Source of the DNA: Spirochaetaceae bacterium
GTDB taxonomy: Bacteria > Spirochaetota > Spirochaetia > DSM-27196 > SLST01
Direction of reading: 5' to 3'
Assembly: GCA_007694025.1 (NCBI GenBank)
Contig: RECL01000108.1
Coordinates: 1-38,028, forward strand
Length of the DNA stretch: 38,028 nucleotides
Below are positions 1-38,028 of the stretch, piece by piece; the stretch's first letter is position 1; the number at the start of each line of letters is the position of its first letter. A program made the translations under genes and the position numbers. The notes beneath the pieces were generated by a model. That model had not been told where the DNA came from. It saw only the letters and a program-made list of their open reading frames with translations, and did not search any database.

Positions 1-92
1 GGGTTCGGCGACGACCTCAGAATAGCAGCGTCGCCGCGATGCGGGAAGCGGTCGGGGACGATCAACCCCGGCGCCACCGACGGCGGACTCGA

Positions 93-527
93 TCAGCCGC
101 GAGGCGCGGCGTCGGGACGCGAGGTTGCCTCCCCGCCCGTCTGCTCAAGGTCGCCAAGCTGCAGGCCGAGCGCACGGACCGAGATGCTGACCTCGACGAC
201 CAGGAGCAGGAGCGAACCGAGCATCGCAAGAAGCGCGACGCCGAACAGGATCTCCGCCGTCGCAACAGCCCCAATAAAGAGTGCCCCCATGCAGAGCACG
301 CAGAGCACCAGCGACACCGCGCCGGAGATCTGCATGTTTCGGATCAGCACGATCCGCTTCCTTAGGTTCGCAATCTGCATCGCCAGGACGGGGCTCCCTT
401 CCGTTCGCCATCGTTCGTGGAGCCGTCGCACAAGATCGGCGTACGAGATGAAGCGGTTCGTGTACGAGATGAACAGCAGCGACACAGCCGGGAAGAGCAG
501 CGCGGGGGTCGAGAAGGTGAAGTCCAT
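93..527 (-). CDS. DUF2721-like small integral membrane protein (144 aa)
   Basis: ORF 93..527(-), ATG at 527. N-terminus MDFTFSTPALLFPAVSLLFISYTNRF resembles the conserved DUF2721 N-terminal motif (from memory, no search run). It has 3-4 hydrophobic helices. Confidence 0.75.
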   Translation of the reverse strand: MDFTFSTPALLFPAVSLLFISYTNRFISYADLVRRLHERWRTEGSPVLAMQIANLRKRIVLIRNMQISGAVSLVLCVLCMGALFIGAVATAEILFGVALLAMLGSLLLLVVEVSISVRALGLQLGDLEQTGGEATSRPDAAPRG

Positions 528-532
528 AGTCG

Positions 533-561
533 AGCGTACCCCGCATCGATCGCGCGGTCAA
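533..561 (-). promoter_or_regulatory. Putative sigma70-type promoter of the DUF2721 gene with leaderless geometry
   Basis: Minus strand reads TTGACC (561..556) - 17 nt - TACGCT (538..533) - 5 nt - ATG(527). There is no Shine-Dalgarno in between. Confidence 0.3.
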
Positions 562-565
562 AGCC

Positions 566-594
566 TTGACAACTGCGACTCACGGGTTTACTCT
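566..594 (+). promoter_or_regulatory. Putative sigma70-type promoter of the membrane protein / wHTH / ABC operon
   Basis: Perfect TTGACA (566..571) - 17 nt - TACTCT (589..594). It sits back-to-back with the minus-strand -35 at 556..561. The leader would be roughly 70-80 nt and ends in AGGAGGGAGG before ATG 675. Confidence 0.35.
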
Positions 595-624
595 GCCGTT
601 CAGAGTAACTTTGTAACGCAAAGT
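588..624. promoter_or_regulatory. Two adjacent operator-like inverted repeats, each with a 5-nt spacer
   Basis: IR1 is TTACTCTG(588..595)-N5-CAGAGTAA(601..608), a perfect 8-bp arm that overlaps the putative -10. IR2 is ACTTTG(608..613)-N5-CAAAGT(619..624). Confidence 0.4.
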
Positions 625-674
625 ACGAGTAGCGAGTCGGCGCGGCACCAGCGGCGGCGGCAGGAGGGAGGCCG

Positions 675-1283
675 ATGAACGAACCCGAGGATCGACCGAT
701 CAGCGAGTACCTGGAGGATATCCGGCAGATTCGCGAGACGATGCTCCTGGCGGAAAACCGGCTGCACGTGCCCGCGTGGTTCTTCTTCACGGTCGCCGCG
801 ACGATCGGCGCGGGTACGATAGCGCACGCCGTCGCGTCGCTCGTCTTCGACGTCGACGTTCGCACGATCTCGCTCGCGATCTGGCTGCCGCTCGGGGCGA
901 TCGGCGGCATCGCCGAGATCATCGCGTGGATCGCCAAAGGGCGGCGGGAAGGACTGCCGTGGCTCAGCCGAACATTCGGCCGGTTCATCGTAACGGTGGC
1001 GGGAACGATGACCGCGGTCGTCGTGCTCGCCGCAATGGGGCTGCCGGCCGGGATGTCCCCCTCCGGGCTCATCCTGGTCGTCGGCGCTGCGACCTTCCTG
1101 GTCTACTCGCCGTACTGCCCTGTGGCGTCGGTCTGGATCGGTTGGGCGCTCCTGGCCCCGGGCGTCGCGATACTGATCGCGGTCGTCTCCGGACCTGCCT
1201 TGGAGGTCGCCGCCGCGGCCGCCGTCGTGATCGGGTTCGTTGTCGTCGGAGTTGCCGAGCGACGCGCGCGCAGCGATGGATGA
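675..1283 (+). CDS. Hypothetical polytopic membrane protein (202 aa)
   Basis: ATG 675 is preceded by AGGAGGGAGG. There are about 5-6 hydrophobic helices. Its stop TGA (1281..1283) overlaps the ATG (1276) of the next gene (ATGGATGA). I recognise no family. Confidence 0.7.
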   Translation: MNEPEDRPISEYLEDIRQIRETMLLAENRLHVPAWFFFTVAATIGAGTIAHAVASLVFDVDVRTISLAIWLPLGAIGGIAEIIAWIAKGRREGLPWLSRTFGRFIVTVAGTMTAVVVLAAMGLPAGMSPSGLILVVGAATFLVYSPYCPVASVWIGWALLAPGVAILIAVVSGPALEVAAAAAVVIGFVVVGVAERRARSDG

Positions 1284-1674
1284 TCTGTACACCCGGTTCG
1301 ACCAGGTCTTTTTCGAGCGCACCCGGCTGTCGATCGTCACGCTGATCGAGCAGCGCGCGAGCGTGTCGTTCAACGCGCTGAAGGCGATCCTGTCGGTTTC
1401 CGACGGCGCGCTGTGGAGCCACCTGGACAAGTTGATCGAGTCTGGCTACGTCACGCGGCGAAAGGAACTCGCCGGGGATTCGGTACAGACCGTCTATACG
1501 CTCACACCGAAGGGCGCCGAGTCGTACCGCGAGTACCTCGGCTTTCTACAGGCTATTCTGCAGGGGAGGAACGATGGCGATGGTGGAACTGGACGCGGTT
1601 CACAGGGAGTATCCGCTCGGGACAACGGTCGTGCACGCGGTGCGCGGCGTGACGTTCGTGATCGACACCGGTGA
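1276..1674 (+). CDS. Winged-helix (HTH_34/ArsR-like) transcriptional regulator, 132 aa with a 3' tail overlapping the ABC gene
   Basis: MDDLYTRFDQVFFERTRLSIVTLI..FNALKAILSVSDGALWSHLDKLIESGYVTRRKE...VYTLTPKGAESYREYLGFLQAIL is a typical small wHTH regulator. I chose the ATG at 1276 (coupled to the upstream stop) rather than the ORF-track start at 1240. The first stop in frame is at 1674. Confidence 0.8.
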   Translation: MDDLYTRFDQVFFERTRLSIVTLIEQRASVSFNALKAILSVSDGALWSHLDKLIESGYVTRRKELAGDSVQTVYTLTPKGAESYREYLGFLQAILQGRNDGDGGTGRGSQGVSARDNGRARGARRDVRDRHR

Positions 1675-2287
1675 GTTCGTGTCGATCGTCGGTCCGTCGG
1701 GATGCGGGAAAACGACAATCCTGAACATGATCGGCTGTATCGACAAGCCGACCGAAGGGAGCGTTCGATTCGACGGAACCGACACTCGGACTCTGTCGGA
1801 CTCAGCCGCGGCGGATCTGCGCCTCAAGCATATCGGCTTCGTGTTCCAGAGCTTCAACCTGGTGCCGGTGCTCACGGTACGGGAGAACGTGGAGCTGCCG
1901 ATGATGCTGGCGCATAGCAGACCGGCCGACCGCCGCCGCGTCCGCGACCACCTGATCGACGCGGTAGGGCTGTCCGAGTTCGCGTCGCACAAACCCGGGG
2001 AGTTGTCCGGCGGCCAGCGCCAGCGCGTCGCGATAGCGCGCGCTCTGGTCAATGGGCCTCGCCTGGTGATCGCCGACGAGCCGACGGCGAACCTCGACAG
2101 CGAGACCGGAAACTCGGTGCTCGACGTGATGCGCCGGCTCAACCGGGAGGAGGACGTCACGTTCGTCTTCTCCACGCACGACCCCGAGATCCTTCAGTAC
2201 GCGTCGCGGATCATCCGGTTGCGCGACGGCAGGGTCGAGGAAGACAGCCGGGCGCCAGCGCCGCAAACCGACGGAGTCGAGCGGTGA
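1574..2287 (+). CDS. ABC transporter ATP-binding protein (LolD/MacB-type)
   Basis: Walker A GPSGCGKTT, signature LSGGQRQR and Walker B LVIADEPT are present. GGAGG lies 5 nt upstream of ATG 1574. Confidence 0.95.
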   Translation: MAMVELDAVHREYPLGTTVVHAVRGVTFVIDTGEFVSIVGPSGCGKTTILNMIGCIDKPTEGSVRFDGTDTRTLSDSAAADLRLKHIGFVFQSFNLVPVLTVRENVELPMMLAHSRPADRRRVRDHLIDAVGLSEFASHKPGELSGGQRQRVAIARALVNGPRLVIADEPTANLDSETGNSVLDVMRRLNREEDVTFVFSTHDPEILQYASRIIRLRDGRVEEDSRAPAPQTDGVER

Positions 2288-3498
2288 TGTTCGCGAAGAT
2301 GGCGCTCCTGAACCTGTGGAAGTACCGCAGACGCATGCTCGTCGTGCTACTCGGGATCGTGATGTCGGTCCTGGTGATGGAAGTGATCGGCGGCATGCTC
2401 GCCGGAATGCAGACGACCTTCTTCAACGAGATCCTCCGCGGAAGCGGCCACGTGCAATTGCACTCGAGCGGGTGGGACGACCGGTTGGACTCGTACTCGA
2501 TCCGCCACCTGATCGCCGACCCCGACCCACTGGTCGCACAGATCGCCGCGCTCCCCGACGTCGTGCGCGTGGAGACCGTGCTCGGGTTCCAGGCGATGCT
2601 CGCACACGACGGAACGACACTTGCGGTGGAGGGTCGTGGCGTTGCGCCCGACACATCGTTCTTTGACGATGCGACGACGACGATCACCGAAGGGTCATTC
2701 GTGGCCGAAGAGCGCCCCGGGCTGGTCCTGTCAGCCGACAACGCGCGCCTGCTGGGCGTGTCGGTCGGCGACACCGTCGGCGTGTTCATCCAATCAGCGC
2801 GGGGCATTCCCGCGCGACGAACGCTCATGGTGACCGGGCTCTTCGACAGCGGCCACGTCGAGCTCGACGGCACAGCCGTCTTCCTGAGGCACGAAGACGC
2901 GCAGGCGCTGCTCGGCATCGAGCGCGCGACGAACGAGATCAGGATAACGCTCGACGACCCCGATCGCGCGGCGCGCTTCGTCTCGGATCACCGTGAGCTG
3001 TTCGACCGCCACGACCTGGAGCCGGTGACGTGGCGCGACATACACGGCAGCCTGATCGTCTTTGTCGAGATCAGTGACCTTCTGACGACGGTGATCAACG
3101 CGTTCGTGATGATCGTCGCGGCGTCGGTCGTCACAAACGCGATCCTGATGACGGTCTTCGACCGTGCAAGGACCTTCGCAACGCTGCGCGCGATCGGGAT
3201 GAAGCGCCGCCGCGTGATCGCGACAATCGTGTCGGAGGGCGTGCTCTTGGGCGCAATCGGCAGTGCGATCGGACTCGCGATCGGGATTCCGATCGTACTC
3301 TACTTCCAGACGCACGGCCTGGATATGGGCGAGCTGAGTCAGTTCTTCGGGACCGGACAGACGTACTACTTCGCGTTCGTGCCCGGGTCGAGCGCGACCG
3401 CGTTCGGGTTCGGCGTGCTCATTTCGGTCGCGAGCGCGCTCTACGCCGGCACAGCGGTCACCAGGGTCGATCTTCGTAGCGCGCTCGAGGAGGCGTAG
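2287..3498 (+). CDS. ABC transporter permease, FtsX/MacB family (LolC/E-like), about 403 aa
   Basis: Architecture is an N-terminal TM, a large extracytoplasmic domain and a C-terminal 3-TM FtsX domain (LRAIGMKRRRV...). ATG 2287 shares the A of the upstream TGA (TGATG). GTG 2284 is an alternative start. Confidence 0.9.
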   Translation: MFAKMALLNLWKYRRRMLVVLLGIVMSVLVMEVIGGMLAGMQTTFFNEILRGSGHVQLHSSGWDDRLDSYSIRHLIADPDPLVAQIAALPDVVRVETVLGFQAMLAHDGTTLAVEGRGVAPDTSFFDDATTTITEGSFVAEERPGLVLSADNARLLGVSVGDTVGVFIQSARGIPARRTLMVTGLFDSGHVELDGTAVFLRHEDAQALLGIERATNEIRITLDDPDRAARFVSDHRELFDRHDLEPVTWRDIHGSLIVFVEISDLLTTVINAFVMIVAASVVTNAILMTVFDRARTFATLRAIGMKRRRVIATIVSEGVLLGAIGSAIGLAIGIPIVLYFQTHGLDMGELSQFFGTGQTYYFAFVPGSSATAFGFGVLISVASALYAGTAVTRVDLRSALEEA

Positions 3499-4746
3499 AT
3501 GGAGCTCCTGCGAATCGGTGTCCGTAACGTGCGTCGCAACACGCGGCGTACCGTACTGAATGTGATCGCGCTCGCGCTTGGCACCGCGATCATGATCGTG
3601 TCGGTCGCGTGGGTGCGCGGCTACTTCACGAGCCTCTTTGACGGGATCATCCGGATCGACACCGGCCACGCGCAGGTGCTCCACGGGTCGTATCGCGACG
3701 AGCAGCGGCGGCTGCCGCTCGACCTGACCGTCCGCGACTACAACGCAGTGCGCGATACCGTGCGCGACGTGCCGTCGGTCACCGCGATCGCCGCGCGGCT
3801 CGACTTCGGCGCGCAGATCTCGTCAGAAGCCGACCCCGCGCGATCGATCCGTCTGCTCGGCCGCGGAGTCGAGCCCGAGCTTGAGGAGCGGATCACGGTC
3901 GTTGCCGATCATATCGTGCGCGGGAGCGCGCTGTCGGAGGCCCGGCGCGGCGTGCTGCTGAGCGAGCGCATCGCGTCGCGGCTGCGCGTCGAGCCCGGTG
4001 ATGCGGTGATCATCCGTGCGATCGACCGATCGGGCGCGTGGCAGGAACGCTCCGCCGAGCTGGTCGGCGTATTCACGCTCGGCTACCCGGCGATCGACGA
4101 AACCTCGTTTCTGATATCGCTACCAATCGCGCAGGAGCTCACCGGGATCTCCAACGCGGTGACGCGATTGGTCATCGCGCTCGACTCGGGCCCCGCCGTC
4201 GCGTCGAACGTAGCGGCAGTCAACGCGGCGCTCGGCGATTGGCCGGAGCTTCGCGCGTACGAGTGGCGGCGATTCGTCGAAGTGATCGTGCAGGCGGTCG
4301 AGGCCGACGCGGCGGGTTTCGCGGTGATCATCGTGGTGCTCTACCTGCTGATCATCGTCGGCATCCTGAACTCAATGTCGATGTCGGTCCACGAGCGGCG
4401 CCGCGAGATCGGAACGCTGCGCGCGATTGGCATGAAGCGCGCCCCGCTGCGCAGGTTGATCCTGGTCGAAGGGGCGGCGGTAGCGCTGATCGGCGCCGCG
4501 GCGGGTGCGGTCCTCGCCGGGCTGTCGAGCATCTACTTCGCCGGCGTCGGCTTCGATCTGTCGATCCTTGAGGGTACGGGGCTCCCGCTTCCGTTCGGCG
4601 AGCGGTTCGTCGCAGACTTCAGGGTGCACGACTACCTGATCGCGACGGCGATCGCGGTCGTCACCGCGTGCGTCGGTACGATCCTGCCAGCGACCCGATC
4701 GGCGCGCCTTCCGATCACCGACGCGCTCGGCGCGCACGTCGAGTAG
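3499..4746 (+). CDS. Second ABC transporter permease, FtsX/MacB family (LolC/E-like), 415 aa
   Basis: Same architecture as the first permease (LRAIGMKRAPLRRL...). ATG 3499 immediately follows the upstream TAG. Confidence 0.9.
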   Translation: MELLRIGVRNVRRNTRRTVLNVIALALGTAIMIVSVAWVRGYFTSLFDGIIRIDTGHAQVLHGSYRDEQRRLPLDLTVRDYNAVRDTVRDVPSVTAIAARLDFGAQISSEADPARSIRLLGRGVEPELEERITVVADHIVRGSALSEARRGVLLSERIASRLRVEPGDAVIIRAIDRSGAWQERSAELVGVFTLGYPAIDETSFLISLPIAQELTGISNAVTRLVIALDSGPAVASNVAAVNAALGDWPELRAYEWRRFVEVIVQAVEADAAGFAVIIVVLYLLIIVGILNSMSMSVHERRREIGTLRAIGMKRAPLRRLILVEGAAVALIGAAAGAVLAGLSSIYFAGVGFDLSILEGTGLPLPFGERFVADFRVHDYLIATAIAVVTACVGTILPATRSARLPITDALGAHVE

Positions 4747-4769
4747 GAGAACGTCCTTTGCGCCGGGGT

Positions 4770-4824
4770 CGGCGGCTACGCGCGGCCAGGTCTGATCGGG
4801 AGGTGCCGGCGGCTACGCGCGGCC
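4770..4824. repeat. Perfect 18-nt direct repeat, two copies 37 nt apart
   Basis: CGGCGGCTACGCGCGGCC occurs at 4770..4787 and 4807..4824. The second copy contains the stop codon (4813..4815) and last codons of the OsmC-like gene. Confidence 0.9.
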
Positions 4825-5286
4825 GACCGGCGGTCCGCCCGACACGCCGTTGATCGAAAACGAGTACCGGATGTCGACGTCGACCAGCATCGCGCCGACC
4901 GAACAGTACTTGAACACCGACAGTTCGATCGCGCGCCGCGCCTTGTCGGCGTCGATCTCTCCGGTCAGGTCGTAGTGGACCGTGATCGACGTGAACACGG
5001 CCGGCACCGCGTCGGCGCGTTCCCCGGTCACGGCGATCGATACGCCGTCCACGCGCTGGCGCTGCTTCGTGAGGATCGGACCCAGATCCATCGACGCGCA
5101 GCCGGCGATCGCCGCGAGCACGGCCTCCATCGGCCGGAACCCGGCGCCCTCTCCTCCGACCGTCGGCGAGCCGTCAAGGTGGATCGTGTTGCCGTCGGCG
5201 TTCGAAGCCACAAAGTGGACCTTATCGTTGACCCGATCGAGAGTGACGCGCACGCTGCCTCCTGCCGCAAATGTCGGCGATTGCAC
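4813..5286 (-). CDS. OsmC/Ohr-family protein (about 157 aa)
   Basis: The C-terminal part of the 565-aa ORF reads ...HLDGSPTVGGEGAGFRPMEAVLAAIAGCASMDLGPILTKQRQ...ELSVFKYCSVGAML, which carries the OsmC-type motifs. The start is uncertain: GTG 5286 or TTG 5298. It must be below cysM (5317). Confidence 0.8.
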   Translation of the reverse strand: MQSPTFAAGGSVRVTLDRVNDKVHFVASNADGNTIHLDGSPTVGGEGAGFRPMEAVLAAIAGCASMDLGPILTKQRQRVDGVSIAVTGERADAVPAVFTSITVHYDLTGEIDADKARRAIELSVFKYCSVGAMLVDVDIRYSFSINGVSGGPPVGRA

Positions 5287-5310
5287 TTCGGCGGTCAAGA
5301 CGCGTATGCT
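5281..5310 (+). promoter_or_regulatory. Putative promoter of cysM with leaderless geometry
   Basis: TTGCAC (5281..5286) - 18 nt - TATGCT (5305..5310) - 6 nt - ATG 5317. No SD. Confidence 0.3.
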
Positions 5311-5316
5311 GTAGCC

Positions 5317-6219
5317 ATGAACGTACGTACGATCGAGGAATGCATCGGGAACACGCCGCTCGTGCGGCTTCGCTCGCTCTACACCGGGCCCAATACGGTG
5401 CTCGCGAAGCTCGAAGGCGACAATCCGGCCGGCTCGGTCAAGGACAGACCAGCGTTCAGTATGATCAGGCGCGCGGAGGAGGCTGGCCGCATCAAGCCGG
5501 GTGACACGCTTATCGAGGCGACGAGCGGCAACACCGGTATAGCGCTCGCGATGGTCGCCGCGGTCAAGGGTTACCGGATGGTACTGATCATGCCCGATCA
5601 CATGAGCGCCGAGCGTCGTGCGGTCATGAAGGCGTACGGCGCCGAGCTGATCCTGACCCCGAAAGAGAAGAGCATGGAGGGCGCGATCGACCTGGCGCGC
5701 GAGATGGAGGCCGACGGCAAGGGCGTGATCCTGGACCAGTTCGGTAATCCCGACAACCCGCGCGCGCACTACGAGGCGACCGGCCCGGAGATCTGGCGCG
5801 ACACCGACGGCACGGTCACCCACTTTGTCGCGTCGACAGGCACGACCGGAACAATCATGGGAACCGGTCGCTACCTCAAGGAACAGAACCCCGACGTGAC
5901 GATCGTCGGCGTCATCCCCGACGATGCCGGCGGCATCCCGGGGATCCGCGCGTGGCCCAAAGCGTACCAGCCGGCGATTTTCGAGCCCGACCGGCTCGAC
6001 GAACGGCGCACCGTCTCCAAGGAAGCAGCGGAGGCAACGATGCGAGCCTTGGCCGCGCGCGAAGGCATCTTCGCCGGCGTGTCGTCGGGCGGGAACGTCG
6101 CGATCGCGCTCGACGTCGCTCGCGAGCTCGACGAAGCGGGCCGCACCGACGCAGTGGTCGTCGTGATCATCTGCGACCGTGGCGACCGCTACATCTCCAC
6201 CGGAGTCTACCCGGCCTGA
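5317..6219 (+). CDS. cysM: Cysteine synthase B (O-acetylserine sulfhydrylase), 300 aa
   Basis: MNVRTIEECIGNTPLVRL..GDNPAGSVKDRPA..TSGNTGIALA..FGNPDNPRAHYEATGPEIW..IPGIRAWP..ICDRGDRYISTGVY is co-linear with E. coli CysM motifs. The ATG at 5317 lies inside the longer ORF-track frame. Confidence 0.95.
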   Translation: MNVRTIEECIGNTPLVRLRSLYTGPNTVLAKLEGDNPAGSVKDRPAFSMIRRAEEAGRIKPGDTLIEATSGNTGIALAMVAAVKGYRMVLIMPDHMSAERRAVMKAYGAELILTPKEKSMEGAIDLAREMEADGKGVILDQFGNPDNPRAHYEATGPEIWRDTDGTVTHFVASTGTTGTIMGTGRYLKEQNPDVTIVGVIPDDAGGIPGIRAWPKAYQPAIFEPDRLDERRTVSKEAAEATMRALAAREGIFAGVSSGGNVAIALDVARELDEAGRTDAVVVVIICDRGDRYISTGVYPA

Positions 6220-6233
6220 CCAGCCCCGCGGCG

Positions 6234-7757
6234 CTACTTCACAAGCCCGACGCCGATCTCGCGTCCCTGTCGAAGGATGCGGAGACGTACTTCGTCGCCG
6301 CGCGTAGCGTTGAGCTCGCGGTAGAATGCACGGACCGTGTCTGCCGGTCGGTCGTTCACGCGGAGCACCACGTCGCCGGGTCGCAGGCCCGACGCGTCGG
6401 ACGCAGACCCCCCGACTACGTCGGCGACGACTACACCGCGCACCGATTGGTCCAGATTGAGGCTCTCCAGCAGCTGATCGCCGAGCGGCACGACCGCCAG
6501 GCCCGGCCACACCAGCGATCCGTCGGCCAGATCCTCTTCTGGTGCGCGCTCGTCGATGCGGACGGTCAGGGTTTGCTCGGCCGCGTCGCGGACGAGTACG
6601 AGTGTCGTCGTCTCTCCCGGGCTGAGGAGTCCGATCCGTCGAGTGAGCTGGTTCGAGCTATCGATCGGAGTGTCGTCCATCCGGACGATCAGGTCTCCCG
6701 GAAGCACCCCCGACTGGTCGGCGGGGCTCCCTCGGCTGATGTTGAGCACGAGCGCGCCTCGTCGCCCTTCGATCCCCAGATCGGTGGCCAGTTCGGGGAA
6801 GCGTCCTGCCTCCGGGTCGACAATCGTGACGCCGAGCCAGCCGTAGGAGACGCGGCCTCGCTCGAGGACGTCGGTAACGACGCGGCGAACCGTGTTCACC
6901 GGAATCGCGAACCCGAGCCCGACACTGCCACCGGTCTGCGACGCGATCCACGTGTTGATCCCGATGACCTCTCCAGTCAGGTTCACGAGCGCACCGCCCG
7001 AGTTCCCCGGGTTGATCGCCGCGTCGGTCTGTATGTAGTCGGAGAAGGTTCCGATCTGGCCCCGGCCGCCGGCTTCACGGCGAACGGCGCTGACGATGCC
7101 CGACGTGACCGTCGCCTCGAACCCGTACGGGTTGCCTACTGCGAGCACCCAGTCGCCGACCTCTGCACTGCCCGAGTCGCCGAGCAGCGCGATCGGCACC
7201 TCCCCGTCGGGCCGGAACGATATCACGGCCAGGTCGGTCCGGGGGTCCCGTCCGACCACTTCGGCCTCGTACTCGCGTCGGTCATAGAGCGTCACACTGA
7301 TCCGCGACGCCTGACCGACGACGTGATTGTTCGTCACAACATACGCGTTCTCTCCCTGACGCGCGATGATCACGCCCGACCCCAGACCAGGCCGCTCGAA
7401 CTCGCGTTGCTGCGGCTCGGGTCCCCCCGGTGCCTGCGGGCCGAAAAAGTACTCCCACGGCGACAGAGAACGCGGCGCGGTCTGCCGGACCACCTCGACG
7501 ACGTTGACTTCCACGACGACGGGGAGCACCTCCTGCGCGACCTCCCTGAAGGTGCGCGACAGCTGCTCGGGTGTGATCATCGCGCCCGGGTCGCGGGTGG
7601 TCGGCTCAGCTTCGCGCTCTGCCGGCACAGTTTCGCGCATCTCTACCGGTGCTTCCTCGCGGCTCGGCAGCGCGATCACCAGTGCGGTCACGATGGTCAA
7701 CGCGATGCCGACCATCAGGAGTGGTCGCAATCGATCAAGTAGATTTCTGCGGTTCAT
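6234..7757 (-). CDS. htrA: HtrA/DegP/DegQ-family periplasmic serine protease with two PDZ domains (507 aa)
   Basis: N-terminal TM/signal segment. Catalytic motifs are TNNHVV, DLAVI and GNSGGALVN, followed by two PDZ-like regions. GGGAGG lies upstream of ATG 7757. Confidence 0.95.
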   Translation of the reverse strand: MNRRNLLDRLRPLLMVGIALTIVTALVIALPSREEAPVEMRETVPAEREAEPTTRDPGAMITPEQLSRTFREVAQEVLPVVVEVNVVEVVRQTAPRSLSPWEYFFGPQAPGGPEPQQREFERPGLGSGVIIARQGENAYVVTNNHVVGQASRISVTLYDRREYEAEVVGRDPRTDLAVISFRPDGEVPIALLGDSGSAEVGDWVLAVGNPYGFEATVTSGIVSAVRREAGGRGQIGTFSDYIQTDAAINPGNSGGALVNLTGEVIGINTWIASQTGGSVGLGFAIPVNTVRRVVTDVLERGRVSYGWLGVTIVDPEAGRFPELATDLGIEGRRGALVLNISRGSPADQSGVLPGDLIVRMDDTPIDSSNQLTRRIGLLSPGETTTLVLVRDAAEQTLTVRIDERAPEEDLADGSLVWPGLAVVPLGDQLLESLNLDQSVRGVVVADVVGGSASDASGLRPGDVVLRVNDRPADTVRAFYRELNATRGDEVRLRILRQGREIGVGLVK

Positions 7758-7988
7758 GATTCCTCCCTGCTACTCGATTGCAAGATCCATGCCAGACGTG
7801 ACTGCATAACCATATACTCAACAACGAGTTACGATCGTAGATACTACCCTCTCCACCGCAAACCACCGGAATCTGTGTATAAACGACACATGCAATCGGT
7901 CCAGCCGCAGATCGGGCTATTCTGACACAGTCTGCGACAGCGTCGATCGCGGCTTGTCGGATCGCCTCTGGCGAGGTACCTATTGAGC

Positions 7989-8675
7989 ATGAGTAGAGAC
8001 CCGTCGCCGCAAACCCGTGTTGACCCGGCGCTCCCACGACGACACCTGTTCATGATGCTTGCCGTGATCGCTGCGATCGCGATCCTCGGCCCTCCGCCCG
8101 CCGCGGCCACGGAGCGAACCGCCAACTATCGGTTGACGGGTCTATTGAACCGCACGAACTGGTCGAGCGAGGCATCCCCGGCCTTCTTGATCACAACCGT
8201 CGCGATTGGCGTCGAGTACGGCGTGTCCCCGACTACCGGGCCCGGGTTGCTTGCCGCCGGATCGGTCGTGATCCCGGTCAGCCTGGTCCTGGTCGACGGC
8301 GATGATCGATCGGTGGCCGATTTCTCCGCGAGCGGACTCAGCGCCGGGTTCGCCGGCCGGCTTGGGTTCGGGTACGGCTTTGAACCGATCGACCGATTGC
8401 GCGTCATGCCGGCGCTGTCGTGGGGATTCACCGCGTCGGACTACCGCCACCGGTTCCCCGGCGGCTCGACGTCGTACACCGAGCTCACGCACGGCCCGGG
8501 AATCGAGGCAGAAGCGGGCTTCCGAGTGACACCCGATATCTGGATCGAGGCGACGTACGCGCTGCGATGGGAGCGGTTCCAGGTGGCCGGTCGGTCGACC
8601 GCGCCCGACGACGCGTACGAGGGCGGCTGGCTCCACGCGTGGTCGGTCGGCGTGCGCGGGCCGCGCTTCTGGTGA
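7989..8675 (+). CDS. Hypothetical secreted protein, probable small outer-membrane beta-barrel (about 228 aa)
   Basis: Signal-like RRHLFMMLAVIAAIAILGPPPAAA. Alternating hydrophobic/aromatic strands (GFGYGF, EATYALRWE, WSVGVRG). C-terminal ...PRFW has an aromatic terminus typical of OMPs. The start is ATG 7989 or ATG 8052. I recognise no family. Confidence 0.55.
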   Translation: MSRDPSPQTRVDPALPRRHLFMMLAVIAAIAILGPPPAAATERTANYRLTGLLNRTNWSSEASPAFLITTVAIGVEYGVSPTTGPGLLAAGSVVIPVSLVLVDGDDRSVADFSASGLSAGFAGRLGFGYGFEPIDRLRVMPALSWGFTASDYRHRFPGGSTSYTELTHGPGIEAEAGFRVTPDIWIEATYALRWERFQVAGRSTAPDDAYEGGWLHAWSVGVRGPRFW

Positions 8676-8713
8676 CGCACGTCCGCACAGTGGTTTGAGC
8701 GGTCCCGCCTTTG

Positions 8714-8742
8714 TTGGCCCTCGGCCGCGATTGTGGCATAAT
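8714..8742 (+). promoter_or_regulatory. Putative promoter of gltA with an extended -10
   Basis: TTGGCC (8714..8719) - 17 nt - CATAAT (8737..8742) with TG at 8734..8735. It is followed by GAGG and ATG 8758. Confidence 0.35.
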
Positions 8743-8748
8743 CGCGGC
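8724..8748. promoter_or_regulatory. Perfect 9-bp inverted repeat straddling the gltA -10 box (operator-like)
   Basis: GCCGCGATT(8724..8732)-N7-AATCGCGGC(8740..8748). The loop and right arm contain CATAAT. There is no U-tract, so it is not an intrinsic terminator. Confidence 0.4.
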
Positions 8749-8757
8749 TGAGGCACT

Positions 8758-10176
8758 ATGGAAGAACGATCTCAATCGCAATCGGTCTCTGATGACGACG
8801 TCACCCGCATCATAATCGACGCAAAGGAGCAGGCGTACCGTGAGACAGGGCACGAGCCGGAACCCGAGCTCACGAAGGCGGTTGACTGGCCGATCACCTG
8901 CACCGTCGGCCCAGGTCTGGAAGGAGCGATCGCGTGCGAGACAAAGATCGGATACGTCAACGGCTCGAAGGGCTGGCTGATCTACCGCGGCTACGACGTC
9001 TTCGACCTGTGCGCTCACTCGTCGTTCGAAGAAACGTCGTACCTGCTGCTCCACGGCCACCTACCGGCCGCGGACGAGCTCTCACGCTTCCGCCGAATCC
9101 TGCTGCACCGGTTGTTCATCCCGGAAGCGCAACGACTCCTGCTGAGCTTTCCGGTGGAGACGCTCAACCCGATGTCCGCGCTGCGACTGGGAACGAACCT
9201 GATGCGCCAGAAGCAGACGTACCGCGACCGGGACGAAGATGACGATCGGGCCGACGCGCTCGCGACCGATGAAGACTCGATCGCGATGGAGACACCGCCG
9301 GCCGGAACGCGCCGTCCAGTCTACGAGTTCTTCGCATCGCTCTTTGGCAAGGCCGCGGCCGAAACACCGACCGAGCTGCTCCACTCCGACGAGCTTGAAA
9401 GCTGCTACAACCTGATCGCGGGGGTGAACACCATCGCGGCCACGATCGGACGAGCCCGGCAGCGTCGACTGCCGATCGAGCCGCTCGACGATCTCGGGCT
9501 TGCGGGGAACTACCTCTACATGCTGACGGGCAAACGCCCCACGGCGCTCGAAGCGCGGATCATGGACGTCTGTCTCATCCTGCACGCCGATCACGGGATG
9601 AACGCGAGCACCTTCGCGGCGATGGTGGTCGCATCGACGCTGTCGGACATCTACCTGGCGATCGGCGCGGGGATCTCCGCACTGAGCGGTCCGCTCCACG
9701 GCGGGGCAAACGTCGAAGTCGTCAAGATGCTGTCCGAGATCGGGTCCCCGGGCAAGGCCGCGTCGTGGTTCAAGTCGGCGCAAAAAGAGAAGCGGAAGAT
9801 CATGGGATTCGGCCACCGCGTCTACAAGGCGTACGACCCGCGCGCACGGGTCCTTGGTCCGCTCGCGGAGCTCCTTTCGAAGGGCGACCCCGACACTGAG
9901 AACACGTTCGCGACGGCGCGCGCGCTCGAGCACGAGGTTCTGTCGACGCTCGGTGAGGAGAAGAAGGTGTTCCCGAACGTCGACTTCTATTCGGGGATCG
10001 TCTACCAGAGCCTGGGTATTCCGAAGGACCTTTACACGACGGTCTTCGCGGTGTCGCGTGTGTCCGGCTGGTGCGCGCGTGTGATCGAGTACCTGGAGAA
10101 CAACCGGATCTTCCGCCCGCGTGCGCTCTACACCGGGACCTTCGACGAGCAATACGTGCCGATTTCGGAGCGCTGA
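8758..10176 (+). CDS. gltA: Citrate synthase (472 aa)
   Basis: LHADHGMNASTF, GPLHGGAN and GFGHRVYKAYDPRA are the canonical citrate synthase motifs. It contains an acidic insertion (RDRDEDDDRADALATDEDS). Confidence 0.95.
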   Translation: MEERSQSQSVSDDDVTRIIIDAKEQAYRETGHEPEPELTKAVDWPITCTVGPGLEGAIACETKIGYVNGSKGWLIYRGYDVFDLCAHSSFEETSYLLLHGHLPAADELSRFRRILLHRLFIPEAQRLLLSFPVETLNPMSALRLGTNLMRQKQTYRDRDEDDDRADALATDEDSIAMETPPAGTRRPVYEFFASLFGKAAAETPTELLHSDELESCYNLIAGVNTIAATIGRARQRRLPIEPLDDLGLAGNYLYMLTGKRPTALEARIMDVCLILHADHGMNASTFAAMVVASTLSDIYLAIGAGISALSGPLHGGANVEVVKMLSEIGSPGKAASWFKSAQKEKRKIMGFGHRVYKAYDPRARVLGPLAELLSKGDPDTENTFATARALEHEVLSTLGEEKKVFPNVDFYSGIVYQSLGIPKDLYTTVFAVSRVSGWCARVIEYLENNRIFRPRALYTGTFDEQYVPISER

Positions 10177-10202
10177 CGGCGCTCATCATCTGATTGGATA
10201 GC

Positions 10203-10238
10203 GACCGGAAAGACGGAACAGACCGGAAAGACGGAACA
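10203..10238 (+). repeat. Perfect 18-nt tandem duplication in the 5' leader of the AIM24-like gene (GGA-rich)
   Basis: GACCGGAAAGACGGAACA occurs at 10203..10220 and 10221..10238, followed by GAGAGGAGAGCAT-ATG(10252). That gives five GGA motifs in about 45 nt, the last one in the SD. Confidence 0.9.
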
Positions 10239-10251
10239 GAGAGGAGAGCAT

Positions 10252-10935
10252 ATGCAGTACGAGGTCAAGGGCACCACGATGCCCGTAGTTGAATGCGTTC
10301 TGGCGGCGGGCGAAACGCTCCAGTGCCAGTCAGGCGCGATGAAGTACATGGACGCCGATGTCGACATGAAGACCGGCGTCCAGGGCGGGCTGGGCGGATT
10401 CGTCAAGCGCAAGATGATGGGCGAAAAGGGTTTTCTGAACTTCTACACCGCAAGCCGCAACGGATCGCGCGTCGCACTCGGCCACACGTATCCGGGCAAG
10501 ATCGTCCCGATCGAAGTCGGCTCGGTCGACTACATCTGCCAACGGCGCGCGTTCCTCGGCGGGGAGGCGACGGTAGACCTTGATATCGCGATCCAGAAGC
10601 GGCTGGGAGCGGGCTTCTTCGGAGGCGAAGGGTTCATCATGCAGCGGCTGACCGGCTCCGGTACCGCATTCCTGGAGATCGACGGAGAGGTGATCGAGAT
10701 GACGCTGATGGGCGGCGAGTCGATCAAGGTCGAGACCGGAGCGCTCGCGTTCATGGAGGCGACGGTGAACCTGGACGTGCAGATGGTCAAGGGCGTCTCC
10801 AACTTCCTGTTCGGCGGCGAAGGCCTGTTTCTGACGACGCTGACCGGGCCCGGCAAAGTGTGGCTCCAGACGATGAGCATCCAGTCGCTCGCCGGGGAGA
10901 TCTACCCGTACCTGCCGATCAAGAAGAGCTCGTAG
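10252..10935 (+). CDS. AIM24 / TIGR00266-family protein (227 aa)
   Basis: MQYEVKG...VECVLAAGETLQCQSGAMKYMD...GFLNFYTA...GGEGFIMQRLTGSGTAFLEIDG..WLQTMS is the typical AIM24/DUF124 pattern. Strong SD. Confidence 0.9.
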   Translation: MQYEVKGTTMPVVECVLAAGETLQCQSGAMKYMDADVDMKTGVQGGLGGFVKRKMMGEKGFLNFYTASRNGSRVALGHTYPGKIVPIEVGSVDYICQRRAFLGGEATVDLDIAIQKRLGAGFFGGEGFIMQRLTGSGTAFLEIDGEVIEMTLMGGESIKVETGALAFMEATVNLDVQMVKGVSNFLFGGEGLFLTTLTGPGKVWLQTMSIQSLAGEIYPYLPIKKSS

Positions 10936-10938
10936 GCG

Positions 10939-12132
10939 ATGAGGATCGGGGTGATCGGCGCGGGAGGCCGAGGGAAGATAGCGGCGCTCTGCCCGCGCGT
11001 CGATGCGACGGTACCGCGCGTCGATGCGGCGGTATCGCTCGTCGCCGCGGCCGACCCGGACCAGACCGCGCTCGACGCGTTTCGCGCGGACCACGGCAGC
11101 GACACGTTCACGACCCGCGACTACCGCGATCTGGTGGACCGGCCCGAAATCGACGCGGTCTTCGTGTGCAGCCCCGATCACCTCCACGAAGAACACGCGA
11201 TAGCGGCGATGGAGGCCGGAAAGGCTGTCTACCTGGAAAAGCCGATCGCGACGACCATCGAAGGCTCCGATCGAGTACTGGCGACCGCTCACGCCACCGG
11301 CAGCAAGCTCTTCCTGGGCCACAATATGCGCTACTTCCCGTCGATCGTCACAATGAGGGACATTATCCGGTCGGGAGAGATCGGCGCCGTGCAGGCGATC
11401 TGGTGCCGCCACTTCGTCGCGATTGGAGGCGACGCGTACTTCAAGGACTGGCACTCCGAGTCGCGCAACACGACGAGTCTGCTGCTTCAGAAAGGCGCGC
11501 ACGACATCGACGTGATCCACTGGCTCGCCGGCGCGTACACCGAACGAGTAGTCGCGCTCGGGAAGCTCTCGGTGTACGACAAGCAGCGACGCCGACCCGC
11601 GGGCATTTCGCATCGCGTGAAGATCGACGCGGCCAACTGGCCGGTCGATGCGTCGGCCGACTACTCGCCGGAGATCGACGTCGAGGATCACAGCATGGTG
11701 CTGATGAACCTGACCAACGGCGTCCAGGCGTCGTATCTCCAGTGCCACTACACTCCCGACTACTGGCGCAACTATACGGTGATCGGAACGCACGGTCGGA
11801 TCGAGAACATCGGTGACTCGGGCGCGTGCGAAATCCACGTCTTCACCACGCGCCGGGATCGGCGAAGCGAACCCGATCGCGTGGTCTCACTGCAGCCTGA
11901 GCAGGGTTCGCACGGGGGGTCGGATCCTCGTATCGTCGAAAGCTTCATCCGGTTCGTGCGCGACGGCGTCGCGCCCAACACATCGCCGCTTGCCGCGCGC
12001 AACGCGGTCGCGGCCGGCTACAGGGCGACCGAATCGCTGCGCGCGGGAGGCGAACCACGAGTCGTCGAACCGGCCGGCCAGGAGCTGATCGACTACTTCG
12101 ACGCGGGGCAGCCCCGCCGCGACCTGAGATAG
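10939..12132 (+). CDS. Gfo/Idh/MocA-family oxidoreductase (397 aa)
   Basis: MRIGVIGAGGRG Rossmann motif, then ...DAVFVCSPDHLHEEHAIAAMEAGKAVYLEKPIA (EKP motif). Confidence 0.9.
   Translation: MRIGVIGAGGRGKIAALCPRVDATVPRVDAAVSLVAAADPDQTALDAFRADHGSDTFTTRDYRDLVDRPEIDAVFVCSPDHLHEEHAIAAMEAGKAVYLEKPIATTIEGSDRVLATAHATGSKLFLGHNMRYFPSIVTMRDIIRSGEIGAVQAIWCRHFVAIGGDAYFKDWHSESRNTTSLLLQKGAHDIDVIHWLAGAYTERVVALGKLSVYDKQRRRPAGISHRVKIDAANWPVDASADYSPEIDVEDHSMVLMNLTNGVQASYLQCHYTPDYWRNYTVIGTHGRIENIGDSGACEIHVFTTRRDRRSEPDRVVSLQPEQGSHGGSDPRIVESFIRFVRDGVAPNTSPLAARNAVAAGYRATESLRAGGEPRVVEPAGQELIDYFDAGQPRRDLR
10993..11034 (+). repeat. In-frame 21-nt tandem duplication inside the oxidoreductase gene
   Basis: CCGCGCGTCGATGCGACGGTA (10993..11013) and CCGCGCGTCGATGCGGCGGTA (11014..11034) differ at one position. 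They encode PRVDATV-PRVDAAV just after the GxGxxG motif. Confidence 0.9.
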
Positions 12133-12692
12133 AGCGCGAGCGCGAAGAAGTCGTACACCGCGTGGGTCGCCGCCGCGGCGACCAGACTGTCGGACACGAC
12201 GAGCACCACGCTCAGCACCACCCCCATCGCAAACGCGAGCACTGCGTACGCCGGGGTTATCGCGTGAGCGAGTCCGAAGACGACGTTCGTCGCGACGATC
12301 GCACCCGCCGGCGACAGATACCGCTCGGCGATCTGCTGCAGCGCGCCGCGAAACAGTATCTCTTCGGCGACTCCGGCTACCACCGAGATAAGGAGTAGCG
12401 CTCCAAGCGAGCGCCCCGCAAACAGCGTCTTCAGTATCGGAGAGAGTTTCGCGTTGATGCGCTGCAACGGCACCCAGCGCACCCGCACAACGACGATGAA
12501 CAGCGCGGCGAGCACCGCGAAGCCTGCCGCCGCCGCGGCGAGCGCGGTCGCATCGGTGCGCCCGAGCCGAATCTCAATCCCGAACGCCCACGCGATGAGC
12601 AATCCGACGACCCCGATACCGCTCTCGAACAGCAGTACGGTCGATAGTGGAACTTCCGGGCCGCTCTTCGGCCCGGGATCCTCAGCTGCCAA
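12093..12692 (-). CDS. CPBP-family (CAAX/Abi-type) intramembrane metalloprotease (about 199 aa)
   Basis: Motifs are AGVAEEILFRGALQ, FGLAHA and HAVYDF. The start is uncertain. There is no ATG or GTG between the LemA stop (12682) and 12602. TTG 12692 overlaps the LemA stop by 11 nt. TTG 12602 and CTG 12635 are alternatives. Confidence 0.75.
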   Translation of the reverse strand: MAAEDPGPKSGPEVPLSTVLLFESGIGVVGLLIAWAFGIEIRLGRTDATALAAAAAGFAVLAALFIVVVRVRWVPLQRINAKLSPILKTLFAGRSLGALLLISVVAGVAEEILFRGALQQIAERYLSPAGAIVATNVVFGLAHAITPAYAVLAFAMGVVLSVVLVVSDSLVAAAATHAVYDFFALALYLRSRRGCPASK

Positions 12693-13263
12693 ACTGGACG
12701 CGCGGGACCTCACGAGCCGATTCGGGGATCTCGAAGTACTCCCGCGGCCCGAAGCCGAGCCTGTTCGCGACGATACTCGACGGGAAGAGCCTGATCCGGG
12801 TGTTGAACTGCTGCACCGTGTTGTTGTAGCGCTGCCTGGCGACCGCGATGCGATTCTCGGTTCCGGCAAGCTCGTCTTGGAGCCGGATGAAGTTCTGATT
12901 CGACGCGAGCTGCGGGTAGTTCTCCACGATCACCAGGAGTCGCGACAGCGCGCCCTGCAGTTCGGTATAGCCTTCGGCGGTCTCGGACACCGTCTGAGCG
13001 CCGGCAAGCCGCGCTCTCGCGTCGGCGATCTGGCCGAATACCGCCTGCTCCTGACCCGCGAATCCCTGCACGGTCGCGACCAGGTTCGGGATCAGATCGC
13101 TTCGCCGCTGGAGCTGGTTATCGACCTCGCTCCACGTTGCGCTCACCTGCTCTTCGAGCGTGACCAGACGATTCTGCTGTCCGACAAACCAGAACACGCC
13201 GATCACGACGACGATCGCGATGATCGCAACCGGTGCTATCCACTTGCTTCGACTCGCTGCCAT
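12682..13263 (-). CDS. lemA: LemA-family protein (193 aa)
   Basis: N-terminal TM, then QQNRLVTLEEQV..WSEVDNQLQRRSDLIPNLV...NYPQLASNQNF..LQDELAGTENRIAVARQRYN is the canonical LemA pattern. AAGGAGG lies upstream of ATG 13263. Confidence 0.95.
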   Translation of the reverse strand: MAASRSKWIAPVAIIAIVVVIGVFWFVGQQNRLVTLEEQVSATWSEVDNQLQRRSDLIPNLVATVQGFAGQEQAVFGQIADARARLAGAQTVSETAEGYTELQGALSRLLVIVENYPQLASNQNFIRLQDELAGTENRIAVARQRYNNTVQQFNTRIRLFPSSIVANRLGFGPREYFEIPESAREVPRVQFGS

Positions 13264-13313
13264 CGAGTCCTCCTTTACTGCGCTGTGTTGTTTCCGGAGC
13301 GCCGCGCGGGCGG

Positions 13314-14096
13314 CTAGAAGCCGCGGGACGCGCCTCCACCACCGAATCCGCCGCCGCCGAATCCGCGGAACCCTGACGATCCGCCTCCGAACGATCCTCC
13401 CCTGCCGACGGTAGATCCGAAACCCCCGCCGAAGAACCCGCGACGACGACGCGCGAACAGAAGCGGCCAGAAGAACCAGCGCCCGCCGAAGATCAGGAAC
13501 AGGAAGAGCACGTACACCAGATCACCGGCATCGCGCCCGCCCGACGCGGCCGGTCGGGCCTGCGGTCGATCGACCCCGGCCAACGCGACACCGTACTCAT
13601 CGGCGATTAACTGCGCGACCGCGGCAACCCCGCGTGCCAGACCGGCTCCGAAATTGTTCTGCCGCAGATCAGGAACGACGTACTGATCAAGAAGCGCGCC
13701 AGCGCGGCCATCCGGAATCGCGCCTTCCAGACCGTACCCGACCTCAAGCCGCAGCTGCCGTTCATTTACAGCGACGACGAAGAGCACCCCGGCGTCATCG
13801 CGGGAACCGACGCCCCACGCGTCCGCTACCGCGATCGCGTACTGTTCGATCGAACCGTACGGCGCCATCGACCGCACCGTGAGCACCGCAATCTCTGCGC
13901 CGGTCTGCTGTTGCACCGCGGTCGCGATGCGCTCGATCGTCTGACGATCTGCGGCCGATATCACGTTCGCGTCGTCGGTGACGTAGCCTCGCGGACGCGG
14001 AAGCGTCTGAGCGGAAACAGGTACCGCCGCGAAAACCACCAACGCAGCGGCTACGATCCACAGCGTGCCGCCCGCTACCCGGCGCGCGATCCGCAT
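13314..14096 (-). CDS. TPM-domain protein (YgcG-like) with C-terminal TM and Gly-rich tail (about 260 aa)
   Basis: Signal peptide, then GYVTDDANVIS...IAVLTV......GVLFVVAVNERQLRLEVGYGLEG..PD. The tail is GGFGSTVGRGGSFGGG...GGGASRGF. ATG 14096 overlaps the upstream TGA (TGATG). GTG 14099 is an alternative start. Confidence 0.9.
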   Translation of the reverse strand: MRIARRVAGGTLWIVAAALVVFAAVPVSAQTLPRPRGYVTDDANVISAADRQTIERIATAVQQQTGAEIAVLTVRSMAPYGSIEQYAIAVADAWGVGSRDDAGVLFVVAVNERQLRLEVGYGLEGAIPDGRAGALLDQYVVPDLRQNNFGAGLARGVAAVAQLIADEYGVALAGVDRPQARPAASGGRDAGDLVYVLFLFLIFGGRWFFWPLLFARRRRGFFGGGFGSTVGRGGSFGGGSSGFRGFGGGGFGGGGASRGF

Positions 14097-14866
14097 CACG
14101 CCGTGCCTCGCTGATACCGGTCGACGACGCGAACCAGCTCGCTGAGCCGGTCGAGCAGCCCCGCGATCATCTCACGGCTGTCGGGGCACGCACCGTTGCG
14201 GCACCGTGCGAGCGTCAGAAGCGGGCCGGGCTCGAAGCCCACCGCTCTGTTGACCGCATCGACGAGCGCCGCAGGATCATTCGGGATCGGTGAACTCGTC
14301 GGATCGGCGGATGGCGCGTAGCCATAGAGTCGCAGCACGCCGCGCAACACCGCCCAGAGCGTGCCTTGCCACTGCGCAAGTTCGCGCCTGAGCGCTCGCT
14401 CAACGAAGGGCCTGCGTCTACCGGCTGCAACGGCAAGTTGACGGAGCGACACGAGCGAACCGCGAAGCTGGTGTTCGACCTCGTGTCGAAGGTGAACCGC
14501 CGACAGCGACAGGTCGGAGGTTACGTCTTCGCCGTACAGCACGCGATGGACGTCGACCAGATCGGAGTACTCCATCGGGAAGACGTCGGACGAACTGCGA
14601 AACTCGTCTCGCGTGAGCACAAGCGGTGTGATCGTGAAACGCCGCATCAGGCGGTGCCCGTCGCGTCCGAATGCGTCAAACTGATCCCCGATCGCTTCCC
14701 GAATGATGAACAGGACGTTGACGTCCGACGCGCCGGGCCGGAACGTATCGCGGAGATAACTCCCGTACGCGATCACCGACACCAGGTTGTCGGCGAAGAC
14801 GTTCTGTGCGAGCGCGACAAGGTCTACTTCGACGGCTTTGTCGATCGATTCTCTGGAACGAGCCAT
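14096..14866 (-). CDS. Nucleotidyltransferase-domain protein with a helical C-terminal domain (256 aa)
   Basis: The Pol-beta-type NTase motif is AYGSYLRDTFRPGASDVNVLFI, i.e. G-S-x11-D-x-N. The C-terminal half is predicted helical and contains RHEVEH (Rx4H). GGAGG lies 6-7 nt upstream of ATG 14866. The longer ORF-track start at 14980 would overlap slyD. Confidence 0.8.
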   Translation of the reverse strand: MARSRESIDKAVEVDLVALAQNVFADNLVSVIAYGSYLRDTFRPGASDVNVLFIIREAIGDQFDAFGRDGHRLMRRFTITPLVLTRDEFRSSSDVFPMEYSDLVDVHRVLYGEDVTSDLSLSAVHLRHEVEHQLRGSLVSLRQLAVAAGRRRPFVERALRRELAQWQGTLWAVLRGVLRLYGYAPSADPTSSPIPNDPAALVDAVNRAVGFEPGPLLTLARCRNGACPDSREMIAGLLDRLSELVRVVDRYQRGTA

Positions 14867-14989
14867 AGGGGCCTCCGGAGCCAAGAATACCGACTCCAGC
14901 GGCCATCGGGTAGTGGTCGACGCGAAGGCGCGCCCGCGGCATTGGTCGATCGCACCCAATGGTGGTAGGTTTTGGGGCAAGGAGACAGT

Positions 14990-15469
14990 ATGACCGTAAC
15001 GAAGGACCGTGTAGTCACGATCGCGTACACGCTTAAGGGCGATGACGGCTCGGTGATCGACTCATCGAGCGACCATGGCGATCTTGAGTATCTGCACGGG
15101 CATCGCAACATTGTCGAAGGGCTCGAGTCTGCGCTCGACGGGAAGTCGGTGGGTGAGACCGTGACGACGTCGGTCGAACCCGAGCAGGGATATGGGACCC
15201 GCAACGACGAACTTGTCTTCTCGGTTCCACGATCGAACATGCCCGAAGGAGACTTGTCGCCAGGCATGCAGTTCGCCGCGCAGGATGCCAACGGCAACCA
15301 GCAGGTAGTCACCCTGGTCGGAATCCAGGACGACACCGTCACACTCGACGCGAACCATCCGCTCGCCGGCGCGACGCTTCACTTTGACGCCACGGTTCAG
15401 GATGTCCGGGATGCAACCGGAGAAGAACTCGAGCACGGGCACGTCCACGGCCCCGGGCACGAGCACTGA
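14990..15469 (+). CDS. slyD: FKBP-type peptidyl-prolyl isomerase SlyD with a His-rich tail (159 aa)
   Basis: VVTIAYTLKGDDGSVIDSS....LEYLHGHRNIVEGLESAL.GKSVGE...V.PEQGYG, an IF-domain insert, DANHPLAG..L.F...V and the tail EELEHGHVHGPGHEH. AAGGAG lies upstream of ATG 14990. Confidence 0.9.
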   Translation: MTVTKDRVVTIAYTLKGDDGSVIDSSSDHGDLEYLHGHRNIVEGLESALDGKSVGETVTTSVEPEQGYGTRNDELVFSVPRSNMPEGDLSPGMQFAAQDANGNQQVVTLVGIQDDTVTLDANHPLAGATLHFDATVQDVRDATGEELEHGHVHGPGHEH

Positions 15470-15492
15470 CGCGGCGACAGACCGAGTCAACC

Positions 15493-15972
15493 GTGATAGA
15501 CACAACAACATCGGTTCAGTTGCTCGCGGGTCTGGCGATCGTCGTCTACGCGCTCGTGACGGTCGTTCTGACGCGCATCACGACACGAGCCGGCGTGTTG
15601 GCGGCGATCGGGCTCGTCCCTGGCGTCATCTGGGTCATAGCGCCGGACGCGCTTGCGGCGGGCAGCATGGACCTGCCGTTTGCGGTGCGTCGACCCGCGG
15701 TACTGCTGATCGGCGTAGCGGTCGCGGTCAGATACCTGTCGGCTCGGACCGATCAGCCGGCCGGAACACGGCGGGTGGCCGGGATCGTGAGCGCGATCTG
15801 CTTCTGGAGCGGAGTGACGGTCACGAGCGGAAACTGGCTGGTGTCGGTCGGTGCGCTGGTCGCCGCGGCGGTGTTCGCGACAGCGATCGGTCGTCACCGG
15901 GATGAGATCACCTCTGCAGCGTCTGCCGGTGGAGCCGTTCGGCGGCGGCGCGATCGCCGAGCGCCCGGATAA
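15493..15972 (+). CDS. Hypothetical 4-TM membrane protein (159 aa)
   Basis: GTG start, four hydrophobic helices, GC3-rich. I see no SD and recognise no family. The 3' 65 nt overlap the convergent DJ-1/PfpI gene. Confidence 0.5.
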   Translation: MIDTTTSVQLLAGLAIVVYALVTVVLTRITTRAGVLAAIGLVPGVIWVIAPDALAAGSMDLPFAVRRPAVLLIGVAVAVRYLSARTDQPAGTRRVAGIVSAICFWSGVTVTSGNWLVSVGALVAAAVFATAIGRHRDEITSAASAGGAVRRRRDRRAPG

Positions 15973-16453
15973 CCTCGAACGCAAACTCCGCGGCGGTCCC
16001 GGGACCACGGCTCGTGATCAGATTGCCGTCGACAACGACCCGATCATCGCTGAATCGTCCGCCGGTCACCTCGTCCTCGAAGCCCGGATAGCAGGTGTAC
16101 GCACGATCACCGATCAGGTCATGCCCGCCGAGCACGACTGCGGGCGCCGCGCAGATAGCCGCGACCAGGCCTCCGGATAGCAGCTGCGCGCGGATGAGCG
16201 CCATCGCATCGGCATTCGCGGCGATGTTCTGCGCACCGCGTTTGCCTCCGGGAATGATCACCGCGTCGAACGTATCTATCAGCTCGTCGACTGTGATATC
16301 GGTGTTCACGCGGATATCGTGCGCCCCGACGACATCGCGCCCGGTGACGCCGGCCACGGTCACGTCGATGTCGGCCCGTCGCAGGAAATCGATCGGCGTG
16401 ATCGCCTCGACTTCCTCGAACCCGTCTGCAAGAAGCACTACTACCTTCCTCAC
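15908..16453 (-). CDS. DJ-1/PfpI-family protein (181 aa)
   Basis: KVVVLLADGFEEVEAITPIDFLRRA...IIPGG.....L........L........GGLVAAICAAP.VL is the nucleophile-elbow Cys motif. GTG 16453 is chosen as the start. Confidence 0.9.
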   Translation of the reverse strand: MRKVVVLLADGFEEVEAITPIDFLRRADIDVTVAGVTGRDVVGAHDIRVNTDITVDELIDTFDAVIIPGGKRGAQNIAANADAMALIRAQLLSGGLVAAICAAPAVVLGGHDLIGDRAYTCYPGFEDEVTGGRFSDDRVVVDGNLITSRGPGTAAEFAFEVIRALGDRAAAERLHRQTLQR

Positions 16454-16561
16454 GCGTCCCCCCTGACCGAATAGTCGTACATAACCGCCGCCACGGCAAG
16501 GAGTGGACGATCGACCCGAGCGTGTTCGCGTCACGCCGCGTGGTCGATCCGCCTGGGCGCG

Positions 16562-17308
16562 CTACAGGAAGAGCCGAATGCTGACGATCGCGGTGGTGAC
16601 GATGATGAATGCTCGGTACGGACGCTCGGGGATCCTTCGAACCACGATCAGCCCCAGGAACACGCCGGCGACGATGACCGGGATGGCTATCGCGTTGACC
16701 AGCAGAGTCGAACCGGTGATCGTGCCCCAGACGAGTACGTGGAACGGGACCTTGAGCAGGTTAACCACGAAGAAGAACCACGCCCCGGTCCCGATGAGCT
16801 GGTTCTTCGTGAGCCCCATCGAAAACAGATAGAGCGCCATGATCGGGCCGGCGGCGTTTCCGACCATCGTCGCAAACCCGGAGACAACCCCCAGTATCGC
16901 AGAGATCCACCACCGGTTGGGCAGCACGATGTCGCGATGAAACAGCTCGCGGTACACCATAATCGCCAGACACGTGAGAACAACGACAGCCAGAAGCGCC
17001 CGAAACGATCCAGCGTCGATCGCGTCGCCCACCACGACACCGATCACGACGCCCAGAATCGTCCACGGCAGCAACTGACCGACGATCTTCCAGTCGGCGT
17101 GTTCGCGGTAATGCACAACCGCGACGATGTCCGCGGTGATAAGCATCGGCAGGATAATCCCAACCGACTGCTGTGCACCGAAGATCGCCGCCATCGCCGG
17201 AATTGCGAACATCGACGCACCGTTGAGCCCCGCCTTCGTCATCCCGATGAGGATCGCGGAGAAACCGAACACGGCCCACTGAACGGTCTCTATCGAGTGC
17301 AGGAGCAA
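16562..17308 (-). CDS. TauE/SafE-family sulfite/anion exporter (248 aa)
   Basis: Seven or eight TM helices with the internal-duplication pattern. GMTKAGLNGASMFAIPAMA and GNAAGPIMALYL are typical of TauE/SafE. TTG start at 17308 with a G-rich SD. Confidence 0.85.
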   Translation of the reverse strand: MLLHSIETVQWAVFGFSAILIGMTKAGLNGASMFAIPAMAAIFGAQQSVGIILPMLITADIVAVVHYREHADWKIVGQLLPWTILGVVIGVVVGDAIDAGSFRALLAVVVLTCLAIMVYRELFHRDIVLPNRWWISAILGVVSGFATMVGNAAGPIMALYLFSMGLTKNQLIGTGAWFFFVVNLLKVPFHVLVWGTITGSTLLVNAIAIPVIVAGVFLGLIVVRRIPERPYRAFIIVTTAIVSIRLFL

Positions 17309-17339
17309 TGCTTCCCCTTTGGCCTATCAGCTGTGCCGG

Positions 17340-17368
17340 AAAAAAAGATGGCCCGGCGTTGCCGGGCC
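17340..17368 (-). terminator. Rho-independent terminator downstream of the Ala/Glu-rich protein gene
   Basis: The minus strand reads GGCCCGGC-AAC-GCCGGGCC followed by ATC and TTTTTTT. That is an 8-bp GC stem, a 3-nt loop and a T7 tract, 20 nt after the stop at 17389. Confidence 0.75.
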
Positions 17369-17388
17369 TCAGAACTGATCGACTGCCT

Positions 17389-17976
17389 CTATTCGGACTT
17401 TCCGGCTGATTCGCTGTCGGCAGCGTCAGCCGCCGGCTCCTCAGCCGCCGGTTCTTCGGCGCTCGCTGCCTCCGCCACCGGCGGTTCGCTCTCCGACGCA
17501 TCGTCGGTCGGAGCATCGGCCGCCGGCGCTGCGTCATCGGTAGCGGGCTCGGTCTGGGCGGGCTCTTCCGCGCCCTCGGCCGCAGCAGCTTCGGAAGCTG
17601 CAGCTTCGGAAGCTGCTGCTTCGGTAGCCGCAGCTTCGGTAGCCGCAGCTTCCTCAGCTGCCGCCTCTGCCGCCTTTTCTGCCTCCGCAGCCGCCTTTCG
17701 CTCGGCAGCGGCGCGTTCCCGCGCTTCTGCCGCAGCAGCCGCTGCGGCCTCGGCCGCTTCCTTTTCGCGGACTACGCGCTTGCCGTCCTTCTCTTCCCGT
17801 CGCTTTATGTTTGCAAGAGTAGCCTTGCCGGCCTTACTCACGGCAACCTTCTTGCCGTCGAGCTCGACGTCGTAGAGCAGTTTGACACCGCTGCGCCCGG
17901 TAACCGGGCAGGTTCCACGCCCTGAACGAGGCTTCTCCGCCTTCAATGGCGTACCCCTGTGTGCCTTTGACATCAT
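17389..17976 (-). CDS. Hypothetical protein: basic about 65-aa N-terminal domain plus about 130-aa Ala/Glu-rich acidic tail (195 aa)
   Basis: AAGGAGAC precedes ATG 17976 (ATG 17973 is an alternative). The sequence is MSKAHRGTPLKAEKPRSGRGTCPVTGRSGVKLLYDVELDGKKVAVSKAGKATLANIKRREEKDGKR, then EAAEAAAAAAAEARERAAAERKAAAEAEKAAEAAAEEAAATEAAATEAAASEAAASE... It has its own promoter and terminator. I recognise no family. Confidence 0.7.
   Translation of the reverse strand: MMSKAHRGTPLKAEKPRSGRGTCPVTGRSGVKLLYDVELDGKKVAVSKAGKATLANIKRREEKDGKRVVREKEAAEAAAAAAAEARERAAAERKAAAEAEKAAEAAAEEAAATEAAATEAAASEAAASEAAAAEGAEEPAQTEPATDDAAPAADAPTDDASESEPPVAEAASAEEPAAEEPAADAADSESAGKSE
17585..17659 (-). repeat. Five tandem 15-nt units inside the Ala/Glu-rich coding region
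   Basis: Plus strand: GCAGCTTCGGAAGCT x2 (17585..17614), GCTGCTTCGGTAGCC, GCAGCTTCGGTAGCC, then a degenerate GCAGCTTCCTCAGCT. They encode the AASEA/AATEA pentapeptide repeats. A further 15-nt pair lies at 17428..17457 (EEPAA x2). Confidence 0.9.
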
Positions 17977-18002
17977 GTCTCCTTCGGTCGGTGTGAGCAG
18001 CA

Positions 18003-18031
18003 AGCATACAAAGCCGCTTCGCGCGGGTCAA
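18003..18031 (-). promoter_or_regulatory. Putative sigma70-type promoter of the Ala/Glu-rich protein gene
   Basis: The minus strand reads TTGACC (18031..18026) - 17 nt - TATGCT (18008..18003). A 26-nt stretch containing AAGGAG follows before ATG 17976. Confidence 0.4.
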
Positions 18032-18051
18032 TATCTGGCGCAATCAATGAC

Positions 18052-18124
18052 CGGCGCCGTCGAGGCGCCGCTCCGGTCGAATCTGATAATGAAGATCGAG
18101 TCCGGCCCGAGGGCGACCGGACTC
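18052..18124 (-). terminator. Two GC-rich hairpins downstream of the second giant gene (possible terminator region)
   Basis: GAGTCCGG(18098..18105)-N11-CCGGACTC(18117..18124) is followed on the minus strand by the moderately U-rich GAUCUUCAUUAUC. A second hairpin is CGGCGCC(18052..18058)-GTCGA-GGCGCCG(18064..18070). There is no clean U-tract. Confidence 0.3.
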
Positions 18125-18137
18125 AGGTGCATCGTAT

Positions 18138-20990
18138 CTACCGAACCAGGTAGAACTCCACCCTGCGATTGATGAACCGCTCGTCAAGATCACTGAACGG
18201 AATGAGCGGTCGCAACTTGCCCCACCATTCGCGCGTGAACCGGCCACGATCGATGCCACGAGCCGCGAGCGCGTCGAGGATCGTCTCAGTCCGTCCCCGG
18301 CTCAGCGGGATCAGCGTCTGAACATGCTCAAGATCCGAACGCTCGGCGTCGTAGTAGAGGACGCTCACCGCGTGCCCGTGCATGTCGACCCGGTAGTTCG
18401 GGAACTTCCGCAGCGCCGCAGCGAGCTGATCGAGCGCGGCGACGTTCCGCTCCGACAGCTCCTTGTTCCAGTTCAGGTAGCGGGTCGTGTAACCCTCAAA
18501 AATGATGTCGTCGATCAGGATCCGCCGCATCCCGAAGCGCTCTTCGGTCAGTACGTCGACGGTCAGCGTCTCACTGCCCGTGATCACGTTGCCCGATCCG
18601 TCGGTTATCTCGTAGGCGACCTGGTAGTCGGTCGCCATCCGGACGAGCTCGCCTGAAGCGCTTCTCCCGTCCCACTCGAACGATCGAACCGGGTCGCTGC
18701 CGCTGCGCCGGTAGAACTCGGTTCCATCGGGGCGCAGGACACGGATGGTCCACGACGCGATCGGTCTGCCGTCGGCGACGGCGATGACCATATCCACGGT
18801 GTCGGCGACCCCGTCGCCGTCCGGGCGGAATAGCTGAGGCATGAGCCTGAGTGCGACTGCAGCCCGAGTCGGGTCGACGCTGAGCGCGATCGTGTCGGTC
18901 TGCGCCTCCCTGATCGTGCCGTTGCGGTGTTCCACTCGGAGCACGCCGACGTAGCCGCCGTCGGGGGCGCGCTGACCGGTCGCGGTTGTCCCGTCCCAGT
19001 ACGCGGTCCCACGCGGGCTGTCGCCCGTGATCTCTGCGACCACGCGTCCATCGAGCGCGCGAATCTGTCCGACAAACGACACGATCTCTCCGATCGGTTC
19101 GACGAAGGGTATGAACTCGACGATGTCATTCACACCGTCGCCGGTCGGACTCAGGATCGCCGAACTCGCGCGCAGCGCGACCCGCGGAATCGTGTTGTCG
19201 ATCGTCATCGGCGGGCTGACCGCGCGTGGGCGGTTGCCCTTCTCGTAGATCAGGTCGAGCGCCGCGAAGTACTGCGCCTCCGGCATCAGCTGCCCGGCGG
19301 CGTTCCGACCGTCCCACGGGAACTGCGCGGGCAGCGGACCGGTGCCTTCGAACGAAAGCACCTCGTTCGCCTGCGCATCGACGATCCGGAAGCGGTACTC
19401 GGCAATCCCGGTCGGCACCGACAGTTCGGGACGGATGACAACGACGTCACCCTGCCCGTCTCCGTTCGGCGAGAAGTACTCCCTGCTCAGCACGAGCTCA
19501 ACGTCGGTTGGACGCCGGTCAATCGTGACCTGCACGAAGCTGGTTTCGGTCCGGTTTCCAGCCGGATCGGTGCCTACAATGCGGTAGCGGTACGTTCCGT
19601 CGGGAATCGGATTCCCGGCCAGATCGCGACCGTCCCAGACGATCCGGCGATCCGCCACCGGATCGAGCACGAACGACTCGAGCAACGCTCCGGACGCATG
19701 GTCCAAGACTTCACCAACCCACTCGGCGTCATCGGAGATCGTGTGGGTAACCGTGATCGTGTCCTTGAAACCGTCTCCGGTCGGGAGTTCCGGGCTGAAG
19801 ACCCGGTCGGAGACCGCGAAGCTGCCGATCGGGGGCGTCACGTCGAGTACCGCAGTCGCGGTCGCCGACACGACCATCCCGTTCAGGTACCGCGCAGTCA
19901 CTGTCAGCTCGTACTCGCCTTCGGGGGCGCGTTGCGATCGCTCCTGATCCACGTACCCTGTCAGCGGAAGGATCGCAGTCACGGCTGGTGTGATGTCGAC
20001 GCTTCCCGAAACCGGCCCGGTGGCTGAAAGTTCTACGCTGTCAAGCAGATCGGTATTGACGTTCAGGCCGCCGAAGCTCAGGAGCAGCTCGTCGCGCACG
20101 CCGCTGTCGTTCGGGGAGAACGCGAAGCCGCCGCCCGGCATCGCGGACTCGATCACGATCGGACGATCGGCGGTGTCGACCACGACTATGATAGGATCGA
20201 TTCTGCCGAGATTTCCAGCGCGGTCGCGTCCCTCGAGCGTGTAGCGGTACGAGCCATCCGGAACCGGATTACCGGCGATATCACGACCGTCCCATACAAA
20301 CTCGCGTGCCGCGAATCCCTGCCAGAAGACATTGAACACCTCGGCACCGGTGTCGACCGATACGACCCGGCCGGCCCACTCGACCTCTTCGCTGGTCGTC
20401 TGCGTGAGCGTCACGGTCTGACGCGCGCCACGAACGTCTGATCCTGGCGCGAAGTAGAGGTAATCGAGCTCTGCAGTCGCGGTCGGCGGCGTATTATCGA
20501 CGACAACGATCCGCGGATCGCTCGACACGACGTCTTCGGACGCGAGTGTGGCGGTGAGCACGTACGTGTACTCGCCATCGGGTACCCGAGCGCCGTCGGC
20601 GCCGAGCGTGGAGCCCTGGAAGGTACCGTTCCACGTGGTCGAAGCGGGTATAGTAACCGTAGTCTGACGCTGCGCGAGCCCCAGGTTCTGGAAGAGGCGC
20701 CCGAAGAAGCCGGGCTGATCGCTCTGATCGACGGCCGACTCGATCCACACGACGCGATCCTGTTGATCGCGGATCACGATCTCGTACGCGATGACGACGT
20801 TCCGGTTCCCCGATGCGGTGGTGACCGATATCGGGATCGTCAGCTCGTCCTGGACTCCCGGCGACGAGAACGGAGATATATAGACGGTGTCGTCCACCGC
20901 CACGCCGACTTGCGTGCGCTGAGACGCACCCCCCGCGAAGGTCATCGCTGCAACCAGCAGCAGACCACAGGCAACCATCACTCTACGCAT
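18138..20990 (-). CDS. Giant envelope protein B (950 aa): signal peptide, seven FlgD-type Ig-like modules, C-terminal OmpA/MotB-like domain
   Basis: GGAGGAG precedes ATG 20990, giving MRRVMVACGLLLVAAMTFAGG. Repeated motifs include FVWDGRDIAGNPVPDGSYRYTLEGRDRAGN, IVWDGRDLAGNPIPDGTYRYRIVGTDPAGN, FPWDGRNAAGQ, YWDGTTATGQRAPDGGY and FEWDGRSASGE. Module starts include FSPNGDGQGD and SPTGDGVND. The C-terminus reads ...MHGHAV....LSRGR......G....R......NRRVEFYLVR. The ORF-track start at 21200 would overlap the upstream gene. Confidence 0.9.
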   Translation of the reverse strand: MRRVMVACGLLLVAAMTFAGGASQRTQVGVAVDDTVYISPFSSPGVQDELTIPISVTTASGNRNVVIAYEIVIRDQQDRVVWIESAVDQSDQPGFFGRLFQNLGLAQRQTTVTIPASTTWNGTFQGSTLGADGARVPDGEYTYVLTATLASEDVVSSDPRIVVVDNTPPTATAELDYLYFAPGSDVRGARQTVTLTQTTSEEVEWAGRVVSVDTGAEVFNVFWQGFAAREFVWDGRDIAGNPVPDGSYRYTLEGRDRAGNLGRIDPIIVVVDTADRPIVIESAMPGGGFAFSPNDSGVRDELLLSFGGLNVNTDLLDSVELSATGPVSGSVDITPAVTAILPLTGYVDQERSQRAPEGEYELTVTARYLNGMVVSATATAVLDVTPPIGSFAVSDRVFSPELPTGDGFKDTITVTHTISDDAEWVGEVLDHASGALLESFVLDPVADRRIVWDGRDLAGNPIPDGTYRYRIVGTDPAGNRTETSFVQVTIDRRPTDVELVLSREYFSPNGDGQGDVVVIRPELSVPTGIAEYRFRIVDAQANEVLSFEGTGPLPAQFPWDGRNAAGQLMPEAQYFAALDLIYEKGNRPRAVSPPMTIDNTIPRVALRASSAILSPTGDGVNDIVEFIPFVEPIGEIVSFVGQIRALDGRVVAEITGDSPRGTAYWDGTTATGQRAPDGGYVGVLRVEHRNGTIREAQTDTIALSVDPTRAAVALRLMPQLFRPDGDGVADTVDMVIAVADGRPIASWTIRVLRPDGTEFYRRSGSDPVRSFEWDGRSASGELVRMATDYQVAYEITDGSGNVITGSETLTVDVLTEERFGMRRILIDDIIFEGYTTRYLNWNKELSERNVAALDQLAAALRKFPNYRVDMHGHAVSVLYYDAERSDLEHVQTLIPLSRGRTETILDALAARGIDRGRFTREWWGKLRPLIPFSDLDERFINRRVEFYLVR

Positions 20991-21009
20991 ACGTCTCCTC
21001 CGGCGGATT

Positions 21010-23868
21010 CTATTCGAGTATGAAGTCCACTCGTCGATTCTTCCAGGCGTTCTCCCGATCTTCGTGCGGTACGACCGGGTGGACACCCCCCTCGCCGACC
21101 ATCCGCATCCTTCTCTCCGGCACCCCGAGCAGCCGTAGCGCGCTGCCGACCGACTCGGCCCTGCGCCTTGATAGCTCGATCTGTTCGGCGCCTCCCTCAA
21201 TATCGCGCGTCGCGTGCCCGCGAATCAACACGGATCGCTCCGGGTAGCGCGTCAGGAGCGCAGCCACCGTCGCAAGCACCGCCCGGTTCGCACGAAACGC
21301 GTCGACGCCGGAGTCCTCCAGAGAAGCCGAGCCGGCGGCGAAACGCACGTCGGGTACCATGATACGCGGAAGATCGCCATCCCGCAAGAGCATCGCACCG
21401 ACCTCTCCGGAGGTTTCCGCAACCGACCGATTGCCGAATCGATCAACGACCGACAGCCGCGCGCGATACCGGATCAGGCTCGGGACGAGCGTGCCGTCGT
21501 CGGAGCGACCGTCCCACGCCACCCGCGATGGCGGATCGCCGGAGCCCGTCCACGACCGGATCGGCACCAGATCGGGCCCGTAGATGTCGAGTCGCCACGA
21601 CTCGACCGTCGACACCGACACGGCTCCGATGGAAAACTCTGCGATACCGTCGACATCGTCGCCATCCGGCGTGAACACCAACGGGTCGACGGTGAGCGCA
21701 ACATCGGGCGGTCGCCGATGCGGTGGCAGCGAAGCAGCATCGACGGTCAGCGCGAGCGAAGCCGATCCGACCGCGCCGGCGGGAGTCCTGGCACTCAGCG
21801 TGTAGAGGTATTCCCCGTCGGCGACGAGTGCCCCGGATGCATCACGCGCATCCCAGACGAAGACCGGCGGCAGCGTCGCCCAGGAGCGCTCCAGCACCAG
21901 GCGTCCGTCGGGACCGGTGATCCGGGCGACCCATTCGTCGGCCGAGGCACGCTGAGATATCGCTACGGTGTCGCGGTAACCGTCGCCGTCGCTCCGCAGC
22001 ACGCGATACGGCACAGAGAGTTCGTACACCTCGGGCCTTCGACGGCTCACCGTGACCCGTAGCGCATCGCTTGTTACCAGCGCTCCGTTGCCGAACCTGA
22101 CCGACAGCGTCGCGCTGTACTCACCATCAACGACCGTAACGGGTCCGTCTGCATGCCCGTCCCAGACAAAACGATCGTGGAGCCCCGACACGGTCGACTC
22201 CAGGACGACGTGCGCCCCGGCGCGAATCGTCAGCGTCGACGATTCGACCAGATCCGCCGGAGTCGCGGTGGCCCGCAGGGCGATCGACTCACGAAGGCTG
22301 TCGACGACCGGGGCAAAACCAGGAGCGTCGGCATCGAACGACACCGCGCCCACGCGGGTATCGCGCACGACCCGGACGCGGTTGGTCGATCCCCGGTTGC
22401 CCGCGTGGTCGATCCCCTCCAGATGGATCGTGTACACGCCGTCGGGTGCGGCCCCTCCCCCTCCGATCGTGCGGCCGTTGAGGACTCCGTCGACCGACCA
22501 CTCGTACTCTGCCTCGGTGAGGTCGGTGGCGAGCTGCGGCAACGGTATCGTAACGCTGTACGCGTCGGAATCGACCGGCTGCACCAGAACGTTCGCGCTC
22601 CACTGCGCCGGCTCGGACACGACGACGGAGAACCGTACCGTCGGCCGGTCGGAACCACCGAACACGATCGATCCACCGGGCGGGGATGCAAGCGGTGCGG
22701 TAACGGCCGCGAGCGAGCCAAAAGGTGGCTCCGAGTCGACCGAAACGACCACAGGCCGAGACTCGATCCGATGCCCCTCCTGATACCGAACCGACAGCAC
22801 GAGTGAGTACGCGTCGTCGTTCAACAACTGACCCGACACGGCCCTGCCGTCGAATCGGATCTCCCGCGGCGGCGCGCCTGTGCCGCGCGCGACGATGAAG
22901 GCACGGTCAGGATCCCGCCGACCGATCGCGGTGAGGTCGTACGACAGCGCGAGCTCGGGCTCACCGACGCTCGCAGAGAGCGTGACCACGCGCGTCGGCC
23001 CAACCGCGTGCGGCGACAACGCCGGTCCGTCGGCGCTGATCTCGACCGACAGCCCTCTCGCGGCGACCCGGAACGCAACCGATCCGCTCGTGCGATTTCC
23101 GGCTCGATCCTCCCCGTGTAGCTCGTAGCGGTAGATCCCGTCCGGTATCGCACGGCCGGGTCCAGCTTCGCCCGGGGCGAGCACGACCGCGTCCCAGACG
23201 AACTCGGGCGGGGGATGCGGCCCGACCCACTCGCGGCGAAGCCACACGGTGCCATCACCGATGACGGTAGCGGTCCAGAGTTGCCCGCGGTCTCCGGTCT
23301 GCCGGACGCGCAACGGAGCGTCGGGATCGCCCGGCACGACGACCGGAAGATCAACTTCGAGCGGGCCTACGTGCGGGGGCACCCGGTCAACCACGACGGG
23401 TACCAGTGGCGCCACCATCGCGACGCCGGCTCCATCGGTGGCCACAAACTGGAACGCGTACCTGCCGTCGGGGACGGGAGTTCCGTCACGCTCGGTCGAG
23501 CCGCGGTACGTGCCGTCCCATACGATCTGGTCGGGAATCCCATCGGTCTCCGGCAGGCCGCGGATCCGTCGCCACGCGGCTTCCAGAACGCCCGGCTCAC
23601 GCTGTGACCAGACCCATACGCGCTCACCGGCCCGGTCGCCGTCCACCGCGTACACCGCCGCGTCCAGTCGTACAAGCGGTCTGCCCGACGCGTGTTCACG
23701 CGGGGACTCGATCCGAAGCGCGCGCTGCGACGAACCTGCTTGCGGCGACACGTGGATCTCTGTCGAAACGGTCTGCTGTGATGGTGATAGGGCCTCCTGC
23801 GCGCGGCCGGCCGTAAACGCCGTGGCCGAAAGCGTAATCAGGCAGCAGAACAGGACGGTTCGTGTCAT
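21010..23868 (-). CDS. Giant envelope protein A (952 aa), co-linear paralog of B: signal peptide, seven FlgD-type Ig-like modules, OmpA/MotB-like C-terminus
   Basis: ATG 23868 gives MTRTVLFCCLITLSATAFTAGRAQE and shares the A of the upstream TGA (TGATG). Motifs include IVWDGTYRGSTERDGTPVPDGRYAF, FVWDAVVL...AIPDGIYRYELHGEDRAGN, FVWDGHADGPVTVVDGEY, FVWDARDASGALVADGEYLY and VAWDGRSDDGTLV. The C-terminus reads IRGHATRDIEGG..IELSRRRAESV...LG.....M...G.....NRRVDFILE. Confidence 0.9.
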   Translation of the reverse strand: MTRTVLFCCLITLSATAFTAGRAQEALSPSQQTVSTEIHVSPQAGSSQRALRIESPREHASGRPLVRLDAAVYAVDGDRAGERVWVWSQREPGVLEAAWRRIRGLPETDGIPDQIVWDGTYRGSTERDGTPVPDGRYAFQFVATDGAGVAMVAPLVPVVVDRVPPHVGPLEVDLPVVVPGDPDAPLRVRQTGDRGQLWTATVIGDGTVWLRREWVGPHPPPEFVWDAVVLAPGEAGPGRAIPDGIYRYELHGEDRAGNRTSGSVAFRVAARGLSVEISADGPALSPHAVGPTRVVTLSASVGEPELALSYDLTAIGRRDPDRAFIVARGTGAPPREIRFDGRAVSGQLLNDDAYSLVLSVRYQEGHRIESRPVVVSVDSEPPFGSLAAVTAPLASPPGGSIVFGGSDRPTVRFSVVVSEPAQWSANVLVQPVDSDAYSVTIPLPQLATDLTEAEYEWSVDGVLNGRTIGGGGAAPDGVYTIHLEGIDHAGNRGSTNRVRVVRDTRVGAVSFDADAPGFAPVVDSLRESIALRATATPADLVESSTLTIRAGAHVVLESTVSGLHDRFVWDGHADGPVTVVDGEYSATLSVRFGNGALVTSDALRVTVSRRRPEVYELSVPYRVLRSDGDGYRDTVAISQRASADEWVARITGPDGRLVLERSWATLPPVFVWDARDASGALVADGEYLYTLSARTPAGAVGSASLALTVDAASLPPHRRPPDVALTVDPLVFTPDGDDVDGIAEFSIGAVSVSTVESWRLDIYGPDLVPIRSWTGSGDPPSRVAWDGRSDDGTLVPSLIRYRARLSVVDRFGNRSVAETSGEVGAMLLRDGDLPRIMVPDVRFAAGSASLEDSGVDAFRANRAVLATVAALLTRYPERSVLIRGHATRDIEGGAEQIELSRRRAESVGSALRLLGVPERRMRMVGEGGVHPVVPHEDRENAWKNRRVDFILE

Positions 23869-24089
23869 CAGCGGCGAAGTCTGGTTCGGAACTTGACGCC
23901 TGCCACGTCGCACGCGACACGGACGTCCTGCTCGACGTCACGGGTCGCCTCGGCTTCGACGGTGCCTCGCCCGACGTCGACCGCGACCGAGCGGATCGAC
24001 GACACGATCGACAGGCTCTTTCGAAGAAGCACCGCCTTGCTGTCGGTGAGTCCATCGACGATGTAGCGGTACACCTTTTTGCCGAACAT
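23868..24089 (-). CDS. Small (73 aa) HMA-like ferredoxin-fold protein lacking the CxxC metal site
   Basis: MFGKKVYRYIVDGLTDSKAVLLRKSLSIVSSIRSVAVDVGRGTVEAEATRDVEQDVRVACDVAGVKF... aligns position-for-position with the HMA/CopZ pattern (V.GM.C..C...V...L....GV..V.V.L..G.V.V.......I...I...GY), but GMxCxxC reads GLTDSKA. Its stop is coupled to giant gene A. A -10 box sits 6 nt upstream of ATG 24089. GTG 24146 is a longer alternative start. Confidence 0.6.
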   Translation of the reverse strand: MFGKKVYRYIVDGLTDSKAVLLRKSLSIVSSIRSVAVDVGRGTVEAEATRDVEQDVRVACDVAGVKFRTRLRR

Positions 24090-24095
24090 GAGGCG

Positions 24096-24124
24096 ATTGT
24101 ATCGATTGCCACTGGTCGCCACAA
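24096..24124 (-). promoter_or_regulatory. Putative promoter of the HMA-like / giant-protein operon with leaderless geometry
   Basis: The minus strand reads TTGTGG (24124..24119) - 17 nt - TACAAT (24101..24096) - 6 nt - ATG 24089. No SD. Confidence 0.4.
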
Positions 24125-24175
24125 GCTCAAGAAGAAGTTGAAGCACCAGCGCAAACGCACGCGTTTACAGGTGCG

Positions 24176-24838
24176 ATGAAGCTACTGGCCGAACGAGGCG
24201 CCCCGCCGCGCCCCCGCGAGCGCGCGCTCAGCGCCGGAATACACGTGCTCACCGATGCGGAACTGCTCGCGCTGCTGATCGGGTCGGGTACGGCTCAGCG
24301 CGACGTGCACGCGCTCGCTCGCGACGTGCTCGGTCTGATCGACGACGCAAACGGGGTCCCCGACCAGCAGCGGCTGGGTCAGATAGCGGGTCTGGGACCC
24401 GCAAAGACCGCCGCGATCCTTGCGGCGTTCGAGCTCTCCCGGCGTATCCTGTGCCCCCGGCGCCATCGAATCAGAATGCCCGCCGACGTGCTTCCGATCG
24501 TCGACCGGTTCGCCAGCAGAAACCAGGAGTGCTTCATCGCGCTGAGTCTCAACGGCGCGCACGAGGTGATCGCGTCGCGTATCGTGACCGTGGGGCTCGT
24601 AAACCGGACGGTCGTACACCCCCGCGAGGTGTTCGCCGACTCGATCACCGACCGCGCGGCCGCGATCATGCTCGCGCACAACCATCCGAGCGGAAGCCTT
24701 GAGCCGAGCGCAGAGGACCAGGAGGTGACGACGCGGATGGTTCGCGCCGGCGAGCTGATCGGGATACCGGTACTCGACCACGTGATCTTTTCGGAAAGCG
24801 GCTACTACAGCTTCCTCGAGCACGGGCACCTGCGTTGA
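24176..24838 (+). CDS. radC: RadC-family JAB/MPN-domain protein (220 aa)
   Basis: LSDAELLALLIGSG (HhH region) and the C-terminal JAMM motif MLAHNHPSGSLEPSAEDQEVTTRMVRAGELIGIPVLDHVIF. Confidence 0.9.
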   Translation: MKLLAERGAPPRPRERALSAGIHVLTDAELLALLIGSGTAQRDVHALARDVLGLIDDANGVPDQQRLGQIAGLGPAKTAAILAAFELSRRILCPRRHRIRMPADVLPIVDRFASRNQECFIALSLNGAHEVIASRIVTVGLVNRTVVHPREVFADSITDRAAAIMLAHNHPSGSLEPSAEDQEVTTRMVRAGELIGIPVLDHVIFSESGYYSFLEHGHLR

Positions 24839-25966
24839 TCAGTCGGAAGCGGAGGCGCGGAGACTGCGATGGAGGACCGAATACCGTGCCAGGTAGAACG
24901 CTCGCCATTCGAGTGGCATCGGCTCGCGCAGCAGGCCCGCAAACGACTTCAGCACGAGTCCGTGCGTCGGGTCGTCGCGCACGGTGAAGAACGGCGTACG
25001 CACGTCGCTGACTGTTCGTCCGTGATCTGACCATTCGACCCGCACCCGGTAGACGGCAGTGTCGCCGGTCGGTGCCCAGCGTCCAAACGGAAGCCACGGG
25101 CTCTGCGCGCGGCGCTGGGCCGACACGAAGTTGCCGGTGCTGTGCATCACGACCGACTCGCCGCGGCGCTCCCACGGCTGAAGCACGTGCGGGTGGTGAC
25201 CCCAGACGATGTCGGCGCCGGCGTCGGCAACCTCGCGGAAGAAGGCGGCCTTATCGGCGTCGGGCTCAAGCACGTACTCCTCTCCCGCGTGGATCGCGAC
25301 GACCAGCAGATCGTACCGGTCGGCCCACTCCCGGACCGACGCAAGGAACGATGCGCGTGCAGCGGCGTTCCAGTACGGAACCAGGTAGATGAACGGCTCG
25401 CTGCCCCATACGTTCGAGAACGACGTGATCGACACGAACCCGATTATCCGCCCGCCGTATACGATCGTCGTCGGTTCGATCGGCGCACCGCGGTGCGCGC
25501 GGATACCGTTATGATGGATCACGAGCTCGTCGGATAGCTCATCGTAGACCGCCCACGATGCGGTGATCGAGCTGATCCCGTAGTCGAACGTGTGGTTGTT
25601 CGCGAGCGCGAGCACGGAGAAGCCGGCGCCGAGCGCCGAGCGCAGGTAGGCGATCGACCCGTTGAACAGCGGGTAGCCAGCCGGCGGCCGCGCGGGATCG
25701 ACCGGAAACTCTATGTTGGCAAAACTCAGATCGTCCACAAACAGCATCCGGCGAACCGGATCGTAGAGCCGATCGTAGTCGGGCATCTCAATATTCCGCT
25801 CGTGCTGCATCACATCGCCGACGAAGCTGAGGTAGAGTTCGGTACGCGGCGGCGCGACGCGGCCGGCGCGCGCCGGGCTCGATGGGGGTTCGATCGCGCT
25901 CGCGGTCGATCCGCCTGCAAGCACCAACGCGCCGATCACCGCCAGACCGATCCCGCGTGCGCTCAT
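24839..25966 (-). CDS. CapA-family (PGA_cap) secreted metallophosphatase-like protein (375 aa)
   Basis: Signal peptide MSARGIGLAVIGALVLAGGSTASA. Motifs are SFVGDVM, LANNHTFDYG and IVWGHHPHVLQPWE. ATG 25966 overlaps the upstream TGA (ATGA). Confidence 0.9.
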   Translation of the reverse strand: MSARGIGLAVIGALVLAGGSTASAIEPPSSPARAGRVAPPRTELYLSFVGDVMQHERNIEMPDYDRLYDPVRRMLFVDDLSFANIEFPVDPARPPAGYPLFNGSIAYLRSALGAGFSVLALANNHTFDYGISSITASWAVYDELSDELVIHHNGIRAHRGAPIEPTTIVYGGRIIGFVSITSFSNVWGSEPFIYLVPYWNAAARASFLASVREWADRYDLLVVAIHAGEEYVLEPDADKAAFFREVADAGADIVWGHHPHVLQPWERRGESVVMHSTGNFVSAQRRAQSPWLPFGRWAPTGDTAVYRVRVEWSDHGRTVSDVRTPFFTVRDDPTHGLVLKSFAGLLREPMPLEWRAFYLARYSVLHRSLRASASD

Positions 25967-26901
25967 ACCCGGTACTCCAACAGCGCCGCGACGACCGCAT
26001 CGACCCCGTCGGCAAGCGCAGACAGATCGTACCCGCCTTCGAGCACGTGCACGATCCGTCCGCCGGCACTGGCGATCGCGCAGTCGGTCAGGCGTTCGGT
26101 CATCCACCGATAGACAGCAGGCCCAATCTCCATCGCCGCAAGCGGATCGCGCGAATCGGCGTCGAATCCAGCCGATACGATCAGCATCTGCGGCGCGTAG
26201 TCGGTCAACACAGGGAGCATTTCGGTGAAGGCCTCGCGATGCTCGCGCTCGCCCGAGCCGGCGGGTAGCGGAACGTTGACCGTGTAGCCAAGCCCCTCGC
26301 CCGATCCACGATCGGTGCGCGCACCGGTTCCCGGATAGTGCGGATACTGGTGCAGACTCACGTAGAGTACGTCGGCCCGATCGGCAAAGATCCGTTCGGT
26401 CCCGTTTCCGTGGTGCACATCCCAGTCGACGATCGCAACCCGCTCAATGCCCACCGCGTGCGCGTGCGCGGCGGCGACCGCGGCGGTGTTCACGAAGCAG
26501 AAACCCATCGCACGGTCGGCCTCCGCGTGGTGGCCCGGCGGCCGCGCGACGACGAACGGCCGAGCGGTCGGATCGGCGACGGTGTGATCGACCGCGGCTA
26601 TCGCTGCGCCCGCCGCCGCGCGCGCAGCGCGCCACGTGTGCTCATTTGCGGCGGTATCGGCGTCGAACACGGTGACAGGAGCGGTCTCGGTCGCTTCGAG
26701 CGCGGCCAGGTAGGCGCGGTCGTGGACCGCTGCCAGGCTGTCGATCGATGCCGGTTGTGCGGTCATGAACTCGATACCGCGATCGGCACTCCGGTCGCGC
26801 AACCGACGAAGGATCGCCGGCATCCGCTCGGGACGTTCCGGGTGCACGGATCCCGCCGAGTGGGCAAGACACGCGTCGTCGCTGTAGATCGGCACCGCCA
26901 T
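25963..26901 (-). CDS. Histone deacetylase-family (AcuC / acetylpolyamine amidohydrolase-like) protein (312 aa)
   Basis: RPPGHHAE, DWDVHHGNGT and FDAD..DPL..., ...LEGGYDL are the classical HDAC-fold Zn and active-site motifs. ATG 26901 is supported by a promoter-like element. The ORF-track TTG at 26937 coincides with the -35. Confidence 0.9.
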   Translation of the reverse strand: MAVPIYSDDACLAHSAGSVHPERPERMPAILRRLRDRSADRGIEFMTAQPASIDSLAAVHDRAYLAALEATETAPVTVFDADTAANEHTWRAARAAAGAAIAAVDHTVADPTARPFVVARPPGHHAEADRAMGFCFVNTAAVAAAHAHAVGIERVAIVDWDVHHGNGTERIFADRADVLYVSLHQYPHYPGTGARTDRGSGEGLGYTVNVPLPAGSGEREHREAFTEMLPVLTDYAPQMLIVSAGFDADSRDPLAAMEIGPAVYRWMTERLTDCAIASAGGRIVHVLEGGYDLSALADGVDAVVAALLEYRV

Positions 26902-26908
26902 CGCGGTA

Positions 26909-26937
26909 AGCTTACGCGGGTCTGCGGTTCGGTGCAA
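26909..26937 (-). promoter_or_regulatory. Putative promoter of the HDAC-like / CapA-like operon with leaderless geometry
   Basis: The minus strand reads TTGCAC (26937..26932) - 17 nt - TAAGCT (26914..26909) - 7 nt - ATG 26901. Confidence 0.4.
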
Positions 26938-27008
26938 CCGCCGCGGCGGCGGCGCGACCGCGACCGGCCCCCGCCGCGACCAGCCCCCGCGGATCGGCGC
27001 GCTCGGCG

Positions 27009-27749
27009 CTACCGCGACCCCAGGATCAGGAGAACCACCGCGTTACCGTAACAGATCGCGAGCATCCCGACGGTCAGGAGTACGGCGACCCGCCCGACTC
27101 GATCGTCGGGTCGCGGGTCGATCATCCCGGCGTACCCAAGCGCGACGATCAGGACACCAACCATGCTCGCGAACAGCGCGTGCTCGACCGGCAGGCGCGT
27201 CGCGAACCCGCTGAGCGCCACGGCGCACGCCGCGGCCGACGCGACCACCGCGGCGATCAGAAGGAGTCCGCGACGCGGCGGTGGCGAAGGAGAACTGTCG
27301 GCCCGACCGTACGCGGCGGCCTCGCGCGCAGCCGCCGCGCACGCGATCGCGGCACCGGCGGGGGCAGTCAGCGCGAGCAGACGCAGAGCATCGGCAGCGG
27401 CGACGGTCGGCGACGCGAACGCTCCGACGAGCACCGCGACACACGCGTCGAGCAACCAGTCGACGGCAGGAACAGGGACCCGCGTCGACAGCTCAAGCGG
27501 CGGTAGCCAGAGTGCGATCTCCACCATCGTCCAGAACGCAACGCCGACGGCCGCGGGCCACGCCGAGCGAATCGCAAGCAGCCCCGCGGCTATCGCGGCC
27601 ATCGTCACACCGGCGATGAGCGTTGCGGGCCGCAGCCAGGCGGGGCGGTCTGAACCGATTCGACGTCGGGTACGCAGCACGACGACCGACACGAGCGCGC
27701 ACGCCAGCCCCGCGTACACGACAGCGTCCGCGCAGGACGCGATAGACAC
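27009..27749 (-). CDS. Hypothetical Ala-rich polytopic membrane protein (about 246 aa)
   Basis: This is the 3' part of the 507-aa ORF. The first canonical start after the TRAP permease stop is GTG 27749. It has strong GC3 bias in this frame and 6-7 hydrophobic helices. I recognise no family. Confidence 0.55.
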   Translation of the reverse strand: MSIASCADAVVYAGLACALVSVVVLRTRRRIGSDRPAWLRPATLIAGVTMAAIAAGLLAIRSAWPAAVGVAFWTMVEIALWLPPLELSTRVPVPAVDWLLDACVAVLVGAFASPTVAAADALRLLALTAPAGAAIACAAAAREAAAYGRADSSPSPPPRRGLLLIAAVVASAAACAVALSGFATRLPVEHALFASMVGVLIVALGYAGMIDPRPDDRVGRVAVLLTVGMLAICYGNAVVLLILGSR

Positions 27750-27823
27750 GCCTGTGAACAGGAACGCGCCGATGCGAAGCGGTTCTCCGACGCGGATCGC
27801 GTCGAATCGCGAGCTACCGGGAG

Positions 27824-29695
27824 CTACAACAGAACCGTCGACAGCCACGGCCAGTAGGTTATCACGAGCACGATCAGTAGCTGAAGCAGGAAGAACGGCG
27901 CCACGGCGCGATACACCTTCGCGAGCGGCAGCTCGAACCGGTACGACGCAAGAAACAGGTTGAGACCGACCGGCGGCGTGATGAACCCGACTCCCATGTT
28001 CGCGACGAAGATGATTCCCAGGTGAACGGGGTCGACCCCGAAGGCTGCCCCAAGCGGAATGATCAGCGGTGCCACGACCAGGATCGCGCCGAAGATGTCC
28101 ATGAACATCCCGGCAATCAGCAACGCCAGGTTCACCAGAAGCAGGAACACGAACCGTGAACCGATGCTGCCCGCCACCCATGATGTGAGCATCTCCGGTA
28201 TCTGCACGTCGATGATGTAGTACGAGAGCCCACGCGCGAGCGCGACGATCAGCAGTACGCCGCCGACAATCGTCAGCGCCTGCAGGCTGACCGACACCAG
28301 CCGCCTGAGCCCGATCTCGCGATGGATCACGGTCTCGACGAACAGCGTATACACGACGGCAAGCGCTGCGGTCTCTACCAGAGTCGCGATTCCGCTGAAA
28401 TAGACCGCGACGACGATGGCTGGGAGCAGGACCTCCCAGATCGATCCTTTGAGCGCGCTCCACGCCTCCGGAAGGCTGAACGGGACCGACGGCACCTTGT
28501 GCTTGAGCGCGAACACTACTCCGGCGACGCACATTGCGATCACCAGAAGCGCGCCTGGCAGGACCCCACCCAGGAAGAGATCGAAGATGCTGACCCCGGC
28601 GACCGATCCGTACACAATGAGCGCGAGGCTCGGAGGAAAGAGCAGACCGATGCTGCCGCTCGCTGTCAGCGTTCCCACCGCAAAGCCCTGATCGCGGGCC
28701 GGATCACGATTGAGCACGAACAGCAGTAGTCCGCCAAGCGCAAGAATCGTGACCCCCGACGCGCCGGTGAAGGTCGTGAAGAACGTACTCGCAAGAATCG
28801 CCGCGATGAACAACCCGCCCGGCAGCCATCCAAAGAGTGCTCGAAAGAGTCTGACCAGACGCTCACCTGCCTTGCTCTCGCTCAGAAAAAAGCCGGCAAG
28901 CGTGAACAGCGGTATCGCGGGGATCGCGTTGCCTGTCAGCATCACGTAGCTCTCGTTCGCGATCACCTCTATCGACCCGCCGTCGCGCGCGAACAGCAGC
29001 AACGCAACGCCGCCTAAGACGACGAACAGCGGAACACCGATGAACGCAGCGACCACCAGCAGGATCGCAAGCGGCACCGCAGCCACGCGCATCGCGACGA
29101 ACCAGAAGTCGTAGAGCCGGTCGATGATCGGAGGAATCACCGCCGCGTGCGTGTAGACCATCGACGCGATCGCCGACAGCCCGATGACGGTACCGACGAT
29201 CACGCCAACCGCTGCGGCGACTGCTCGGGCAGCACCTCCCGGACCGGCAAGCAGGAATCGGACGCCGATCACCGCGAACGCAAGCGGCATCACCGCAGCG
29301 ACCAGCCACGTCGCGAACAGCCCGACCCGTGATCCGGGCTCGAACCCGATCGCGACGAACGACAGCGACGACCAGAAGAATGCAACGACGATCGTCACCG
29401 TCAGAACCGATCCGAGCGAATCGGCGGCCAGCCGCAGCCGATCGGGCAACGCGTCCACCGCCACGCGTATCGAAAGGTGCCGGCCGTCGCGCGCGGCGAT
29501 CATCCCGCCCAGGAATGACACGACGAGCACCAGATGCAGCAGGTAGCGGTTGTAAGCCGGGATACCGCCCGAATAGAGGAACCGGACTACCACCTCAAGG
29601 ACTGGCAGAACACCGAGCAGCAGCAGCGACACCGACGCAACGACGGACTCGAAGTCCCAGAAAAACGCCGCGACCCGCGATCGTGGTCGCCCCAT
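27824..29695 (-). CDS. TRAP transporter fused small/large permease (DctQ-DctM fusion, 623 aa)
   Basis: An N-terminal 4-TM DctQ-like part (VLEVVVRFLY...) is followed by a DctM-like 12-13 TM part. ATG 29695 directly follows the upstream TAG. Confidence 0.95.
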   Translation of the reverse strand: MGRPRSRVAAFFWDFESVVASVSLLLLGVLPVLEVVVRFLYSGGIPAYNRYLLHLVLVVSFLGGMIAARDGRHLSIRVAVDALPDRLRLAADSLGSVLTVTIVVAFFWSSLSFVAIGFEPGSRVGLFATWLVAAVMPLAFAVIGVRFLLAGPGGAARAVAAAVGVIVGTVIGLSAIASMVYTHAAVIPPIIDRLYDFWFVAMRVAAVPLAILLVVAAFIGVPLFVVLGGVALLLFARDGGSIEVIANESYVMLTGNAIPAIPLFTLAGFFLSESKAGERLVRLFRALFGWLPGGLFIAAILASTFFTTFTGASGVTILALGGLLLFVLNRDPARDQGFAVGTLTASGSIGLLFPPSLALIVYGSVAGVSIFDLFLGGVLPGALLVIAMCVAGVVFALKHKVPSVPFSLPEAWSALKGSIWEVLLPAIVVAVYFSGIATLVETAALAVVYTLFVETVIHREIGLRRLVSVSLQALTIVGGVLLIVALARGLSYYIIDVQIPEMLTSWVAGSIGSRFVFLLLVNLALLIAGMFMDIFGAILVVAPLIIPLGAAFGVDPVHLGIIFVANMGVGFITPPVGLNLFLASYRFELPLAKVYRAVAPFFLLQLLIVLVITYWPWLSTVLL

Positions 29696-30703
29696 CTACC
29701 GGCGCCTGTACTCGTCGAGTATCCGCTCGATCCGCGCGGTCATGTCGACACCGAACACAGTGTTCATCTGGGCTCTGAACCGCTCGATATCGCGCTCCCA
29801 TGCGTCAAGAACCTCCGGCGTTGCATCGGTGACCGACAGCCCGAACCGGCGCATCGTCGCGATTGCCTCGGACTCGAGCGACCGAACGTCGCGGTCGATC
29901 TGCTGCGACACCGAGCGCGCAGCGTCGCGCAGATCCTCCCGGATCGCCGCGGGCAACCGTCGCCACGCGGCGTCGGTGATCACGATCGCACCCAGAAACG
30001 GTGCTACCTTGAGATCGAGCATGTTCGGGGCGAGCCCGAACCACTGGTACCCGGCAGCGACAAGCGGGGAGGTGTAGAACGCGTCGACCAGTCCGCTGTT
30101 GAGCCCGGTGAGGACTTCACCAACGGGGAGCGGGATCGGACGGAAGTTCATGATCTTGAACGCCTGGTCCATCTCCGCGTCGTCCGGGTCTGCGGCCAGG
30201 CGCAACGCGCGCAGGTCATCGGGATAGCGGACCGGTGACTTACTGAAAAAATGGACCCACCCGGCAGCGGACCACGCGAGCACGTGAAAACGCGCCGCTT
30301 CGAACGACGCCTCCAGGTCGGGTCGGATGCGGTCCATCACGTGCGATAGCTCCTCATCCGAGCCGATCAGAAACGGCGTACTGACCGCGAAGACCTCCGG
30401 CACGAGCTGCTTGAGCCCGGCCGACGTGAGCACGCCGGCCTGCAGCTGGCCGATCCGCATCTTGCGGATCACGTCGCTCTCTTCGCCGGCAATCGCGTTG
30501 TGGTAGACACGAAGGCGAACACGGTTGTTCGATATTCGACCCCAGTCACGCGCCAGCTGGTTCAGCGCGGCTCCCCACGGCGACGCTTCCGGAGCGACGC
30601 TCGCGAGCTTGATCTCCTGCGCGGATGCCGCGGCGGGAATCGCGAAAACGAGCGCGACCGTCGCGACGACTCGAACCAGCATGATGTTCAGTAGCTTGCT
30701 CAA
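29696..30703 (-). CDS. TRAP transporter substrate-binding protein (DctP family, TatP(T)-like), 335 aa
   Basis: Signal peptide ...AIPAAASAQE, then IKLASVAPEASPWG....L.....SN.RV.L.VY......GEESD..RKMRIGQLQ is DctP-like. TTG 30703 overlaps the tatT stop (TTGA) with GAGGAGG 9 nt upstream. Confidence 0.9.
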   Translation of the reverse strand: MSKLLNIMLVRVVATVALVFAIPAAASAQEIKLASVAPEASPWGAALNQLARDWGRISNNRVRLRVYHNAIAGEESDVIRKMRIGQLQAGVLTSAGLKQLVPEVFAVSTPFLIGSDEELSHVMDRIRPDLEASFEAARFHVLAWSAAGWVHFFSKSPVRYPDDLRALRLAADPDDAEMDQAFKIMNFRPIPLPVGEVLTGLNSGLVDAFYTSPLVAAGYQWFGLAPNMLDLKVAPFLGAIVITDAAWRRLPAAIREDLRDAARSVSQQIDRDVRSLESEAIATMRRFGLSVTDATPEVLDAWERDIERFRAQMNTVFGVDMTARIERILDEYRRR

Positions 30704-31674
30704 AACGCGTCATCCTCCTCTTCCGGCCAGTCGAGCAGGAAGAACTCCTCGATATTCGCCAGATACCACGCTGCCTTGCGTTGCGACAGCACGTTCACAA
30801 GTCGCGCGTCGGGGTACGCGTCGGCGTCAACCGCGAGTGCGCGCTCCATCAGCTCAATGAACAGATCGACGTCCTGCGATGGAATCGCGAACGTCTCTGC
30901 GTAACTTATATAGGGACCGGCCAGACGTCCGTCGGCGATCCGGATCAGCCGGTCATAGTGGTACTTCGCCTTCGCCCGATCTCCACCCATCGTCGGAGGG
31001 ACGCTCGCGTAGTACTGCAGCAGGAAGTCGTGGAGCGCGCCGTCGTTGAACTCGTCGTCAAGTTCGACCGCGCGGAGCATCAGCGGCAGGGCGCGCGGGA
31101 CGGAAAACGCGAGCTCCAGATCGAACGGGTCGAGTCCGAAGGCAGCGACCCATCCGGCGCCGATCCAGTAAAGGTACGCGACGTCGCGCGCGCGCATTCG
31201 GGCCAGGTACGGCTTGACTGCCGCCGCATCGGTGGCAAAAAGCGCGTCGCGAAACCCCGAATAACGAACGTCCAGACCCCTGATCACGTACTCGCGACCG
31301 CGAAGGTAGAGCGCCTTCGCGCGCCGCTGCATCGACTCTTTACGGTCCCACTCATAGAACGGAAGCATCGAGGCGGGCGTCGCAACAAACGCGTTCGCGT
31401 AGGAGATGAAGCCGCTGCCGGTAGCAAGGAGGAGCCCTTCGTGCCGCGGCGTCTGCTCCAGGATGCTCTCGAACAGCTTCAGCGCGAACGGAAGCGCGTC
31501 CCCAACCAGCTCCGGGTCGGCGTCGGTAGTGAAGGTCGAAACGCCGTCACCGTCGGTTCCCGCGAGCGTGTCGGCAAGCACGTTGACGGCGAGTCGGTTG
31601 ATCGAACAGCTAGTGAGCCCCACTACCAGCGCCATGATGGCACCGATCACCGGCAACAATCGTCGAACGGTCAT
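30700..31674 (-). CDS. tatT: TRAP-associated TPR-like lipoprotein TatT (324 aa)
   Basis: The lipoprotein signal is MTVRRLLPVIGAIMALVVGLTSC. It is followed by SINRLAVNVLADTLAG........F..D.DPELVGDALPFALKLFESILEQTPRHEGLLLA...GFISYANAFV, the conserved TatT-family N-terminus. It sits immediately upstream of the dctP-like and fused permease genes, as in Treponema pallidum. Confidence 0.85.
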   Translation of the reverse strand: MTVRRLLPVIGAIMALVVGLTSCSINRLAVNVLADTLAGTDGDGVSTFTTDADPELVGDALPFALKLFESILEQTPRHEGLLLATGSGFISYANAFVATPASMLPFYEWDRKESMQRRAKALYLRGREYVIRGLDVRYSGFRDALFATDAAAVKPYLARMRARDVAYLYWIGAGWVAAFGLDPFDLELAFSVPRALPLMLRAVELDDEFNDGALHDFLLQYYASVPPTMGGDRAKAKYHYDRLIRIADGRLAGPYISYAETFAIPSQDVDLFIELMERALAVDADAYPDARLVNVLSQRKAAWYLANIEEFFLLDWPEEEDDAF

Positions 31675-31681
31675 GGCGAGC

Positions 31682-31710
31682 AGAATACGGCCACGCACCC
31701 ATCCTGTCAA
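31682..31710 (-). promoter_or_regulatory. Putative promoter of the tatT-TRAP operon with leaderless geometry
   Basis: The minus strand reads perfect TTGACA (31710..31705) - 17 nt - TATTCT (31687..31682) - 7 nt - ATG 31674. Confidence 0.45.
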
Positions 31711-31777
31711 CGTAAACGTCGCTGCGGTGGCGGCGCAACGCCGCGCCGATGCCGGCGGCCGCACCGGCCACCCGTCG

Positions 31778-32212
31778 CTACAGGCCCAGAAGCTCTGAGA
31801 TTTCGTCCCACGCGGCGCGGCGGTAGCGGAACCAGACTTCGGTGTCCGTGCCGTCCTCCACGTACGCGATGAGCCCCCACGCCTGGTTGATCAACAGCCG
31901 GTACGCGCTGACCATACGCCGCAGCAGGTCGCGGTCGCCGTCGACCAACCCGTCGTCGGCGGCGAGCTCCTCGAGCACCTCGACCGCCGACTCGCTGAGT
32001 CCGATCAGGTCGCGCGCGAGCTCGTCGGCGAACTCGCCCGTGTACGCGCCTGTGGCGTACCCGTCGGCGAGCGTCCCGAGCAGGAAGTACGTGCTGTAGA
32101 GATTGCTTACCCCGAGCGCACCGACCGCGTAGAGCGCAGGGTCATCGCGCTCGGCCGCAAGCGGCAGCACCGCCATCGTGGCTATCACGACGAACCACCC
32201 GAGTCGCTTCAT
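31778..32212 (-). CDS. Hypothetical secreted helical protein (144 aa)
   Basis: AAGGAGG overlaps the upstream peptidase TAA stop and lies 6 nt before ATG 32212. The signal peptide is MKRLGWFVVIATMAVLPLAA. The mature part is acidic and predicted helical. I recognise no family. Confidence 0.7.
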   Translation of the reverse strand: MKRLGWFVVIATMAVLPLAAERDDPALYAVGALGVSNLYSTYFLLGTLADGYATGAYTGEFADELARDLIGLSESAVEVLEELAADDGLVDGDRDLLRRMVSAYRLLINQAWGLIAYVEDGTDTEVWFRYRRAAWDEISELLGL

Positions 32213-32222
32213 GTCGACCTCC

Positions 32223-35180
32223 TTAGAGCGGAAGCTGGATCCGACGCTCGCCAAGAGCCGGGATCACCGCGGCGGCCCGGTCAACAGCGTCCGCGCCGGC
32301 GAGGACCGCGACCGTGTGGTCGTCGTACGCGTCGACGAGCCGACGCGCGGCGCGCACGACGTCATCGACGCGGGTGTCGAGCAGCACGCGGTGATTCCGG
32401 TCGCGAACCTCGTCGGGTATACGGTAAAGTGTTCTGCGCAACCCGACAAGAGCCTTCTCCGACGGCGACTGCGGCCGGTAGTATCGGCCGGCGACTCCGA
32501 TCACGGCCTGCTCCAGGTCGTCGGGCGACACGCCGTTGGCGGCCCCGGTGAGCGCCGCGCGGAACGCATCGAGGGTCGGCACGATCGCCGGATCGCGGTA
32601 CGACCAGAAGCCGAACACACCGTCCATTCCCCGAGCGCTCGCGCTGACACCGTACGCACCGCCGGTCATCCGCACCGACTCCCAGAGCGGACCGGTCCGC
32701 AGCAGATGCGCGAGCACCTGCTCGTGTACGTGATCGTCGGTTCCGAACCATGCGCCACGCATCGCGAGCGCGACGTAGCAGACGTTCGACGGGACGATCA
32801 GCGCCTCGGCCGGTGGGAAGGGCTCGTCTACGAGCCGCTCGCGGACGAGCCGCTCGTCGGCAGGCGGGCTGTCGGCTGACCGCTCGCCGGTGGGCGCCTC
32901 GCCATCGGGAAGCGCGGCTACCAGGCGCTCAAGGTGCGGCAGCGCGGCCTCGCACGCATCGGCGCTCCCGGTCACATTGACGAGCGCGGCGCGTCGGCGG
33001 ATCACCGCGTCGCCGATCCGCGCCAGCGGCTCGGCGAGCCGCCCGCCATCCTCATCGAGCGACGACATGAACAGGAGCTGCGTCGCGCCGTGCCATAGCT
33101 CGCCGTACCGGTCGGCGTCAGAGTACGCCCTGCCGGCGCGCACCGCGGCATAGCTGTGCCCCGATGGAAGCACCGAGCCGCTCATGCTGCTTCGCGCCTC
33201 CTTGAAGACGTCGGAGACCCGCCGCGCGTTCGAGTAGTCGGGGCTCACGATCAGATCGGCAAGCAGGTCGACCGCTTCGCTCAGCGTCGACTCGAGCGTC
33301 TTGACGCGGAAGAAGAGCCTGCGGTCCGCGGTGATCGACCCATCGGCGGGGATCCCTGCCTCGTGGAACGCGCTCATCCCACCAGACTTCAGTCCGATAT
33401 CGGTGATGACGTCGTCGTAGGTCCGTCCGGGCAGACCGAGTTCGCCGAACGCGTCGACGAAGAGCGGAACGTAGGGCAGGAGATCGCCGTGGAGATCGCC
33501 TATGTCGAAGCCGATGTCGATGTAGACGATGCCGTTCGCCGGAACGTCGTGCGTGTAGAACGGCACCCCTCCGATCGCGTTGACCGCGGTCGCAACGCGT
33601 TCGATTTCGCGGGGCAGGTCTGCAACCCGCAGAGCGGGCAGACTCGATACCGCTTCGGGCGGGTCGGCCGTTGTCTGCAGCTGGTCGAGCGCAGCCTGGT
33701 CGGCCTCGATCCTCGCGCGCTCGTCGGGAGTGAGCGCGCGTTCGCGCGCTCCAAGCCACGTTGACAGCGCCTCGGCCTCTCGCTGGCGCTGGTCGGCGTC
33801 GGGCAGCACGACCGATAGGAGCCGGTGCGTGTTTCCGATCAGATGCTCGCGTATCAGCCGTTCGAAGTAGCGTGGCTCGGCCGCGACGGCGTTGCGCACG
33901 CGCTGCAGCGGCTCTTCGAAGCGAAGCGTGTGCTCGGGCGACCCTCCGTGCAGCCACCCGCGAAGCGACCGCCCCATCAGGCGTAGCCCGTTCGGGCCAC
34001 CTCCTTTTATCTCGCGGTTTCGGAACTCGACTTTCCGCAGCGACGACTCGATGAGCGCCGGGTCGATGCCGTCGCGCTCGATTCTGGACAGCGAATCGAG
34101 GATGAGCGATTCGATCGCCTTCTTGTGCGCTACGTCGGTATCGCGCAGCCCGACGCTGAAGATCGGCTCGCGAAGATCGGTCTCCATCCCCGTCGGCGCC
34201 GACAGATCGTCTCCGAGCCCCGATTCGATGAGCGCGCGCCGAAGCGGCCCCGCGCTCGAGCCGAGCAGGATGTAGGCAAGGAGCTCGAGCGACAGGAGCT
34301 CTTCGGGGGTGCGCTCTCCGCTGATCAGCCAGCTCAACGTGATCGACGTTGGACCGTCGTCACCGTCGGTCGGGCAGGTCACGGTAAACTCGCGCGGATC
34401 GCTCCAGCGCGGCTGAATCAGCTGCCCTGCCGCGGCGGCCGACGCGCGGCTAGCCTCGAACCGTGACAGAAAACGCGCGTCAAGGAACTCCAGGTAGCGT
34501 TCGGTCGGAATGTCGCCGTACAGGAATATCAGCGCGTTCGACGGGTGGTAGCACGTCGCGTGAAAGTCGACGAACGCGTCGTAGGTGAGATCGGGGATCG
34601 CGTGCGGGTCGCCCCCTGAATCGTGCCCGTAGGGGGTGTCGCACAGGAGCGCCTGATGGACGATCCGTCCGGCAACCGAATCGTGATCGGCGTAGACGCC
34701 GCTCATCTCATTGTACACGATACCGGTCAGTTCCAGACGGCCGTCGGTGAACTGCAGCCGATGCCCCTCCTGCTGGAAGAACTCCCGGCGCAGCAGCGGA
34801 AAGAACACCGCGTCGCCGTACACCTCCATGATGTTGAACAAGTCCTTCTCCACCGTACTCGAGGCCGGGTAGACCGTCTTGTCGGGGTACGTCATCGCGT
34901 TGAGAAAGGTGTTCAGGCTCCCCTTGACCAGCCGGATGAAGGGGTCCTTCAGCGGGTACGCGCGTGACCCGCATAGCACCGTGTGCTCCAGGATATGCGC
35001 GATGCCGGTCGAATCGGCCGGCAGCGTCCTGAACGCGAACGCAAAGAGGTTTTCAGGGTCGTCGTTGCGAACGTGAAAGACGTCGGCGCCCGTGCCGACG
35101 TGCCGGTACCGACGCCCCACCCCCCGATACTCGGGGAGCGGCGTGTCGTACAGAAGCTCGAATCCATTGGTAAGCGCCAA
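32223..35180 (-). CDS. M16C-family (PreP/Cym1-like insulinase) zinc metallopeptidase (985 aa)
   Basis: HxxEH motif GIAHILEHTVLCGS..YP, downstream NAMTYPD.T.YP, and the about 1000-aa four-domain length typical of M16C. TTG 35180 has AAGGAG 6 nt upstream. Confidence 0.95.
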   Translation of the reverse strand: MALTNGFELLYDTPLPEYRGVGRRYRHVGTGADVFHVRNDDPENLFAFAFRTLPADSTGIAHILEHTVLCGSRAYPLKDPFIRLVKGSLNTFLNAMTYPDKTVYPASSTVEKDLFNIMEVYGDAVFFPLLRREFFQQEGHRLQFTDGRLELTGIVYNEMSGVYADHDSVAGRIVHQALLCDTPYGHDSGGDPHAIPDLTYDAFVDFHATCYHPSNALIFLYGDIPTERYLEFLDARFLSRFEASRASAAAAGQLIQPRWSDPREFTVTCPTDGDDGPTSITLSWLISGERTPEELLSLELLAYILLGSSAGPLRRALIESGLGDDLSAPTGMETDLREPIFSVGLRDTDVAHKKAIESLILDSLSRIERDGIDPALIESSLRKVEFRNREIKGGGPNGLRLMGRSLRGWLHGGSPEHTLRFEEPLQRVRNAVAAEPRYFERLIREHLIGNTHRLLSVVLPDADQRQREAEALSTWLGARERALTPDERARIEADQAALDQLQTTADPPEAVSSLPALRVADLPREIERVATAVNAIGGVPFYTHDVPANGIVYIDIGFDIGDLHGDLLPYVPLFVDAFGELGLPGRTYDDVITDIGLKSGGMSAFHEAGIPADGSITADRRLFFRVKTLESTLSEAVDLLADLIVSPDYSNARRVSDVFKEARSSMSGSVLPSGHSYAAVRAGRAYSDADRYGELWHGATQLLFMSSLDEDGGRLAEPLARIGDAVIRRRAALVNVTGSADACEAALPHLERLVAALPDGEAPTGERSADSPPADERLVRERLVDEPFPPAEALIVPSNVCYVALAMRGAWFGTDDHVHEQVLAHLLRTGPLWESVRMTGGAYGVSASARGMDGVFGFWSYRDPAIVPTLDAFRAALTGAANGVSPDDLEQAVIGVAGRYYRPQSPSEKALVGLRRTLYRIPDEVRDRNHRVLLDTRVDDVVRAARRLVDAYDDHTVAVLAGADAVDRAAAVIPALGERRIQLPL

Positions 35181-35211
35181 GAGTCTCTCCTTGCGGGTTA
35201 CCGCGCGCGGG

Positions 35212-35892
35212 CTACAGCCGCGCCAGCAGTTCCCGGACGTAGTGCAGGCTGTTCGCGGCCGACACGTCGAGCAGTCGCTCGAAGTCGAGCGCCGTACCGT
35301 CGCTGTGGTCGCTGATCGTCCGGATCAGCAGAAACGGCAGCGCGTTCACCGCCGCGACGAGCGCGACGCTCGCGCCCTCCATCTCCACCGCGTCGCCGTC
35401 GAGCGCCGCCGCAAGCCGGTCGCGCAGGCCCGCGTCGGTGACAAACCGGTCACCGGTGAGAATCCGCCCGACGTGCGCGCGACCGCGCGGCGGGCGGATC
35501 GCTCGCGCGATTTCCAGCAGCGCGGGATCGGCCGGCAGGAACCGGTAGTCGGTGTACGGGATCCTCCCAAGCTCGAAGCCCATCGCGGTCACGTCCATGT
35601 CGTGCTGCACGCAGTCGCGCGCAACCACCACATCGCCAAGCTCGTAGCCACGGTTGAGCGATCCAGCGACGCCGGTGAACACGATCCGCTTCGGCGCGTA
35701 CCGGTCGACCAGGTGCTGCGCGAAGAGCGCGGACATCGACTTCCCGACGCCGGTCCTGCTCACGATCACCGGATGATCGTCGATCCGGCCGCGATACACG
35801 GGCCTTCCGAGCGCCGACTCTTCCACGGGGTCGCCGAGCGCCGCTGCAAGCGCGTCGACCTCGCGGTCGAGCGCTCCGAGCACGAGCGTCAT
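35212..35892 (-). CDS. mtnN: 5'-methylthioadenosine / S-adenosylhomocysteine nucleosidase (226 aa)
   Basis: GVGKSMSA, FTGVAGSL, DVVVA and VEMEGASVA....N.LPFLLIRTISD are the canonical Pfs/MtnN motifs. ATG 35892 overlaps the upstream TGA (ATGA). Confidence 0.9.
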   Translation of the reverse strand: MTLVLGALDREVDALAAALGDPVEESALGRPVYRGRIDDHPVIVSRTGVGKSMSALFAQHLVDRYAPKRIVFTGVAGSLNRGYELGDVVVARDCVQHDMDVTAMGFELGRIPYTDYRFLPADPALLEIARAIRPPRGRAHVGRILTGDRFVTDAGLRDRLAAALDGDAVEMEGASVALVAAVNALPFLLIRTISDHSDGTALDFERLLDVSAANSLHYVRELLARL

Positions 35893-37103
35893 TGGCGTGC
35901 TCCTGCATCGCGCGTAGCGGTGAGCGCGGCGACGGCCTGACCGAGCCGACCTATCGCGTCGTCAAAGAGCGCGCGACTGGTCGCGATGTTGATGCGCTGG
36001 AAGCCCGACCCCTGCGAGCCGAACTGCCGGCCTTCGCTGAGCCACAACCCACCCTCTTCGAATAGCGCGCGGCGCGTCGCCTCGTCGTCGGCGCCGGTCG
36101 CCTTCTGAATCGGCCGGAAGTCGAGCCAACCAAGGTAGGTGCCTTCGGGGCGCACAATCGGAACACCGAGCGCCGCGGCCTCGCGAACGAGCCGGTCGAA
36201 CTGTGCATCGAAGAACCCGTTCAGGCTGTCGACCCACGACTCGCACGAGTCGTACGCGGCGCGCGACGCGACGAGCGCGAGCGGGCTCGCCAGGCCGAAC
36301 CCCAACCGGTCAAGCGTCCGCTCAAAGCGGGAGCGTAGCTGCGAATCGGGGATCACTACGTGCGCGCTCGGCAGGCCCGCGATGTTGAAGGTCTTGCTCG
36401 GCGCGTGACACGCGATCGTCCGCCGCGCGATGTCGGGGCCGACGTCCACCATCGGCGTGAACTCGACCCCGGCGCGCCGGATGTCGGCGTGGATCTCATC
36501 GGACACGACGATGAGGTCGTGGCGAACCGCGATGTCGGCGAAGCGCTCAAGCTCCGCGCGGGTCCAGACGCGCCCAACGGGGTTGTGCGGCGAGCAGAGC
36601 AGAAGCATCCGCGTCCGGGGCGATATCACCGACTCCAGATGATCGAGGTCCATCTGGTAGCGACCGTCGACCTGGACGAGCGGGTTTTCGACGAGCGTGC
36701 GGCCGTTGTCGACAATCGCGTCGAAGAAGGGATAGTAGACAGGCGGCTGGATCACCACCTGGTCGCCCGGGTCGGTCAGGCCGATGATCGCCGATCGCAC
36801 CGCCGGCATCACCCCGGGCGCAAAGACGAGCGTCGCCGGGTCGACCGTCCACGCGTGACGCCGGCGCTGCCACGACACGAAGCTTTCGCGGTACGCGTCC
36901 GACGCATAGGTGTAGCCGAATACCGCGTGGTCGACGCGCCTGCGCAACGCGTCGATTACCGGGTCGGGGCACGCGAAATCCATGTCGGCGACCCACATCG
37001 GAAGCACGTCGCGGCCGCGAGCGTTGCGGGGGCGGTAGTCCCATTTGTACGTGTCGGTGCCGGCGCGGCGCGGCACCGAGTCGAACGGAGTACTCGGGTC
37101 CAT
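35889..37103 (-). CDS. PatB/MalY-type class I/II aminotransferase (C-S lyase), 404 aa
   Basis: TDTYKWDY......DVLPMWVADMDF..P..I..AL, CSPHNPVGRVW and the PLP-lysine motif HAPSKTFNIAG. The start at ATG 37103 (MDPSTPFD) is chosen because the 5' 200 codons of the 604-aa ORF overlap epmA. Confidence 0.9.
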   Translation of the reverse strand: MDPSTPFDSVPRRAGTDTYKWDYRPRNARGRDVLPMWVADMDFACPDPVIDALRRRVDHAVFGYTYASDAYRESFVSWQRRRHAWTVDPATLVFAPGVMPAVRSAIIGLTDPGDQVVIQPPVYYPFFDAIVDNGRTLVENPLVQVDGRYQMDLDHLESVISPRTRMLLLCSPHNPVGRVWTRAELERFADIAVRHDLIVVSDEIHADIRRAGVEFTPMVDVGPDIARRTIACHAPSKTFNIAGLPSAHVVIPDSQLRSRFERTLDRLGFGLASPLALVASRAAYDSCESWVDSLNGFFDAQFDRLVREAAALGVPIVRPEGTYLGWLDFRPIQKATGADDEATRRALFEEGGLWLSEGRQFGSQGSGFQRINIATSRALFDDAIGRLGQAVAALTATRDAGARQ

Positions 37104-37111
37104 TGCGGCGT

Positions 37112-37139
37112 AGTATACGGAGAGTTCGCGCGATATCCT
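37112..37139. promoter_or_regulatory. Compact divergent promoter region between the patB-like gene and epmA (42-nt spacer)
   Basis: The minus strand has TATACT (37117..37112) 8 nt before ATG 37103. The plus strand has TATCCT (37134..37139) 6 nt before ATG 37146. There is no SD on either side and the -35 elements are weak. Confidence 0.3.
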
Positions 37140-37145
37140 ACCTCC

Positions 37146-38028
37146 ATGATCACACATGCCACCGCGCGAACGCGCGCATCGCTGATCGAGCGGACCCGTC
37201 GGTTCTTCACCGCGCGCGGCTATCTGGAGATCGACAGCCCGCTTTTGGCGCCCGCGCTGATCCCGGAGGCGCACATCGAGGTGTTCGCGACCCAACTGGT
37301 ACACCCGTACGAGCGGTCGCAGCCCCGCTACCTGATCCCGTCGCCCGAAGTCTATCTGAAGCGGTTGGTCGCCGACGGCTGGGGTAGCGTGTTTTCGATC
37401 GGCAGATGCTTTCGTAACGCCGAAAGCTCGTCGCGCCTGCACAATCCGGAGTTTACGATGCTCGAGTGGTACACGGTCGACGCCGACTACCGCGACTCGA
37501 TCGCGCTCACGACCGAGCTCCTCGGCGACCTTGCAGCGTCGCGAACCGCACCGCTTGGCGAGCGAGGCGGCGCGGCAGGCGCGACACGCGTCGGCGCACC
37601 TCCCGTGCGGATCACGGTACGCGACGCATTCGTGCGGTACGCCGGGTGCGATCCCGATGTGTTTGAGGCGCCGGGAGCGCTCCGCGATGCGGCGGATCGT
37701 CACGGGATGCGCGTCGGCGACGATGAATCGGATGAGGATCTGTTCCAGCGCATCCTACTCAGCCACGTCGAACCGAACCTGCCGACCGACCGACCACTCT
37801 TTCTCTGCGACTACCCCACCCTGGTCCCGACGCTCGCGGCGCGTTCGCCGGACGGGGCGTTCGCCGAGCGGTGGGAGCTCTACATCAACGGGGTCGAGAT
37901 CGCGAACTGCTACACCGAAGAACGCGACCAGGGACGCCTCGCGCGGTTCACCGCCGAGCAATCCGACGCGAAGCAGAGCGCGCTCGTCCCGCACGCTGCG
38001 TCGGATACGCTCGCGCGCTTCGGTGGCG
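37146..38028 (+). CDS. epmA: EF-P lysine aminoacylase EpmA/GenX (class II LysRS paralog); 3' end beyond the window
   Basis: This gene is not in the ORF track because there is no stop in the window. My translation from ATG 37146 is MITHATARTRASLIERTRRFFTARGYLEIDSPLL...PSPEVYLKRLVADGWGSVFSIGRCFRNAESSSRLHNPEFTMLEWY...DYPTLVPTLA....AERWELYINGVEIANCYTE. It is co-linear with E. coli EpmA (FRNEE..YHNPEFTMLEWY; ERFEVYYKGIELANGFHE). Confidence 0.85.
   Translation, partial: MITHATARTRASLIERTRRFFTARGYLEIDSPLLAPALIPEAHIEVFATQLVHPYERSQPRYLIPSPEVYLKRLVADGWGSVFSIGRCFRNAESSSRLHNPEFTMLEWYTVDADYRDSIALTTELLGDLAASRTAPLGERGGAAGATRVGAPPVRITVRDAFVRYAGCDPDVFEAPGALRDAADRHGMRVGDDESDEDLFQRILLSHVEPNLPTDRPLFLCDYPTLVPTLAARSPDGAFAERWELYINGVEIANCYTEERDQGRLARFTAEQSDAKQSALVPHAASDTLARFGG

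Follow-up and report, generated by a model that had tools for sequence, protein, structure and literature searches.

A probably leaderless, clade-specific operon of an uncultured spirochaete encodes two paralogous FlgD_ig/OmpA-like proteins and a predicted HMA-fold mini-protein

The window, i.e., the whole stretch of 38,028 nucleotides that was analysed, carries three ORFs in close succession on the minus strand, exactly where the initial annotation had placed them. The first gene (23868..24089) encodes a protein of 73 AA (mini) with a predicted HMA fold, a basic tail at the C-terminus and a single cysteine (residue 60). The second (21010..23868) encodes protein A with 952 AA, consisting of a signal peptide, seven FlgD_ig-type modules and an OmpA-like C-terminus, and the third (18138..20990) encodes protein B with 950 AA, in which a signal peptide is followed by seven Ig-like modules and an OmpA-like domain of divergent sequence. 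The stop codon of mini and the start codon of A have a single base in common (TGATG). A and B are separated by a gap of 19 nt, within which a Shine-Dalgarno-like GGAGGAG (20995..21001, minus strand) is located 4 nt upstream of the ATG of B; both this motif and the overlap are present as described earlier. The hairpins expected downstream of B were also found. Two of them occupy 18044..18125 (minus strand), the first of which (18125..18097, 11 pairs) resembles an intrinsic terminator, whereas the second covers approximately 18080..18044. Folding of this region gave -42 kcal/mol (z = -2.45). The unit mini-A-B is a genuine three-gene operon of an uncultured high-GC spirochaete and is specific to its clade.

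A promoter-like element precedes mini (24096..24124, minus strand) and consists of TTGTGG (24124..24119), a spacer of 17 nt and TACAAT (24101..24096), followed after 6 nt by the ATG of mini. A generic consensus promoter scan did not report this element, because the -35 motif matches the consensus at just 3 of 6 positions. Ten related lineages keep the geometry of -35 motif, 17 nt, -10 motif, 6 nt and ATG, while the sequence of the spacer varies, and no purine-rich site was found between TACAAT and the ATG. Since TACAAT ends only 6 nt from the start codon, a leaderless transcript is implied. At the sequence level, the operon is very probably leaderless, as had been proposed. The relatives L086 and L088 differ in having a 17-nt leader with GGAG..GAGG. 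The locus offers a clean comparative case of a leaderless promoter.

A and B can be aligned from end to end with 27% identity (E = 1e-54), which bears out their supposed collinearity. Seven closing motifs with a spacing of about 108 residues were found in A (at 117, 225, 339, 457, 569, 672 and 785), and a regex search detected five in B, in which modules 3 and 7 are degenerate. The SPNGDGxxD-type opener, formerly ascribed to both proteins, holds for B with six regex matches, but not for A, in which it is largely decayed (no regex match). Pfam FlgD_ig (PF13860) was matched above the cut-off of 27 bits by A (54.4) and by B (82.6). The AlphaFold2 model of A (mean pLDDT 81.4) comprises seven beta-rich blocks, mostly with a pLDDT of 80-90, followed by a beta-alpha-beta-alpha-beta domain. 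Based on the secondary structure of this model and the closing motifs, the array of seven beta-sandwiches extends over residues ~38-825 (21394..23757, minus strand). A Foldseek search with the model retrieved tandem beta-sandwich proteins, including GhpA and large adhesion proteins. Because B is collinear with A, we infer the same fold of seven beta-sandwich modules for B. Profile searches and the model of A thus agree with the proposed FlgD-type Ig-like modules and OmpA-like C-terminus. The module type, with its SPNGDGxxD and WDG..G..PDG.Y...D.AGN signatures, is common to FlgD and other carriers of FlgD_ig, such as the Fn domains of streptococcal C5a peptidase and CHU_C/T9SS type B proteins of Bacteroidota. 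B also matched Pfam CHU_C with 72 bits. A T9SS type B sorting domain (CHU_C, TIGR04131) was rejected, as the match is internal (residues 504-583 of 950, module 5) and not C-terminal. Both proteins are exported via a Sec/SPase I signal peptide. The signal peptides of the B orthologues in L089 and L090 contain no cysteine, i.e., these are not lipoproteins.

The OmpA-like domain of A (residues ~826-952; 21013..21393, minus strand) has the motif GHATRD(x)6QxxLSRRRA and is of the Tp0624 type. The corresponding domain of B (residues ~814-950; 18141..18551, minus strand) is divergent and contains GHA...PLSRGRT, WWGKLRP and F(I/V)NRRVEF. The claim that both proteins end in such a domain was confirmed by Pfam for A (PF00691, 45 bits, cut-off 27.2); for B, Pfam OmpA was not matched at E ≤ 0.01, and the assignment comes from NCBIfam OmpA-type models (YiaD/OmpA, 3.9e-8) and PDB entry 5wtp (5.9e-4) only. 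For the B orthologue of L099, a precomputed OmpA match is labelled ‘weak’. The C-terminal domain of A matched domain D3 of Tp0624 from Treponema pallidum with an E-value of 8e-8, and the profile of the A/B family matched OmpA-like domains of the PDB, including Tp0624 (5jir), with 1e-16 to 1e-18; the PDB matches also include YiaD with 2e-10. The fold and the C-terminal NRRVEF signature are shared with Pal, the C-terminal domain of OmpA, YiaD and MotB (PF00691). Unlike those proteins, A and B lack a lipid anchor, a barrel and a transmembrane segment at their opposite end. When compared to the DAP-binding motif TD(x)7NxxLSxxRA, defined according to PMC5104382, A (T-R-D(x)6-Q-xx-LS-RR-RA), B (PLSRGRT) and the family consensus (EGHA...L.PLS..RA) have all retained the Arg, but neither the Asp nor the Asn. 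The doubt raised previously about canonical peptidoglycan binding is, hence, justified by the absence of the canonical Asp and Asn. Tp0624 and A both have TxD(x)6[E/Q]xxLSxxRA, a motif that has kept the Arg but not the canonical Asp for DAP binding, and Tp0624 did not bind DAP (PMC5104382). Tp0624 lacks the Ig rod of A and B and carries another kind of tandem unit at its N-terminus, and a longer loop, GHA(x)~13E...L.PLS..RA, distinguishes B and most other members of the A/B family from it.

A genome scan yielded 584 confirmed loci of the A/B family. The membership of A and B was judged by a signal peptide, tandem FlgD_ig modules, a C-terminal GHA...PLS..RA...WKNRRVEF domain and a full-length alignment to members from Spirochaetota. 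The best 80 of the 584 loci all belong to Spirochaetota, and A and B align to these over 700-1000 residues with 25-34% identity. Both carry the nearly invariant columns of the family alignment. A and B are members of an unnamed Spirochaetota-wide multi-FlgD_ig/OmpA-like family, which is annotated but barely studied. Since this family is found across spirochaetes, the locus is a local variant and not a new system. The earlier statement that no characterised system of this composition exists does not hold insofar as A and B belong to a large annotated family with a studied relative, but the family has hardly been studied apart from a single paper on a Leptospira adhesin. Downstream of the best 80 loci, YceG (16 loci), Pan_kinase (6 loci) and varied other genes were found.

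The FlgD_ig matches, weak NCBIfam FlgD matches and MotB-type matches over the C-terminal domain would fit a function of A and B in the periplasmic flagellar apparatus, either as FlgD-like scaffolds or as MotB-like stator anchors. However, FlgD matches are confined to the Ig part and reach 25-60 bits at cut-offs of 230-383, the N-terminal domain of FlgD is absent, and the transmembrane segment and plug of MotB are missing. In addition, no flagellar genes were found in the window or beside the best 80 of the 584 family loci. A flagellar function is highly improbable, and the assignment as FlgD hook-capping protein was rejected.

One gene copy was found at each of the best 80 of the 584 loci, counted within 8-kb flanks and, thus, blind to paralogues elsewhere in the genome; the tandem pair is limited to the clade of the window. 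L019 and L037 represent two copies on one contig. In a phylogenetic tree, for which neighbour-joining was the only method used, A and B were each monophyletic with 100% bootstrap support, A grouped with the single-copy genes at 99% and a clade A+B received 0%, in accordance with the proposed status of A and B as old paralogues. The basal position of B could be an artefact of faster divergence after duplication. In L016, L029 and L045, the single-copy gene is preceded by a divergently oriented RadC gene, and RadC likewise precedes mini-A in the window.

Co-occurrence of mini, A and B as a trio was found within the clade (L001, L084/L085, L092 and L099), but not at the best 80 of the 584 family loci. 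In at least four related contigs (L090, L093, L094 and L095), A was deleted leaving decayed 3’ relics, whereas B was kept. B directly follows mini in L089 and is present in all sampled lineages of the clade except for L086-type loci, which have the mini gene alone. Between lineages, A is conserved at 36% identity, as against 57% for B and 70% for mini. A likewise has 36% identity to its orthologues in L084, L092 and L099, and B shares 52-58% with its own orthologues. Within B, conservation among orthologues is highest in module 1 (65-74%) and in the OmpA-like domain (77%); module 1 of A is poorly conserved (31-34%). The dN/dS is 0.24 for A, 0.07 for B and 0.03 for mini, and the value for A indicates relaxed purifying rather than positive selection. 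A is a fast-evolving dispensable paralogue and B is the conserved paralogue.

These data bear on the earlier proposal of a peptidoglycan-anchored Ig array in which A and B are obligate partners in a heteromer and mini is the dedicated chaperone or assembly factor. The tight operon with its stop/start overlap and strong ribosome-binding site and the module-for-module collinearity of A and B agree with this proposal, and the trio is kept together with the same flanking genes even where the mini-proteins are only 51-70% identical. However, family members occur as a single gene at the best 80 of the 584 other loci, and an obligate heteromer is unlikely because B persists where A has been deleted. 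The evidence for mini, given below, points in the same direction, and the proposal as a whole is considered improbable.

The closest NCBIfam model for A (127 bits) and B (150 bits) is Lsa66_OmpA (NF053608). With an equivalog cut-off of 700 bits, A and B were rejected as orthologues of Lsa66 and are regarded as relatives. Lsa66 of Leptospira interrogans (LIC10258) is the sole studied relative in the family. Like A and B, it stems from a spirochaete, is exported and combines FlgD_ig-like repeats with an OmpA-like C-terminus, but it has ~580 AA and fewer modules. It was described as a host-matrix adhesin in a DAP-containing leptospire; the source of A and B is an uncultured spirochaete that is not a leptospire. 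Lsa66 bound laminin, fibronectin and plasminogen in vitro, gave a signal in immunofluorescence on intact cells and was reported to be possibly surface-exposed. A and B might accordingly be Lsa66-like adhesins, surface-exposed or secreted, whose rod binds external substrates or cells, with A evolving fast owing to exposure to phage, grazers or antagonists. The higher dN/dS and repeated loss of A and its variable distal module 1 would suit this function, and tandem Ig rods, such as those retrieved by Foldseek, are typical of fibrillar adhesins. On the other hand, the scores are far below the Lsa66 cut-off, selection on A is relaxed and not positive, and the C-terminal OmpA-like domain suggests the wall within the periplasm. 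Moreover, neither a lipobox nor a beta-barrel, autotransporter or sorting signal for crossing the outer membrane was found in A or B. A function as adhesin is possible, though doubtful.

Mini is a real gene. All 11 substitutions compared to L001 are at codon position 3 and ten of these are synonymous. AlphaFold2 predicted a ferredoxin-like beta-alpha-beta-beta-alpha-beta fold (pLDDT 88.8) with strands at residues 5-12, 32-38, 43-48 and 66-71 and helices at 16-27 and 53-63. Nearly all of the top 50 Foldseek hits in the PDB are HMA domains (TM 0.64-0.81), the domain type of CopZ, Atx1 and the N-terminal domains of P1B-ATPases. A profile search against the PDB gave weak but in-register matches to HMA domains (E = 0.019-0.6), and Pfam yielded no family, HMA (PF00403) being unmatched even at E ≤ 10. 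The mini family has 77 representatives at E ≤ 1e-3, nearly all with 68-81 AA. Contrary to its description as “Cys-less”, mini has Cys60, which is invariant in the 15 closest homologues and conserved in ≥ 90% of 35 diverse family members; only the CxxC is missing. CxxC or GMxCxxC occurs in none of ~45 family sequences inspected, and the respective loop reads D-G-L-T-D-S-K in mini. In an alignment by eye (consensus aIe.aGy), Cys60 corresponds to a hydrophobic core position in helix 2 of HMA domains.

Mini could be thought of as a metallochaperone and the operon as a metal-handling unit. The HMA fold, the label CopZ given to a mini homologue by one source and a gene for a MerR-type regulator preceding one distant homologue would be in line with this. 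However, the CxxC and a Pfam HMA match are absent, the position of the cysteine in the core of helix 2 speaks against it, and no metal transporter gene is near the operon. Unlike the CopZ/Atx1-type metallochaperones, mini has a basic C-terminal tail, and its genomic contexts are unrelated to metal transport. There is very little reason to expect a function in metal handling. We regard mini as a cytoplasmic protein from an undescribed family of HMA-fold proteins of 70-80 AA without metal-binding cysteines, and the locus documents this unannotated family of small proteins.

A signal peptide, present in the exported proteins A and B, is lacking in mini. Even with the family HMM, no mini gene was detected at the best 80 of the 584 other A/B family loci. 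Elsewhere, its relatives are flanked by a histone-deacetylase-family gene and NUDIX/dNK genes, or follow a gene for a MerR-like regulator, and no Ig/OmpA genes are near these relatives. Given this absence and these unrelated contexts, mini is probably not the dedicated partner that it had been supposed to be. Within the clade, mini is directly upstream of the Ig/OmpA gene(s) in about ten lineages, including all contigs with B that were seen. As mini stays upstream of B with a conserved promoter even after the loss of A, a functional link is conceivable, and mini and B may be connected in function.

The explanation we favour, with somewhat better than even confidence, is that A and B are old paralogous wall-anchored Ig rods acting independently, and that mini is a separate protein encoded in the same clade-specific operon, which is very probably leaderless. 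A and B would be released into the periplasm after cleavage by SPase I, and each would fold into a rod of seven FlgD_ig-type beta-sandwich modules with a spirochaete-type OmpA-like end. This end may dock the rod non-covalently on the peptidoglycan, presumably of the ornithine type, which would make the N-terminal module the distal, partner-binding tip. Each rod would then span about 25-30 nm and serve as a strut or tether anchored on the wall. A and B most likely work independently and not as an obligate heteromer. B would be the constrained core component and A, the orthologue by position of the gene that related genomes have in single copy, a fast-evolving dispensable accessory. Mini would share a transcript with A and B, and its translation would be coupled to that of A, but it probably has no structural role together with the exported proteins.

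It is poorly understood how the thin peptidoglycan layer of spirochaetes is kept in position between two membranes and how space is made there for the periplasmic flagella. A family of exported Ig rods that spans the phylum and ends in an OmpA-like anchor of the spirochaete type is a reasonable candidate for a part of this periplasmic architecture. The locus overturns no current view. It provides a natural experiment: B is strongly constrained at both ends, while A drifts and was deleted in several related lineages. This contrast points to the copy and the domains of most interest.

A further explanation, regarded as rather unlikely, treats promoter, mini, (A) and B, a unit kept in about ten lineages, as a true functional module. 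Mini would be a cytoplasmic factor that influences how B-type rods are expressed or exported, and the wider family would provide the so far missing tether or spacer between wall and membrane in the spirochaetal periplasm. To our knowledge, spirochaetes have no link of the Braun-lipoprotein type. B would combine an OmpA-like domain that is remodelled yet strongly conserved with a conserved N-terminal tip.

The three minus-strand ORFs of the initial annotation were found at their coordinates: the gene of the 73-aa mini-protein at 23868..24089, gene A (952 aa) at 21010..23868 and gene B (950 aa) at 18138..20990. One base is common to the stop codon of the mini-protein gene and the start codon of A (TGATG), and GGAGGAG is placed 4 nt 5' of the ATG of B, inside the 19-nt gap between A and B. 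Two hairpins follow B, as had been noted, at 18125..18097 and about 18080..18044 (folding energy of -42 kcal/mol, z = -2.45). Since the next gene 3' of B has a promoter-like site and a terminator of its own, the operon most likely stops at the hairpins after B. Rfam and tRNA scans across the window gave no matches.

Upstream of the mini-protein, a geometry of TTGAGC-like element, 17 nt, TAnnAT, 6 nt and ATG is common to ten lineages, the spacer sequences of which vary, and no Shine-Dalgarno sequence was found before the mini-protein ATG in these ten. In the window, the promoter reads TTGTGG-17-TACAAT. There is good evidence for predicting a functional promoter here, which would produce a leaderless mRNA. 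Relatives of the mini-protein in two loci (L086, 8940-9030; L088, 8930-9012), located between a histone deacetylase (HDAC)-family gene and NUDIX, are not leaderless; they have TTGACC-17-TATCTA and then a 17-nt leader with GGAG..GAGG. The leaderless promoter thus appears restricted to the clade in which the mini-protein heads an Ig/OmpA operon.

The sequences of A and B can be aligned over their full length with 27% identity (E 1e-54), and the closing motif W-D-G...P-D-G-x-Y is repeated every ~108 residues. For each protein, seven modules had been proposed, often with an opener of the type SPNGDGxxD and such a closing motif. All seven closing motifs were recovered in A, but only five by regular expression in B, in which modules 3 and 7 are degenerate; the opener is clear in B and mostly decayed in A. 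The Pfam profile FlgD_ig matched both proteins (A 54 bits, B 83 bits, cut-off 27), in agreement with the proposed Ig-like modules, and an internal CHU_C match (Pfam) was obtained for B. The proposed OmpA-like ends were recognized by Pfam in A (45 bits, cut-off 27.2) but not in B, the C-terminus of which was matched only by OmpA-type models of NCBIfam (3.9e-8) and by PDB entry 5wtp (5.9e-4). A profile of the family retrieved OmpA-like domains from the PDB at 1e-16 to 1e-18, Tp0624 of T. pallidum among them.

As modelled by AlphaFold2 (mean pLDDT 81.4), A has a signal helix and a disordered linker, followed by seven all-beta blocks (residues ~38-165, 186-270, 275-380, 384-505, 508-610, 614-712 and 722-825) and a beta-alpha-beta-alpha-beta domain at residues 826-951. 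Foldseek searches with full-length A matched nothing but generic proteins of tandem beta-sandwich type (alpha-2-macroglobulin/complement MG domains, GhpA, mastigonemes) with TM values of 0.1-0.2, which for the model indicates nothing more specific than an Ig-like rod. Lipoprotein anchoring via the Cys at residue 8 of both proteins was rejected, as the hydrophobic stretch before it is too short, and the B orthologues of loci L089 and L090 are without any signal-peptide Cys. Given that neither protein has a usable lipobox, A and B would most simply be soluble periplasmic proteins.

The best NCBIfam family for A and B was NF053608, the Leptospira fibronectin-binding adhesin Lsa66, at 127 and 150 bits, respectively, against a cut-off of 700; A and B therefore appear to be relatives of Lsa66 and not its orthologues. 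Lsa66 is the one studied member of this architecture class, and a role as surface adhesin of the same kind would be in keeping with the relationship; considering the sub-threshold scores and the predicted periplasmic location together, we regard such a role as unlikely.

In canonical peptidoglycan-binding domains the motif reads TD(x)7NxxLSxxRA (PMC5104382). Spirochaetal homologues of Tp0624 have TAD(x)6[E/Q]xxLSxxRA with the DAP-binding Asp lost, and no DAP binding was detected for Tp0624, a result which its authors discuss with regard to the ornithine-type wall of most spirochaetes (PMC5104382). The motif of A, GHA-T-R-D(x)6-Q-xx-LS-RR-RA, is of the same type, Tp0624 being the structural precedent for such a divergent anchor motif. 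In the alignment, the wider family including B has EGHA(x)~13 E...L.PLS..RA...G.GG..P...WKNRRVEF, from which B diverges further (LSRGRT, WWGKLRP, F(I/V)NRRVEF). These B-specific changes are common to the B orthologues, the C-terminal domains of which are 77% identical and form the best-conserved part of B, which argues for a functional domain. The doubt about peptidoglycan binding raised earlier from GHAT and GHAV was justified insofar as canonical DAP binding is not expected from the motif comparison; the domains may instead bind to the spirochaetal wall.

Scanning genomes with the C-terminal signature as seed yielded 584 confirmed loci. The best 80 of these were all from MAGs of Spirochaetota (Spirochaetaceae, Treponemataceae, Alkalispirochaeta, Sediminispirochaeta, Rectinema and others) with a top identity of only 33-34%, and each (80/80, 8-kb flanks) carried one family gene of ~880-2240 aa. 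In a neighbour-joining tree with 200 bootstraps, A and B were each monophyletic (100% support); A was grouped with the ~1000-aa single-copy genes at 99% and with B at 0%. RadC is divergent from the adjoining single-copy gene in loci L016, L029 and L045, as it is from mini-A in the window. Tree grouping and RadC neighbourhood together indicate that A corresponds to the single-copy gene in both position and phylogeny, and B would be either an older paralogue or one with fast divergence after the duplication.

The RadC-like JAB-domain gene of the window is located at 24176..24838 (+), 5' of the Ig/OmpA gene, and a divergent RadC was also observed in L016, L029, L045, L084, L089, L092, L093, L094 and L099. 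In the window's clade the mini-protein sits between RadC and the Ig/OmpA gene; L016, L029 and L045 lack it. Hence, the adjacency of RadC and Ig/OmpA is older than the arrival of the mini-protein.

A neighbourhood like that of the window recurs in L001, L084/L085, L092 and L099, with mini-proteins 51-99% identical to the window's. Where the contig is long enough, the gene order is (HDAC - dNK/PGA_cap) - RadC(-) - mini - A - B - small Ala-rich protein - TauE - DJ-1. A is absent from other contigs. A B orthologue (54% identity to B, 27% to A) begins 63 nt after the mini-protein in L089. The distance from the mini-protein to the B orthologue is 135-286 nt in L090, L093, L094 and L095, and the spacers of these four (L090 623-908; L093 1078-1312; L094 533-667; L095 426-652) contain decayed, OmpA-like 3'-end relics of an A-type gene with stop codons and frameshifts, for example EEVLRRYPDREIL and DNLWKNRPVEFILDR. 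In tblastn, the relics matched C-termini of A type at E 6e-9 to 8e-4 and those of B type only at E ≥ 0.09. Such A-type relics indicate that mini-A-B was ancestral to the clade and that A was later deleted while B was kept.

The rates of change agree with this loss and retention. Between the window and L084/L092/L099, identity is 36% for A and 57% for B; dN/dS between the window and its close relative L001 is 0.24 for A and 0.07 for B (N-terminal 423 codons), compared to 0.03 for the mini-protein and 0.04 for RadC. Identity of the mini-protein is 70% to L084/L092 and 51% to L099. Within B, conservation is highest in the OmpA-like domain (77%) and the N-terminal module (65-74%) and lower in the middle modules, a pattern consistent with spacer modules between a terminal anchor and a specific tip at the opposite end. 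B is constrained, and A is relaxed and dispensable.

All 11 substitutions between the window and L001 in the 73 codons of the mini-protein are at codon position 3 and 10/11 are synonymous. An alternative 92-aa GTG start (gene call of L001) was rejected, since the extra 19 codons contain non-synonymous changes; the homologues all begin at the ATG. This substitution pattern indicates a real gene with its start at 24089. The initial annotation described the protein as Cys-less and HMA-like. The former was incorrect: only the CxxC is missing, and one Cys, at residue 60, is invariant in the 15 closest homologues and conserved to at least 90% in 35 diverse members. The HMA-like fold was supported by AlphaFold2 (beta-alpha-beta-beta-alpha-beta, pLDDT 88.8), and HMA domains made up almost the whole of the top 50 PDB matches in Foldseek (CCS domain 1, ZntA, Atx1, PacS, CopZ and others; TM 0.64-0.81). 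By sequence profile, HMA domains were reached only at E 0.02-0.6, and no Pfam HMA match or signal peptide was detected in the mini-protein. Metal handling, to which the fold would point, is very improbable with D-G-L-T at the metal-loop position and no CxxC in any family sequence inspected.

An exhaustive profile search returned 77 representatives (E ≤ 1e-3), nearly all standalone proteins of 68-81 aa; the homologues form a small unannotated family. A metagenome scan with a closer alignment gave six loci. In L086, L087, L088 and L098 the gene is flanked by a histone-deacetylase-family gene on one side and NUDIX-dNK genes on the other, and no Ig/OmpA gene is close by; in L101 it lies amid unannotated small ORFs. 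In L100 (6591-7219), a MerR/HTH_17-type regulator gene ends 2 nt before the start of a distant homologue (P0104, 33% identity), which may point to a regulatory partner for these Cys-poor HMA-fold proteins.

Inside the window's clade, the adjacency of mini-protein and Ig/OmpA gene is stable. A general association was rejected: tblastn over the fetched loci matched the mini-protein only in L001, and an HMM of 35 diverse members matched none in L002-L083. As the family HMM has no match in 80 other Ig/OmpA loci, the mini-protein does not seem to be a general companion of the Ig/OmpA family, and its earlier designation as a dedicated partner was not upheld, other contexts being without an Ig/OmpA neighbour. 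An A:B heteromer with such a partner, as initially proposed, would suit the tandem arrangement; in view of these contexts and the retention of B after loss of A, it is improbable.

The operon encodes a cytoplasmic protein of HMA fold together with two exported Ig rods, each of seven modules and with an OmpA-like end of spirochaete type. On balance, we slightly favour A and B as independent, wall-docked periplasmic rods, with a co-expressed mini-protein which is not their structural partner. The rods would be exported by Sec and cleaved by SPase I, and the C-terminal domain of each may dock on peptidoglycan. An Ig module is ~4 nm long, and the reach of a rod could be ~25-30 nm. The distal module might touch a partner or membrane, the protein serving as periplasmic strut or tether. 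A and B probably work independently; co-expression of the mini-protein probably reflects history or regulation. A flagellar role, which FlgD_ig-type modules may bring to mind, has very little probability: the downstream context of the family contained no flagellar or envelope-machinery signal, only a YceG-DnaG subfamily and six Pan_kinase cases standing out. A literature search found no functional study of FlgD_ig/PF13860 in spirochaetes or of the non-leptospiral family.

The module types FlgD_ig, OmpA-like and HMA fold are already known. Particular to the locus are a tandem pair in which the copies evolve asymmetrically and deletion of one is documented, the remodelled anchor of B type, and the associated Cys-poor HMA-fold mini-protein under a conserved, predicted leaderless promoter. 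The locus gives a useful lead for spirochaete envelope biology, though no surprise to the specialist.

Another mini-protein, a helical ORF of ~60-70 aa (..LYLFLK..EEELD...LY..LSIEEME.LE.LY..) without Pfam family, was observed in 22/80 genome loci (e.g., L003 508-705; L026 6530-6778; L060 2189-2425; L079 961-1155). It terminates at the start of, or immediately before, a ~1340-1450-aa member of another subfamily of the Ig/OmpA family, with the gene of a YkgJ-like CxxCxxCC protein upstream and YceG(MltG)-DnaG downstream. The upstream ORF of L003, considered as a homologue of the 73-aa protein, belongs to this unrelated helical family.

Directly 3' of B is a gene at 17389..18003 (-), the product of which has a basic N-terminus and a long low-complexity tail rich in Ala and Glu; no Pfam family was found for it. 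The listed ORF has 204 aa, the true start probably being the ATG at ~17977; a promoter-like TTGACC-17-TATGCT is located at 18031..18003 and a terminator at 17368..17350. In L084, L092 and L099, the position after B is likewise taken by a protein of 160-208 aa. At 27824..31764 (-) there is a TRAP transporter made up of DctP, a DctQ-DctM fusion and the T-component protein TAtT, whose family is characteristic of spirochaetes, in agreement with the taxonomic assignment of the window. The longest-ORF calls for PGA_cap (CapA-like; 24839..26107, -) and the histone-deacetylase-family gene (25963..26937, -) overlap by ~145 nt; PGA_cap probably starts at a more downstream position. Between these two genes L084 has a dNK gene, which is missing in the window.
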